64,000 nt of DNA from an uncultured Acidobacteriaceae bacterium (GTDB taxonomy: Bacteria > Acidobacteriota > Terriglobia > Terriglobales > Acidobacteriaceae), in contig CAWGCQ010000001.1 in assembly GCA_963821165.1 (NCBI GenBank), positions 732,427 to 796,426 of the forward strand, read 5' to 3'. The position numbers and the translations under genes are program-made. The notes beneath the pieces are model-generated. The model saw only the letters and a program-made list of their open reading frames with translations. It ran no database searches and had not been told where the DNA came from. Every line of letters starts with the position of its first letter. The first letter of the stretch is position 1. Below, piece after piece: positions 1 through 64,000 of this stretch.

Positions 1-1530
<1,530 letters not shown>

Positions 1531-1540
1531 AGTCTGTCCT

Positions 1541-2422
1541 ATGAGCAATCTTCCCGTCCCCGAGGCAGTCGAGCCCAAAGTCCTCGACATCCAGCACGAT
1601 ACCGATCCGGCGCAGGACCACGGGCTGGCTAGGCGCATTCCCCACCTTGGCCATGCGATCCTGTTCTTTTCGCTGGCCTTCCTGATGGTCGTGCTGTGTC
1701 AGCTGGCGATCTTCACGCTGGCTCACATTCGCCTGGAGTCGGCGCTGCAGCATCCCGGGCTCGGACTGGCGTCGCAGGCACTGGCGTACGCGCTCACGCT
1801 GGCGGCTTCGGCATGGCTGTTTCCGCATCTGTGGGACGTGTCGTTTCTGCAGGGCATCCATTGGAATTTTCTGGCGGCGCGGCGGTACTGGTACTGGATC
1901 GTCGGCGGAGGCGTGCTGCTGAGCGCGGCTGCGCAGGCGATCGTTGCAGCTGCTTCCTGCTCCCAAGACGACGCACGTTCGACAGCATCCTCACCACGCC
2001 GCATGCTGCATGGCTGTTGATGGCGTTTGCCGTTTTGCTGGCTCCGCTGACCGAGGAGATTGCGTTTCGCGGCTTCCTTTTGCCGGCGCTTGCAACGGCT
2101 TACGACTGGCTTGCCCTGGAGCGCACACCCGCCGGCCTGGAACGCTGGCAGCGCAGCTCGCTTCATTCCGCCTCGGCCCTGCTCTTCTCGGCGATCTTTT
2201 CGAGCATCCCCTTCGCGCTGCTGCATGCCGATCAGCTTTCGCACGCATGGGGAGTGCTTGGCAGTACTGTACGGCGTCAGCCTGGTGCTCAGCTTTGTGC
2301 GCATCCGGACGCACTCGGTCGCCTGCTCGACGCTGATGCATGCTACGTACAACTTTTCGATTTTTGCGGTCATCTTAATCTCGACGGGTGGATTTCGGCA
2401 TCTGGAGAAGCTGAGCCATTGA
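1541..2422 (+). CDS. CPBP (CAAX/Abi) family intramembrane metalloprotease, frameshifted
   Basis: Hydrophobic helices; APLTEEIAFRG, FALLH and HATYN motifs spread over three frames. Confidence 0.88.
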
Positions 2423-2472
2423 TGTTGTTCGTGGAATCCTCCAAAGCCACTTAGAGAAGGAAGGCGCACGCC

Positions 2473-2646
2473 ATGGCGAGAGTGCACAATTGCCCCCATT
2501 GCAGTTGCACCGATACATTCCGCGTCCATCGCAAACCCAAGGAGTATCTGCTGTTGGGATATCGGGCATACTGTTGTGCGGATTGCAAGAGCCGGTACCT
2601 GGTGTTTGAGTTCGGCAAGATGCTGCAGTGGCGGTCTGCTCCCTAG
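2473..2646 (+). CDS. Small putative zinc-ribbon protein (57 aa), absent from the ORF track
   Basis: MARVHNCPHCSCTDTFRVHRKPKEYLLLGYRAYCCADCKSRYLVFEFGKMLQWRSAP; CxxC..CxxC; purine-rich RBS GAAGGAAGG upstream. Confidence 0.6.
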   Translation: MARVHNCPHCSCTDTFRVHRKPKEYLLLGYRAYCCADCKSRYLVFEFGKMLQWRSAP

Positions 2647-2703
2647 CCCGATCGGCACGCGCCCTGACATCGCGCCTGCAAGTTCCTCTAAACTAGAAGA
2701 GAC

Positions 2704-3771
2704 ATGATTCCTACGCTCGAATGGACGCCCGCCGGCGTCAACTTCCTTGATCAGACCAAGCTTCCTCTCGAAGAGACCTACGTTCTCGCCACCGACTACC
2801 AGCAGGTAGCTACCGTCATCCGCGACATGATCGTGCGCGGCGCGCCGGCTATCGGCGTCTCGGGCGCAATGGGCGTGGCTATTGGCATCGAGCGCAGCTC
2901 GGCGTCGACGTTGCCGGAGCTCAGCGCTGAAGTCGAGATCATCTGCTCCACGCTGGCGGCAACGCGGCCCACTGCGGTCAATCTCTTCTGGGGCATCGGG
3001 CAGGTGCGGGATCTGTTCAACGAGCTCGCCGCGAAGAATACCTCGATCCCTGAGATCAAGACCGCCGTCGTCGCTCTCGCGAAGCGGCTGTATGACGAAG
3101 ACATCGCGCAGTGCAAAGCGCTCGGCGCCCACGGCGCGGACTTGCTGCCGAAGGAAGGCACCGTGCTGACGCATTGCAACGCGGGCGCTCTGGCCACCTG
3201 CGGCTACGGCACGGCGCTGGGCGTCATTCGCGCGGCCGTGGAGCGCGGACACAACATCGACGTGCTCGCGGACGAGACTCGCCCGTATCTGCAGGGCGCG
3301 CGGCTCACCGCCTGGGAGCTGATGAAGGATTCCATTCCGACGACGGTGCTGTGCGACAACATGGCCGGCCACCTGATGAGCAAGGGCCGCATCCAGGCCG
3401 TCATCGTCGGCGCCGACCGCATCGCGGCGAATGGCGACACGGCCAACAAGATCGGCACCTACAGCGTTTCGATCCTGGCGAAGGAGCATGGCATTCCGTT
3501 CTACGTGGCCGCGCCGTTCAACACCATCGACCTGGCGACGGCCACCGGCGAGGGCATTCCCATCGAGCAACGCAATCCGCGCGAGGTCACGCATTCCAAC
3601 GGCAAGCAGATGACGCCCGACGGCGTCGGCATCGAGAACCCGGCCTTCGACGTCACGCCGGCGAAGTACATCACCGCGATCATCACCGAGCGCGGCGTAC
3701 TGCGCGCGCCCTATAACGAGTCCATCCGCGCCATGGCCCTGGAGTCGGAACGGGCGCTCGCGGCCGTCTAG
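2704..3771 (+). CDS. mtnA: S-methyl-5-thioribose-1-phosphate isomerase
   Basis: [57 protein letters not shown]. Confidence 0.97.
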
Positions 3772-3850
3772 CCTCACGCCGCTGACCCCGGTCCGCCCGG
3801 TCGTGTCTTGCTCGATGTGTTCCAGAGGCATCCCGGTTTGGAGACGAATC

Positions 3851-5809
3851 ATGTGCAGACGTTTCGTCCTTGTGCTGGCTGTCGCGACGCTCAGCTCCGC
3901 AAGCGGCGCGCAGTCTGCATCGAGCTCCCCAGCCAACGAGTCCGCCTCCTACGGCTCACGCGAGCCAACCATCCGTCGTGCTGAGCGTCGTTGTCCAGGA
4001 CCATGAGGGCCAGCCCGTTCGCGGTCTGAAAGCGCAGAATTTTCGCGTCACCGAGGGCGGCGTTCCGCAAACCATCGCTCGCGTAGACGAGCATTCCTCG
4101 CTCTCCTCACCGCCGAAAGCACCCTCCTTCCCTCCTCTTCCTCCCGGCAACTTCACGGACTATACGCCCATCGCGTCCGGCGAAACGCTCAACATCCTGC
4201 TCATCGACGGGCTGAATACGCCCTTGAAGGGTGAGGGCTTCGTGCGCTCCCAGCTGTTCCAATACGTTCGCCAGGCCAATCCAAACACACGCATCGCGAT
4301 CTTCGGATTGGCGAACCACCTCATCCTTTTGCAAGGCTTCACCTCCGATCCGTCGGTGTTTCGCGACGTGGTCGAGCGCAAATTGATTGCCCGATCGCCT
4401 GCCATTACTGAGCATCCCCCCACCGAGGAGCAGAGCGTCCCAAATCTCTCCACCCACCCCTCGCTGGTCGCATCGCCGACGATTGCCCGAGGCCCTTCTG
4501 CCATCCTCCTGGCAGCCAATCTGCGGGCGTTTGAGGAGCAGCTCAATGTAACCGAAACTGACTTCCGCGTGCCCTACACGCTCGACGCCTTCAACACTCT
4601 GGCACACTACCTTGGATCGTTTCCGGGCCGCAAAAACCTGATCTGGTTCTCCGGATCGTTCCCCCTCAACATCGTTCCCGACCCCTCGCTGCCGCACCCG
4701 TTTCGTGTTGACGATGCCGACGCGGACGAGCTTCGCGAAACGGTGGAGTTGCTCTCCAAGGCGCAAGTCGCCGTGTATCCCGTCGACGCCCGGAGCCTGA
4801 TCGCACAGTCGGCAACAGCCGGCGGCTCCGGCGACACGAGCCCACAGCTTCAGCCTCGATCTCGGCAAAGTGTCCCAGTCGCAGGCAGCAGAGCACGCCA
4901 TGATGGAGGCCATCGCCGCAAGCACCGGCGGCCGCGCCATCTACAACCCTCAGAGCCTCGCCGATGCGGTCAACAGCGCCGTCGCCGCAGGGAGCAACTA
5001 CTACAGCCTGACGTATAGCCCGACCGACCCGGAAGGCGAGAGTTCCTATCGCCCGATTCACGTCGACATAATTGGCGTCGACGCCGAGCATCTGCAGCTC
5101 TCCTATCGGCGCGGCGACTACAGCAACGACGCAGCAAGCCAATCGCCAGACAGGGCTGCGGCCTACGAGCAAGCCGTCATGAGCCGTGGGGGCCCCACGC
5201 CCGAGGACCTGCTCTTCCGAGTACGCGTTCTGCCGGCCTCCACCACAACCGAAACCGCACTCGCCCCTGACAATCGACTCGCTCCTTTCCTTCCTGAGAA
5301 GGGGCCGTTTCGCCGCTACGATCTCGACTTCCTCTCGCAACCAGGCGAACTCACCTTTACCCAGCAGCCCGACGGCCACCGCGTCGCAAAGGTCGAGTTC
5401 CTCGCCTACGTCTTCGACACGGAAGGCACGCTGCTGGACACGACCGGCCAGGAAGCTCACCCTTGAACCCCAGCACAACGACGCGTCAAAGCTCGCGCGC
5501 AGCGTCATCCGATATCACCTCGAAGTGAGCGTGCCAGATCGCGCCGAGACCTTCCTTCGCATCGGCATGCGGGACGTCACCAGCAACCGATTTGGCGTCG
5601 TCGAGATCCCCACTTCGGCCGTAACCTCTCTGCCTCCAGCCACCTACGAACCTGCCACCGCACCCACCTCCCCAGCCCGCGCCGGCACCGGCCAGACCGG
5701 CTGGACGATCAACCCCTCCGCAGGTCTAGAATGTTCCCCAGCGTTGACGATTCTGCACCCCAACGGGCAAAGACGCCCCGTCGGGGACCCCGATTCTCCC
5801 CGTCCATGA
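3851..5809 (+). CDS. Secreted VWA-related domain protein (Acidobacteria type), several frameshifts
   Basis: Signal peptide; VVQD..G.PVRGLKAQNFRVTEGG, LLIDGLNT, PGRKNLIWFSGSFP, VYPVDAR, IAASTGGRA, YYSLTYSP across ORFs 3870, 4870 and 5186. Confidence 0.82.
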
Positions 5810-6108
5810 CACCGGCCATCTTCAATCCGCGTGCGCGTTCCCTGGTACGTGGGAATGTCATCGTCTACGCCAGCGTGGCCGCCGCGACCCTGATTTCGAG
5901 GTTCCCTCACATCCGCCCCACCCCGTGGCTGATTCTTCCCTTCCTCGGCTGCCTGGCCGGCATGGGCGACACGCTGCGCTGCATCCAGAAGCGCTGGAAC
6001 CTGTACCACGGCGGCGTCATGTTCTGCCTCTACATGGACCTGATGGCCATCATGCTGGTGCTGTTCTTCCTGGTGTATCCGTACCTGGTCTGGCTGGGCG
6101 AGGCCTGA
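5806..6108 (+). CDS. Small three-helix membrane protein
   Basis: MTPAIFNPRARS... hydrophobic 100 aa ORF with ATGA overlap to the upstream stop. Confidence 0.7.
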   Translation: MTPAIFNPRARSLVRGNVIVYASVAAATLISRFPHIRPTPWLILPFLGCLAGMGDTLRCIQKRWNLYHGGVMFCLYMDLMAIMLVLFFLVYPYLVWLGEA

Positions 6109-6164
6109 GCGGCGGGCGACGCGCGGTCCTTCGCGAGCGCCACCCTGTAAACTGACACTTGGCA

Positions 6165-8533
<2,369 letters not shown>

Positions 8534-8541
8534 CACCTTCA

Positions 8542-8573
8542 CCTAATCCCTAATCCCTGTTCCCTAATCCCTG
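8542..8573 (+). repeat. Heptamer tandem array (CCCTAAT/CCCTGTT)
   Basis: cctaat ccctaat ccctgtt ccctaat ccctg between metG and tatD. Confidence 0.9.
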
Positions 8574-8578
8574 CCTTT

Positions 8579-9420
8579 ATGCTGATCGACTCGCACTGCC
8601 ATCTCGACGACTACGACGATCTCCCCGCGATCCTTGCGCACGCACGCGAAGCCGGCGTCGGCAAGCTGCTGGCCATCGGCATCGGCGATGGGCCCGACAC
8701 GATGCACCGTGCGCTCGAGCTCGCGCACGCGCACCCGCAGATTTTCGCCACCGCCGGCATCCATCCGCAGGAAGCGCACCAGGCTACCCCCGAGAATCTC
8801 GCCAAGCTCGCAACCCTCGCCGCCGACCCACGCTGCCTCGCCATCGGCGAGATCGGCCTCGACTACTACCACCTCGACAACCCCGACATCCCCACCCAGC
8901 AGGCCGCCTTCATCGCGCAGATGAAGATCGCCGCCGCCGCGCGCAAGCCCATCACGATCCACTGCCGCACCTCGGAGCTGGCCATCCCCGCAGCCAAAGC
9001 AAAGTACGAACCCGCCGACGCCTGGGAGGATCTGCTCGCGCTGATCGCCGAGCACTGGACGCCCACCGGGCTCCCCGGCATCATGCATTGCTTCTCCGGG
9101 AACGAAGACCAGGCCGCGCGCTCGCTCGCCGCCGGCTTCTATCTCTCCTTCGCCGGCAACGTCACCTACCCGAAGTCGACGACCATCCAGGCCGTCGCCG
9201 CGAGCGCGCCCGCCGACCGCATCCTGGTTGAAACCGACGCGCCGTTTCTCGCGCCCATCCCGCTGCGCGGCCAGACCAACGAGCCCGCCTTCGTCGCGCA
9301 CACGGCACGCTTCGTAGCCGAGCTGCGCGGCGTCACCGTCGGAGCAACTGGCGGAAACTAACCACATCGAATTTTGGCGTGCTGTTCCCAGCGTCACTGT
9401 CCGTTTCGTCGGACTTCTGA
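8579..9420 (+). CDS. tatD: TatD family hydrolase (probable frameshift near 9350)
   Basis: IDSHCHL, GIHP, IGEIGLDY, IHCR, HCFSG, ETDAPFLAP, NEP. Confidence 0.93.
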
Positions 9421-9474
9421 CACAATGAAGAGCAATCACCCGCGACGCAGCATCTAATTTGCAGAGGACCAACC

Positions 9475-9975
9475 ATGGCAGCTGATAACAGCTTCGATAT
9501 CGTGAGCAAGGTCGATATCCAGGAAGTGAAGAACGCCATCGACCAGGCGAGCAAGGAGGTCCACGCGCGCTTCGACCTCAAGAACTCGAAGTCCACCATC
9601 GCGCTTGAGGGCGACGACGTCGTGCAGCTCGCCTCGCAGGACGAGTACACGCTCAAGGCCGTGATCGAAATCCTCGCGCAGAAGTTCGTCAAGCGCAGCG
9701 TCTCGCTCAAGAATCTTGAGTACGAGAAGATTGAGCCAGCCTCCAACTCCTCCGTGCGCCAGAAGATCAAGCTCAAGCAGGGCATCTCCTCCGAGCCCGC
9801 GAAGAAGATCGTCGCGCTCATCAAGGATTCGAAGCTGAAAGCGCAGGCCAGCATCCAGGGCGACACCGTGCGCGTGACCAGCAAGGACCGCGACACCCTG
9901 CAGCAGATCATTGCGCTGCTGCGCGGCAAGGATCTCGGCATCGACCTCCAGTTCACGAACTTCCGCTCGAACTAG
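9475..9975 (+). CDS. yajQ: YajQ family nucleotide/c-di-GMP-binding protein
   Basis: SFDIVSKVD.QEV.NA, QASIQGD.VRV..K.RD.LQ, LQFTNFR. Confidence 0.95.
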   Translation: MAADNSFDIVSKVDIQEVKNAIDQASKEVHARFDLKNSKSTIALEGDDVVQLASQDEYTLKAVIEILAQKFVKRSVSLKNLEYEKIEPASNSSVRQKIKLKQGISSEPAKKIVALIKDSKLKAQASIQGDTVRVTSKDRDTLQQIIALLRGKDLGIDLQFTNFRSN

Positions 9976-10057
9976 CGTTGATTCTGCGCAATCCGGGCCG
10001 CCAACCTGTTTCAAATCACAACCTGTAGATTCGTTCACCTGCTACTCTTAACCAAAC

Positions 10058-11042
<985 letters not shown>

Positions 11043-11062
<20 letters not shown>

Positions 11063-11345
11063 CTACAAGTCGACCGTCGTCATAGTCCTCGTCCACTTCA
11101 TCGTCATCCCCTTCGTCCGCAACCGTGACGGCCAGATCCTCCACGCGCGGTGAGCCCTCGGCGTGAGGGTCCAACAGCACCTGGATGCGGCTTTCCGCGC
11201 TGGCCAGCTGCGCCTTGCACGCATTCGACAGCTGCACCCCGCGCTCAAACAGAGTGACATTCTCCTCCAGAGTCAGGTCGCCATGCTCCAGCTGATCGAC
11301 GACCTTCTCCAACTCCGACATCTGATCCTCAAAGCTCGCCATCAC
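11043..11345 (-). CDS. xseB: Exodeoxyribonuclease VII small subunit
   Basis: FEDQMSELEKVVDQLEHGDLTLEE..LFERG..L...C...L..AE.RI; acidic tail, exact 3' end uncertain. Confidence 0.92.
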
Positions 11346-13234
11346 CGCACCTCCTCCATCAAACCAAGAACCTCGGTCGTCAACGCATACTTCCCAAAGG
11401 GCGCACTCACCTGCACGCCCTGCACGGAACCACGAACGCTTTCCAGCATCTCACGGGCGATCGCTACACCCTCGGCTAACGCTGCGTCCTTGTCGGGCGC
11501 CGCGGCCATGCGGGCGAGTATCTCGTCGGGCATGGACACCCGCAGATCGTTCTTCATGAACTCCGCGTTGCGCACGCTGGTCAGCGGCCAGATACCGGCA
11601 ATCACCGGGATCCGGAAGCCTTCTATTCGGCGCAGGAACTCCTCCAGCAGCTTCAGATCGAACACGGGCTGGGTAATGCAGAACTCCGCGCCCGCCTCTA
11701 CCTTGTACGCGAACCGCCGCACCTCATGGTCGATGTCGAGTACGCCCGGATTCGCTGCCGCGGAGATCGTAAACCCCGTAGAACCGCCAATTGGATTGCG
11801 CCCGATATCCAGACCCTGGTTCAGCCCGTGCACGATGTTCACCAGCCCAATCGCGTCTACATCGAACACCGCGGTTGCGTCGGGATAGTTCCCCATCTTG
11901 GGCGGGTCGCCTGTGAGGCACAGGATGTTCTTCAGCCCGATGGATGCCGCGCCCAGCAGGTCGCTCTGGATGCTCAGCACATTCCGGTCGCGGCAGGTGT
12001 AGTGCAGGATCGTCTCGATGCCGACCTTCTGCTGAATCTGCACGCAGAGGCTTTGCGCGCTCATCCGCGCACTGGCGCGCGGCGAGTCCGGCACGTTGAT
12101 CGCATCCACGCCGTAGCGCGCCAGCAGTGCCGCGCCGGCCAGCTCCTTCTCGCAGTCGAAGCCCTTGGGCGGAACAATCTCCACCATCGTCACGAACTTG
12201 CCGTCGGCAATGCACTTGCCGATGTGCGAACGCTCGCGCAACGGCGGAGGCTCAACCGCTGCCTCGTGCGGCGTGATTGTCACCGTTGCGGCCGCGGGGC
12301 TCGTGCGTGCGACTGCTGTCTCGCCCGCATCCTGCGCCTCCATCGCGCGCAACGCACTGCGCATCGCACGAATGTGCGCGGGGGTCGTTCCGCAGCAGCC
12401 TCCCACCCAGCTCGCTCCTGCACGCACAAACTTGCGCGCGAAGCTGCCCATGTACTCAGGCGAGGTGAGGTAGATGTTTCGCCCCTCCACATTGCGGGGC
12501 ATGCCCGCATTGGGCATCGCGACGATCGGCAGGCTGGTCACCGTGCGCATCCGTTCGACCGCACTCAGCACAGCGGCAGGCCCGGTGCTGCAATTGCAGC
12601 CAACGGCATCGGCGCCGACTGCTACCACGCGTTGCGCCGCAACCTCGGGGCTAGTGCCATCGAGGCAATTCGATTCCTCATCCACCGTAAACAGCACCAC
12701 CATCTTCAGCTGCGGAGCCACCTCGCGCGCCGCCAGCACGGCCTGCTCTGCCTCGTCGACTGACATCATGGTCTCGAGCATCAGCAGGTCCACGCCGCCT
12801 TCCGCCAGCGCGGCAATCTGCTCCGCAAACGCCGCGCGCGCCTCCTCCAGGCTGGTCTTGCCGAGCGGTTCCAGCCGCAAGCCCAGCGGTCCCATGGCCC
12901 CAGCCACGAACGCCTGGGTTCCCTGCTTCTCGCGGATGGCGTCGGCACACTGCCGGGCAATGGCTGCGCCGGCAAGGTTGAACTCGCGCACCTTATCGCG
13001 CAGGCCAAACCGTTCCAGCCGGAAACTGTTGGCGCCAAAGGTGTTGGTTTCGATGACCTCTGCACCCGCCTGGAGGTACTGCTGGTGCACCGAGCGCACT
13101 GTCTCCGCCTGGGTCACGTTCAGTTCGTCGTAACAGCGGTTGATAAACACACCGCAGCTGTACAGCATAGTGCCCATGGCCCCGTCGCAAAGAACGGTTC
13201 CACCCTCGAAGAGTCTATTCACCGCAGCTGCCAT
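11342..13234 (-). CDS. Bifunctional homocysteine S-methyltransferase / methylenetetrahydrofolate reductase (YitJ-like)
   Basis: DGAMGT, ETNTFGAN, GCNC, PNAG, GGCCGT; MTHFR half with CRDRN, LTGDPP, ITQPVFD. Confidence 0.95.
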   Translation of the reverse strand: MAAAVNRLFEGGTVLCDGAMGTMLYSCGVFINRCYDELNVTQAETVRSVHQQYLQAGAEVIETNTFGANSFRLERFGLRDKVREFNLAGAAIARQCADAIREKQGTQAFVAGAMGPLGLRLEPLGKTSLEEARAAFAEQIAALAEGGVDLLMLETMMSVDEAEQAVLAAREVAPQLKMVVLFTVDEESNCLDGTSPEVAAQRVVAVGADAVGCNCSTGPAAVLSAVERMRTVTSLPIVAMPNAGMPRNVEGRNIYLTSPEYMGSFARKFVRAGASWVGGCCGTTPAHIRAMRSALRAMEAQDAGETAVARTSPAAATVTITPHEAAVEPPPLRERSHIGKCIADGKFVTMVEIVPPKGFDCEKELAGAALLARYGVDAINVPDSPRASARMSAQSLCVQIQQKVGIETILHYTCRDRNVLSIQSDLLGAASIGLKNILCLTGDPPKMGNYPDATAVFDVDAIGLVNIVHGLNQGLDIGRNPIGGSTGFTISAAANPGVLDIDHEVRRFAYKVEAGAEFCITQPVFDLKLLEEFLRRIEGFRIPVIAGIWPLTSVRNAEFMKNDLRVSMPDEILARMAAAPDKDAALAEGVAIAREMLESVRGSVQGVQVSAPFGKYALTTEVLGLMEEVR

Positions 13235-13402
13235 CAGTCTCGTAACCCGCCCGACGATTTGATTCGTCTAATCGTTCAATCGTATAACGCTGGGGGCTTC
13301 GTCGCCCTCCCTGGAATGGGCCAGATGCCGGACAGATTCGGCAGTTTGCCCTGTTATACTTGGCTTAGAAATTGCAAACCCCGCGCAGTTGGCGGCTGAA
13401 GT

Positions 13403-15010
13403 TTGGAGCGGTTCACGTTGAAGACAAGAAGTTTCTCTGCCCTGATTGCGTCGGGCATCCTGCTGGCCACGGCCACCCTTGCACTCTCTGGTTGCGGTGT
13501 CGTCGTACTGTATAAGACTCCCGAGTACACCTATTCCGGCCGCCCGGTCCCGCCCAGCAAGCTGCTTGAGCGTGTTCTTGTGGCCTTTTCTGCGACCGGA
13601 AATTCGGGCGGCCTTGAGATCCTCGATGGCCTTCGTGACCTGCGTGGAAACGTCCAGAACACCACCAAGACCTTCGCGATCTCGGGCTACTCTGAGGCGG
13701 AGCCCGTCAGCATCCTCAACTTCCCCGAGGAGACCACCGGCTACGTGCTCTCCTACAACGACGGCAACCTGATCGACATTAACTACAGCAAGGAAACCGC
13801 AAGCGGAACGGTGAGCAACTTCGCGCCGCAGCCCGCATCAGCCGCCGCCTCTCCCCTCGGCCTTGCTTTTGCAGGCGCCGCGCAACAGGCCGGCCAACTG
13901 GTATTTGAAACCGGCGGAATAACCTACCTCCTGAATCTTCCCGGCGTGAACAAGGTCGTCATCAATCCTGGCTTCAGTGTCGTGTTGGCGATGGTGCAGA
14001 ATTCGAACACGCTGTACCGCGTCGTGAAACTTCCGGCGACCGCCAACCCCGTTCTTCCCCCTGGCTATGTGGACTGTGAGCCGCTGCTTCTGCCGGCCTA
14101 TTGTGTCGTTCCCGTTGCCGGCACCTACGATCGCCCGGTGAATGTTAATTTCTCGGTCGATGGCAGCACCGCATACGTCCTCAACTCGGGCCCCGAAAAT
14201 GGGGGCACCACCGCAAGCGTCAGCTTCCTCGATACGTCAGCGCTGAATATCGACACGGTGCCCACGGTTGACCCGCTAAGCTCCGGTGCGCCATCCCCGA
14301 TGTCCACACTGCCCGCAGGCGTGGCCAATCCCATCCCGATCCCCGGCGGCGTGACGGCCTCAAACTCGGATGGAACCTACCTCTATCTGGCAGGCCAGCA
14401 ATTGCAGACCAGCGGCCCGTACAAGGGACTCTTCGCCGGCAATCTCACCACCATCAACCTCGCCACCTACGCCGTCAGCGCTCCCGTCTCCATCTCCGAC
14501 GGCACGCATACCAAGCTGCTATTCGCCGACAACAACACCATGTGGATTGCCTCGTCGAACTGCGCCAATGGCGTGCGCGCGGCAACGGCAGCCGCGGAGC
14601 TGGCTTCGCAGGGCTTCACCGACCAGGCGGGCAACTACAACTGCCTGACCATGACGACCACCGGCACCGCCACGCCGCCGGCCACGATCATTCCCGCGGT
14701 AGTCCAATCCAACGTCTCGAGCGTAACCCCGGTTACCGTCCCGAACCCGAACACCAACCAGAATCAGTACTACTACGGCAGCGCGACCGGCCTGTGCTGG
14801 GTTCAGAACTACTACAAGGTCTTCACCGGGTACGGCGGCCAGATCCACGCGTTCTACACCGGTCTCAATCCCAATCCGATTGTTGAAACCCAGCAGGAAG
14901 ACGCGAATGGCGGACCTCCGGGTTCCGAGATCAACAACATTAACATGACTGTGCAAGGCACCGTCTACGACGTAGCCTACATGGACGCCGAGACCGACAG
15001 CGCAGACTAA
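13403..15010 (+). CDS. Hypothetical lipoprotein, probable beta-propeller
   Basis: Lipobox-like LSGC after a hydrophobic stretch; beta-rich S/T/N-rich body (FSVDGSTAYVLN, SDGTYLYLAG). Confidence 0.7.
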   Translation: MERFTLKTRSFSALIASGILLATATLALSGCGVVVLYKTPEYTYSGRPVPPSKLLERVLVAFSATGNSGGLEILDGLRDLRGNVQNTTKTFAISGYSEAEPVSILNFPEETTGYVLSYNDGNLIDINYSKETASGTVSNFAPQPASAAASPLGLAFAGAAQQAGQLVFETGGITYLLNLPGVNKVVINPGFSVVLAMVQNSNTLYRVVKLPATANPVLPPGYVDCEPLLLPAYCVVPVAGTYDRPVNVNFSVDGSTAYVLNSGPENGGTTASVSFLDTSALNIDTVPTVDPLSSGAPSPMSTLPAGVANPIPIPGGVTASNSDGTYLYLAGQQLQTSGPYKGLFAGNLTTINLATYAVSAPVSISDGTHTKLLFADNNTMWIASSNCANGVRAATAAAELASQGFTDQAGNYNCLTMTTTGTATPPATIIPAVVQSNVSSVTPVTVPNPNTNQNQYYYGSATGLCWVQNYYKVFTGYGGQIHAFYTGLNPNPIVETQQEDANGGPPGSEINNINMTVQGTVYDVAYMDAETDSAD

Positions 15011-15014
15011 CTCC

Positions 15015-15788
15015 ATGGCCACGCCGCAGGCCTCACCCTCTACCGCCGCAGGTACGCTCGATGGCCGCGATGGCCTCGACATACTTGCCATCGCCGCGCA
15101 TCGCGATGACGTCGAGCAAACCTGCGGCGGCACTCTTTTGGTGCAGCAAGCCCTGGGGTGGCGTACCGGCATACTCGATCTCACGCGCGGCGAAGCCGGC
15201 ACCCGCGGCACCGCCGCCGAGCGAGCTGCCGAGGCCGAGGCCGCCGCGAAGATCCTCCGCGTCTCCCATCGCGAAGCTCTCGATCTGCCTGATGGCAACG
15301 TGCAGAATACCCTGGAAAACCGCCTCAAGGTCGCTGCCGTGCTGCGCAGGCTTCGCCCCCGCGTGGTGATTCTGCCCTACTGGCAGGGGCGTCACCCGGA
15401 CCACTACACGGCCTCCACGCTGGGCTATGAGGCATGCTTCGCAGCCGGCCTCTCGCGCCTCGACCTACCCGCCGCAGACGGCGCACCGCACCGCCCCTAC
15501 AAGATCCTCTATGCCTCGCTCTACGCCGACGTTCGCCCCACCTTCGTCGTCGACATCACCCCCCACATCGAGACGCGCCTGCAATCACTGCTCGCCTACC
15601 GTTCGCAGTACGGAACCCAGCCCACCGGCGCTGGCCTCTTCGTTCCCGAAGAAGACATCCGCGAGCGCACCTTCGCCACCGCCCGCCACTACGGCCTGCT
15701 GGCCGGCGTTCGCTACGCCGAACCCTTCGTTCAGCGCGAAGTAGCCTGCGTGAATGATCTGATGATGCTGCCCGTCCAAAGTATCTAA
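15015..15788 (+). CDS. bshB1: PIG-L family deacetylase, bacillithiol biosynthesis BshB1-like
   Basis: AHRDDVE, DLTRGEAGTRG, RHPDH, AYRSQ, GVRYAEPF. Confidence 0.85.
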   Translation: MATPQASPSTAAGTLDGRDGLDILAIAAHRDDVEQTCGGTLLVQQALGWRTGILDLTRGEAGTRGTAAERAAEAEAAAKILRVSHREALDLPDGNVQNTLENRLKVAAVLRRLRPRVVILPYWQGRHPDHYTASTLGYEACFAAGLSRLDLPAADGAPHRPYKILYASLYADVRPTFVVDITPHIETRLQSLLAYRSQYGTQPTGAGLFVPEEDIRERTFATARHYGLLAGVRYAEPFVQREVACVNDLMMLPVQSI

Positions 15789-15801
15789 CCCCGCACAAAA
15801 C

Positions 15802-15833
15802 GGGTGCCCCAGGTCTCGCTTTTGAGACCTGGG
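15802..15833 (+). repeat. REP-like palindrome GGGTGCCCCA.GTCTCGCTT.TGAGAC.TGGG
   Basis: Hairpin between convergent genes; near-identical copy inside tilS at 36805-36836. Confidence 0.85.
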
Positions 15834-15875
15834 TTCGCACGATCGCCGTTTCACCACGCTCCGCAGCCTGGAGCG

Positions 15876-16502
15876 TTAACCCCGGCCAATGAGCGCTCCG
15901 AGCCGCTCCGCTACAAAGCCCACCAGCTCCGCCGTGCAATACTCTGGCGCAACGAACTCAAATCGCGGCTTGCGTTCAATCATCCGCAACGACACCCCAC
16001 CCCACCCGTCCTCAAACACCGCGCCCGCCGGCACAATCAGCGCATCCACGCGATCCAGATACCGCAAAGCCGACGCCTTGAAGTCCTTCACCGCCGGATC
16101 CAGCACACTCAGCGACACATCCGGCTGCAGAAACCGCAGCACGCTGTTCGACTCCACAATCACGTTCTCCGACTCCGCCAGCAGCGCGCGCACCCGCGGC
16201 ATCGCTTCGCTCAACTGGCCCTGCCGCGTCCGCACCCAGAACGACCGCGCCGCCCCCGCCGCTAAATATCGCGACGAGTCCGTGCCACTTTGACGGTCGC
16301 GCTCCTCGCTGATCGCAATGGTGTGGTCGGCCGTCTCGCAGTCGCACGGCTCCCCATTGGCCGAGCACACCCCATGCCCAAACTGCGTAATCTTGATCGC
16401 CGTCCATCGCCGCTCAGGCAGCGCAGCAATCAGCCCAGCCACCACGCTGGTCTTGCCGATATTCCGCGTATGCCCGCCCACAACCACAATCGCCACACGC
16501 AC
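15876..16502 (-). CDS. MobB-like P-loop protein with Cys cluster
   Basis: VVVGGHTRNIGKTS, AIKIT, CSANGEPCDC, DSSRYLAAGA, IVESNS. Confidence 0.7.
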   Translation of the reverse strand: MRVAIVVVGGHTRNIGKTSVVAGLIAALPERRWTAIKITQFGHGVCSANGEPCDCETADHTIAISEERDRQSGTDSSRYLAAGAARSFWVRTRQGQLSEAMPRVRALLAESENVIVESNSVLRFLQPDVSLSVLDPAVKDFKASALRYLDRVDALIVPAGAVFEDGWGGVSLRMIERKPRFEFVAPEYCTAELVGFVAERLGALIGRG

Positions 16503-16508
16503 CTCGCA

Positions 16509-16540
16509 CCTAATCCCTGTTCCCTAATCCCTAATCCCTG
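16509..16540 (+). repeat. Heptamer array overlapping the lpxD stop codon
   Basis: cctaat ccctgtt ccctaat ccctaat ccctg. Confidence 0.9.
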
Positions 16541-17466
16541 TCTTTAAGACGCCGCACCCGCGCGATCGTCTTCAGATAATCCTTCAGCGGCTCAGCCGGC
16601 ACGCCCATAAACATCTGCCCCGCCCCCTCCAGTCGCTTACCCGGAAACACACCCGCAGCCCCGCCGAGAATCACTCCCGGCCCAATGTGCACATGGTCGC
16701 CCAACCCCACCTGCCCGGCCAGCACCGCACCATCCTCCACCACGCACGACCCCGAAATCCCCACCTGCGACGCCATCAGGACGTTCTTCCCGATCCTGCA
16801 GTTGTGCCCGATATGCACCTGGTCGTCGATCTTCGTCCCGCGCCCAATGCGCGTCTCGCCCAGCGCCCCGCGATCGATCGTGGTGTTCGCGCCAATCTCG
16901 ACGTCGTCCTCAATCACCAGCCGCCCCTGCTGCGGAAACAGCAGATGCTCTCCCGTCTTCGCATTGCGCGCGTAGCCAAAACCGGTCGCTCCCAACACTG
17001 CGCCAGCCTGCACCACTACCCGACGCCCAATCTCCACGCCGCGCAGAATCACCGCTCCCGCAGCAATCTCCACGTCATCGCCCAGGATGACGTCTGCTTC
17101 CACCACAGCGCGCGCTCCAATCTTCACCCGCGCGCCCACCTTCGCCGACGCATCCACCACCGCCGACGCATGAATCTCACTCTCCGTCCTCACCTCGGCG
17201 AGCACCTTGCCACACAACGCAAACGCGTAGCGCGGATCCTTCACCACCACCAAGCGCGCATCCTGCTTTGGCCCTGCAACGCGCGTCAGGATCAAACCAG
17301 CATCCGTCGCGATCGCAGCCGCAAGCGTGCGCTCATCCTCCGCAAACACAATCGCATCGGGCCCGGCAGACTCGAGCGCCGACACGCGAGAGAGCGTCGC
17401 CGTCGACGTTGTCTCAGCGCCCAACAGCCCCGCAATCTCTGCCGCGCTCAGTGTCTTCGCGCTCAT
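16531..17466 (-). CDS. lpxD: UDP-3-O-acylglucosamine N-acyltransferase
   Basis: Hexapeptide repeats; [36 protein letters not shown]. Confidence 0.95.
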
Positions 17467-18410
17467 CCGTACAGCCGCTCCTCACCCTCGGGCCGCGTCT
17501 TCCAGCGCCGATGCACCCACAGCCACTGCTCGGGATAACGCCGCACATACGCCTCAATGGTCGCCGTAAACAGCGCCGTGTTGGCCAGAATATCGCTCGC
17601 CAGATTACCGGTGCGAATCAGCTCCAGCTCCTTGCCAAAGTGCAGCACATATTTTTTCTCCGCCGCCTCCCACACCAGGAAGCCGGGCAGCACGGCCGCA
17701 CCCGAATGCAGCGCCACGCGCGCCAGGCCCGATGCCGTGCACGCTTCCACTCCAAAGTACGGCACGAAGATCCCCTGCGGCGGCGTCATGTTCGTGTCCA
17801 TCAGGATCCCCACCGTCTCTCCGCGATGCATCGAGCTCAGCAGCCCGCGCGCAAAGTCGTCCTTATGGATCACCCGGTTCCCATGCAGGCACCGAATCCG
17901 GTTCACAAACGCGTCGACCAGCGGGTTATCCAGCCGCCGGATCACCAGCGACATCGGATACCCCATCAGCGAGTGATAAAAGCTCGACAGCTCCCAGGCT
18001 CCCAGGTGGCCGGTCAACACCAGCACGCCCTTGCCCTTCTCCCGCGCAGCAAGGTAATTCTCCAGACCGTCGTAGCGGATGAACTTCGACGCCTGCTCCG
18101 CCGTATATCCGCTCATCTTGCAGAACTCGCCAATCTGCCATCCCAGCGAGCGAAACACGCCGCGCAGAATTGCCTCGCGCTCCGGCTGCGTCTTCTCCGG
18201 CATGGCCAGTTCCAGATTCTGCAGCCCAACGCGGCGCAATCGGCCCAGCAGCACCCACGCGGCTGCACCCAGCGCCGCGCCAACGGCCCTCGCCGCGCGG
18301 CGCGGCAGGATCCCCACCGCTCCGGCCACCAGCTGCAGCGCCAGGTCTTCCAGCCGCTCCCGCAGACTGATCTGCCGCACCGCCACGTTCTGAATCGCAG
18401 TCGCCAACAT
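17463..18410 (-). CDS. Lipid A late acyltransferase (LpxL/HtrB family)
   Basis: [30 protein letters not shown]. Confidence 0.93.
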
Positions 18411-18461
18411 CCCTAAGTGTACGCAACTTCGACAAGAATCTGCGCGTCACGCGACGCTCGC

Positions 18462-18493
18462 AAAGAAAGAGGGACGGCCTGAGCCGTCCCTCT
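18462..18493 (-). terminator. Rho-independent terminator of the SYLF gene
   Basis: Stem agagggacggc/gccgtccctct followed on the minus strand by a T-rich tail. Confidence 0.75.
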
Positions 18494-18516
18494 GCATACC
18501 GCAAGTGATTGCTGGT

Positions 18517-19212
18517 TTAGTGGTTATCTTTCGAAACCACAAAGTAGCGAGCTACCGTATGGACAAACGCACGCGCATTCTCCGGCGTCGGAACGCCGCC
18601 GCTCAGCACCTCGCGGAAAGGAACGTCAGAGCCGTACTCGGTTCTCGTATCATCCGAATTCTGTGACAGGACAGTGCCGTCCAGATCGATACCTGCAAAC
18701 AGTCCCTTGGTGCGCGAGTACGAGAGGAACTCCGCACTGAGCTTCCAATCGGTTCCAGCCTGTGCATTCCGCCCAACCGGTCCGGCCGCTGCCGATGCGT
18801 CCGCGCCCAGCTTGAACTTGTTCTTCAGCATGTCCTGAAGTCCGTGCTGGTTCATCGCCACCAGTACCAGGTCAGTGGATTGGCCACCAATCTGCCACCC
18901 AAAGCTGCCCCCCGTCAGTTGCACGAACACCGGCGCGCTCCATCCACGCGGCGTGCGGCAGGTCGCAACACCCTGTCCATACTGGGCGCCAAAGATGAAC
19001 GCGCCCTTCTTGTAGGCTGGGATCACCACCACACAAGAAGCTCCAGCCAGGATCGACTGCGGAATCGCTTTATCCGGAGTGGCCATCACTTCCTGAATCA
19101 CCTGTGTAGCTGACGCCAGCCGGTCGTCCAACTTGCCCTTGTCCTGAGCCTGAACAGACGCCACGCCCAAGAACATTGCCATACCACACAGAACTCCAAT
19201 AACCTTTTTCAT
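18517..19212 (-). CDS. Secreted lipid-binding SYLF (Ysc84) domain protein
   Basis: Signal peptide; KGAFIFG..YG.G, GGSFGWQIGG..TD, AAAGPVGR, YSRTKGLFAG. Confidence 0.92.
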   Translation of the reverse strand: MKKVIGVLCGMAMFLGVASVQAQDKGKLDDRLASATQVIQEVMATPDKAIPQSILAGASCVVVIPAYKKGAFIFGAQYGQGVATCRTPRGWSAPVFVQLTGGSFGWQIGGQSTDLVLVAMNQHGLQDMLKNKFKLGADASAAAGPVGRNAQAGTDWKLSAEFLSYSRTKGLFAGIDLDGTVLSQNSDDTRTEYGSDVPFREVLSGGVPTPENARAFVHTVARYFVVSKDNH

Positions 19213-19331
19213 TTAAACCTTTCGTACTAAACCAATTTGGGCTGAAGGACATATCGTCCTTTTTACCCCGATCCATGTGATGGATGCCATCCCCCTCAGG
19301 TTGTACCCCACCCCGAAGCGGCCCGGAAAGC

Positions 19332-19382
19332 AAAAAAAGTGGGTTGCGAAAGTGCGCTTATCAGCAGCAACTTTCGCAACCC
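19332..19382 (-). terminator. Terminator-like hairpin downstream of the response regulator
   Basis: gggttgcgaaagt...actttcgcaaccc stem next to an A7 run on + (T7 on -). Confidence 0.6.
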
Positions 19383-19531
19383 TATTCTCCCAGGTTTGTA
19401 CTGCATTCACTATGCACCATTACGTTCGCAGGTTACAAGAGTACCTAGTAATGTAGACCTACGATTGTTACTAAAGGTTTACGCCCAAACTTTCCCTGCA
19501 GAATCGGCGTTCCGCCGTCTGTAGCGGTAAC

Positions 19532-20197
19532 TTACTCTTCGTCTTCGTCTTTCTCTTCCATCGCTCGCAGCGTAAGCTCCACCCGGTTCTTCGCCCGGGT
19601 CTTGCGCAGCATCCTTCCCAGGTGCGCCTTCACGGTGGCCTGCTCAATTCCCATGGCCGCCGCAATCTCTCGATTGGACCGCCCATTCATCAACAAGTGC
19701 AGCACTTCACGCTCGCGCCCAGTGATCATCTGTTCAATGGACTCGTGCTGCGCAGGTGGCGGTGCCAGGCCTTCGGCCCCTGCCGTTCCGGCCTCCACCA
19801 GCCTCGCCAATACCTTGCGCGGCGCCCAGATGGAGCCGTCCAGCACGATCTCGATGGCCATGCTGATCTCGCTCACGCCGGCACTGCGTAGCAGAAAACC
19901 CTTCGCACCCGCCCCGATCACGGCCTGTATCTGGTCCGGCGTCAGCGGTTCGCCCATCACCACCGGCTTCAACGACGGCCGCTCTCTGCGAATATGCATG
20001 ATCGTGTGAAGAATCGCGTCCAGCGGCTCCTGCAGGTCCAGCAGAACCAGGTCGACATTCTCCACGGTACACACTTCGTCCAGCTTCAGGGGAAACGCCT
20101 CGACGCCGGCGGTTTCCTCAAGGATGGCCACCAACCCCATCGAACGCAGGGAATCCGCCGCTACTACACCGATATTCGCTTTCGTATCATTCGTCAC
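19532..20197 (-). CDS. NarL/LuxR family response regulator (atypical receiver)
   Basis: Receiver-like N-terminus (LVLLDL, GAKGFL); LuxR HTH ITGREREVL..G.SNREIA..TVKAH. Confidence 0.9.
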   Translation of the reverse strand: MTNDTKANIGVVAADSLRSMGLVAILEETAGVEAFPLKLDEVCTVENVDLVLLDLQEPLDAILHTIMHIRRERPSLKPVVMGEPLTPDQIQAVIGAGAKGFLLRSAGVSEISMAIEIVLDGSIWAPRKVLARLVEAGTAGAEGLAPPPAQHESIEQMITGREREVLHLLMNGRSNREIAAAMGIEQATVKAHLGRMLRKTRAKNRVELTLRAMEEKDEDEE

Positions 20198-20377
20198 GAG
20201 CTGCGATTCTCATTACGCCGGTGATCGGTCTTTCTGACGCCGTCCGGCGGTGTTTGGATGTTCGCCCAGCAGTCCTTCTTCACTCGTCCAGCAGTCCGAA
20301 TTTACTTCTCCAGAAGCAGGAATTCAATCGCCCAGCAGGCCCGACTCCATCATCGATTCCATCGTCCAGCTACCGTC

Positions 20378-20932
20378 CTACAACTTCGGCAAGACAATCC
20401 CCTGCTGCTTCTGATACTTGCCCTTGCGATCTCCATAGCTTACCTCGCATACCTGATCGCTCTGGAAGAATAGTATCTGGCACAGGCCTTCATTGGCATA
20501 GATGCGCGCCGGCAGCGGCGTCGTATTCGAAATCTCCAGCGTGACAAATCCCTCCCACTCCGGCTCAAAGGGCGTCACATTCACAATAATCCCACAGCGC
20601 GCATAGGTGCTCTTGCCCACGCAGATCGTCAGCACATCGCGCGGAATCCGGAAGTATTCCACGGACCGCGCCAGCGCAAAGCTGTTCGGCGGAACAATGA
20701 TGCTGTCCGCCTCCACCGACACAAACGAGCGCTCGTCAAAATTCTTGGGATCGATGATCGCGCTATTTACGTTGGTGAAAATCTTGAACTCATTCGAGAC
20801 CCTGAGATCGTACCCGTAGGACGACAGCCCGTAGGAAATCACACCCTCGCGCACCTGCTTCTCGCTGAACGGCTCAATCATCTTGTGTTCGACAGCCTGC
20901 TGGCGAATCCATGTATCGCTCTTAATCGACAT
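20378..20932 (-). CDS. dcd: dCTP deaminase
   Basis: [37 protein letters not shown]. Confidence 0.97.
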
Positions 20933-21170
20933 CTCGTACCCACGGCTGCGGCCCGGTTTGGCCGCGCACAAACCTTTCGCTCGGATATTGCGTCTCTACG
21001 AGCGTATCGCAAACTGCGACGTATACCGCACCTTCGTGTCAAGATTTCGGTTACCTGACCTGAGGAAAAATTGACAACCAAATCCGGGCTTTCTACCATC
21101 GCAGTGTAGGCTGTAAGACAGTCAGACACCGCCCACAATGTGGGACTTGAGCACAGGAAGGCGACATCCA

Positions 21171-21440
21171 TTGATCAAGCAGGACCTAATCCAGCGGGTA
21201 GTTGAGCGCACCGGCCTTCCACGGACCAAGGCAGAATCCGCCGTGGACGCGATCTTTGAAGCGATGAAGAACGCCCTCGGCGGGAGCGATCGTATCGAAC
21301 TCCGCGGCTTTGGCGTCTTCACCGTCAAGCCACGCAAAACCGGCGTCGGACGTAATCCGCGCACCGGCACCGAGGTCACCATTACGCCCGGCAAGGCCGT
21401 CCGTTTCAAGCCGGGCAAGGATCTCCAGGCGCTCGGCTAG
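21171..21440 (+). CDS. HU/IHF family DNA-binding protein (TTG start)
   Basis: IELRGFGVF, GRNPRTG, VRFKPGK; AGGAAGG RBS. Confidence 0.95.
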   Translation: MIKQDLIQRVVERTGLPRTKAESAVDAIFEAMKNALGGSDRIELRGFGVFTVKPRKTGVGRNPRTGTEVTITPGKAVRFKPGKDLQALG

Positions 21441-21552
21441 AAATCAGCGTCCAGGGAAATTCAGGGCCGAGGGCCCAGGTGAGCCCGCGCCCGTTCCTCC
21501 ACCGACCTCCACCCTCCATCATGTCCCCGAAGTGCTGCACCCTGCGCCGTTA

Positions 21553-21585
21553 CCCTGGACCCTGAGCCCTGGGCCCTGAGCCCTG
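21553..21585 (+). repeat. Heptamer array (CCCTGGA/CCCTGAG/CCCTGGG)
   Basis: ccctgga ccctgag ccctggg ccctgag ccctg; partly complementary to 21462-21479, so it may form a stem between convergent genes. Confidence 0.88.
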
Positions 21586-21589
21586 CTCC

Positions 21590-24199
21590 TCACATCAAGT
21601 GCATCGGGTCGACATCCACCACCACCGACCGCCGCGGAATCTCCTCGCGATCCACCACCGCCAGCATCTCCCGCAGCGCCGCCCCCAACACATCCCGCCG
21701 ATCCGACTTCAGCACCAGGTGGTACCGATAGATTCTCTTCAGCCGCGAGTTCGGCGCCGCCGCCGGCCCCAGCACCCGCACCCCCTCCAGCTTGCGCGCC
21801 TGCAGCCAGCGCCCCAGCTTCGTGGACCACTCCAGCACCTCTTCCAGCCGCTCGCTCTGAATAATCACGTTGGCCAGCACACTGAACGGCGGATACCGCA
21901 TCGCCCGCCGAAAATACAGCTCGCGCGCGGCGAATCCGGTGTAGTCGTGCTCCCGCGCAAACTGGTTCACATAGTGATCCGGCTGGTACGTCTGCACCAG
22001 CACCTTTCCCGGCAACTCCCCACGCCCCGCCCTCCCGCTCACCTGCGTCAGCAGCTGAAACACCCGCTCCGCCGCGCGAAAGTCCGGCAACCCCAGCGCA
22101 AAATCCGCGCCCACCACCCCCACCAGCGTCACGCCATGAATGTCATGCCCCTTGGCGATCATCTGCGTGCCCACCAACAGATTAATCTCGCCCGAGTGCA
22201 GCCGCCCCAGCAGCCGCTCCATGTCCCCGCGCGAGCGCACGGTATCGCGATCCATCCGCCCAATCCGCGCCCCCGGAAACAGCTCCTGCAGCCGCTCCTC
22301 CCCCTGCTCCGACCCCGCCCCCAGGTAGTACAAATGCTCGCTCTGACACTTCGGACAAGCCTTAGGCACCGTCCTCCGATACCCGCAGTAATGGCACTCC
22401 AGCCGCTGCCCAACGCGAGCCACATCGCCTTCTGAACCCTGGGCCCTGGGCCCTGGGCCCTCGTTCTTGTGATACGTCAGCGAGATCGCGCAGTTCTCGC
22501 ACTCCAACTTTTCGCCACAGCTCCTGCACATCACCACAAAGCTGTAGCCGCGCCGGTTGATCAGGATCACCACCTGCTCGCCGCGATCGATCGTAGCCTG
22601 CGTCTCCTCAATCAGCCGCCGCGAGAAAAGCTGCTCCTGCCCGGTCTCGCGGAACTCCTCGCGCATATCAATCATCTCGACCTTCGGCAGCGGCCGCGCC
22701 TGCACGCGCTCCCGAATCTCCACCCGCGCATACCGCCCGCGCTCCGCATTCTGCCAGCTCTCCAAGGACGGCGTGGCCGACCCCAGCACCACAGTGCACC
22801 CCAGCAACTTCCCACGCATCACCGCCACATCTCTCCCGTGATACCGCGGCGTCTCCTCCTGCTTGTAACTCCCGTCATGCTCTTCATCGACAAGAATCAA
22901 CCCGAGCTTCGGCATCGGCGCAAACACCGCCGAGCGCGTCCCAATCACCACCCGCGCCTCACCTCTCCGAATGCGATGCCACTGCTCGGCGCGCTCATCC
23001 GGCGTCAACTGCGAGTGCAGCAGCGCGACCTCGCCGCCGAACGCCGCCACCATCTGCGCCGCAGTCCCCGGCGTCAGCCCAATCTCCGGCACCAGCAGCA
23101 GCGCGCTCTTTCCCGCAGCCAGCGCCCGCTGCATTGCCGCGACATACACGGCAGTCTTCCCACTCCCCGTAATCCCATACAGCAGCAGCGCTTGAAGACC
23201 CCCCGCGTTGCCATTGCTTTTCTTGCTGTCATTCCCTTCGGGAATCTGCTTCTCCTGCACTCCCATCGCCGCGACAATGTCCGCCAGCGCCGCCATCTGC
23301 GCCTCATTCAGCACATGCTCATGCGCAAACTTCTTGCCCTCCTGCGTCAGGCCCGTCACATGGAACGCCTGCGCCGTCTCCTCCAGCCGCACCAGCCCAC
23401 GCTTCACCAGCGTCCCCAACGTCGAGTCCGGCACCCCCCGCGCCCCCATCCTTCCGCGCAACTCCCGCACCAGCTCCCGCCCCCCACACCCAGCCAGCTC
23501 CGCCATCACCGCAAGCTGATTCTCATTCAACTTCGGCAGCCTTTTGCCAGCCGCCTCGCCTTCTGGGCCCTGGGCCCTGGACCCTGGACCCTCTTCCAAC
23601 ACCGCCACCATCTCCACCCTCCGAGCATCCCTCACCTCCGCCAGCGGCTCCCGCACCAGCCAGCGCTTCTTCGCCATCGCATCCAGCAGCGCCTTGTTCG
23701 CGCCCGTCGCGCTGCGAATCGTGGCCGTCTTCCCCGCCTCGCCACTCTCCAGATAATTCAGCACCGCATACTCGCGATTCTGATCTTCCACGCTGAGCTT
23801 CGATCGCCGCGACGACCCCTTCGCCGCGCCCTCATACAGCACCTTCCGTCCCTGCTCGGCAATCCGATACACCCACTGCCGCCGCACCTCCGCGGTCAGC
23901 GGCATCATCCCGCGCAGCACCTCGCCCAGCGGAGCGCAGTAGTACGCCGCCACCCACTTGCCAAGCTCCATCAGCTCACCGGGAAGCAGCGCCTCCTCAT
24001 CCATCACCTGCTGAACGCGCTTCACTTCGACGTCATCGCCCGGATCCACATCATGCAGCCCGACCACCACGCCCACCAGCCGCTGCCCGCCAAACGGCAC
24101 CATCACCCGCGCGCCCACCTCCGCCTCAAGCTCCCCCAGCTCGTACGTAAAGGCCCGGTCCAGCGGCACCGGCAGCGCGACATCGCAATACACACTCAC
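21590..24199 (-). CDS. priA: Replication restart helicase PriA, with repeat-derived insertions
   Basis: GITGSGKT, LVPEIGLT, GTRSA, DEEH, SATPS, CxxC zinc modules, GTQMIAKGHD, QVSGRAGR. Confidence 0.97.
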   Translation of the reverse strand: MSVYCDVALPVPLDRAFTYELGELEAEVGARVMVPFGGQRLVGVVVGLHDVDPGDDVEVKRVQQVMDEEALLPGELMELGKWVAAYYCAPLGEVLRGMMPLTAEVRRQWVYRIAEQGRKVLYEGAAKGSSRRSKLSVEDQNREYAVLNYLESGEAGKTATIRSATGANKALLDAMAKKRWLVREPLAEVRDARRVEMVAVLEEGPGSRAQGPEGEAAGKRLPKLNENQLAVMAELAGCGGRELVRELRGRMGARGVPDSTLGTLVKRGLVRLEETAQAFHVTGLTQEGKKFAHEHVLNEAQMAALADIVAAMGVQEKQIPEGNDSKKSNGNAGGLQALLLYGITGSGKTAVYVAAMQRALAAGKSALLLVPEIGLTPGTAAQMVAAFGGEVALLHSQLTPDERAEQWHRIRRGEARVVIGTRSAVFAPMPKLGLILVDEEHDGSYKQEETPRYHGRDVAVMRGKLLGCTVVLGSATPSLESWQNAERGRYARVEIRERVQARPLPKVEMIDMREEFRETGQEQLFSRRLIEETQATIDRGEQVVILINRRGYSFVVMCRSCGEKLECENCAISLTYHKNEGPGPRAQGSEGDVARVGQRLECHYCGYRRTVPKACPKCQSEHLYYLGAGSEQGEERLQELFPGARIGRMDRDTVRSRGDMERLLGRLHSGEINLLVGTQMIAKGHDIHGVTLVGVVGADFALGLPDFRAAERVFQLLTQVSGRAGRGELPGKVLVQTYQPDHYVNQFAREHDYTGFAARELYFRRAMRYPPFSVLANVIIQSERLEEVLEWSTKLGRWLQARKLEGVRVLGPAAAPNSRLKRIYRYHLVLKSDRRDVLGAALREMLAVVDREEIPRRSVVVDVDPMHLM

Positions 24200-24208
24200 C
24201 CCACCAGC

Positions 24209-25180
24209 TTATCGGTCAGAAGCCTGTGGCAATTCCGGCTGCGCCTTGAGCTCTCTCTGCAGCCGCTTCAACTCCTTCGCCGCAGCCTTCTTGTCCTCGA
24301 TCAGCCCCGCCACCCTCCCCGCCAAATCCGCAGGCCCAACGCTCAGCAGCGCCCCCAACTCCCTTAGCCGCGCATAGTCTTTCCCCGCGGCCCGCACCGC
24401 GCGCAGCCCGCAGCAGAACTCCACCCGCTGCCCCTGCTTCACCTTCTCCACGCGCCGCACCAGCAGCCCACCAATCGCGCCCGTAGACCCCACATGCGTC
24501 CCGCCGCACGCGTTGAACTCTACACCTTCCATCTCGACAATCCTCATCCGCCCCGCACGTTCCGGCAACTTCCGCAGTTCTCCGCGAGCCAACATACCCT
24601 CAGCCTCCTCACGCGAAACCCACCGAGGCCGCACCGCGCGATCCTCGTAGATCAACCGATTCGCCGCAGCCTCCACCGCGCGCAACTCCTCCTCGCTCAC
24701 CTTCTCCACAGCCAGATCGATCGTCACAGAATCCGCGCCCAGATGAAACGAAACCGTCGCCGCCCCAAGCTCCTGCAAAAACATCGCCGACAACAAATGC
24801 TGCCCCGTATGCTGCTGCGCATGATCCATCCGCCGATCCGCATCCACGCGTCCCACAATCTCCGTCCCCTCCGGCAGCGGCTTGCGCACATAATGCCAAA
24901 CCTCGCCCGCCTCATCCTCCTCCACGCGCTCCACCGACACCTCAAGTACCGCGCCGCTCTTCGCCGTAGCCACCAGCGCGCCCGTATCCCAGGGCTGTCC
25001 TCCGCCGACCGGATAAAACGCCGTCCGATCCAGCGCCACCTGCCACACCTGTTCCTTCTGCCCACTCTCCCCCATAGCGTGCGAGTCCAGCCGAACGTCC
25101 GTCACCACCGCGCGAAACTCCAGCGCCTCCGCTGCGTCGCCATCGTAATACAACCTCTCCGCTACCGAACCAACCGCCAC
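24209..25180 (-). CDS. Alanyl-tRNA editing protein (AlaX-like)
   Basis: LDRTAFYP.GGGQP.D, QQHTGQHLLS, ACGGTHV. Confidence 0.92.
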   Translation of the reverse strand: MAVGSVAERLYYDGDAAEALEFRAVVTDVRLDSHAMGESGQKEQVWQVALDRTAFYPVGGGQPWDTGALVATAKSGAVLEVSVERVEEDEAGEVWHYVRKPLPEGTEIVGRVDADRRMDHAQQHTGQHLLSAMFLQELGAATVSFHLGADSVTIDLAVEKVSEEELRAVEAAANRLIYEDRAVRPRWVSREEAEGMLARGELRKLPERAGRMRIVEMEGVEFNACGGTHVGSTGAIGGLLVRRVEKVKQGQRVEFCCGLRAVRAAGKDYARLRELGALLSVGPADLAGRVAGLIEDKKAAAKELKRLQRELKAQPELPQASDR

Positions 25181-26196
25181 TACTCCACCTCTTCCGCCGT
25201 CTTCAGCACGGCCTTACGCAACGCCTCCACCTCGCACCGGCTGCCAATCACCAGCGGCGTTCGATCATGAATCCCGGCAGCCTTCACCTCCAGGATCCGT
25301 ATCTCTCCGTTCACGGCAGCGCCGCCCGCCTGCTCCGCCACCATCGCCAGCGGATACGCCTCATACAGCAGCCGCAACTTGCCCTGCGGCGCGTTCTTGG
25401 TCGGCGGATACAGAAACACGCCACCCTTCAGCAGCGTGCGATGAAAGTCCGCCACCAGGCTTCCGATATACCGCGCCCCATACTCGCGTGCGCCCAGCTC
25501 GCCCCGCATCAGGCTATCCAGAAACTCCCGATAAACCTCTGGCCAGCTCGCCGCATTGGCCTGGTTAGCCGAGTAATACGGCCCCTGCTCGGGCATCGTC
25601 ATCCCCTCGCCCGTCAGCACAAACCTGTCTTCCTCATTCAGCGTAAACGCCGCCACCCCCTGCCCCAGCGTCATCACCATCACGGCCGACGGCCCATACA
25701 GCACATACCCTGCCGCCACCTGCTCGGTTCCCTTCCGCAGCACCGACGCAACCACGTCCCCCACCCTCCGCACCACGCTGAAGATCGTCCCCACATTCAC
25801 ATTCACATCAATATTCGACGACCCATCCAGAGGATCGAACACCACCACAAACTGCGCGTCCGATTGCGGATCACCGCGCTCAAACACCACCGGCCCTTCA
25901 TCCTCTTCGCTCACGATCGCCGCGACCCACGCAACCTCGCGCAGCACCTCGGTCAACAACTCATTGGCAAACACGTCCAGCTTCTGCTGCTGCTCCCCCT
26001 GGACATTCACCGCGCCCGCCGCACCATACACATCGTTCAGCCCGGCCAGCCGAATCTTTCGCTCAATCTGCCGTGCCGCCGCAGCGATCGCGCCAAACAC
26101 ATCTGCCAGCTCCCCGCTCGCCCTCGATGCCACGTAGTCTTCCACCGTTACCAGGCTGGTCCCGGTCTCTTCGGTCATCGTCGATTGGCTGGTCAT
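25180..26196 (-). CDS. fbp: Class 1 fructose-1,6-bisphosphatase
   Basis: NVQGE.QQKLD, SEE, FDPLDGSSN, RYIGSLVADFHR, KLRLLYE. Confidence 0.95.
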   Translation of the reverse strand: MTSQSTMTEETGTSLVTVEDYVASRASGELADVFGAIAAAARQIERKIRLAGLNDVYGAAGAVNVQGEQQQKLDVFANELLTEVLREVAWVAAIVSEEDEGPVVFERGDPQSDAQFVVVFDPLDGSSNIDVNVNVGTIFSVVRRVGDVVASVLRKGTEQVAAGYVLYGPSAVMVMTLGQGVAAFTLNEEDRFVLTGEGMTMPEQGPYYSANQANAASWPEVYREFLDSLMRGELGAREYGARYIGSLVADFHRTLLKGGVFLYPPTKNAPQGKLRLLYEAYPLAMVAEQAGGAAVNGEIRILEVKAAGIHDRTPLVIGSRCEVEALRKAVLKTAEEVE

Positions 26197-26248
26197 CTGC
26201 TTAGCCCTCACTTCCCTGCAAACTCTCTCTACAGCCTACAATCTCCTC

Positions 26249-27547
26249 ATGCTCTCCCGCCGACGATTCCTCACCACCGCAGCCGCAACCGCGCCCGCCT
26301 TCGCCCTTAACCCGCACCACATCAACGCCCAGGCCCCACCATCCGAGGCACTTCCCGCTCCCATCGCCGCCCTCAAAGACCGCTCCCACGAGGCCGTCCC
26401 CATCTCCGCCGCCGAGCGCCAGCACCGCATCGACCGCGCCCGCGACCTCCTCGCCCAGAACAAACTCGCCGCCCTCACCGTCACCGGCGGCACCACGCTC
26501 GAGTACTTCCTCGGCGTCCCCGCCTACCAGTCCGAGCGCCTCTTCGCCTGGACCCTCCCTGCCACTGGCGACCCCTTCGTCGTCTGCCCCACCTTCGAAG
26601 CCGGCCGCATGCACGAAGCCCTCAGTAGCTCTCCCATCGGCGCCACCACCCGCGTCTACACCTGGAACGAAGACGACGACCCCTACGCCCTCCTCGCCAA
26701 ATCCCTCCAGGCAGCAACGCCCTCATCCCTGCCTCTGGCTCTCGACGAGCGCGTCCAGTACGTCTTCGCCGACCGCATCGCCCAGGCCGTCGCGCCCCGC
26801 ACCGTCACCTCCGGTATCCCCGTAGTCGCCGGCTGCCGCAGCATCAAATCCCCCGCCGAGCTAGCCCTCATGCAGCTCGCCAACGACATCACCCTCTCCG
26901 TCTACAAGGCCGTATACGAATCCTGCTCGCCCGGCATGACCAACCGCCAGTTCACCTCCCTCGTCGACGCCGCCTACGCCCGCTGTGGCGTTCGCGGCGA
27001 GGCCTCCTGCCAGGTCGCCGCCTTCTCTGCGCAGCCCCACGGCTCGCCCACCCCGCAAATCATCCGCGAAAACCAGATCATCCTCATCGACGACGGTTGC
27101 TTCGTCCAGGGCTATCAGTCCGACATCTCCCGCAGCTTCGTCTACGGCAAGCCCACCGACCGCCAGAAGCATGTCTTCGACATCGTCCATCAAGCCCAGG
27201 CCGCCGCGCTCGCCGCCGCACGCCCCGGCGTCGAAATGCAATCCGTAGACGCAGCCGCACGCAACGTCATCACCAACGCCGGCTTCGGCCCCGGCTACAA
27301 ATACTTCACCCACCGCGTAGGCCACGGCATCGGCATGGATATGCATGAGTGGTACTACCTCGTCCGCGGCAACACCCGCCTCATCCAGGCCCACATGACC
27401 TTCTCCGACGAGCCCGGCATCTACCTCCCCGACGACCCCGAGCCCTTCGGCATCCGCCTGGAAGACGACATGCACATCACCGAAACCGGCGCCAAACTCT
27501 TCACCCCCCAAAGCCCCAGCCTCGAACACCCCTTCGCCAACGCGTAA
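26249..27547 (+). CDS. Tat-exported Xaa-Pro (M24) peptidase
   Basis: SRRRFL Tat motif; YQSDISR, HRVGHGIG, DEPGIY, GIRLEDD. Confidence 0.93.
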   Translation: MLSRRRFLTTAAATAPAFALNPHHINAQAPPSEALPAPIAALKDRSHEAVPISAAERQHRIDRARDLLAQNKLAALTVTGGTTLEYFLGVPAYQSERLFAWTLPATGDPFVVCPTFEAGRMHEALSSSPIGATTRVYTWNEDDDPYALLAKSLQAATPSSLPLALDERVQYVFADRIAQAVAPRTVTSGIPVVAGCRSIKSPAELALMQLANDITLSVYKAVYESCSPGMTNRQFTSLVDAAYARCGVRGEASCQVAAFSAQPHGSPTPQIIRENQIILIDDGCFVQGYQSDISRSFVYGKPTDRQKHVFDIVHQAQAAALAAARPGVEMQSVDAAARNVITNAGFGPGYKYFTHRVGHGIGMDMHEWYYLVRGNTRLIQAHMTFSDEPGIYLPDDPEPFGIRLEDDMHITETGAKLFTPQSPSLEHPFANA

Positions 27548-27640
27548 CCTCGCATGTCCGCCAACGTCTAGTACTCGGACAGCAACAAAGGCCGCGATAT
27601 CCGTCGCGGCCTTTGCTCTTGCTCTCGCCTTTGCTCTTCT

Positions 27641-27676
27641 GGCTGTCATTCCGAGCGCAGCGAGGAACCTGCTTCT
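27641..27676 (+). repeat. REP-like hairpin of the TGTCAT..CTGCTTC family
   Basis: ggctgtcattccgagcgcagcgaggaacctgcttct; relatives at 23227, 38790 and 45054-45579. Confidence 0.8.
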
Positions 27677-27695
27677 GTCTTTGCTTTCCTAATCC

Positions 27696-29696
27696 CTAAT
27701 CCCTGTTCCCTAATCCCTGGTTTTTCGGCATCACCATCAACTCAATCCCGCTAGCCTCCCCCGCCTCATGAAACACCGTCTCAGTAGCCTTCTTGAAGTC
27801 CCCCGGCTTGGCCTTCGCAATGTCCATGAACACCTGCGGATTCCGATCGGTCAGCGGAAACCACGAGCTCTGCACCTGCACCATGATCCGATGCCCCTTG
27901 AGGAACGTGTGGTTCACATCCTGCATGCTGAAGTTCACGTCCGTCACCTTGCCCGGCACCAGCGGCTCCGGCGTCGCTAACGAGTTTCGGAACTTCGCGC
28001 GGAACGGCTCGCCGCGCACCAGCATCTCGTACCCGCCCATAATCACCGGCGGAGCACCCAGCACATGCTTGCCCTCGTCCTCCGCATCCGGATCCGCATA
28101 GTTATCCGGATACACATCGATCAGCTTCACATCGAAGTCCGAATCAGTCCCCGTCGACGCAATCTTCAACCGCGGCCGCACCGGCCCCACCACCGTCACA
28201 TCCTCGGTCAGCGGCTCAGTCTCATACACCAGCACATCCGGCCGCGTAGCCGCGAACCGCTGGTCGTCATCCATGTAGCGCTGCGGAGGATCCGCCTCCG
28301 TCACATACCCCACGTACGGCACCGGATGCGCCGGGTCGCTCACATAGCTGTCTTCGCTCTCCTTCGCCGCAGGCGCCGTCCACCCCAGCCCGCCCTCCGG
28401 CTGGAAGTAGATCATCTTCGTCTCCGCCTGCTTCGGAGGCCACGCATCATACTTCTTCCACACATTGCTGCCCGTCTCAAACGTGTAAGCCTTGGGCAGC
28501 GGAGTCCACGGTGCGTCCTTCAGATAGTGCGCAAAGAACGGAGCCTCCATCGTCTTGCGAAAAAACTCCGACGTATCCGACCCAAACTTGATGTCGCCCA
28601 GCGAAGCGCCCGATCCGCGCGCCCATCCGCCATGCACCCACGGCCCTTCGACCAGCGTATTCGCCGCAGCCTCGGGGCTCTCCTTATCAATCGCATGGAA
28701 CACCTTCACCGGCCCCGCCAGGTCTTCCGCATCGAACCATCCGCCCACCACCATCACCGCCGCCTTCACGCCAAACATGTGCAGCTCCATGTTGCGCGCG
28801 ATCCAGTAGCCGTCATACGTGTCATGAATCGTCTGATCGTGATACAGCGGATTGGTCCCACCCGCCGGCGAATCCAGATTCGCCAGCGTCCCCATCTTCA
28901 GGTAGTACGCATACGCATCCTTGGTAAAGAACTCAAAGTTATTCGGCGGCTCAACCTTCAGCGGATTCTTCTGCGGCCGATAAAATGGCGCATAGAACGA
29001 GTGGTTCGCCGCCAACATGAACGCCCCTCCGTGATAGCTATCGTCGCCATCGAACAAATTAATCATCGGCGCCTGCGGACTCGCCGCCTTGATCGCCGGA
29101 TGCCCCTGGATAATGCTCGCCGCCGTGTAGAACCCCGGATAGCTGATGCCCTCGATTCCCACCTTGCCGTTGTTGTTCTTCACATTCTTCAGCAGCCAGT
29201 CCACCGTGTCATACATGTCGGTCGACTCATCAATCCCCTTGTCTGTCTTCACATTGAACACCGGTGGAGTCATCTCCACCCAACTCCCCTCGCTCTCCCA
29301 CCTTCCGCGCACATCCTGGCACACCAGGATGTACCCGCTCTCAAGCATGTCCATATTCGCCGTCACACGCGGCATCACCACGTCATTGTCATAGTTGCCG
29401 CAGCTGTACGGAGTCCGCGTCATCAAAAACGGATACGGCCCCTTATCCGCGAACTGCCCCGCAATCGGCGTATACACCTGCGTATAAAGCTTCACGCCAT
29501 CGCGCATCGCAATCCGGTACTCATGCTTCTCGTAGTGCGTCTTCGCGAAGAGCAGCATCTGCTGCATGCGCTGCTGCATCGGAGTTGGCGGTGCCGGAGC
29601 CACCACCGGCGCCTTCGTCTGCGCGCCAATCGACGCAACCATCCCCACCATCACGCCCCACCCTAACAACGCTCGAACAGCTACACGCATGCACAA
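27696..29696 (-). CDS. CocE/NonD family hydrolase (glutaryl-7-ACA acylase-like)
   Basis: MRDGVKL, RTPY, QDVRGR..SEG, GISYPG nucleophile, GPWVHG, VQVQSSWFP. Confidence 0.93.
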   Translation of the reverse strand: MCMRVAVRALLGWGVMVGMVASIGAQTKAPVVAPAPPTPMQQRMQQMLLFAKTHYEKHEYRIAMRDGVKLYTQVYTPIAGQFADKGPYPFLMTRTPYSCGNYDNDVVMPRVTANMDMLESGYILVCQDVRGRWESEGSWVEMTPPVFNVKTDKGIDESTDMYDTVDWLLKNVKNNNGKVGIEGISYPGFYTAASIIQGHPAIKAASPQAPMINLFDGDDSYHGGAFMLAANHSFYAPFYRPQKNPLKVEPPNNFEFFTKDAYAYYLKMGTLANLDSPAGGTNPLYHDQTIHDTYDGYWIARNMELHMFGVKAAVMVVGGWFDAEDLAGPVKVFHAIDKESPEAAANTLVEGPWVHGGWARGSGASLGDIKFGSDTSEFFRKTMEAPFFAHYLKDAPWTPLPKAYTFETGSNVWKKYDAWPPKQAETKMIYFQPEGGLGWTAPAAKESEDSYVSDPAHPVPYVGYVTEADPPQRYMDDDQRFAATRPDVLVYETEPLTEDVTVVGPVRPRLKIASTGTDSDFDVKLIDVYPDNYADPDAEDEGKHVLGAPPVIMGGYEMLVRGEPFRAKFRNSLATPEPLVPGKVTDVNFSMQDVNHTFLKGHRIMVQVQSSWFPLTDRNPQVFMDIAKAKPGDFKKATETVFHEAGEASGIELMVMPKNQGLGNRD

Positions 29697-29785
29697 TCTC
29701 TCCTGTCTTCAACTACGCTTCAACACTTGCAAGGACTTTTCGGATTGTACTCGCTCTCCCCTGAAACCAACCCGACCCTTGTGCG

Positions 29786-30936
29786 CTAAACCCCCGCACC
29801 CTCCAACTCCCGTTCCTTGCTCTTCCCCGCCAGCCGCATCACCAATCGTTCCAGCACCAGCTTCTTATCCACCGGCCCCGACCGCAACTCCAAATCCGCC
29901 TTCGCAATCAAACGCAGTCCACGCGTCAACTCTCCGCGGTCCCGATACCGCCGCGCCTGCGCAATCAGCGCATCCGCCGCAAACGGCGCCACCCGAAATC
30001 CCGGCCACAACACCGACCACATCGCCCTCTGATCCTTCACCTGTTTCTCGTTCAGCACCAGCATCTGCCGATACGTCTTCGCCAGCGAAAACACGTGCCC
30101 GATCGCCGCATCTTCCCCACCCTCCGACGCATTCAGCAACCCCGCCAGCAGCGCCAGCGCCTTGGGCGCGTCCTTCATACTGATCGCATCCGTCAGCTCA
30201 TACAAACTCCGCTGCTTGGCAGCCGACACCATCGTCTCCACATCCCCCACCTCCACCGTGGCCTTGCCCACACCACCCACGTACAGCAGCAGCTTCTCCA
30301 CCTCGCTCGCCACCAACATCATCTCCGCACCGCCCGCCGAACCCAGCGCATCCACCAGCTCCCGCGCCGCGTCTTCGCTGAACGCAACCCCCCGAGCCTT
30401 CGCCTCGCGCACCACCCAGCGCATCGCATCCTCTTCGCTCACCCGCTGCAGCTCCACCACGCCGCACACATCGCCCAGCGTCTCGCGAATCTTTTCCGCC
30501 CTCTCCTTGTCCGTCATGTCCATCCTGCGCAGGTCCTGCGGCAGCGCAATATGATCGGCCACAAAGATCACCAGCGCCGCGGATTCGGCCGCCGAAAATA
30601 TTCATCGATTGCCTTGAACTCTTCCTTCTTCTGCCCGCGCCCATACAGCGTCTTCACATTGCGCAGAAACAGCACCTGGAACGGCGCCATCAGCGAAGGC
30701 GTCTGCGCCAGATCCAGCGCCTCAAAGATCGACGTCTGCCCCAGGTCCAGATCATGCAGACAGAAATCCTTCATCTCCTCCGGCACCAGCGCCTGCATCA
30801 CGCCCTTGCGGCACATCTCCATCAGAAACGCATCATCCCCCAGCAACACGTACCCTGCACGCCGAGCATCGCCACTCACCTCAGCCAGAAACCGCTCCAC
30901 CCCCGCAAAGCTCTTGAGTCCAGACGTTTCGCTCAT
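29786..30936 (-). CDS. holA: DNA polymerase III delta subunit, frameshift near 30575
   Basis: YVLLGDDAFL, AQTPSLMAP, SEVEKLLLY, LYELTDA, ADLELRS; lies downstream of lptE as usual. Confidence 0.88.
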
Positions 30937-31447
30937 CGAAAGCTCTCCAGCATGTCGCTCACCGCGCCTCCGCAAAGTCCTTCGCCATCCTCCGCACCGC
31001 CGCTCCGTCCTCCTGCACAAACCCGCGAAGTCCTGCGTCGACTGGTACTGCTCCCTCCACGCAAACGCATCGTTCTTGTACAGCACAGCCCCATCATGCG
31101 CTACCAGCTTCACACTCGCCGTCACATTCACCAGGTAGCTCGACGTCTGCCCGCTCGTCGAGTCATACGTCAGCGGCACCACCGTCTCCGTCACAATCGT
31201 CCCCTTCAGCACCGCATCCGCTGCGGTCCGCATCCGCGCCCGTCACCACCCGGTAATTCGTCCGCGTATTCAACTCCCGCACCACCGCCTGCGTAAACGC
31301 CGTCTCCGTGTTGTACGCCTGCACCTTCGACACAAAGATCGGCACACCCAGCGTTCGCACGTTCGCCGGAATATGCGACGCCGCACCCACCTGGTGGTAT
31401 CCACAACCCGCCAGCATCACGACCAATCCCAGAGCCAGAACACGCAT
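30933..31447 (-). CDS. lptE: LPS assembly lipoprotein LptE, frameshifted
   Basis: LAGCGY lipobox; FTQAVVREL, DAVLKGTI; lptE-holA synteny. Confidence 0.82.
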
Positions 31448-31490
31448 GGTTTCGATGATAAATGGTCTGGCCAGGGTATTCCTTCCAACG

Positions 31491-33237
31491 CTAATCCACC
31501 GTCTTCTCCCCGATGTAGTACAGATCATGCGGCACATCCAGCGTATCCGGATCCGCCGTCCACGGCATCGTCTTCCACTCCGTCGTCACCGGAGTCACCA
31601 GCGTCAAATGCTCGCGCTCGCCAATCTTAATCGGCATCGCAAACCCCGCCTCGTCCGCACTCCACCGATACGCCACCGTCCCCTTCGCCTCGATCGAACT
31701 TCAACTCCAGCACCGGAATCGCCGCATGCCGCAGATACTCATTGAAGAACGGCGTCAGGTTCATCCCCGTCCGCTGATTCCACCACGCCACCACATCCTC
31801 CGTCATGATGTTCTGATACTTGAAGTGCTGATAGAAGTCGTGAATATCCGCAAACCACTTCGCGTCATCATCAATCACGCTGCGCAGCGTATTCAGCATC
31901 AGCGCGCCCTTGAAGTACTGATCCTCCGTAGGCTCCGCATTGATCCCGCGCTCCGGAATAATCGGCTGCCGATTCCGTATCTTCGGCTGCAGCCCATTCA
32001 GATACTTGATCGCATCCGCCTTCCCCCATCGATACTCCACGTACAGCGACTCCATATAGGTAGTCCATCCCTCATGGATCCACATGTCCGATCGGTCCGC
32101 CGCCGTAATCGAGTTCCCAAACCACTCATGCCCGCTCTCATGAATGATGATGAAGTCGAACCGCGGCGAGATCCCCACGCCCGTCCAATCGCGCCCATAG
32201 TACCCATTCTCAAAGTGATTGCCATACGCCACCGCCGTCTGGTGCTCCATCCCCGCATACGGCACCTCGATCAGCTTGTACCCATCCTTGTCGAACGGAT
32301 ACTCGCCGAAATAATGCTCATACGCATCGAGCATCACCGGCACCTGCGCGAACTGCGCCTTCGCCTTCTCCAGGTCCTCCGGCAGCGCGTAGAAATCCAG
32401 CGTCGTCTGCTCGCCCGTCTCCTTATTCACATGCACGCCCGACCAGTGCTGATACTCGCCAATATTCAGCGCGACATCGTAATTGTTGATCGGATAATGC
32501 ACCCGCCACTCCCACTCCGTATACCCATCGCCTAAATCCTTGCTCGCCACAAACCGCCCGTTGCTCACATCCATCAACCCATCCGGCACCGCGACATCAA
32601 TCTCCATCCCGTCCTGCGGCTCATCCTTCCACTGATCCTTATTCGGCCACCAGACACTCGCGCCCTCGCCCTCACACGCTGTCGTAATCCACGGCTTGCC
32701 TTCCTTGTCCTTATCAAACGAGAAGCACCCAAACCGTCCCTGCGTCACCGGCTGCCCGTGATACGCCACCGTAACTTCGTCCACCTCACCCACCTTCAGC
32801 TCGCGCGGAAATTCAACATAAAAAGTCCGCGAATCGGCCGCCGCGCGCTCATACCTCACCGGCTTGCCCTCAAACGTAATCCCATCCAGCGTCAACTCCG
32901 GCGTCAGCTCCAGCTGGATCTTCCGCCCCTCCTTCAACATCCGAAACCGCACCACATTTGTCCCGACAATGGTCTTCGCCGCTGGATCCACGCGCAGCGT
33001 CAGGTGATAAAACAGCAGATCATTGTTCGCGCGATACGGCCCATACCCGCCGCGCAGCAGATCATCCTTCGTCGGCAACAACCCCGACACCGGCGGCTGC
33101 GCTCCCTGCCCAACCTTCGCTCCCGGCGTGGTGCTCGCGCTCTGCGCCGACGGCATAGGCTTCGTCGCCTGCGCCCCTGCCAACCCCACCGCCAACCCCA
33201 CCACCACAAACGACAACCAGCCAGCACGCATCTTCAT
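31491..33237 (-). CDS. M1 family aminopeptidase, frameshift near 31690
   Basis: AGMEHQ, HESGHEWFGN, WIHEG, YFKG. Confidence 0.93.
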
Positions 33238-33311
33238 TCGGTTAGCCTATCGCACCCGCGCGCCATCTGCGATACCATCCCCGCAGGCCCCTTGCCACAA
33301 CCGAGAGTCCC

Positions 33312-33902
33312 GTGAGCTTCACGCCCGCCTCCATCGCCGCGCTCATCGTCGCCGCCAGCTTCGCCGCCGGCCTCAACGTCTACGCCACCGTAGCCACCCT
33401 CGGCATCCTCTCGCGATTCGACTGGGTCACCCTCCCTCCCGGCCTCCACGCCCTCTCCAACCCCTGGGTCATCGCCGTCTCCAGCCTCCTCTTCGCCGTA
33501 GAAATCTTCGCCGACAAAATCCCCGCCTTCGACCTCGTCTGGAACGCCGCCCACACCTTCATCCGTGTGCCCGTAGCCGCGCTGCTCGCCTACCAGGCAG
33601 CCTCGCAGCTCTCGCCCGAGATGAAGCTCCTCGCCGCCGTCGGCGGAGCCGCCATCGCGGCCATCGCCCACACCTCCAAAACCGCCGCCCGCGCCATGGT
33701 CACCCCCAGTCCCGAGCCGCTCTCCAACGTCGCGCTCTCCGCCGGCGAAGACGTCGCCGCCATCTCCCTCACCTGGCTCGCCACGCATCATCCGTATCTC
33801 GCCGGAGGCATTGCCACCGTCGCCATCATCTTCCTCATCCTCAGCCTGCGCTGGATCGCCACCCGCCTCAAGCGCCTCTTCCACCGCGTGCAGGCCACCT
33901 GA
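33312..33902 (+). CDS. DUF4126 membrane protein
   Basis: AAGLNVYA, EIFADKIP..D..W, HTFIR.P, SPEP.SN..LS..ED. Confidence 0.88.
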   Translation: MSFTPASIAALIVAASFAAGLNVYATVATLGILSRFDWVTLPPGLHALSNPWVIAVSSLLFAVEIFADKIPAFDLVWNAAHTFIRVPVAALLAYQAASQLSPEMKLLAAVGGAAIAAIAHTSKTAARAMVTPSPEPLSNVALSAGEDVAAISLTWLATHHPYLAGGIATVAIIFLILSLRWIATRLKRLFHRVQAT

Positions 33903-33913
33903 CCCTTCCCCAC

Positions 33914-33946
33914 AAAAAGGAAAGGCGACCCGAAGGCCGCCTTCCT
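33914..33946. terminator. Hairpin terminator between convergent DUF4126 and ftsH
   Basis: aggaaaggcgacc-cgaa-ggccgccttcct with an A run on its left. Confidence 0.7.
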
Positions 33947-33969
33947 CACTCTTATCGCAACGCTGAATC

Positions 33970-35895
33970 TTACGCCGGCGTCGTATGCCCTTCGCCGAAC
34001 CCAGGCTTGCGCCCGCCTTCCGGCTTCAGCACCTGCTGCTTGTCGTCGCCGTCGTCATCGCCGGCCGACGCCAGCGAAGACTTCACCGGTCCCAGCAGCT
34101 TGCCCTGGATCAGCAACTCGATCTCCGCCGCATCCAGCGTCTCACGCTCCAGCAGCGCAGCCGCCATCGCATGCATCACCTCGCGGTTTTCGTCGAGAAT
34201 CTTGTACGCCGAGTTGTACCCCTCATCGACCAGCCGCCGCACCGCCTTATCAATCTGCTGCGCCGTGTCATCCGAGTAGTCCCGCGCCTGCCCAATATCC
34301 CGGCCCAGAAACACTTCCTGTTCCTTCTTGCCGTAGGTCAGCGGTCCAAGCTCGCTCATGCCGTACTCGCAAACCATCTTCCGAGCCAGCTCCGTCGCGC
34401 GCACAATATCGTTGCCCGCGCCAGTCGTCATGCGGTTCATAAAGATCTCTTCCGCGCAGCGTCCACCCATCAGGATGGCCAGCTGCGTGTTCAGATAATC
34501 CCGCGTCACCGTGTGCTTGTCCTCTTCCGGCAGGTGCATCGTCACGCCCAGCGCCATGCCGCGCGGAATGATCGTCACCTTGTGCAGCGGATCGGAGTGA
34601 TCGCGCTTCGCCGCCACGAGCACGTGTCCGGCCTCGTGGTACGCCGTGTCGCGCTTGTCGTCCTCGCTCAGCAGCATGGACTTCCGCTCGGCGCCCATCA
34701 GCACCTTGTCCTTCGCCACTTCGAAGTCGAACATGTGCACGGCCTTGCGGTTGAACCGCGCCGCCGTCAGCGCCGCCTCGTTCACCATGTTCGCCAGGTC
34801 AGCGCCGGTAAAGCCCGGTGTTCCGCGAGCCAGCATCGGCAGGTTCACGTCCTCCGCCAGCGGCACCTTCTTCGAGTGCACGCGCAGAATCTCTTCGCGC
34901 CCACGAATGTCCGGACGATCCACAATCACGCGGCGATCGAAACGCCCCGGCCGCAGCAGCGCCGGATCCAGCACATCAGGCCGGTTCGTCGCAGCAATCA
35001 GAATCACGCCGTCGTTGGACTCAAATCCATCCATCTCGACCAGCAGCTGATTCAGCGTCTGCTCGCGCTCATCGTGTCCGCCGCCCAGGCCAGCACCGCG
35101 GTGCCGTCCAACAGCGTCAATCTCATCGATGAAGATGATGCAAGGAGCATTCTTCTTGCCCTGCTCAAACAGATCGCGCACGCGGCTAGCGCCCACGCCC
35201 ACAAACATCTCCACAAAGTCCGAACCGGAGATCGAGAAGAACGGAACATTCGCCTCGCCCGCAACCGCTCGCGCCAGCAGCGTCTTGCCCGTTCCCGGAG
35301 GTCCGACCATCAGCACGCCCTTGGGAATGCGTCCGCCCAGCCGCTGGAACTTCTGCGCCTCGCGCAGAAATTCGATGATCTCGCGAAGCTCTTCCTTCGC
35401 TTCATTGACGCCTGCCACGTCCTTGAACGTAATCTTCTTCTGCTGCATCGAGAGCAGGCGCGCGCGGTTCTTGCCAAAGCTCAGCGCCTTGTTTCCGCCA
35501 CTCTGCATCTGCCGCATCATGAACATGAACAGCGCCACCAGCACCAGGATCGGCGCAAAGCTCAGCAGCGCATTCCAGTACATGTTTCCCTGCTGGCTCT
35601 TGAACGTGACATCCACGCCATGGGCCTTCAGATCGGCCTCTTCGGCGTGGTCCACATAGTTCGCCGGAATCGTGGTGTGGAAGGTCTCTTTGCCGTCCTT
35701 GTACTTGCCCGTGACGTCCGCGCCGTCCACCAGCACATCCGAGATCTTGCCCGCGTCCGCGTCATCCTGAAACTGTGTCAGGCTTACTGCCTTATCGTGG
35801 CCCGCAGCCATGTTGGTCGCGACGAAGCGCCAACCCACCAGAAGGCAGCCCAGCGTCAGCACCCAGATCAACAACTGTTTGACTGTTGAATTCAA
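33970..35895 (-). CDS. ftsH: ATP-dependent zinc metalloprotease FtsH
   Basis: Two TM helices, [14 protein letters not shown], second region of homology, HEAGH. Confidence 0.98.
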
Positions 35896-36195
35896 TCCGA
35901 TTCCTCGTTTCGACTTGCTATTGCGTCTTCTACTGCCCCGCCCTACTTGCTCGGACGGCTACCACCTCTAACTCTCGCCCCAACCGGCGGCGACTCGCTC
36001 AGCCTTGGGAGCTCCCTAACCCTGAAACCCCAAAACTTAGCCTGATCTTTAGACGCCAACCGCAGAAATACGGTGCAGTGTTTTGCGGCCGTCTTCGCTC
36101 TTGCACCGGGTTTGATCTAAATTCTACTCTGGCTCCGCCCCCATCTGGCAGAAATATCATCCACAGACCCCGATCCTTACCCCTAACGGAATCGA

Positions 36196-37344
36196 TTAAC
36201 CGTGCCGCCACAATCGGATCTCCCGCGCCGACCGCTCCACCCGCAAACCTCCATGCAACTCCAACCGGCTCCCAATCTTTCCCGTCACCGCTCCACCCAC
36301 CCCCCCGAAACCCGCCAGCGCCAACACCTTCGCCGTCTCCTCTCCGCCCAGCACATATCCCCCTTCTGCCTCCGCAAACACCTTCCGCGCCGCCGCCCGC
36401 ACGATCCTCCGCCGCAACGCCGCCGGCATCGCACGCAGCCGCTCAATCTCAATCGCATACCCTACCTCCCCGACCGCGGTACTCACCGCCCGCCCTCCGC
36501 CGCGCACCGGCTTGCCCGGCAACAGTACCTGCGGCAACACTCGCGCCACCTCCGCCTGCCAGAACGCCTCTTCCTCCCGCGCAATCTCCGCAGTCCGCGA
36601 CAGCAACGCATCCACCGCCGGATTGAACTCCCGCAGCATCGGCATCAACACATGCCGCACCCGGTTCCGCGTCAACGACACATCCGCGTTCGTAGCATCC
36701 TCCCTCCATCCCTGCTCCCGCTCCCGCAAAAACGCCTCCACCTCCGCCCGCCGAACCCCCAGCAACGGCCGCACAATTCTCCCCAGCACCTGAGGCAACA
36801 AACCGGGTGCCCCATGTCTCGCTTCTGAGACATGGGTTCCCTCGGAAGCCGGCACCTCCACCTCCGGAAAAATCCCCCCCAACCCCTCCGTCCACGCCCC
36901 CCGCAGCATCTTCATCACCACCGTCTCCGCCTGGTCATCGAGCGTATGCGCCGTCGCCACCACATCCACCACCCCACTCGCCATCAACCCCCGCAGCGCC
37001 TCATACCGCAGCTCCCGCGCCGCCTCCTCCACACCTTCACCCTCCGCCGCCTGCCGAGCCGCCGTGTCCACCCGAAACACCGTCAGCGGAACCCCCAGCC
37101 GCTCGCACAACTCCCGCACGAACACCTCATCACCATCCGCCTCCGCACCGCGCAGCCCATGATGCACATGCGCCGCACGCAACACCACGCCCAGCGCCAC
37201 CTTGTTCTGCGCACTCTCGGTATTCGCCTCCACCAGCCCCAGCAGCAGCGCCACCGAATCCGCCCCGCCACTCACCGCCACGCACACCCGCTCCCCCGCC
37301 CGCAGCAGCCCCCGATCCATCGCCAACGTCGCCTTCACCGCCAT
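36196..37344 (-). CDS. tilS: tRNA(Ile)-lysidine synthetase
   Basis: VSGGADS, HVHHGLR, EAARELRY, TAHTLDDQAET, RPLL, RNRVR; tilS-ftsH synteny. Confidence 0.95.
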   Translation of the reverse strand: MAVKATLAMDRGLLRAGERVCVAVSGGADSVALLLGLVEANTESAQNKVALGVVLRAAHVHHGLRGAEADGDEVFVRELCERLGVPLTVFRVDTAARQAAEGEGVEEAARELRYEALRGLMASGVVDVVATAHTLDDQAETVVMKMLRGAWTEGLGGIFPEVEVPASEGTHVSEARHGAPGLLPQVLGRIVRPLLGVRRAEVEAFLREREQGWREDATNADVSLTRNRVRHVLMPMLREFNPAVDALLSRTAEIAREEEAFWQAEVARVLPQVLLPGKPVRGGGRAVSTAVGEVGYAIEIERLRAMPAALRRRIVRAAARKVFAEAEGGYVLGGEETAKVLALAGFGGVGGAVTGKIGSRLELHGGLRVERSAREIRLWRHG

Positions 37345-37407
37345 CGCTCCATCCTAAGCCGATCCGTTTTCTCTACGCTCTACGCTCTATCCCCTACACT
37401 CTGTTTC

Positions 37408-37941
37408 ATGACCCTCCGCCGCGCCACGCCCGACGACGCCCTCATCATCACCGCCCAGCGCCACCAGATGTTCGCCGACAACTCGCTCGCCACCGAAGCC
37501 GCCTACAACACCATGGACCTCAACTTCGAACCCTGGGTCCGCGAGCGCTTAGCCGACGGCCGCTACGTCGGCCTCTTCTTAGAGGAAGCCGCAGGCGCTT
37601 TAGAGGAAGCCGCAGGCGCTCTCGAAGAGCCTGCCGCAACTCCCGGCCAACCCGCGAAAATCCTCGCCGCCTGCGGCATCTTCTTCGGCGACTTCCCCCC
37701 GCACTTCCTCGACCCCAACCCCATCCGCGCCTACCTGCTCAACTTCTACACCGCACCCGAAGCCCGGGGCCGCGGCCTCGCCACCCAACTGCTGCAACAC
37801 GCCGTCGACGAATGCCACCACCGCAACGTCCGCGTCATCACCCTCCACGCCTCAAAGTTCGGCAAACCCATCTACGAAAAATTCGGCTTCACCCAGAACA
37901 ACGAAATGATCCTCCGCCCATCCCCAACCCCTGGGCCCTGA
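37408..37941 (+). CDS. GNAT family acetyltransferase
   Basis: NFYTAPEARGRGLA, LHAS..G.PIYEKFGF. Confidence 0.9.
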   Translation: MTLRRATPDDALIITAQRHQMFADNSLATEAAYNTMDLNFEPWVRERLADGRYVGLFLEEAAGALEEAAGALEEPAATPGQPAKILAACGIFFGDFPPHFLDPNPIRAYLLNFYTAPEARGRGLATQLLQHAVDECHHRNVRVITLHASKFGKPIYEKFGFTQNNEMILRPSPTPGP

Positions 37942-37975
37942 ACCCTGGGCCCCAACCCCTGGGCCCTGAACCCTG
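37922..37975 (+). repeat. Heptamer array overlapping the GNAT stop codon
   Basis: ccctggg ccctgaa ccctggg ccccaac ccctggg ccctgaa ccctg. Confidence 0.88.
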
Positions 37976-38001
37976 TTCTTAAGCGTTATACTCACATTCC
38001 C

Positions 38002-38706
38002 ATGTCCGTCTTCGTAATCATCCCCGCCGCCGGCATCGGCACCCGCATGGCCCACGCCACGGGCGGTTCGCCGAAGCAATTCCTGGCCCTCAAGGGCTTC
38101 CCCATCGTCATCCACTCGCTGCGCGCCTTCCTCGACGTCCCCGCCGTCACCGCCATCTACGTCGCCGTCCGCGACACCGAACAGGCCCGCGTCGCCGCCA
38201 TGATCGACGAGTACCATCTCTCCGAAAAAGTCCACGTCGTCACCGGCGGCGACAACCGCCAGGAGTCCGTTGCCAACGCCCTCGCCGCCCTCCCCTCCAC
38301 CTCCGCGCAGGACATCGTCCTCGTCCACGATGCCGTCCGCCCCCTCATCGACGCCGCCACCATCGAGCGCACCATCGCGGCCATCGAAAAGCACGGCGCC
38401 GCCATCGTCGCCACCCCCGCCATCGACACCATCAAGCAGGTCGAGCGCACCGCCGACGGCGCCCTCATCACCGCCACCATCCCCCGCGAGCTCATCGTCC
38501 ACGCGCAAACCCCGCAAGGCGCCACCATCCCTCTCCTCCGCCGCGCCTTTGCCGAAGCCGCAGCCGACGAGTTCACCGGCACCGACGAAGCCAGCCTCCT
38601 CGAGCGCGCCAACATCCCCGTCTTCGTCGTCCAGGGCAGCTCCCGCAATTTCAAAGTCACCCAGCCCGGCGATTTAGAGGTTGCCGAGTTTTACCTGGCA
38701 GGTTAG
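38002..38706 (+). CDS. ispD: 2-C-methyl-D-erythritol 4-phosphate cytidylyltransferase
   Basis: IPAAGIGTRM, PKQF, GGDNRQESV, VHDAVRP, AQTPQ, TDEA, NFKVT. Confidence 0.96.
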   Translation: MSVFVIIPAAGIGTRMAHATGGSPKQFLALKGFPIVIHSLRAFLDVPAVTAIYVAVRDTEQARVAAMIDEYHLSEKVHVVTGGDNRQESVANALAALPSTSAQDIVLVHDAVRPLIDAATIERTIAAIEKHGAAIVATPAIDTIKQVERTADGALITATIPRELIVHAQTPQGATIPLLRRAFAEAAADEFTGTDEASLLERANIPVFVVQGSSRNFKVTQPGDLEVAEFYLAG

Positions 38707-38890
38707 TTGTAGCCGAGTTCTACCTCGCCGGCTAAATCCGCTTCGCCCAAACCCTCGTCACCCTGACCCTGAGCCGCTCTTGCCTTTCTGGCTGTCATTC
38801 TGAGCGCAGCGAAGGATCTGCTTCTCGCTCGCAAAGCGAGCGCCCGTTCTTGCACCAAAACTCCACCGCGTATCATCTAATCCAGCTGCC

Positions 38891-39193
38891 ATGGCCACCG
38901 CCACCCAATCCGTCGAGCTAACCGAAGACCAGCTCGCCCTCATCGCCCGCGCCCTAGCCGACCCGCGCCGCTACGAGATCCTCAAAACCATCAGCGCCAA
39001 GCGCTCCTGCACCCCCTGCAGCACCATGCGCGATTGCATCGACATCTCCCCCGCCACCCTCTCCCACCACATGAAAGAGCTCGAAACCGCTGGCCTCGTC
39101 CGCTCCGAAAAAGACGGTAAGTTCGTGAATTACTTCCCCCAGACCCACATCCTCCGCGCCTACCTCGACCGCCTAAAGTCCGACCTCGCCTAA
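38891..39193 (+). CDS. ArsR/SmtB family transcriptional regulator
   Basis: ALADPRR..IL, ISPATLSHHMKELETAGLV. Confidence 0.92.
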   Translation: MATATQSVELTEDQLALIARALADPRRYEILKTISAKRSCTPCSTMRDCIDISPATLSHHMKELETAGLVRSEKDGKFVNYFPQTHILRAYLDRLKSDLA

Positions 39194-39217
39194 CCCTCCC
39201 AAGGCCAACCGCTCACT

Positions 39218-39301
39218 CAAGGGCCAACGGCCCGACCCCATCACAGCCTGGGCCGAAAGCCTAGGTATTCGGCCGCCACAAATTCAAGGGCTGAAGGCCC
39301 G
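39218..39301 (+). repeat. ~85 bp REP-like composite repeat, copy 1 of 3
   Basis: caagggccaacggccc..cacagcctgggccgaa..aagggctgaaggcccg; also at 41836 and 43511. Confidence 0.85.
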
Positions 39302-39492
39302 CCCAAATGCGCCTCTAGGTGAGCCAAGCCTTGAACCCCGCAAAAACTTCGCTTCTAGGTAAGCCAAGGCTTCAGCCTTGGCATTCCGCGGGTTCGGAAG
39401 GCGCGGGGCTTTAGCCCCTGGGGTATGCCCTTCCCCACATTCCCCAAAAATTCACAAGCATCCCTGAATCCTCCCGCACCTCCCTTACATCA

Positions 39493-39511
39493 ATTCGATG
39501 GTTGTCGAAAT
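39493..39511. promoter_or_regulatory. Palindromic candidate operator for the adjacent ArsR regulator
   Basis: TTCGA-tggttg-TCGAA about 30 bp upstream of the SDR start. Confidence 0.5.
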
Positions 39512-39540
39512 ATCGAACCACCGACACAAGGAGATTCACC

Positions 39541-40293
39541 ATGAGCACCCTCACAGGAAAAGTCGCCGTCGTTACAGGAGCCTCCAAAGGCATCGGCGCA
39601 GCGATCGCAAAGTCACTCGGAGCCGCTGGCGCCTCCGTCGTCGTCAACTACGCCTCCGACAAAGCCGGTGCCGACAAAGCCGTCGACGCCATCACCAAGG
39701 CCGGCGGCAAAGCCGTTGCCGTCAAAGGCGATGTCTCCAAGCCCGCCGACGCGCAGGCCATCATCGACGCCGCCATCAAGGCCTACAGCAAGCTCGACAT
39801 CCTGGTCAACAACTCCGGCGTCTACGAGTTCGGTCCCCTCGAAGCCGTCACCCCCGAGCACTTCCACAAGCAGTTCGACGTCAACGTTCTCGGACTCCTG
39901 CTGGTCACGCAGGCCGCGGTCAAGCACCTCCCCAAGGGCGGCAGCATCATCAACATCGGCTCACTGGTCAGCCGCATCACCCCCGCCGGCAGCTCGGTCT
40001 ACTCCGCCACCAAAGGTGCCGTCGACGTCATCACCGGTGTCCTCTCGCTTGAGCTAGGTTCCAAGGGCATTCGCGTCAACGCCCTCAATCCCGGCCTCAC
40101 CGTAACCGAAGGCACGCACGCCGCCGGCTTCGTCGGTCCTGATGCCGACTTCGAAAAAGATGTCGTCTCCAAGACACCCCTCGGCCGCGTCGGGCAAGCG
40201 GAGGATATCGCCAATGCAGCCGTCCTTCTCGCATCCGACGACGCCGGCTGGATCAACGGCCAGCTCATCAACGCCGCCGGCGGAGCCCGCTAA
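39541..40293 (+). CDS. SDR family oxidoreductase
   Basis: TGASKGIG, NNSG, YSATK, RVNALNPG; AAGGAG RBS. Confidence 0.95.
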   Translation: MSTLTGKVAVVTGASKGIGAAIAKSLGAAGASVVVNYASDKAGADKAVDAITKAGGKAVAVKGDVSKPADAQAIIDAAIKAYSKLDILVNNSGVYEFGPLEAVTPEHFHKQFDVNVLGLLLVTQAAVKHLPKGGSIINIGSLVSRITPAGSSVYSATKGAVDVITGVLSLELGSKGIRVNALNPGLTVTEGTHAAGFVGPDADFEKDVVSKTPLGRVGQAEDIANAAVLLASDDAGWINGQLINAAGGAR

Positions 40294-40455
40294 CTTAGCC
40301 AACTTAATTCGAGTCAACCTCGAAACCTCGCACGTCTAACCCTCAGAAGCGATCCCGGTTCATGGTACGGCCTCACCGCCCGATGAACCGGGATCCACCA
40401 GGCCTCCTTTCCCCTTTACCGCATCGGCTCCGCGTACGAGCCCCAGGAGATCCCC

Positions 40456-40599
40456 ATGGTCAACCTCGCTCTCACCATGCTTCCCGTCGTCATCACTTTC
40501 GCCGTCGCCGCCTGGAACTCACCCACCGACGATGTCCAGCCCCGCTCCGCCCTGCGCGGCAACAACCCAACCTCACGCCCCAACCCCTGCGATTGCTAA
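40456..40599 (+). CDS. Possible 47 aa small protein with hydrophobic N-terminus
   Basis: AGGAG RBS then MVNLALTMLPVVITFAVAAWNSPTDDVQPRSALRGNNPTSRPNPCDC. Confidence 0.4.
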   Translation: MVNLALTMLPVVITFAVAAWNSPTDDVQPRSALRGNNPTSRPNPCDC

Positions 40600-40613
40600 T
40601 CTCAGCGGCCGTT

Positions 40614-40644
40614 CTAATCCCTGATCCCTGATCCCTAATCCCTG
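40614..40644 (+). repeat. Heptamer array (CCCTGAT/CCCTAAT)
   Basis: ctaat ccctgat ccctgat ccctaat ccctg. Confidence 0.88.
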
Positions 40645-40676
40645 CTTTCCGCTCCCTGCATTTATCATCATCTGCA

Positions 40677-41297
40677 ATGAGCATGCGCATCGGTCTCGGC
40701 TTTGACTCTCACGCCTTCAAGAAGGACGTGCCGCTGATCATCGGCGGCCTCAAGATCAATCACCCCGAAGGCCTCGCCGGCCACTCCGACGGCGACCTCC
40801 TCCTCCACGCCATCACCGACGCCCTCCTCGGCGCAGTCTCCGCCGGCGACATCGGCACCTTCTTCCCCCCCACCGACCCCAAGTGGAAGGGCGCCGACTC
40901 CACCCTCTTCCTCAAGACCGCGCTCGAAGAGATCGCCCTCGTCGGCTTCAAAATCGTCAACATCGACTGCGTCCTCGTCATGCACCGCCCCAAGATCGTT
41001 CCCCTGGCCGGCGAGATGCGCGAGCGCGTCGCCGACCTCCTCGGCATCGACGTCAACAACGTCAGCATCAAGGGCAAGACCCCCGAAGGCCTCACCCAGG
41101 ACGGCACCGCCGTAGCCCACGTCGTCGTCCTGCTCGAATCCATCGACCTGCCCAACGAGCACAAGAAGCTCACCCTCCACGCCGACGCCCCCGACGAAGC
41201 CGACATCGACGCCGCCCTCGCCGCCGTTTCCAAACCCCGCGACATCAGCGCCCTCGGCCGCAAGCTCCCCACCTTCGACACCGACGACCTCACCTAA
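40677..41297 (+). CDS. ispF: 2-C-methyl-D-erythritol 2,4-cyclodiphosphate synthase with C-terminal extension
   Basis: RIGLGFDSH, GHSDGD..LHAITDALLGA, GDIG..FP, SIKGKT.E. Confidence 0.96.
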   Translation: MSMRIGLGFDSHAFKKDVPLIIGGLKINHPEGLAGHSDGDLLLHAITDALLGAVSAGDIGTFFPPTDPKWKGADSTLFLKTALEEIALVGFKIVNIDCVLVMHRPKIVPLAGEMRERVADLLGIDVNNVSIKGKTPEGLTQDGTAVAHVVVLLESIDLPNEHKKLTLHADAPDEADIDAALAAVSKPRDISALGRKLPTFDTDDLT

Positions 41298-41497
41298 CCG
41301 CCTGCACCAGCACTGGCAGTTGCCAATTCTTTCGTCATTCACTCCGTGAGTCGCTTCTACCCGCCCACCAGCTGCACCGCGAGCGAAGAACCCGGAACCG
41401 CCCATGCCCTCCGGTCGTTTCCGCCAACGCCCCTCCGTTTTCCCTTTGCCCCCACCCACCTTCTCGCGTACATTGTCCTCATCAATCGGAGGGCACC

Positions 41498-43498
<2,001 letters not shown>

Positions 43499-43510
43499 GC
43501 CTCGTTCATT

Positions 43511-43601
43511 CAAGGGCCAACGGCCCGACCCATCACAGCCTGGGGCGCAGCCCCAGGGTAACCACACCCCAAATCCAAGGGCTGAAGGCTCGACATATAC
43601 T
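43511..43601 (+). repeat. ~85 bp REP-like composite repeat, copy 3
   Basis: Matches copies at 39218 and 41836. Confidence 0.85.
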
Positions 43602-43728
43602 GGGGGCAACGTCCCCACGCGCGCATACCCAGTCCCGAAAAACACGACAACGATCACCCACCCCACCAACCCCATCCATGCGATAACCTAATCCTCACCA
43701 CCACAGCAATCGGGCTCCCATCCCAAAA

Positions 43729-44514
43729 ATGGAGCACCCCCCCATGGCCACCGACGCGGTCCACCGCCAACCCCTGCCCCGCACCCGCAACATCCCCATC
43801 AACCGCACCCGCGAGCGCCTCTTCTTCGCCCTCATGACCATCCTCATGGTCGCCACCATCCTGCTAGGCTTCCGCGCCAGCTACTTCCCCTTAGGCGAGC
43901 GCCCCGCCGCGCTCGCCAACACCGCCATCATCCTGCACGCCGCAGTCTTCTCGCTCTTCCTCCTGCTCTTCGCCGTCCAGACGACGCTCATCGCCGCCCA
44001 CCGCGTCCGCTGGCACATGAAGCTAGGCCTCTGGCTCTACGGCCTCGCCGCGCTCATGGTCCCCCTCGGCGTCCTCGCAGCCATCGACGAACTCCGCCGC
44101 GACGTCGCCATCAACCGCTACCCCGTACCCGGCGTCGATGGCCGCACCTTCTCTATGATCTCCATCATGGGCATGGTCGTCTTCGCCGTCCTCATGACCT
44201 GGTCCTACCTCGAGCGCCGCAATCCTGCCGCCCACAAGCGCCTCGCCCTCTACGCCGTCCTCTCCATGATGAACGCCGGCACCGACCGCTGGCCCTGGCA
44301 GGCCTGGGGCATCAGCGACAGCTGGTCCCTCTGGGTCTTCGCCGCCATGCTCCTTCTGCCCGCCCTCTACGACCTGATCAGCCTGCACCGCATCCACTGG
44401 GCAACTGCCTTCTCCGCGCCCTTCATATGGATCCTCTTCTGGTACGAGTTCCCCATAGGCCGCACCCACGCCTGGCACGCCATCGCCGACCTGTCCCTGA
44501 AACTCCCCCACTAA
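43729..44514 (+). CDS. Hypothetical polytopic membrane protein
   Basis: About 7 TM helices; conserved-looking His motifs (LHAAVF, WHMKLG, AHKRL). Confidence 0.75.
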   Translation: MEHPPMATDAVHRQPLPRTRNIPINRTRERLFFALMTILMVATILLGFRASYFPLGERPAALANTAIILHAAVFSLFLLLFAVQTTLIAAHRVRWHMKLGLWLYGLAALMVPLGVLAAIDELRRDVAINRYPVPGVDGRTFSMISIMGMVVFAVLMTWSYLERRNPAAHKRLALYAVLSMMNAGTDRWPWQAWGISDSWSLWVFAAMLLLPALYDLISLHRIHWATAFSAPFIWILFWYEFPIGRTHAWHAIADLSLKLPH

Positions 44515-44615
44515 CCGGTGGGCATCGCGCGCCAGCGCGACCGCCAAAGGGGTATCCCCCCACCGCCCCAGTACAAATTCACGCTCCGGTGATAAAACTA
44601 TCGCCGAGGTCTCTC

Positions 44616-45023
44616 ATGTACCTGACCACCAACCAACCCATCGCCTTCATCCCCACCGTCGACGGTGCCGCCGCGCGCAGCTTCTACGAAACCGCCCTCG
44701 GCCTCGACTTCGTCTCCGATGACGACTTCGCCATCGTCTTTAGCATCGGACCGACCTTCCGCGACGGCTCCTCCCGCACCATGCTGCGCGTCACTCGCGT
44801 CCCGAAGCCGTTTACGCCCGCCCCCTTCACCATCTTTGCCTGGGAGGTCGACGACATCCACGCCACCATCGCCGACCTCAAAACCCGCGGCGTCGAATTC
44901 CTCCAATACGACTACTTCGAGCAGGACGAAGCCGGCGTCTGGACCGCCCCCGGCGGCGCCCAGGTAGCCTGGTTCCAGGACCCCGACGGCAACACCCTCT
45001 CCCTCGCCAAACACCCCTCCTAA
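44616..45023 (+). CDS. VOC/glyoxalase family protein
   Basis: ARSFYE..LGL, WEVDDI, RGVEF, AWFQDPDGN.L. Confidence 0.9.
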   Translation: MYLTTNQPIAFIPTVDGAAARSFYETALGLDFVSDDDFAIVFSIGPTFRDGSSRTMLRVTRVPKPFTPAPFTIFAWEVDDIHATIADLKTRGVEFLQYDYFEQDEAGVWTAPGGAQVAWFQDPDGNTLSLAKHPS

Positions 45024-45029
45024 CGCCCT

Positions 45030-45600
45030 CGCCGTTGCCCTTGCCTTTCTTTCTGTCATTCCCTCCGGGAATCTGCTTCTTCCTTTGCCTTTGCCTTTGC
45101 CTTTGCTTTTGCCTTTGCCTTTGCCTTTGCCTTTGCTGTTGCCCTTGCCGCTGCCTTTGCCTTTGCTGTTGCTGTTGCTGTTGCCCTTGCCGTTCTGGCT
45201 GTCATCCCGCAGGGATCTGCTTCTTCCTTTGCCTTTGCCCTTGCCTTTCTTTCTGTCATTCCCTCCGGGAATCTGCTTCTTCCCTTGCCCTTGCCGCTGC
45301 CTTTGCTTTTGCTTTTGCTTTTGCCTTTGCTCGTTGCTGTTGCCCTTGCCGTTCTGGCTGTCATCCCGCAGGGATCTGCTTCTTCCTTTGCCTGTGCCCT
45401 TGCCTTTCTTTCTGTCATTCCCTCCGGGAATCTGCTTCTTCCCTTGCCCTTGCCGCTGCCTTTGCTTTTGCTGTTGCTGTTGCCCTTGCCGTTCTGGCTG
45501 TCATCCCGCAGGGATCTGCTTCTTCCTTTGCCTTTGCCCTTGCTTTTCTTTCTGTCATTCCCCCCGGGAATCTGCTTCTTCTTTTTGCCTGTGCCTTTGC
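45030..45600 (+). repeat. Array of seven alternating REP-like hairpins embedded in a (TTGCYN)n microsatellite
   Basis: A = tgtcattccctccgggaatctgcttct at 45054, 45254, 45413, 45553; B = tgtcatcccgcagggatctgcttct at 45200, 45359, 45499. Confidence 0.92.
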
Positions 45601-45701
45601 CGCCGCGGCTGCACCTTCTACCGGATTAGCAGGGGGCTTCAGCCCCCTGAGACCGCAGCTCGCAGAATGGGCTTTAGCCCTGGCCGGCCCACCGCCCCCT
45701 C

Positions 45702-46244
45702 CGCAGGACAAAATAAATCCCCTCAAACCACCCCAAAAACAACCCAAAATCCACATGTCAAGCCCCCGACAACCCTCAATGACCCCAAAACCCGCGCCAC
45801 CACTGGCGATTTCTCTCTCACCAACTTGGCATAGTTACCCACCCAACTTGCTACACTTGAAGTAGAGCCCAATTTCAAACAAGCTGCACCGGCGAGTACC
45901 GGCTGCAGCTTTCACATTTAATCCCCTAACTCCAACGGAGAGAAGATCATACGCGTAACTCTTTTAGAATGAGCCGAGTGAAAGCAGCCTTCACCAAGTA
46001 ACTCGCACATTCCAAACAACTTCACTAACCAAAAGTGAAAGTAGGGGGAGGGGGGTATACCCGAGGCGCCCATCGCGGCAACTACCCCCGCCGGGGGGAT
46101 ACTTTGCCCCTTAACCCATCTGAATACAATCAGTTACGCCAAAAAATGCCCCCTGCTAAGGGGGATACTTTGCCACCTAACCCGTTTGACTGCACGACTT
46201 TAGCGCAAAAACAGCTAGTGCGAGGGGGGGAGGGGGGGTCCCTG
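45702..46244 (+). repeat. Structured non-coding element, left copy of a long inverted repeat
   Basis: Reverse complement of 54471-55008; I count 3 mismatches over 45783-45872. Confidence 0.95.
45849..45857 (+). promoter_or_regulatory. Candidate extended -10 promoter TGnTACACT inside the left element
   Basis: TGcTACACT here and TGaTACACT in the right copy; only the free position differs. Confidence 0.55.
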
Positions 46245-46284
46245 TCGGGCGTTCTTGGCCCGATGGGGTCAGAAGGGGGGTACC

Positions 46285-46803
46285 CTAGTCCCCGGTAACC
46301 GCCACCACCACCGGAAGCGTCTTCGGCGGATAGCAAACCGCGTTGTCGCAAGCCTGGTAATGCAGCGCGCCAGTCAGCGTCGACGAGCCCTTCGGCACCA
46401 CCAGCCGCACGCTCACCCGAAACTCACCCTGGTACACATCCAGCGTCTCGCCCGAACCCACCGGCAGCCGGTACGTCGACCCCTTCGGATACTGCTCATC
46501 CACAACCTTCGTCCCGCTCCCTGCATTCAACTGCAGCGCGGTCGGAATCAACAGCTCATCCTTGGGCCGATGCGAATTGATATGAAACCCATCCTGCACC
46601 CGGAACCGCAGCTCCACCACCTGCGGCTGACCAGCCTTCACCTCAACCGCATCCGAAAGCAACTCCACATGAGCCCTATGCACAACCGGCCCAGGATTCA
46701 ACTGAATCTCCTGCGCCCCAGCCCTCAACCCAAGCGCAGCCACCAACGCTGCAACACACCACCAACACCCTGGACCCTGGGCCCTGGACCCTGGGCCCTT
46801 CAT
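46285..46803 (-). CDS. DsbD N-terminal-like (DsbC-associated) domain protein
   Basis: Signal peptide; GFHINS, LIPT.L, YPKG, LHYQACDNAVCYPP. Confidence 0.85.
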   Translation of the reverse strand: MKGPGSRAQGPGCWWCVAALVAALGLRAGAQEIQLNPGPVVHRAHVELLSDAVEVKAGQPQVVELRFRVQDGFHINSHRPKDELLIPTALQLNAGSGTKVVDEQYPKGSTYRLPVGSGETLDVYQGEFRVSVRLVVPKGSSTLTGALHYQACDNAVCYPPKTLPVVVAVTGD

Positions 46804-47418
46804 AGCCCACCCGAACCGATCGCCTTCTGAATATCCGCCTCGAGCTCATTCTTCGAATGCGCGCCGATCGTCTGGTCCACAACCTTGCCGCTCTTGTCCA
46901 CGTAGAACGTCTCAGGAATGTAGTCGCTCAACTGATAGCTCTTCGACACAGCGTCATCCGGCATCAGGATCGGATACGTCACGCCAACGCGCTTGGACGC
47001 CTCCGCAACCTCCTTCACCGCCATGCCATCGTCCTGGTCCAGCCCCAGCACAACCAGTCCCTTGTCCTTGTACTTGTTCTGCAGATCCTGGAACCAAGGC
47101 ATCTCGAGCTTGCACGGTCCGCAATACGTAGCCCAGAAGTTCAGCACCACCGGATGTCCCTTGTAATCGGCCAGCGAAACCTTCTTGCCGCTCAGATCCA
47201 CCAGCGTGAACGACGGCGCAGCCTGACCAACCAGCTTCTTAGCCATCGGATCGTCAGCCGAATCCGCCGACGCAGACGAGGAATCAGCAGGCGTGAGCTT
47301 CTACCTGCTGCGCCTTCTGCATCACCATCTGCCGATGCCGCAGGTTATGCGTACCTGCCATCACCACCAGCGTCACACCCGCAATCAGCAACACGACAAT
47401 ACTCAAACGACGAACCAC
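46800..47418 (-). CDS. TlpA family thiol-disulfide reductase, frameshift near 47300
   Basis: APSFTL, VVLNFWATYCGPC..EMP; N-terminal TM anchor in another frame from GTG 47418. Confidence 0.9.
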
Positions 47419-47528
47419 GGCAAGATCCTTCGGCGCAGGCCGATCAGCGCCCGCGCTCCTCCTCTAGTCTATCGCTGATCAGCCGTCTCTGCTAGCATTC
47501 TCCCTAGCCAATATCTACGCCAGCCGCA

Positions 47529-48524
47529 ATGACCCAGCTTCCTCAAACGCAAGTCCCAAAACGCCCCGCTGACCTCATCCGGATTGAGGCCGAAGCGCTC
47601 GAGCAACTCGCCCAGCGCCTCGAAGGCCCTCAGGCTCAGGTGTTTGAGCAGGTTGCCGAGCTGCTCGCCGAAACCTCCCGAAGCGGCCATCGCGTCGTCC
47701 TCACCGGCATCGGCAAGAGCGGCCTCATCGCTCGCAAGATCGCCGCAACCCTGCTCTCCACAGGAACCGCGGCTCAGTTCCTGCATCCCACCGAAGCGCT
47801 CCACGGCGACCTCGGCCTGCTCAACCGCGGAGACGTCCTGCTCGCCCTCTCCTACTCCGGCGAGAGCGAGGAGCTGCTTCGCCTGCTGCCAGTTCTTCCG
47901 CGCCTCGGCGTAACGCTGGTCGCGCTCACCGGCTGCGAGGACTCACCTCTAGCCAAGGCCAGCGCACACGTACTCGACGTCAGCGTGGACCGCGAAGCCT
48001 GCAACCACCAGCTAGCGCCCACAGCCTCGACCACCGCAATGCTAGCCCTCGGCGATGCCCTCGCCATCGACGTCAGCCGACGCCTCAACTTCCAGCCCCA
48101 GGACTTCGCCGAGCTCCATCCCGGAGGTCAGCTCGGCAAGCGCCTGATCCCGGTCAGCCAGCTCATGCACACCGGCGACGCAATCCCAACGGTCGCCCCG
48201 ACCGCAACCCTCCCAGAGATCATCCACGAGATGTCCGCCAAGCGCCTCGGCCTCACGACGGTCCAGTCGCAGGGCAAGCTCCTAGGCATCCTCTCCGACG
48301 GCGACCTCCGACGGCTCTTCGCCCGCAGCGGCCCTGACGCCTTCCACCGAACCGCAGCCGAGATCCTCAACCCCAACCCACGCACGATCGCCTCCAACCC
48401 CTTCGCCGGCGACGCCCTCACCGTCATGGAACGGCACAAGATCACCGCCCTGATCGTCACCGAAGACGGCACCGGCGCGACAGCGGTCCAGGGCGTCCTG
48501 CATCTCCATGACGTGCTCGCGTAA
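47529..48524 (+). CDS. kdsD: Arabinose 5-phosphate isomerase (KpsF/GutQ family)
   Basis: GIGKSG, HPTEALHGDLG, SYSGES, APTAST, HPGG.LG, CBS pair. Confidence 0.94.
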   Translation: MTQLPQTQVPKRPADLIRIEAEALEQLAQRLEGPQAQVFEQVAELLAETSRSGHRVVLTGIGKSGLIARKIAATLLSTGTAAQFLHPTEALHGDLGLLNRGDVLLALSYSGESEELLRLLPVLPRLGVTLVALTGCEDSPLAKASAHVLDVSVDREACNHQLAPTASTTAMLALGDALAIDVSRRLNFQPQDFAELHPGGQLGKRLIPVSQLMHTGDAIPTVAPTATLPEIIHEMSAKRLGLTTVQSQGKLLGILSDGDLRRLFARSGPDAFHRTAAEILNPNPRTIASNPFAGDALTVMERHKITALIVTEDGTGATAVQGVLHLHDVLA

Positions 48525-48584
48525 GTTCTGTACTCAAAAGCGTTACCAACCTCTGATACGGCGCTCCGATACAATCGTACGAAT

Positions 48585-50437
48585 ATGCATCGTTGGTCGA
48601 AGCTCTTCATTCCCACTCTCCGCGAAGCCCCAACAGACGCGGAAGTCGCAAGCCACAAACTCCTTCTGCGTGCTGGATATATCCGTCAGCTCGGCGCTGG
48701 CATCTACAGCTATCTGCCGCTCGGTCAGCGCTCGCTGAACAAGATCATCGCCATCGTCCGCGAAGAGATGGACAAGATTGGCCAGGAGTTCTTTCTCCCT
48801 GCCCTGAATCCAGCAGAGATCTGGCAGGAGTCCGGCCGCTGGATCGGCATGGGCGACAACATGTTCCGCCTAAAGGATCGCAAAGGCGCTGAGCTCTGCC
48901 TGGCGATGACGCACGAAGAGGTGATCACCTCCATCGCACGCAACGAACTGCGCAGCTACAAGCAGCTCCCGCAGATCTGGTACCAAATCCAGACCAAGTT
49001 TCGCGACGAACCCAGGCCCAAAGCAGGGCTGATGCGCGTCCGCCAGTTCATGATGAAGGACTCTTATTCCTTCGACATCGATGCAGCAGGTCTCGACGAT
49101 AGCTATAACAAGCACGACGCTGCATATCGCGCGATCTTTACTCGCTGCGGCTTGCACTTCGTGGCTGTCGATGCCGACTCCGGCGCAATGGGCGGATCGC
49201 AGTCGCAGGAGTTCATGGTCTACACCGAAGCCGGCGAAGACCTTATCGCCAGCTCAGCATCCGGCTATGCGGCAAACCTGGAGAAGGCGACGAGCAAGCT
49301 CATGCCTGTCGAGGACCTGGCTCCGACAGGCGATGGCACGCCGGAACTTGTCTACACTCCGGGCAAAGCTTCCATCGCGGATGTCACCGAGTTCTTCGGC
49401 ATCGAAGCCTCGCAGGACATCAAGTGCGTCGCTTTCATGGGACTGACTGCGGACACCGCATCTGTCCCGCGTCCCATCGTCGCGTTCCTTCGCGGCGATC
49501 ACCAGGTCAATGAAACCAAGCTCGCCGCGATAACCGGCGTTACCGAGCTTCGTCCAATGGTACCGCTTGAACTCGAGATCCACATCGGAGGTCCCGCAGG
49601 ATTTCTCGGACCTGTAGGCATTGCTGAGGTCATGACGCAAGGCTCGCTGAACGGCCTGAAGTCGGGCAAGGAGCTTGCGAAACTCAAGGGCGTTCTGCGC
49701 GAGAATCCGAGCGAAGGGTTGAAGTCCATCGTCGTGATGGACCTTGGTCTGGAAGGTCGCACGAATCTCGTCGCCGGCGCGAACAAGCTGGACTATCACT
49801 ATCGCAACGTCACACCCGGCCGCGACTTCACGCCGACCGCTCATCGCCGACATTCGCAACATCAACGAAGGCGAGCTCGATCCCATCGGCGGTCAGCCGC
49901 TGCGCCTCGGCAAAGCCATGGAGATCGGCCACATCTTCAAGCTCGGCTACAAGTACAGCGAGAGCATGAATGCGCGCGTGCTGGATGCCAACGGCAAAGA
50001 GGTAATGCCGATTATGGGATGCTACGGAATCGGCGTTGAGCGCATTCTTACCGCTGCGATTGAATCCAGTGCAGCGAAGTTCGCCGCGGAATCGTCGACC
50101 GAGCAATACGCTTTACCGGCCTCGATCGCGCCCTTACGAAGTGATCGTGACCATCACGAACGTGCGTGAACCGGAGCTTCTCCAAGCCGGTGAAGATATC
50201 GCCAGGAAGCTGGAGGCTGCGGGAGTCGATGTATTGCTGGACGATCGCGATGAGCGAGCCGGAGTAAAGTTCAAGGACGCAGAACTGATCGGAGTTCCTT
50301 ATCGAATCAATATCGGCAAGAAGCTCGCGGACGGCCAAGTCGAACTGGTAGATCGTCTGACCCAGAAGACCGAAGATCTGGCCGTTGATTCCGTTACGCA
50401 ACACCTCGTAGCGCTGCTTGCTGCGTCCAAACAATAG
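48585..50437 (+). CDS. proS: Proline--tRNA ligase, frameshifts near 49840 and 50130
   Basis: [74 protein letters not shown]. Confidence 0.97.
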
Positions 50438-50455
50438 GATCTTCGATTCGATCGC

Positions 50456-52980
50456 ATGCCTGTAAAAGTCAAACTCGATAGCACCTCCCATCCCGTTCTC
50501 TGGCAGCTGTTGCGTGCAGCTCTGGTGCTGGCGATCGTCTTCTTCCTAATTGGCGGCTCTGTTTTCGGCTATTTCTACTTGCGCTACCGTGGCCTGGTTG
50601 CTGAACGGCTCGCAAAGGGACCACTCTTTGCTCCGGTCGCGCAGGTCTATGCAGCGCCTCAGGAAGTTCGTCCAGGACAGCAACTCTCGGCATCTGCCAT
50701 CGCTGCCGCTCTGCGGCGCGCGGGATACAACACAAACCCGGAGCTAGGCAGCTATGAGCTTCGCGGCGATTCGATCCTGATCAAACCAGGCCCGCAAAGC
50801 TACCTCGCGATGGACGGCGCCACCATCACGTCCGAGGACGGCCAGGTTCAGAGCATCACGGCAGAGAACGGTGCTGCTTTGTCCGCCTATAAGCTCGAGC
50901 CTCAGCTTATAACGGCGTTATCAGAGGACAAGAATCGAACCAAGCGGCGTCTGGTTACCTATAACCAGATTCCACCAAACATGGTTCAGGCCGTGCTGGC
51001 GATTGAGGATCGCCGCTTCTTTGAGCACTCAGGTATCAACTATGTGCGCACTGCGAAGTGCGCAGTGCAGGATATTCTCGCTCACCGAATGAACTGCGGA
51101 GGATCCACGCTCACCCAGCAACTGGCCCGCGGGTTCTTTCTATCGTCAGAGAAAACGTACTCGCGGAAGATTGCCGAGGTTGTGATCACGTACCAACTCG
51201 AGGCTCGCTTCTCCAAGCAGCAGATCTTCGAGATGTATGCCAACGAGATCAACCTTGGCCAACGCGGTTCGTTCGCGATCAATGGCTTTGGCGAAGCCGC
51301 GCAGGCATATTTCGGGAAAGACCTGCGCCAGCTGGACCTAGCCGAATGTGCCTTGCTCGCGGGGATGATCCAGCGGCCAAACTACTTCGCTCCGTATCGT
51401 CATCCTGACCGAGCCATGGAGCGACGCAACGTCGTGTTGGATTCGATGGTGGAGACGGGCGCCATCACGCAGGAGCAGGCTGATCGAGCAAAGGCTGAGC
51501 CGATTCGTTTAGCCCCTCCAGATGCCGATGCAAGCGAGGCACCCTATTTCGTCGACCTCGTTCACGATCAGATCTTGCAGCGACTCGGCGACTCGGATGT
51601 CACTCGCTCGGCCCTGCGGATCTACACATCGCTCGATCCCGAGCTTCAGCGCGCAGCTGCCTCCGCGATCGAGGCGGGCATGAAAAATGTCGATGAACTT
51701 GTGCGCCGTCGCTACTTTGCGCTCAACCACAAGAAGGGCGAGAAGTTCAGCGCGGACTACACGCCGGACGGCCACATTACGTATCCGCAGGTCGCGCTGG
51801 TGGCGCTCAACCCGCACACGGGCCAGATTCTGGCTTTGATTGGTGGGCGCAACTACGGCGACTCGCAGCTGGACCACGCTCTTGCTGAGCGACCGACTGG
51901 ATCCATCTTCAAACCCTTTGTGTTCGCCGCTGCCTACAACACGTCTCTCGACGGCACGAACCTCGGTTCGGGCGGTGTCTTCACTGCTCTGACCGGATCA
52001 ACGACGACCCACAGGATTTCGGTATCAACGGCCAGAGCTATACTCCCGGAAATTTTGTGAAAGGCGAGTATCCCGGCATGGTTACGGCAGCCGACGCGCT
52101 TGCCCACTCCCTCAACATTGCGACCATATCGCTTGCCCAGATGGTTGGCTATGACAATGTCGCGGCTCTTGCGCGCTCGGCCGGCATCGTTAACGCGCGC
52201 GGCACACCGTCGGTCGCGATTGGCACCTACAACGCAACACCGCTGGAGATGGCAGGCGCGTACACCATATTCGCCAACAACGGCGTGCATCTCAAACCCT
52301 GGGTGCTCGCGAGCGTTCGCAATCCGCAGGGCGACATCGTTGCTGATTTCGCACCAGAAGCGAAACAGGTGCTTGACCCGCGCGCTGCCTTCCTCACGCA
52401 ATCGCTGCTGGAAGACGTGATGGCCTACGGCACGGGATCGACCGTACGCGCGCATGGCTTTACCGCTCCTGCAGCCGGCAAGACGGGCACGGAGCACGAT
52501 TCGTGGTTCGCGGGATATTCCTCCAATCTTCTATGCGTGATCTGGGTCGGCAATGATGATTACACCGACCTCAAGATCCAGGGCGCAGATGCTGCCGCGC
52601 CGATCTGGGCCGAGTTCATGAATCGGGCGATTCGCATTCCTCAATACTCGGACATGAAACCGCTGGGCCCTGCTCCCAGCGGCGTGGAGGTGCTGCGCAT
52701 CGATCGAACGACGAACCTGATCGCAGACGATTCCTGTCCGAACAACGCCTTCACAGCGGCCTTCCTGGTCGGAGCCGCACCTCAGGGCACTTGTTCCCAC
52801 ATGGGGGATGATTCTCAATCGCTGGGCAGCCGCATCTTCGGTTTCTTCACTGGGAAATCGGCGACTCCCGCTGCGCCTCCAGGCGATACGCAGCCGGCTG
52901 ATGCCACCAAGCACCGAAATCTGCTGCAAAAGATATTTGGCACTGGCAAGGATAAGCCAAAGGATCAACCACCGCAGTAG
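50456..52980 (+). CDS. Class A penicillin-binding protein (PBP1B-like), frameshift near 52000
   Basis: EDRRFFEH, GSTLTQQL, RKIAE; SIFK, SLN and KTGT transpeptidase motifs. Confidence 0.94.
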
Positions 52981-53028
52981 CTGCGTTGACCTGTTTCGCT
53001 GAATCGAGTGGTCGGATGGGGCTCGTTC

Positions 53029-54366
53029 TCAAGCTAGCTGGATCGGTTGATGCTGCTGCGCGCGCGCGCGGCCCAACGTGTGGTCTAAATTGCCTAGCCA
53101 ATATCGCAACAGGAAATAGCCAATTGCCCAGATGATCAGATTCACCACGAACTGCGTTATCCAAAACCATTTGTATGCCATCGAAAACATCAGCATATGC
53201 ATTCCGAAAAATGCCAGGCCCGCGCACTCACGGCCCAGTGTTGCTGGCTTGTACGGAAATTTATCGAAGAGCAGGGGCAGCGCCACGAAGAAGATAGGCC
53301 ACGCGTATCCGATGAGGCGCGCAAACCAGGTTCCCAGCACGGGCGCCAATATGAGAGATGCAACCCCGTAAAGCAGAGCGAAGCGCAAGAGGACACTCGG
53401 TGAGTTGAGCTTTCTGCCTCGCCACCAAAGGAAGGCCAGCAGTAGCGGCAAGAGGCCAAATTCACTCAATACGGCTTCAGATATAAGCACCCATCCCGTG
53501 ACCGAAAATCCGCATATCCCAATCGCATGCACTTGTCCAAGGTGAAGCTGCCATGACCACCGAGGAACTGCGCAGAATTGAGTGTTCACGTTGCTCCACG
53601 GAACCAATCCGAAGACGTTGTACATAAAATTCCAAGGCACTTTCGCGAGCATATAGATTGACTCTGGAAGGTTCTCCGCGTTGGGCTGCGCGCGCATTGC
53701 AAGATGTTTCACCACGACGCTCCCTGCGAGCGTTGAGACAACCGCAACAATTCTGTCCGTCCATCTCAACCTCTTCCAGGCTGCGATCAAGAAGCAGACG
53801 AGGGTCAGCGACGTCGACTCTCGAGAGAGCATCAGAGGAAACATCATCACGGCCGCTGCCAGCATGTGTTCGTCGTCCAGCAAGAGAAGCAATACGGCTA
53901 AAAGCGCTGAGTACCAGAGGTCGGGCAAGACGAGGTCCTGCAACAGAAAGGGCCAGAACGGCGCAAACGCCATGGCAAACAAAAACCATCTGGGAGCTGT
54001 TGTTTTGAGTGCGAGATAGTAGATTGCGACCAGCATAAAAACGATGGAGGCAGTGCCTTCGATCAAGAATCCGCGCTCAACGGTGGAGTGGAACAGATGC
54101 ATCCATCCAGTCACCATGAGAGCGCCAAGCTGGCGGGACGCGAAGGGTTGCATCACTTGGCTATAGTCGCCTGTGGCCATTGCAATATAGAACCGCGCGT
54201 CACCATTGATAAAGACTGACTCGGAATGCCCAACGCTATACATGGCGTAGAGCAAGCAGCAGATGATTGCTGCGAGCGCTACGGCGACGCGCATGACTGG
54301 AGGCATTCGTCGTATGGGCGCGTTGAACGCGCGAACTATCGCAAGAGCTTTAGCAGACAAACGCAA
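53029..54366 (-). CDS. Hypothetical polytopic membrane protein, possibly a GT-C fold glycosyltransferase
   Basis: About 10 TM helices; first-loop GDARFY and later LSRES; AT-richer than its neighbours. Confidence 0.6.
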   Translation of the reverse strand: MRLSAKALAIVRAFNAPIRRMPPVMRVAVALAAIICCLLYAMYSVGHSESVFINGDARFYIAMATGDYSQVMQPFASRQLGALMVTGWMHLFHSTVERGFLIEGTASIVFMLVAIYYLALKTTAPRWFLFAMAFAPFWPFLLQDLVLPDLWYSALLAVLLLLLDDEHMLAAAVMMFPLMLSRESTSLTLVCFLIAAWKRLRWTDRIVAVVSTLAGSVVVKHLAMRAQPNAENLPESIYMLAKVPWNFMYNVFGLVPWSNVNTQFCAVPRWSWQLHLGQVHAIGICGFSVTGWVLISEAVLSEFGLLPLLLAFLWWRGRKLNSPSVLLRFALLYGVASLILAPVLGTWFARLIGYAWPIFFVALPLLFDKFPYKPATLGRECAGLAFFGMHMLMFSMAYKWFWITQFVVNLIIWAIGYFLLRYWLGNLDHTLGRARAQQHQPIQLA

Positions 54367-54470
54367 TCATCTCCTTGAATGCTCCAGCCTTTAGCGCATT
54401 CCTCCACCCTTATACATGGAGCGGATTTCGAACTGCTGTTCGACGTTCGAAGCCTGCGTTGAGACGGGAC

Positions 54471-55008
54471 CAGGGTACCCCCCTCCCCCCTCCACCTGGC
54501 TGTTTTTGCGCTAAAGTCGTGCAATCAGACTAGTTAGGTGGCAAAGTATCCCCTTCTCAGGGGCGACTTCTTGGCGTAACTGATTGTATTCAGGCGGGTT
54601 AAGGGGCAAAGTATCCCCCCGGCGGTGGTGGTTGTCGCGATGGGCGCCTCGCGTATGCCCCCCCTCCCCCTACTTTCACCTTTGGTTAGTGAAGTCGTTT
54701 GGAATGTGCGGGTTCGTTGGTGAAAGCTGCTTTCACTCGGCTCATTCTAAACGAGTTACGGCTATGATCTTCTCTCCGTTGGAGTTAGGGTTTAAATGTG
54801 AAAGCTGCAGCCGGTAACTCGCCGGTGCAGCTTGTTTGCATTTGGGCTCTACTTCAAGTGTATCAAGTTGGGTAGGTAACTATGCCAAGTTGGTGAGAGA
54901 GAAATCGCCAGTGGCGGCGCGGGTTTTGGGGCGTTCGCGGGTGGGTGGGGGCTTGACATGCGAAATCCGGGCTGTTTTCGAAGCTGGTTCCAGAATTTAT
55001 TTTTCTGC
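54471..55008 (-). repeat. Structured non-coding element, right copy of the long inverted repeat
   Basis: Reverse complement of 45702-46244. Confidence 0.95.
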
Positions 55009-55031
55009 GCGGCCGCGAGGGCTGCGCGGGG

Positions 55032-56669
55032 TCAGGATGGATATGGAAGAGGCTGCTCGGTTTTGGGTGGGATGGTTTGCATGGCGCGTTCGGTCAGGGC
55101 GGTGATGGTGAGGGCGGGATTGACGCCTAGATTGGCGCTGATGACGGAGCCGTCGCAGATGTAGAGGTTGGTGTAGTTGAAGATGCGGTGGTAGCTGTCG
55201 ATGACGCCGTGGGCGGGGGTGTCGGCCATGGGGGCACCGCCGATGCAGTGGGCGGTCATGGGGATGTTGAAGAGGACCTCGGTGATGGTGGTGCAGGGGA
55301 CGCCGCCGGTGACCTGGGCGCCTAGTTCGGCGAAGCGGTTGGCGGAGGGGATGTAGGTGGGGATCGGGTCGCCGGCGGTGGTGAGGACCTTGACGAAGGG
55401 CCAGTACCAGGGGCGTTTGAGGCGCATGGTGAGAGGGCTGTCGATGGCCTGCATGCAGAGGAGGATGAGGGTTTCGTGAGAGGCGCCGAAGGGTTGGAGG
55501 GCGCGGAGGGTTCGCAGCGGGGACCTGAGGAACTGGACCGCGAGGGTGCGCAGCCAGGTGAGGATGCGGGAGGGGCCGGGGCGGCCATTGACGAGCAGGG
55601 TGGAGAGCGGGCTAAGGGCGTCGGAGCCGCGGGGGTAGCGGACGGCTTCGATGTGGGTGTTGGCGTCGATGTAGATGCCGGAGCCGATGGCGATGCCGGC
55701 GGAGAGGTCGTCGGAAGTGCGGGGATAGCGGACGGCGATGAGGGACTCGGCGTTGGTGAGGACGCGGTTGCCTAGCTGGCCGGAGATGTTGGGCAGGGAG
55801 CCTTTTTGCTTGAGGCGGAAGAGGAGGTCTTGCGTGCCGAGGGAGGAGCCGGCGAAGATGACGCCGCGGGTGGTGAGGCGCTGGACGGGGCCTTTGAACC
55901 AGCCGTTGGACGATTGGGTGAAGACCTCGTAGCCGTCGCTTCCGTCGGGCGCGGCGTTGAGGGGACGGACGTCGATGACCTTGGTTTCGGCGAGGATGCG
56001 GGCGCCCTTTTTCTCGGCGAGGTAGAGGTAGTTTTTGTCGAGGGTGTTCTTGGCCTTGTGGCGGCAGCCGACCATGCAGCCTCCGCAGGCGATGCAGGTC
56101 TGGCGGGCGGGGCCTTCACCGTCGAAGTAGGGGTCGGGGGAGGGGGTGCCGGGTGGGTCGTTGGGGGTGCCGAAGAAGACGGCGACGTCTGTGGGGTAGA
56201 AGGTGTGGGCTACGTTTGCGGCCTCGGCCATCTGTTGGAGCTTGAGGTCTGCGGGGCCGAGGATGGGGTTGGAGACTACGCCCATCATGCGTTTGGCGGT
56301 GGCGTAGTGCGCGGGCATGATGTGCTTCCAGTCGTCGAGGCCGGCCCAGGTGCCGTGGTCCCAGATGGTGTCGGGCGGGACGAGCATGGTGTTGGCGTAG
56401 GTGATGGAGCCTCCGCCTACGGCGTTGCCGTGGAGGACGATGACGTGACGGAAGAAGCGGAGGTTGAAGAAGCCGCGCAGGCCTAGCTTGGGTTTCCAGA
56501 AATAGCGGTTGAGGGTCCAGTTGGTCTCGGGGAGATTTTCGGGGGTCCAGCGGCGGCCCATCTCGACTACGAGGACTTTGTAGCCTTTTTCGGTGAGGCG
56601 CAGGGCAGAGACGCTGCCGCCGAAGCCTGATCCGACGATGAGGAAGTCATAGTCGAAGGGCGGCGGCAT
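55032..56669 (-). CDS. GMC oxidoreductase, cholesterol oxidase (ChoD)-like
   Basis: GSGFGGSV.ALRL.EKG, VGGGS..YAN, CIACGGCMVGC, TAHCIGG, NLGVNP.LTI.A..ER. Confidence 0.9.
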   Translation of the reverse strand: MPPPFDYDFLIVGSGFGGSVSALRLTEKGYKVLVVEMGRRWTPENLPETNWTLNRYFWKPKLGLRGFFNLRFFRHVIVLHGNAVGGGSITYANTMLVPPDTIWDHGTWAGLDDWKHIMPAHYATAKRMMGVVSNPILGPADLKLQQMAEAANVAHTFYPTDVAVFFGTPNDPPGTPSPDPYFDGEGPARQTCIACGGCMVGCRHKAKNTLDKNYLYLAEKKGARILAETKVIDVRPLNAAPDGSDGYEVFTQSSNGWFKGPVQRLTTRGVIFAGSSLGTQDLLFRLKQKGSLPNISGQLGNRVLTNAESLIAVRYPRTSDDLSAGIAIGSGIYIDANTHIEAVRYPRGSDALSPLSTLLVNGRPGPSRILTWLRTLAVQFLRSPLRTLRALQPFGASHETLILLCMQAIDSPLTMRLKRPWYWPFVKVLTTAGDPIPTYIPSANRFAELGAQVTGGVPCTTITEVLFNIPMTAHCIGGAPMADTPAHGVIDSYHRIFNYTNLYICDGSVISANLGVNPALTITALTERAMQTIPPKTEQPLPYPS

Positions 56670-56720
56670 AGGTGGACCTCGGGTAAGAGCTGCTGGAGCG
56701 GGATAAGTATACGCAGCGGG

Positions 56721-57855
56721 CTACCTGGGATATCCCTGCCAGATGTACTCGAGGGCTTCGGGGAGGGTTTGGGCGCGGACGGCGTGGTCTACGTGGCCGG
56801 CGTTGCGGGCGAAGACGAACTGGTAGGGGTAGTGTTTGGCGGCGAGGACGCGGGCCATGTCTTCGTTGGCGACGACCCAGTCGTGCATGTCGTCGCGCAT
56901 GAGGTTGGGGTTGTAGAGGTCGCGGTCGCCTACTTCAAGCCAAAGGCGGAGCGGCTTGCGCGGGGAGTTGGGGATGAGGGTGGGTGGAAGCCCCAGGCGC
57001 CTTGCGGGGTTGCGGGGTTCCAGGGCCACTGCTGGTTGACGTAGGTGCCGGAGTAGGTGAGGACGCGGTGGTAGAGGTCGGGGTGGTACCAGGCCATGAT
57101 GAGGGCGCAGGAGCCTCCGGAGCTGCCGCCCATGGTGGCGCGGGCGTCGGGGTCGTGGGAGAGCTTGACGTGGGCCTGGGCTTCGACGAGGGGGAGGACT
57201 TCGTGTTCCACGAACTCGGCGTAGCGGGGAGAGAGGGTGTCGTACTCGAGGCCGCGCTCGGAGCCCTGGGCGTCGCCGCCACCGTTCTGGATGGAGATGG
57301 CGATCATGGGTGGGAGCTTGTGCTCGGCGATGAGGTTGTCGAGGACGGTGAAGAGAAGTTGGTCAGGGCCGTCGGCGCCTACGATGAAGGGAGCGACCGT
57401 GCCGGGGACGTACTCGGCGGGGACGTAGACGGTGACGTGGCGGGTGTAGGGCGCGGGGTGGCTGGTGGTGACGATGAGACTGGCGGGGTTGGTGGGGTCG
57501 GGCGTGCCGAAGGTGCCTGTGTCGCGGGCGATGCCGGGGTAGTATTTGCTGTCGGCGGAGGACATGGTGATGTGGTGAGGGTGCCGTGGGAGACGTCGGG
57601 GTTGGAGGTGGACTCGGGTGCGGGGGTGTGGGTGGGACCGATGATGAAGTTGCCGTTCTGCGTGGGCGCGGGGAGGGTGCCGTCGGGGAGTTCGGTGGGT
57701 GCTGGGCGCACGGCCGGAGTTCGGGTTGGTGGCGTGGGGCGGACGTAAGGGGCTTGCGCGGAGGCGATGGGCTGCGGCGTTGGGGCGGGCGTTTGGGCTA
57801 GCGTTGTGGTGGTCAGGAAGGCGAGGAGCGAGGCGGTGCGGAGGAGGTTGGGCAC
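56721..57855 (-). CDS. Secreted alpha/beta hydrolase (enterochelin esterase-like), frameshifts near 57570 and 56985
   Basis: VTVYVP, ERGLEYD, GGSSGG nucleophile elbow, GHVD. Confidence 0.85.
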
Positions 57856-57967
57856 GAGAGACTCCGGCGGGACGGCTGGCTTGCTATGGCGGTAGCGACG
57901 GGCTACCCTAAACGACTTACGATTGAGGATATCGAAGTGTTTCGATTGGGAGTGGAAAAGGTCATCG

Positions 57968-58387
57968 ATGGTGAGTGAGGCGGAGAAGGCGAGGCTTAGG
58001 GAGTTGGCGGCGAAGGCGGCGGAGCATGCGTATGCTCCGTATAGCCGGTTTCGTGTGGGGGCGGCGCTGCTGCTGGATGATGGGTCGATGGTGACGGGAT
58101 GCAACGTGGAGAACTGCTCGTACCGGCTGACGAGCTGCGCGGAGCAGGGGGCGATTGCGCGGGCCGTGGCGGAGCGGGGCCCGGGGATACGGGTGCGGGC
58201 GGTGGCTGTGGCGAATTTGAATGACGCGGCGAGTATGCCTTGCGGGGCTTGCCGGCAGACGCTGAGTGAGTTTGGCGAGGATGGGATGGTGGTGCTGTAT
58301 CCGGGCGAGAATGGGCCGGAGGAGACGACGCTGGGGGAGTTGCTGCCACATGCGTTTCGGGCGCAGTTTCTTAACGGCAGGGATTAG
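57968..58387 (+). CDS. cdd: Cytidine deaminase
   Basis: AYAPYSRFRVGAA, GCNVEN, CAE, PCGACRQ, ELLP.AF. Confidence 0.95.
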   Translation: MVSEAEKARLRELAAKAAEHAYAPYSRFRVGAALLLDDGSMVTGCNVENCSYRLTSCAEQGAIARAVAERGPGIRVRAVAVANLNDAASMPCGACRQTLSEFGEDGMVVLYPGENGPEETTLGELLPHAFRAQFLNGRD

Positions 58388-58409
58388 GGAACAGGGATTA
58401 GGGATTAGG
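58378..58409 (-). repeat. Heptamer array, G-rich orientation on +
   Basis: caggg attaggg aacaggg attaggg attagg, the reverse complement of 8542-8573. Confidence 0.9.
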
Positions 58410-58418
58410 TGGTTTGCG

Positions 58419-59922
58419 ATGCGTGCGATGGATTTGTTGTTGAAGAAGCGGGATGGGTTGGAGTTGTCGACGGCGGAGATTGAGTTTTTTGTGCGGGCCG
58501 TGGTGCGGAATGGCGAGTCGAAGCTGGCAGCAGGGGCGGGGAATGCGGGGGGCCTTCCCCTTCGGCAAGCTCAGGGTCAGGATGACGGCGAAAAGCAAGG
58601 CGAGACATCGGGGGCTTCCAACGAAAAGATCACGGACGCGCAGTTGGGGGCGTTTTTGATGGCGGTGTTTGAGCGGGGGCTTTCGCTGCGGGAGCTGGGC
58701 GATCTTGACGCGGGCGATGCGGTTCTCGGGGGAGACGTTCGACGCTTCGGGATTGGATAGCGTTTACGTTGGATAAGCACTCGACGGGGGGCGTGGGGGA
58801 TAAGAGCTCGCTGCTGATTGCGCCGGTGTGGGCGGCGGCGGGGATGGATGGTGGCGCGAGTGTGTCGGTGCCGATGATCTCGGGGCGCTCGCTGGGTCAC
58901 ACGGGCGGGACGCTGGATAAGCTGGAGACGATTCCCGGGTTCGATTCGCAGCTAAGTTTGGCGCGGATGGGCGAGGTGCTGCGGGAGTGTCATGCGGCGC
59001 TGGTGGGACAGACGCCGAGGCTGGTTCCGGCGGACCGGATTCTGTATGGGATGCGAGATCACACGGGGACGGTGGAGTCTCCATTTTTGATCTGCGCGAG
59101 CATTATGAGCAAGAAGCTGGCGGAGGACCTGCGCGGGCTGGTGCTGGATGTGAAGGTGGGGTCGGGCGCGTTCATGCCGACGGAGGAGCGGTCACGGTTT
59201 CTGGCAGAGCTGATGGTGTCTACCGGTGAGTCGGCGGGAACGAAGACGGTTGCGTTACTGACGGCGATGGACGAGCCGTTGGGGAGGTTTTCGGGAAACT
59301 GGGTGGAGGTTTGGGAGTGCGTGGATATTATGAAGGGCGTGCGGCATGCGATGTCGGCGGACCTGATTGAGCTGTCGAATGCGCTGAGCGGGTGGGGATT
59401 GTTCCTGGCGGGGCGGACTGGGTCGCCGGAGGAGGGTGCGGCGCTGGCGGATGAGATGTTGCGGTCGGGGGCGGCGTATGCGGCGTGGCTGAAGATTGTC
59501 GCGGCGCAGGGTGGGGACACGAGCGTGTTTGAGGATCCGGCGGCGTTTCACAAGCCGACGGGCGATGCGGGTGCTGCGGTCGCTCGCGCGACGGGTTCCT
59601 GGTGGGGATGGACTGTAAGGAAGTTGGCTGGGCGGTGCAGCGGCTGGGCGCGGGGAGGGCGCGGCCGGGCGATCCGGTGAGCGCGCATGCGGGGATTGAA
59701 TCGCATGCGAAGATTGGGGACAGGGTGGAGGCTGGGCAGGCGCTGTTTACGTTGTTCAGCGAGGATGAGGCGTTGATCGAGGAGCCGTACCGGATGATGG
59801 AGGCCACGGTGCAGATTGCGGAGGAGCGGCGGGAGCGGCTGCCGCTGGTGCGCGAGGTGGTGAGTGCGAGAGCTAATGGGGCGATCGAATCTGCGCCCGA
59901 TCTGCGGCGCAGGCTGACTTAG
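58419..59922 (+). CDS. Thymidine/pyrimidine-nucleoside phosphorylase, frameshifts near 58710 and 59580
   Basis: KKRDG.ELS..EI, DKHSTGGVGDK, SGRSLGHTGGTLDKLE, SIMSKK, LDVKVGSGAFM, LGAGR. Confidence 0.94.
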
Positions 59923-60344
59923 GCCTTGGCGGCCTTGTTCTGCATGTAGTGCTGGACGGACTTTTCCCAGTCGAGCGAGGTGCCGGCGTAGGGTGAGCCC
60001 TGGCGGCGGGCGGAGCGGTTCTCGAGCGGGTTGTGGGGCGCGGCGGCGGCCTCGGGCTCAGGAAGCTTGGCTTCAACGGGGGCGGGGACGCCCTCGGGGC
60101 GGAAGGAGCGGGGAAGTTCGCTTTCCTTGTATTCGACACCTTCGGCGGCGAGGCGCTTGGCGATGATGACGAGAGCGTCGCGCTTGAGGGTGATCTTGCG
60201 AGCGGCAGCGGCGCGGGCGGCTTCGGTGGCGAAGACTTCGTACTTGAGCAGGTGCGCGAGGCGGCGATCGAAGAGGTCGATGTCGGCGTGAAGGGTCTTG
60301 AGGTGATACTTGCTTTCGATGGCGGTGGGGGTGGTGTCATACAC
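59919..60344 (-). CDS. Hypothetical protein
   Basis: 141 aa ORF with codon usage matching neighbouring genes; no motif recognised. Confidence 0.6.
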   Translation of the reverse strand: MYDTTPTAIESKYHLKTLHADIDLFDRRLAHLLKYEVFATEAARAAAARKITLKRDALVIIAKRLAAEGVEYKESELPRSFRPEGVPAPVEAKLPEPEAAAAPHNPLENRSARRQGSPYAGTSLDWEKSVQHYMQNKAAKA

Positions 60345-60484
60345 GCTCCGGAGTCAGTGACGACTCAAAACGTTAGCTATCTGCGGGATGGAATCGGTGC
60401 AGGCAGGTGTGGGGTGCGGCGGGTACTTGGGGAAGCGATGACACAGCGTTGCGCGGAGCGGGAGCCAGAAGGCAACGGGAGGGC

Positions 60485-60525
60485 AAAAAAAGCGCAAAGG
60501 GGTGGTTCTTAACGAACCGCCCCTT
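60485..60525 (-). terminator. Terminator of the cold-shock gene
   Basis: aaggggtggttc-ttaac-gaaccgcccctt stem with an A run on its left. Confidence 0.65.
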
Positions 60526-60544
60526 CGGCTTACTGCAAGATCAA

Positions 60545-60745
60545 TTAGAGAGCCTGAACGTTCTCAGCCTGCCAGCCCTTGGGTCCTTTGACCACGTTGA
60601 ACTGAACGCGCTGACCTTCCTGAAGCGAACGGAAGCCGTTGCTCTGGATGGCGGAGTGATGCACGAAGACGTCGTCGCCATTCTCGCGGCTGACAAATCC
60701 GAAGCCCTTGGCATCGTTAAACCATTTTACTGTTCCCTGTTCCAT
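60545..60745 (-). CDS. Cold-shock protein (CspA family)
   Basis: [32 protein letters not shown]. Confidence 0.97.
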
Positions 60746-61014
60746 TATTCTTGTTCCTCTTAAAGCAATGTACCGCTGAACGCAATGTTGGTGTTGTTTG
60801 CGTGTAGAGCGGTAGAGCCGGAACAAGCAAATTGACCAATCGTATTCGACGACCAGAAATAGTATACCATGTACCGCTCGCGAGCTGGGGATGGCCCGTC
60901 GGTGAGGCGCTGGCTGGTGGTTGAGGGCTTGAATCGATACACTGCCGTTACTACCTTCCGCTTGGCTTATTGTTGTAGCTTGTACCACCCAGCCTGTACT
61001 ACCGGAGCCTGCCC

Positions 61015-62254
61015 TTGGGACGATTTACCGGACTGCTCGGACTTGTTGTGTTTCTTTCGCTCGCTTATATCTTCTCGACCAACCGGCGGGCGATTCGGTG
61101 GAAGACGGTGGCATGGGGGCTGGGGCTGCAGATTCTGTTTGCCTTCGCGGTGATCAAGTGGAACTACGGGCAGATCATTCTGAGCAACGTCTCGGCGGTG
61201 ATTACGGGGCTGCTGGGGCACGCGGCGGATGGTTCGGGGCTGGTGTTTGGGTACCTGGGCATCCCTAGCAATCCGCTGAGCGTGTTTGCGTTTGCGGTGC
61301 TGCCAACGATTATTTTTGTGAGCGCGTTCTTCGCGATCCTGTATCACATTGGGCTGATGCAGCAGATCATTAAGGTCGTCGCGTGGCTGATGCAGCGGAC
61401 CATGGGGACGTCGGGTGCGGAGTCGACCAACGTGGCGGCGTCAATCTTCATGGGGCAGACAGAGGCTCCGCTGACGATTCGGCCGTTTCTTTCGGGCGCG
61501 ACGCGAAGTGAGCTGATGACGATCATGACGTCAGGGATGGCGCATGTGTCGGGTGGAATCATGGCGGCTTACATTTTGTTCGGAATCAACGCGAAGGATC
61601 TGTTTGTCGGCGGTAATCATGACGGCGCCGGGAACGATCCTGGTGGCGAAGATGCTGGTGCCGGAGACGGAGGTTCCAGCGACGGCGGGCACCGTGAAGA
61701 TGCCTCCGAGTGAGGAGCACAAGGACGAGAACTTTGTTGGCGCGATTGCGCGTGGGACGATCGACGGCGGGCAGCTGGCGTTCAATGTGGCGATTATGCT
61801 GATTGCGTTTGTGGCGCTGGTGGGGTTGTTCAATGCGATCATGCTGGCGATCTCGAACTTTGCATGGGCGCATGGACATATTCCCTTCCCGCATTCTCTG
61901 AACAATGTGCTGGGTGTGGTGGGAGCGCCGGTGGCCTGGCTGATCGGGATTCCGTGGCGTGAGTGCAAGGTGATCGGGAACCTGCTGGGGACGCGGACGA
62001 TCATCAATGAGTTTCTCGCGTTCAACCTGCTAGGCAAGCTGAAGGGTGTGCTGTCGCCGCGGACGTTTTCGATTGCGACGTTTGCGCTGTGCGGGTTCGC
62101 GAATGTTGGGTCGATCGGAATGCAGATTGGCGGGATTGGGGCGCTGGTGCCGAATCGGCGCAATGACCTGGCGCAGTTGGGCGTCCGGGCGATGCTGGCA
62201 GGAACGATGGCGAACTTGATGTCGGCCAGCATTGTGAGCATGCTGATTAAGTAG
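61015..62254 (+). CDS. NupC/CNT family nucleoside transporter, frameshift near 61600
   Basis: FVFG-like [32 protein letters not shown]. Confidence 0.94.
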
Positions 62255-62283
62255 GAAGATTTATGCAACTGCGAGGTTGAACC

Positions 62284-63138
62284 ATGCCTGACCATTACAC
62301 GCGCGCGTTTGCTGCTGCTGAGTACGTTCGCTCGATGCATCCGACAGAGCCGAGACTGGCAATCATTCTCGGATCGGGGCTGGGGAACTTTGCGACACAG
62401 GTGGAAGACGCAACGACGATTGAGTATGGAGAGATTCCGGGTTGGCCGGTCTCGACCGTGGAGGGTCACGACGGGAAGCTGGTGCTGGGGTCAATTGGCG
62501 GCGTGACGGTGGCGGTGATGCAGGGGCGCGTGCATGCGTATGAGGGCTACTCGATGAACGAGGTGACCTTTCCGATGCGGGTGCTGGGACTGCTGGGATG
62601 CACGGCGCTGATCGTGACGAATGCGGCGGGCGGAATTAATAAAAGCTATGGCGAAGGGACGCTGGTGGCTATTAGCGACCATATCAATTTGACTGGATCG
62701 AATGCAGCACTGGGGCGCAATGAGCCGCGATTTGGCTTGAAGAAGGGCACGGGGCAGAGATTTTTTGATATGACGGCGGCGTACTCGCCGAAGCTAAGGG
62801 CGTTGGCGCATGCGGAGGCAGAGCGGCAGAAGATTCCACTGCCGGAGGGCGTGTACCTGGCGGTGCTGGGGCCAAGCTATGAGACGCCGGCGGAGATTCG
62901 CGCGTTTCGGATACTGGGCGCGGACCTGGTGGGGATGAGCACGGTGCATGAGGTGATCGTGGCGCGGCATATGGGGATTGAGGTGCTGGGAATTTCGCTG
63001 GTGACGAACATGGCGGCAGGCGTGCTCGATCAGCCGATCAATCACGCTGAGGTGATGGAGACGGGGCGACGTGTGGAGGCGCAGTTTACGTCGTTGGTAA
63101 AGGCGCTGGTGCCGCAGGTGGCCGCGGCTACAGCGTAG
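62284..63138 (+). CDS. Purine-nucleoside phosphorylase (trimeric family)
   Basis: ILGSGLG, GH.G, QGRVH.YEG, TNAAGG, GPSYETPAE, VGMSTV.E. Confidence 0.95.
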   Translation: MPDHYTRAFAAAEYVRSMHPTEPRLAIILGSGLGNFATQVEDATTIEYGEIPGWPVSTVEGHDGKLVLGSIGGVTVAVMQGRVHAYEGYSMNEVTFPMRVLGLLGCTALIVTNAAGGINKSYGEGTLVAISDHINLTGSNAALGRNEPRFGLKKGTGQRFFDMTAAYSPKLRALAHAEAERQKIPLPEGVYLAVLGPSYETPAEIRAFRILGADLVGMSTVHEVIVARHMGIEVLGISLVTNMAAGVLDQPINHAEVMETGRRVEAQFTSLVKALVPQVAAATA

Positions 63139-63156
63139 TCAGCGGATCAGGAAGTT

Positions 63157-63188
63157 GGCGCCTGGAGCGGGTTGGAGGCTCCAGGCGC
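63157..63188. terminator. Hairpin between convergent PNP and lemA
   Basis: gcgcctggagc...gctccaggcgc stem. Confidence 0.55.
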
Positions 63189-63193
63189 TCGCC

Positions 63194-63778
63194 TTACTTG
63201 CTGAAGTCGACGGTCGGGGCGGTGGCGTTGGCAGGGTTGCCCTTGAAATATTCGTCGCGGTAGTGGAAGCCCGCCATGTTGGCCCAGATGCTGTTGGGGA
63301 ACTGGCGAATGAAGACGTTGTAGGCTTCGAGCGCCTTGTTGTAGCGCATGCGAGCGACGGAGATGCGGTTCTCGGTGCCGGCAAGCTCATCTTCGAGACG
63401 CATGAACTGATCGTTGCCCTTGAGATTGGGGTACTCCTCCTGAAGGCGATAGAGGGGGATCAGGGCGGCGTCGAGCTTGGTGTTGGCTTGAATGCTGCTG
63501 GCGCGATTGGACGAGGCCGCGAGGACGCCGGCACGGGCATTGGCGATGTTGGTGAGGACGGTTTCTTCTTCGGCGGTGTAGCCCTTGACGCTGGCGACGA
63601 GGTTGGGGATGAGGTCGAGGCGGCGCTGCTGCTGGATGTCTACCTGGGAGTAATTCTGATCGACGTCCTCATTGAGCTGCACCATCTGGTTCTTGGCGGA
63701 GACGTAACTTCCGAAGCTCAGGATGACGACCAGGACCAGAAGGCCGACGACTCCGAGCACAACCCAAAGAGCTTTCAT
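63194..63778 (-). CDS. lemA: LemA family protein
   Basis: N-terminal TM; QRR.DLIPNLV..VKGY, E.YPNLK, LAGTENRI.VAR.RYN, FP. Confidence 0.94.
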   Translation of the reverse strand: MKALWVVLGVVGLLVLVVILSFGSYVSAKNQMVQLNEDVDQNYSQVDIQQQRRLDLIPNLVASVKGYTAEEETVLTNIANARAGVLAASSNRASSIQANTKLDAALIPLYRLQEEYPNLKGNDQFMRLEDELAGTENRISVARMRYNKALEAYNVFIRQFPNSIWANMAGFHYRDEYFKGNPANATAPTVDFSK

Positions 63779-63843
63779 CGATGTATTCCCTTTCGCGTCT
63801 ATCGTAGTCATTTGCTCAAACCCTTTGTGACTCTGAGATCAAT

Positions 63844-64000
63844 TTACCAACTACCGCTGGCACCGCCGCCACCGGAACCACCGCCGAAGCCGCCGCCGAA
63901 GTCTCCACCCCCTCCGCCACTGCCTCCGCCAAAGCCACCTCCACCACCAAAGCCGCCTCCACGGCCGCCGCCACCGAAGCCTCCGCCCATCATGTTCCCC
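63844..64000 (-). CDS. C-terminus of a probable TPM-domain protein (truncated by window end)
   Basis: Gly-rich tail ...GDFGGGFGGGSGGGGASGSW-stop next to lemA. Confidence 0.75.
   Translation of the reverse strand, partial: GNMMGGGFGGGGRGGGFGGGGGFGGGSGGGGGDFGGGFGGGSGGGGASGSW

Follow-up and report, generated by a model that had tools for sequence, protein, structure and literature searches.

Inverted repeats bracket a balanced centre

The window, by which we mean the whole 64,000-nucleotide stretch analysed, contains two mutually inverted copies of a modular repeat, here called ABC, that bracket tlpA, kdsD, proS and a PBP gene (Table 1); Pfam agrees with an earlier, sequence-only reading on these genes. 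That reading had described the elements as diverged reverse complements with 3 mismatches in 45783-45872, a description that alignment bears out: a repeat search returned four collinear arm pairs (45736-46236 vs 54478-54978) that are 87-93% complementary, the 45783-45872 block differs between the arms at exactly 3 positions, and blastn aligned the whole elements at 87.7% over 538 nt. Neither copy holds an open reading frame with the coding GC1/2/3 signature, and Rfam searches in gathering and E-value modes found no family in either element. Within the window we found no tRNA and no Y1 transposase. The earlier statements that the elements lack a credible ORF and, as far as Y1 is concerned, that the window lacks a transposase both stand. 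The TGnTACACT block is kept in 9/9 aligned copies; a sigma-70 consensus promoter scan did not call it and called no promoter in the elements. Two base pairs of the internal hairpin are compensated among copies, with changes on both sides.

Table 1. Features of the locus (window coordinates unless stated otherwise)
Feature	Position	Strand	Basis or remark
Left skew tract, + strand C-rich	4000..48550		Third-position skew -0.4 to -0.8, genes of both strands
Left copy of the ABC repeat	45702..46244	+	Repeat alignment, blastn
Modules A, B and C of the left copy	A ~9-175, B ~122-355, C ~375-543 (element coordinates)		
TGnTACACT block	45849..45857	+	Resembles extended -10 promoter element; points to centre
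GC-rich hairpin of the element	45881..45911	+	Internal, conserved
G5-A-G6 tract, end of module B	46043..46057	+	
Second G tract of the left copy	46223-46239		
DsbD_N	46285-46803	-	Pfam
TlpA-like redoxin	46800-47246	-	Pfam
KdsD-like SIS+CBS protein	47529-48524	+	Pfam
Balanced centre: proS (ProRS), PBP1, one further gene	48550..54400		Pfam for ProRS, PBP1
Right copy of the ABC repeat, inverted orientation	54471..55008	-	Absent from relative G001
Right skew tract, + strand G-rich	55030..64000		Third-position skew +0.56 to +0.89
GMC-type oxidoreductase, first gene of right tract	55032..56669	-	Pfam

The + strand passes from C-rich through balanced to G-rich across the locus, as had been proposed, both in overall GC skew (~ -0.33 on the left, ~0 at 48.5-54.4 kb, +0.38 on the right) and in windowed values (-0.2 to -0.42 at 4-48 kb, -0.02 to -0.05 at 49-54 kb, +0.26 to +0.40 at 54-60 kb). 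At third codon positions the skew reaches +/-0.6-0.8 and is set by the DNA strand, not the gene strand; in the balanced centre it runs from -0.2 to +0.3, with a GC3 of ~0.67, and GC3 is higher in the tracts. The bias fades leftwards to ~0 at some 80 kb distance and rightwards to ~0 at some 35 kb. The left copy has no skew step at its 3′ end. C-richness of the + strand continues for a further 2.3 kb, through the DsbD_N, TlpA-like and KdsD-like genes (46285..48524), which are inside the pair yet C-rich on this strand. This caveat, already raised for 46.3-48.5 kb, holds, and it argues against the left copy priming a rightward leading strand there. A segment flipped in from the right side was ruled out as its source, given that G001, G003 and G015 share the gene order of G000.

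In the left tract the G-rich strand shows a per-site cytosine loss (C>T, C>G) 1.4-2.2 times higher than its complement; over the initial 9 kb of the right tract the factor is 1.5. Loss rates in the tracts are not above those of the balanced centre. The flux in the right tract rejects a reversed regime.

A saw-tooth of strand bias across the genome

The sequence-only reading had made this pair the centre of a switch; the site is in fact not unique, being one of ~33 sharp flips of origin polarity, and it is not a proven origin. Genome-wide we counted 33 sharp C-to-G steps against 11 G-to-C steps, and 23 against 4 among those above 0.3; most are sharp within 1.5 kb, and the profile also contains ramps 30-75 kb long in which per-gene values are intermediate, and some of these ramps cross zero. 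The polarity is that of an oriC, but these 33 steps replace the single skew switch per chromosome that an oriC would give. We found no description of such a saw-tooth in the literature on Acidobacteria or other bacteria.

In both G015 and G000 the G-rich strand carries the rRNA genes, rplB and rpoB; the usual rule of a G-rich leading strand therefore holds, and the steps are points where forks would diverge. A canonical oriC had been named as a possible source of the switch; dnaA could be located at C3:735547, on another contig than the window. The related claim of no dnaA in the window and no DnaA-box cluster extends to the whole genome as regards the boxes: searched as TTATCCACA with at most 1 mismatch, an E. 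coli-type box from which that of the host phylum may differ, they form no cluster of 3 or more within 600 bp anywhere. Within 1 kb there are 0-1 boxes at any step and 0 at the window node.

A first count placed 70% of tract genes on the G-rich strand, an artefact of a gene caller that uses purine content; a skew-independent caller gave 52%.

Oriented repeats mark most steps

ABC is a dispersed, modular, non-coding element with 42 loci in the genome, ~17 of them at a tract edge. Its other copies lie in oriented skew domains, as the sequence-only reading would have it: orientation agrees with the local skew sign at 41/42 loci, and this lock holds also for copies inside tracts. The two window copies are mutually inverted because they are located in tracts of opposite polarity. 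Among the eight Y1 genes of the genome, two are followed immediately on their 3′ side by modules A and C, oriented as the gene is; one scores as an NCBIfam IS200/IS605 transposase (63.9 bits, cut-off 55), and the other is RAYT-like at 60.6 bits, below the cut-off of 80. The elements are thus copies of a dispersed repeat family linked to IS200/RAYT-type (Y1, HUH) transposases.

A second promoter-like tandem motif, OM, occurs at 42 loci and behaves like ABC in its orientation. A C-rich tract lies on the 5′ side of OM at 31/42 loci, as against 1 of opposite sign, and 25/42 loci coincide with a step of +0.2 or more (expected 3.1; maximum 10 in 2000 shuffles), positioned 0 to +1.5 kb 3′ of the motif. 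Together, OM or ABC copies are found within 6 kb of 24/33 steps (expected 6.3; maximum 15 in 5000 shuffles), and most other sharp C-to-G steps likewise have oriented, promoter-like repeats that face inwards. The exact OM pattern is limited, by pattern search, to G000, G012 and, rarely, G001; diverged OM copies at orthologous sites in G001 show the family to be older than that search suggests.

Conservation and rearrangement among relatives

The switch of origin polarity is real and is kept in the two sister genomes G012 and G001. Signed third-position skew per gene correlates with that of G001 orthologues at r=0.97 over 98 genes, with steps at orthologous positions. The order of the locus and its skew profile are the same in G012 and G001, which excludes a chimeric join, one of the alternatives first entertained. 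Another of these, inversion between the repeats, has happened in G012 (92% identity), where 45710..54978, both copies included, is inverted relative to both flanks; the elements later served as substrates for this event. In G001, G003 and G015 the segment has the orientation of G000. Among sequencing runs, no RNA data set is listed with this DNA; the only matches are soil metagenome contigs of low depth, 0.3-1.5 kb long, with none bridging an element, and among them no strand-changing joint was seen.

The elements themselves come and go. In G001 the right copy is missing and the left one is without module C, and yet its right-hand step persists between two abutting genes; G015 has the saw-tooth, with neither OM nor ABC found in the 1.7 Mb (43%) sampled. 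The notion that the elements are needed for the switch therefore fails, and they look like markers of the node rather than its cause.

The right flank is found at a distance of 85 kb in G003, and in G015 it is inverted and 1.09 Mb off, which puts the right element at a synteny breakpoint; the orthologue of the GMC oxidoreductase gene is located elsewhere in both genomes. In the complete genome G015, the best two-arm skew split falls at dnaA, one step lies 9 kb from dnaA, and tract sign is mixed far from it.

A candidate start zone and its alternatives

We infer that DNA synthesis starts at this locus, which we read, tentatively and with a probability of roughly 0.4, as a conserved, fixed start zone of outward, strand-asymmetric synthesis. 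At each step, G and T are enriched on the strand running outward 5′ to 3′, and this strand loses cytosines about twice as fast, a footprint to be expected of a lagging-strand template or a displaced strand if synthesis began at the step and ran outward. We propose that synthesis would begin at one or the other edge of the 6-kb centre, and this would account for the balance within it; the zone may serve secondary initiation of replication or may combine two unidirectional launch sites. The equally strong skew on either side of the node in G000, G012 and G001 counts in favour of this reading. So do the orientation lock of ABC and OM and their nearness to most steps, the excess of sharp C-to-G over G-to-C steps, the conservation of steps in G001, the strand bias of cytosine loss, the two-arm split at dnaA in G015 and the location of rRNA, rplB and rpoB genes.

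Several observations weigh against a start zone. Steps lack a DnaA-box cluster and show no clear surplus of AT-rich sequence, the minimum GC of 80-bp windows being 0.42 near steps vs 0.44 at random places, and in G001 the genes on either side of the right-hand step are ~15 bp apart, leaving no room for origin DNA. The orientation of tract genes is unbiased with respect to tract polarity (52:48 with the skew-independent caller), a head-on test of the gene adjoining a step gave 20 against 15, which is not significant, and rpoBC sits in a balanced zone just right of a step, where forks leaving that step would meet it head-on. Most steps run from +/-0.33 to almost exactly 0 and skew is trimodal genome-wide, a pattern that suits an on/off process more than mixed fork directions in which origin efficiency is arbitrary. 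Third positions in strongly skewed genes diverge somewhat slower, not faster; skew is balanced around dnaA in G018 and G003; and, for the right side, the estimated equilibrium skew (+0.03 to +0.19, with wide intervals) lies below the present value, an estimate too noisy to tell a maintained bias from a slowly decaying one. Finally, ~30 efficient origins in a bacterium would, to our knowledge, be unprecedented. A broader form of the start-zone reading, which we consider unlikely, holds that chromosomes of this genus are copied from dozens of fixed sites besides a dnaA-linked origin, with this locus as one highly efficient start zone and with the ABC and OM repeats either helping it to fire through transcription or being drawn to exposed single-stranded DNA.

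The role first assigned to the repeats within such a scheme, that each inward-facing element primes one leading strand, survives in part: the geometry does recur at most steps, but the left copy has no step at its 3′ end. Synthesis starting downstream of a promoter in the direction of transcription, as in ColE1 and mitochondria, is likewise not what the window node displays.

The bias could instead be a mosaic of rearrangement, in which an extreme two-arm skew has been shuffled by inversions, translocations and acquired DNA, the switch being a breakpoint and the repeats recombination substrates. The synteny breakpoint at the right element, the real inversion in G012 and the two-arm pattern of G015 centred on dnaA all speak for such a history, as do one clean sharp pair of boundaries on C3 (drop at 687 kb, rise at 718 kb) with the appearance of a 31-kb inversion and a substitution flux on the right side that points weakly towards decay. 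Inversions, however, yield G-to-C and C-to-G boundaries in equal number, which is far from the 4 against 23 above 0.3, and the long ramps with their intermediate per-gene values would be unexpected. The right-tract skew is moreover undiminished in three genomes, with a flux that is not that of a reversed regime, and repeat copies within one replication arm are direct repeats, unable to invert the DNA between them. We regard this explanation as rather unlikely.

A further possibility is that a fork meeting a strongly transcribed OM or ABC unit head-on goes on uncoupled, leaving one template strand single-stranded for tens of kilobases. Ordinary forks would then leave little bias, tracts would begin sharply and fade, sharp steps would all be C-to-G for either fork direction, and dipoles would form at inward-facing pairs where regions are copied in either direction. 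Such a trigger would account for the orientation lock even of copies inside tracts, and for the distance of steps from the repeats, 0 to +1.5 kb on the 3′ side of OM and 2.3 kb on that of the left ABC copy, which is where the unit that a fork would first encounter has its far end. It would also make zero the ground state of a trimodal skew, and both the balanced dnaA regions of G018 and G003 and the mixed tract signs far from dnaA in G015 are in line with it. It requires both fork directions at many loci, however, and relies on putative promoter activity of the elements; cytosine loss in tracts that does not exceed the centre and lower third-position divergence are the opposite of a damage-prone mode, and the gene adjoining a step is not significantly head-on. 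On balance we hold this trigger to be quite improbable.

We find equally improbable a process launched by the elements outside replication, either by an HUH (Y1) nickase starting unidirectional strand displacement or single-strand transfer, or by a site-loaded repair machine tracking one strand, with the strands treated differently over a distance set by processivity. The Y1/HUH link of the elements, the one-sidedness of the tracts with their direction set by element orientation, and, by reasoning, a polarity that fits a strand with its 5′ end at the site speak for such a process, and higher GC3 with lower cytosine-loss rates in the tracts would fit strand-specific protection. The step in G001 that outlives its right copy and the tracts of G015 with neither family are hard to reconcile with it, as are the nine steps with no OM or ABC copy within 6 kb, the strongest (C3 539.9 kb) among them; an equilibrium composition set in this way would also demand its action in nearly every generation, and the two-arm split of G015 at dnaA ties the bias to replication.

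Further candidates fail on polarity: a replication fork trap of paired polar Ter sites (with the G-rich strand leading, forks would leave the steps), fork barriers on a background of random initiation (these would produce G-to-C steps) and tracts of Chi/RecBCD type or from break resection (these would, by reasoning, expose the strand with its 3′ end at the site).

Meaning and relation to known systems

The accepted view is that a bacterium replicates each chromosome from a single origin, and strand bias is a standard tool both for finding that origin and for checking assemblies. This genus breaks both uses, and skew-based origin finders and misassembly tests will mislead in it. The new finding lies in the oriented repeats present at most steps: they belong to two families, of which one is linked to single-strand (HUH) transposases, and OM and ABC provide sequence handles for experiments at some 80 defined sites. 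Should the steps prove to be start sites, no multi-origin bacterium would have preceded this one; otherwise, a hitherto unknown polar DNA process has set half of all silent sites in the genome and has also shifted codon positions one and two.

ABC resembles REP/RAYT elements and the IS200/IS605-derived PATEs in being short, non-coding, intergenic, hairpin-bearing and associated with a Y1 (HUH) gene, and in an orientation tied to the replication strand and a presence that varies between close relatives. Unlike REP, it is modular and, at 300-540 nt, far larger than a REP unit, and unlike both REP and PATE only 2/42 loci adjoin a Y1 gene and a conserved promoter-like block is present; we know of no REP or PATE element described as lying at a sharp skew-tract edge, as ~40% of ABC copies do. 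With transcript-primed origins (ColE1 RNA II, the mitochondrial LSP-CSB II-OH arrangement, R-loop oriK of E. coli rnhA mutants) the elements have in common a promoter-like block with G-runs after it, directed at the balanced centre; they differ in that the 3′ end of the left copy lacks a step, the right copy is dispensable and transcription is putative.

The saw-tooth recalls mammalian N-domains in jumping sharply upward and returning gradually downward regardless of how genes are oriented. It differs in occurring in a bacterium, with a bias several times stronger (as strong, in this genus, as in mitochondria), with many steps that reach exactly zero and not the opposite sign and with plateaus instead of straight lines. 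N-domain jumps lie at replication origins; at the acidobacterial steps origins are putative. From a bacterial oriC the system departs in having ~33 switches per genome, and the window node in having no dnaA, dnaN, DnaA-box cluster or clear extra AT-rich stretch, but it shares with oriC the C-to-G switch on the + strand and the leading-strand rule of G>C and T>A.

Strand bias and the inverted pair

The plus strand of the window is C-rich at 4-48 kb (GC skew -0.2 to -0.42), near zero at 49-54 kb and G-rich at 54-60 kb (+0.26 to +0.40), in agreement with the three-part profile read from the sequence alone. Third codon positions show skews of up to ±0.6-0.8, with a sign fixed by the DNA strand and shared by genes of both strands, indicating that the bias belongs to the DNA strand and not to transcription or codon choice. 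The shift at first and second codon positions is far smaller, which marks the bias as an evolved state rather than a sequencing artefact.

A repeat search of the window aligned the two elements as diverged reverse complements with 87-93% identity in four collinear pieces (87.7% across 538 nt) and three mismatches in the best-conserved block, much as the sequence-only reading had described them. Its view of the elements as non-coding also stands, since neither copy contains an ORF with a coding signature or an Rfam match, and Pfam confirms that they bracket housekeeping genes.

Several further features of this region were recorded (see table). In each of the four soil runs, the metagenome contigs lack one base at 49840; the proS break, at least, therefore resembles an assembly indel error, which would fit the 65% marker completeness of the five-contig assembly. 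The 445-aa ORF has the right element immediately upstream in both the source genome and its relative G012 and may take its promoter from it. On the minus strand, each ~157-nt unit seemingly opens with a ribosome-binding site and ATG and codes for a short peptide rich in Lys and Gly; a 5-20x higher metagenome depth over these units shows them to be widespread.

A genome-wide saw-tooth

The inverted pair had been taken to mark the centre of a strand-composition switch; the site proved not to be unique. Across the 4.68-Mb assembly, in which the window occupies C1:732427-796426, 10-kb windows fall into three skew classes near -0.33, 0 and +0.33 (119, 229 and 117 windows, respectively). With steps defined as skew differences between neighbouring 10-kb windows, a count unaffected by contig orientation, 33 steps above 0.25 run up (C to G on the plus strand) versus 11 down, and above 0.3 the numbers are 23 versus 4. 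Roughly a dozen go from minus to plus; the others climb either from -0.33 to near 0 or from near 0 to +0.33. Up steps are mostly finished within 1.5 kb, and the skew returns along ramps 30-75 kb long. As the earlier reading held, dnaA is not at this site; it lies on contig C3, outside the window's contig C1. The genome's strongest step, 195 kb from dnaA, could be the main origin, and the paired sharp steps near the dnaA region resemble a simple inversion of 31 kb or a join.

Features of the window (positions without prefix) and of contigs C1 and C3; ABC and OM are the two repeat families described in the text
Feature	Position	Strand	Observation
Left ABC copy	45702-46244	+	aligned part 45736-46236
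Right ABC copy	54471-55008	-	aligned part 54478-54978
Segment inverted in G012	45710-54978
Genes between copies			DsbD_N, TlpA-like redoxin, KdsD, ProRS, PBP1 (Pfam)
proS	48585-50437		broken into two overlapping frames
PBP1 gene	50456-52980		broken into two overlapping frames
445-aa ORF	53029-54366	-	coding signature; no match in Pfam search
~157-nt unit, four copies	44974-45629		plus strand rich in TGCCTT hexamer
Acido-Lenti-1 RNA motif	43513-43557	-	Rfam RF01687, 39 bits; metagenome contigs end on either side
Divergent stretch	-5 to 15 kb (C1:727-747 kb)		9.7% from G012 vs 3-4% in neighbouring tract; large net shift to C on plus strand along G012 branch
Unskewed stretch	C1:820-970 kb		150 kb near 0, between right tract of the window's switch and next C-rich plateau
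Strongest step	C3:539.9 kb		-0.37 to +0.40 within 1.5 kb, in 370-bp gap; neither OM nor ABC found nearby
Sole large sharp G-to-C step	C3:687 kb		+0.32 to -0.33; paired with sharp C-to-G step 31 kb on, at 718 kb
Two up steps	C3:1833000, C3:2067200		0 to +0.4; neither OM nor ABC; identical 24-nt word and further short blocks shared ~100 bp before step

Two oriented repeat families mark most of the steps

The inverted elements belong to a family, ABC, that forms a three-module mosaic at 42 loci in the source genome. Features common to nine aligned copies are an invariant TGnTACACT block, a G5-A-G6 run, a hairpin with two compensated pairs and two more small hairpins. When orientation was overlaid on skew, it agreed with the local sign at 41 of 42 loci; almost no copies occur in balanced DNA, and ~17 of the 42 lie within 8 kb of a sharp tract end, the tract always lying 5′ of the element (left copy as written).

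A second family, OM, is a ~100-nt element common to the DNA around steps and consists of two 21-nt units (GCAACCCGAAACCnnGCTATA) at 32 nt spacing. A profile search of the source genome placed it at 42 loci, with a C-rich tract on the 5′ side at 31 and the opposite sign at one. Twenty-five loci coincide with steps of at least +0.2 and none with steps of -0.2 or below (random placement: mean 3.1, maximum 10 in 2000 trials), the step lying 0 to +1.5 kb 3′ of the element. OM precedes genes of its own orientation, among them ybaB, ispE, nadB and thiS, by 25-80 nt and thus resembles a promoter region. Inward-facing OM pairs occupy several minus-to-plus steps; the window contains no OM, and its two ABC copies face inward with the same geometry. 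In total, 24 of the 33 up steps have an OM or ABC copy within 6 kb (expected 6.3, maximum 15 in 5000 trials), and 23/30 copies at steps face the step. The blocks shared by the two marker-free up steps of the table may represent a third step-associated element.

Related genomes separate pattern from elements

G012 (92-96% identity) carries the segment between the copies inverted relative to both flanks, so inversion between the repeats, listed earlier as an alternative, has taken place there. G001 (83-85%) is collinear with the source genome and lacks the whole right copy and, within the left one, module C, and there the genes on either side of the right-hand step abut. All three genomes share one skew profile, third-position skew being as strong to the left as to the right (±0.5-0.8); they differ at 22-35% of third positions. 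Three more OM-marked steps lie at orthologous positions in G001, with diverged OM copies at the same sites, and across 98 genes the signed per-gene skew of G001 correlates with that of the source genome at r=0.97. G003 and G015 remain collinear over the left flank and centre and carry the right flank at another location; the proS region of G015 is not balanced. In G015, tracts, ramps and steps recur at equal size, with no OM or ABC copy in the 43% of its length sampled. The pattern thus does not depend on the elements, which speaks against the proposal that they prime the leading strands. The divergent stretch at the window's left end reflects either a tract that extends further in G012 or an import.

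In G015, the half-genome split with the largest contrast in skew coincides exactly with dnaA, at 2.14 Mb, with a minus-to-plus step 9 kb from it and a plus-to-minus change opposite. In that genome the 16S rRNA gene, rplB and rpoB sit on the G-rich strand, directed away from dnaA; in the source genome, too, they are on the G-rich strand. The usual rule of a G-rich leading strand thus holds, making up steps sites where forks would part, not meet.

Substitutions in the source genome and G012 were polarised with G001 as outgroup. In the left tract, per-site C>T and C>G are 1.4-2.2x higher on the G-rich strand than on its complement; in the right tract the ratio is ~1.5x over the first 9 kb. On the left, the implied equilibrium skew (-0.20 to -0.25) indicates a maintained bias; the right-hand estimate spans +0.03 to +0.19, with wide intervals, and the observed G-C loss on that side is far below that of a reversed regime.

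What could produce the steps

On both sides, the G/T-rich, faster cytosine-losing strand is the one running 5′ to 3′ away from the step, an exposure that leaves only processes starting at the step and moving outward. Four would qualify: a fork leaving the step, which exposes its lagging-strand template; strand displacement that begins at a nick; single-strand transfer; and transcription running outward, the last ruled out because the bias is independent of gene strand. A step of the opposite sign would be expected from break resection, Chi-type tracts or fork barriers, which were likewise rejected.

We tentatively favour, at a probability of about 0.4, a fixed start zone of outward DNA synthesis at the window's switch. 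If synthesis began at either of the two edges of the 6-kb centre, the balance within it would be explained. Against a start zone, many steps reach exactly zero, the right-hand step of G001 has no spacer, a step lies just left of rpoBC, and efficient origins by the dozen would be implausible. A mosaic of rearrangements is unlikely, as it leaves the up-step excess and the ramps unexplained. Head-on transcription turning forks to an asymmetric mode is slightly less likely still, and a nick, displacement or repair process launched by the elements ranks level with it. Four observations fit badly with a simple picture: dnaA regions are balanced in G018 and G003; gene orientation shows no bias relative to tracts (52:48); step-adjacent genes are head-on in 20 versus 15 cases, not significantly; and third-position divergence is somewhat lower in strongly skewed genes (0.20 vs 0.26).

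New here are the inversion in G012, the dispensability of the right copy, and the tie between steps, two oriented repeat families and Y1 transposases. The source genome encodes eight Y1 (HUH tyrosine) transposases, two of which have modules A and C immediately downstream in the same orientation; by score, one of the two is an IS200/IS605 transposase, and its counterpart is RAYT-like. Both IS200/IS605 elements and REP/RAYT systems transpose as single strands, in an orientation set by replication. By analogy, replication-oriented single-strand transposition would be the simplest reason for the orientation lock of the ABC family.

Follow-up and report, generated by a model that had tools for sequence, protein, structure and literature searches.

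A dispersed family of candidate non-coding transcription units ending in paired G runs in Granulicella and other Acidobacteriaceae

The stretch of DNA analysed here (the window) comprises 64,000 nt from an uncultured Acidobacteriaceae bacterium (GCA_963821165.1; genome G000, 4.68 Mb in 5 contigs) and corresponds to C1:732427-796426. The genome has a completeness score of only 65%. Two inverted copies of a composite element lie in the window, with arms that are 87-93% complementary over four blocks and about 8.2 kb of DNA between them (Table 1). Genes of the intervening segment encode DsbD_N, AhpC/redoxin, SIS+CBS, class II tRNA-synthetase (proS-like) and transglycosylase/transpeptidase (PBP1-like) domains. 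No tRNA or tmRNA gene was found in the window. Four tandem units of 140-200 nt with TGCCTT-type hexamer runs and a small hairpin are located just 5' of the left copy (44974-45629), and a similar array is present 5' of an orthologous family copy in genome G012. The gltX-like (41964-43686) and PBP1-like (50456-52980) genes are each split into two overlapping frames, which are probably homopolymer errors of the long-read assembly and not real pseudogenes.

Table 1. Features of the element pair and its surroundings (window coordinates, nt)
Feature	Position	Strand	Basis or remark
Left copy of composite element	45710..46285	+	similarity limits against right copy and other family members
Module A, promoter region	45710-45872	+	
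Upstream box, about 100 nt 5' of the -10	45756..45767	+	90-100% conserved columns, 38 aligned copies
-35-like box (TGGCRTA)	45827..45833	+	near-invariant in 38 copies
Extended -10, TGn + TACACT	45849..45857 (hexamer 45852-45857)	+	
Predicted start, few bases 3' of the -10	near 45863-45866	+	
Module B, body variant, ending exactly at the G tract	45873..46056	+	
Perfect GC stem (5' hairpin), then T-rich stretch	45881..45911	+	kept in 24 B-type copies
C-rich box with first TAACYC; predicted pairing partner of G5AG6	45923..45933	+	MFE and consensus folds
TAACYC starts	45927, 45956, 45999, 46112, 46178	+	direct reading of sequence
G5AG6 tract, 3' end of module B	46044..46055	+	11/11 B-type copies end G4-8 A G5-7
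Module C, two 66-nt units of the general terminal-unit type	46094..46223	+	repeat family D4
G7AG7, terminal tract of the element	46224..46238	+	direct reading
REP-like D unit, hairpin at 46245-46263	about 46234-46285 (also bounded 46239..46285)	+	
Low-skew segment between copies, 8.2 kb	46286..54469	.	skew -0.2 falling to 0
Membrane-protein gene, about 100 nt after right copy	53029-54366	-	
Right, inverted copy	54470..54978	-	-10 at 54857-54862
Tracts of right copy	G5AG7 54658-54670; G6AG6 54478-54490	-	

Judged from its sequence, the stretch is one copy of a dispersed family of chromosomal elements, and a composite one, built from modules A, B, C and D. All motifs listed in the initial annotation, from the extended -10 and the GC stem to the TAACYC starts, the direct repeat and the two G tracts, were recovered in the left copy and again in its inverted partner, including the altered run lengths G5AG7 and G6AG6 of the latter; they occur far beyond chance. 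The direct repeat of module C (46094-46145 and 46160-46211, family D4) has 73% identity; units of its type stand ahead of the tract in most family members. The REP-like D unit also forms tandem arrays elsewhere in the genome (C1:678813-678951, C3:1485084-1485248 and C3:2128326-2128428). D-type units are 41-45 nt long, contain a hairpin and G runs, and are often found directly 3' of the terminal tract, which may be a preferred junction for them, as if it were the first G run of such a unit.

A BLAST search of the element against its own genome gave 60 matches, re-analysis of which placed module A at about 39 loci; an nhmmer search with a module-A profile returned 47 copies. Module B was found at about 11 loci here, with further copies in relatives, and module C-type terminal units at about 15. 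The family is modular, with A, B, C and D in differing combinations at dispersed, intergenic positions. The element had been tied in the initial annotation to the skew switch of the window; it belongs instead to a dispersed family of about 47 members, and the unit is therefore neither an origin-specific device nor a one-off replication-origin device. Within the same genus, some of the genomes have multiple copies. In GTDB genomes a pattern scan gave at least 110 loci, and the 80 listed are almost all from Granulicella or unclassified Acidobacteriaceae, among them chromosome-level MAGs and the isolate Granulicella sp. L46. Across five genera, 15 of the 28 Acidobacteriaceae genomes sampled carry several copies of the terminal tract motif; for most other families of the class its count does not rise above that of the controls. 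The same element plan occurs in a second genus, g13 (complete genomes G215 and G141). The weak-skew relatives G018 and G003 are without BLAST-detectable copies; related genomes are not independent samples.

Conservation across 38 aligned copies is block-wise, with 90-100% identity within motifs and 30-60% between them. The blocks follow one another as upstream box, A/C-rich box, CAYTGSCGATTT-type box, -35-like box and -10, with TAG just after it. The core of the upstream box occurs 20 times in the genome as an exact match, and 19 of these occurrences lie within family members. The -10 reads TAnnnT in 41 of 42 copies, with T1, A2 and T6 fixed and positions 3-5 variable (TACAAT 19, TACACT 11, TAAAAT 4, TAAACT 4, and others); fixed positions 1, 2 and 6 combined with free positions 3-5 are the pattern of a working -10. 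The distance between the -35-like box and the -10 is fixed at 22 nt (21 nt in the window copy), and is held in two genera although the bases between shift. A simple sigma-70 consensus scan called no promoter at the element because of this spacer of about 20-21 nt, the usual -35 spacing tested being 16-18 nt. A sigma-54 reading of the -35-like box, made by eye, was rejected on two grounds: the GG-to-GC spacing is unfit, and the intervening bases shift by 3 nt between the genera while the distance to the -10 stays constant. Some copies have co-oriented genes or a small ORF inside or right after them, consistent with real outward transcription.

A GnAGn tract follows the -10 at 163-557 nt (median 204) in 37 of 42 full copies. 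By a separate count 34 of 38 copies have the terminal tract; it is invariably interrupted by one A, and TACCC usually comes next. Both strands of the 4.68 Mb genome together contain only 159 G4+AG4+ tracts. Nearly every long one on the C-rich strand is a family end, and short G4AG4 tracts at other places represent the ordinary background of the G-rich strand. The two G runs differ in length among copies (5-9 and 5-8), and because they vary from copy to copy their exact lengths carry no weight. Promoter and non-template-strand tract, the pair of signals on which the initial annotation had built its reading, are the conserved ends of the element in the approximately 47 copies here, in other Granulicella and in the second genus; loss of the -10 or of the tracts among homologues, which it had named as evidence to the contrary, was not observed.

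Between these ends the body consists of TAAC-started units of 30-40 nt, repeated 3-6 times and carrying two short conserved motifs. The proposal that the TAACYC boxes are IHF-like nucleoid-protein sites did not hold: the boxes are the starts of the repeated body units, the first of them being predicted to pair with the G tract, no match to WATCAANNNNTTR (up to 1 mismatch) occurs in either copy, and its window-wide count equals chance. The KOPS octamer GGGNAGGG does lie within the tract, and like KOPS it is polar on the chromosome. Unlike KOPS, the long tracts are embedded in a unit of 330-560 bp and stand in the non-permissive orientation on the C-rich strand, which is lagging-sense by the usual convention; to our knowledge KOPS recognition is not established in Acidobacteria.

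Compared with shuffled sequences, the fold of module B has z = -3.1. The consensus fold of 24 B-type copies keeps the 5' hairpin, a GAAUG/CAUUC helix and a closing helix, the last of which is predicted to join the C-rich box at the first TAACYC to the G tract. Variable positions of the C-rich box are exclusively C<->T (U), compatible with G-C/G-U pairing. Changes on both sides were found in only three of the 23 predicted pairs, so that covariation lends modest support to RNA pairing; in the 5' hairpin one pair has changed on both sides and several on one side across the 24 copies, and a clearly stable 5' hairpin is limited to about one quarter of the Granulicella copies. The primary sequence is conserved more than the structure, which could equally fit recognition by protein or at the DNA level. 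Most copies of genus g13 have a canonical terminator hairpin with a T run at the position of the 5' hairpin, and at the g13 loci L179-L198 (G215, G141) this terminator is placed about 25-60 nt 3' of the promoter, before units and tract. If the predicted terminator works, the g13 units and tract would seldom be transcribed.

No Rfam covariance model matched either copy at E <= 1, and the sole Rfam matches in 40-60 kb are two of Acido-Lenti-1, both outside the element. A coding function was rejected, as the 10-codon ORF of module B has no start or no stop in several copies. The element is not the leader of one gene family: genes adjoining the copies are unrelated and no common downstream family was found, the translations after B-type copies being, as we take them, ferritin-like, multi-pass membrane transporter-like and aldo-keto-reductase-like, with one left without assignment. 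A CsrA-sponge was also discarded, as the GGA in the short hairpin loop of some units is AGA in others. Some copies enclose cargo. One (C3:1306016-1306500) has an ORF of about 65 codons with a ribosome-binding site between promoter and terminal units, and another (C1:539808-542430) has about 2.5 kb after C1:539901, including an aldo-keto-reductase-like gene.

The reading tentatively preferred here is a fixed, conserved family of small predicted non-coding transcription units in Granulicella and other Acidobacteriaceae; the family is previously undescribed. Each unit would be self-contained, with upstream box, -35-like box, TAnnnT -10, 5' hairpin, a body of TAAC units and GnAGn followed by TACCC. 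RNA polymerase would start a few bases 3' of the -10 and produce an RNA of about 200-550 nt, of which the G tract would form the 3' boundary, either by pairing back on the C-rich TAACYC box and closing the RNA, or by ending transcription through an R-loop or a hybrid quadruplex formed with the non-template strand. Against this reading stand the approximately 47 copies with differing bodies, unusual for an sRNA gene; the thin covariation, the few stable 5' hairpins and a spacer long for sigma-70; and the strand polarity and V-switch enrichment described below, for which an ordinary sRNA family gives no reason. If correct, it would add to a major soil phylum an undescribed, cross-genus family of non-coding transcription units with a defined promoter, an unusual G-run-A-G-run end and nearly all copies oriented one way relative to strand composition. 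The family would offer a handle on the transcription signals and small RNAs of Acidobacteria, a field in which almost nothing is known.

The history of the locus was followed in related genomes. G012 has the same inverted pair, with 95% and 90% identity, and flank and SNP patterns (L011, L018, G012 C19) place the inner 8.2 kb in inverted order between G000 and G012, the crossover lying inside module C near window 46150-46210 according to the SNP patterns. The window pair is best read as an old inverted duplication of one unit, and recombination between its arms would have flipped the intervening 8.2 kb at least once. Copies occupy orthologous places in G012 and G001. A second locus has flanks of 96% identity and an orthologous 5' half of module A, followed by a different variant of core promoter and body; such a body swap at an orthologous locus implies exchange among copies. 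The 5' edge of the element at a third locus is precisely where synteny with G012 breaks off. All three loci examined have G012 counterparts, and the inverted pair aside, the copies compared are at most about 86% identical to the window element over any module. By these comparisons the family is fixed in the chromosome, seemingly without recent mobility.

A selfish interspersed repeat of REP/BIME-, BOX- or MITE-like type, non-autonomous, promoter-carrying and spreading as single-stranded DNA in one orientation relative to the fork, is a rather unlikely alternative. Pneumococcal BOX elements (with A-B-C modules), Neisseria Correia elements and REP/BIME sequences include members that carry promoters or protein sites; like them, the present family is intergenic and modular, numbers tens of copies, and is mixed with REP-like units, which abut the element, and with Acido-Lenti-1-like repeats. 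The synteny break at one 5' edge and a strand polarity common to all repeat families also speak for this view, as do eight Y1 transposase (RAYT/IS200-type) genes in the genome, two of them within about 300 bp of copies. Single-strand transposition of IS200/IS605 is biased in orientation relative to replication forks (PMC5027513), and REPs are linked to Y1 transposases (PMC3333891). However, Y1 genes are equally common in relatives without detectable copies, and the repeats around one of them (C3:2664650-2664991) are Acido-Lenti-1-like and not the promoter-G-tract element. The longest flank repeat averages 5.75 nt versus 5.64 nt in mismatched controls, which leaves no target-site duplication, and terminal inverted repeats are absent beyond a C run facing a G run. 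A known non-coding RNA or a MITE with target-site duplications, two further outcomes considered in the initial annotation, found no match in Rfam or in the flanks. The element differs from a REP, a palindromic unit of 20-40 nt flanking a Y1 gene, in measuring 330-560 bp with a promoter, and from the whole BOX/Correia/REP-BIME group in its cross-genus promoter and tract and its near-total skew polarity. Also at odds with a selfish repeat are the block-wise conservation with a functional-looking -10 pattern, the divergence of the compared copies noted above, the retention of loci across species and of the plan across genera, and the lack of any match to the element in plasmid and phage collections.

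In this genome, a skew mosaic, about 58 domains with GC skew of ±0.3-0.4 alternate with flat DNA; skewed DNA has 62.5% GC and flat DNA 57.7%. Mosaics of this kind are also seen in G015, G020, G215 and G141, and in G018 and G003 the skew is weak and ordinary. Counted by strand relative to skew, long ORFs number 337 and 307, a distribution without preference, and gene-strand bias was accordingly dropped as a guide to fork direction; the G-rich strand carries rplB, and flat DNA contains rpoB and the rRNA operon. The transcript-sense strand of the copies is the C-rich strand in a ratio of 40:1 (p = 4e-11), and the same polarity holds for 85 of 92 other Granulicella loci and for 20 of 20 in g13. 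Other repeat families are equally polar and avoid flat DNA (Acido-Lenti-1-like 39:0, CCCTRNN 95:7, TGCCTT 11:0). Because all repeat families tested behave in this way, polarity is a general property of repeats in skewed DNA, and its near-completeness points to a link with replication direction or with a one-strand origin of the repeats.

Mean oriented skew is -0.28 just 5' of the copies and fades with distance to about -0.08 by 12-16 kb 3'. It collapses within 0-4 kb 3' of the element at about 15 of 37 copies; most copies (about three quarters) lie inside skew domains without a step. Abrupt domain ends accompany 28% of copies versus 16% of random positions in a matched control (p = 0.056), and at domain edges the skewed DNA is upstream for 10 copies and downstream for one, against a base rate of 64:36. 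The genome has 14 sharp V-type (origin-like) and seven Lambda-type (terminus-like) sign switches; copies lie within 10 kb of eight of the former and none of the latter (hypergeometric p ~ 0.015), and three V apexes are bracketed by convergent copy pairs like that of the window. Recombination between copies as the cause of the mosaic is ruled out by logic: a single V is preserved on inversion because polar inverted copies sit in DNA of opposite sign. In G000 a V apex has dnaA and, 6.6 kb away from it, a B-type copy, with the same arrangement in G012, and in G015 a copy at a V apex is about 10 kb from dnaA (about 7-12 kb over the three genomes). The weak-skew genome G018 has a normal V at dnaA, and in g13 dnaA is at a Lambda-type switch. 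A scan with the E. coli DnaA-box consensus (up to 1 mismatch) found no cluster of at least 4 per 600 bp in the whole genome and only two single boxes at 45-56 kb; made with this consensus, the scan is uninformative about oriC. Explaining why repeats are confined to skewed domains and polar in them, with the element family enriched at origin-like edges, would bear on how the chromosomes of these slow-growing bacteria are replicated, repaired or rearranged.

The G-rich strand is conventionally taken as the leading strand, which is backed here only by the V at dnaA in G018, G000, G012 and G015. If this holds, the forks upstream of the element travel away from it, and its transcription runs head-on against them. 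This bears on a replication-linked device, an explanation that we consider doubtful, in which transcription from the promoter into GnAGn would form an R-loop or hybrid quadruplex that primes DNA synthesis or seeds fork assembly. Promoter and CSB II-like tract, on which the initial annotation had based a primer RNA, are real and conserved; its origin-specific, leading-strand role is not upheld. A primer of the ColE1 or CSB II type would be extended downstream, where the transcript-sense strand should be G-rich, and the opposite was seen, with skewed DNA on the upstream side of the promoter and C in excess on its transcript-sense strand. In the observed orientation the device would instead prime the G-rich lagging-strand template, in the manner of a mitochondrial OL or a plasmid single-strand origin, and the fit to priming on that strand is by inference only.

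The comparison with known primers is of use in weighing this device. ColE1 RNA II is transcribed from a promoter and needs its G run to form a persistent hybrid; unlike it, the element has 47 chromosomal copies, no plasmid match and a skew orientation opposite to that of a leading-strand primer. Mitochondrial OL and plasmid or phage sso are orientation-dependent origins at which RNA polymerase makes a short primer on exposed single-stranded DNA. The element resembles them in that its direction of transcription is that of synthesis on the G-rich strand and in the low skew 3' of about one third of copies; it differs in keeping a normal duplex promoter pattern, where OL and sso are folded single-stranded DNA, and in a chromosomal context without precedent. 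The human mtDNA light-strand promoter with CSB II (G5-6AG7-8) shares with it a promoter and, one to a few hundred nt 3' of it on the non-template strand, a pair of long G runs with one A between them, as well as extreme surrounding strand asymmetry; the differences are the approximately 47 copies per genome, the sigma-70-type -10 and a flanking skew of opposite sign, upstream and not downstream. Transcription stops at a two-G-run motif of CSB II type, which forms an RNA:DNA hybrid quadruplex (PMC3488243, PMC4176368). With a promoter ahead of two non-template G runs, 37 of 42 copies have the minimal motif for such a quadruplex and for the CSB II primer site (PMC3488243, PMC4176368, PMC3664831).

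The polarity, the V-type switches near copies, the one-sided domain edges, the upstream skew and the copies near dnaA in three genomes also favour the R-loop device. Against it count the majority of copies in domains without a skew step, the slight enrichment at domain ends, a polarity shared with other repeat families, the skewed domain upstream of the promoter, the lack of a DnaA-box cluster at the window apex or genome-wide, and the situation in g13, where a terminator stands between promoter and tract and dnaA is at a Lambda-type switch. Its furthest extension, that the copies are transcription-driven R-loop or hybrid-quadruplex sites starting DNA synthesis or fork assembly, so that the chromosome is partly copied from many RNA-primed sites, is very unlikely; we know of no precedent for many origins on one bacterial chromosome. 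If true, the sites would be akin to lagging-strand or DnaA-independent (stable-DNA-replication) origins, V switches would mark the places of firing, and a mitochondrion-like skew independent of gene orientation would be explained.

Also improbable is a protein-binding array in duplex DNA of the iteron, centromere or nucleoid-site type, in which the TAAC...ACTTTRC units and GnAGn-TACCC would be the sites and the promoter would be regulated by, or load, the same factor: the 3-6 repeats at a pitch of 30-40 nt with two short motifs, the near-exclusive upstream box, the strictly kept single A and TACCC and the conservation of sequence over structure are in its favour, but unit spacing is irregular, the IHF consensus, a candidate binding protein and a conserved neighbour gene are all lacking, and RNA pairing better accounts for a variation opposite the G tract that is confined to C and T.

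Two further observations concern neighbouring repeats. The sole copy of reversed polarity (C1:678654-678951) adjoins a tandem D-type array of the usual polarity, which suggests a local inversion of that copy alone. The two Acido-Lenti-1 matches of the window are at 43513-43557 and 41838-41882 (minus strand). Repeats like Acido-Lenti-1 form tandem arrays and flank the RAYT-like Y1 gene at C3:2664400-2665460, and one half-motif is oriented 39:0 relative to skew; the Acido-Lenti-1 motif of this genome looks like a REP family rather than, or besides, an sRNA.
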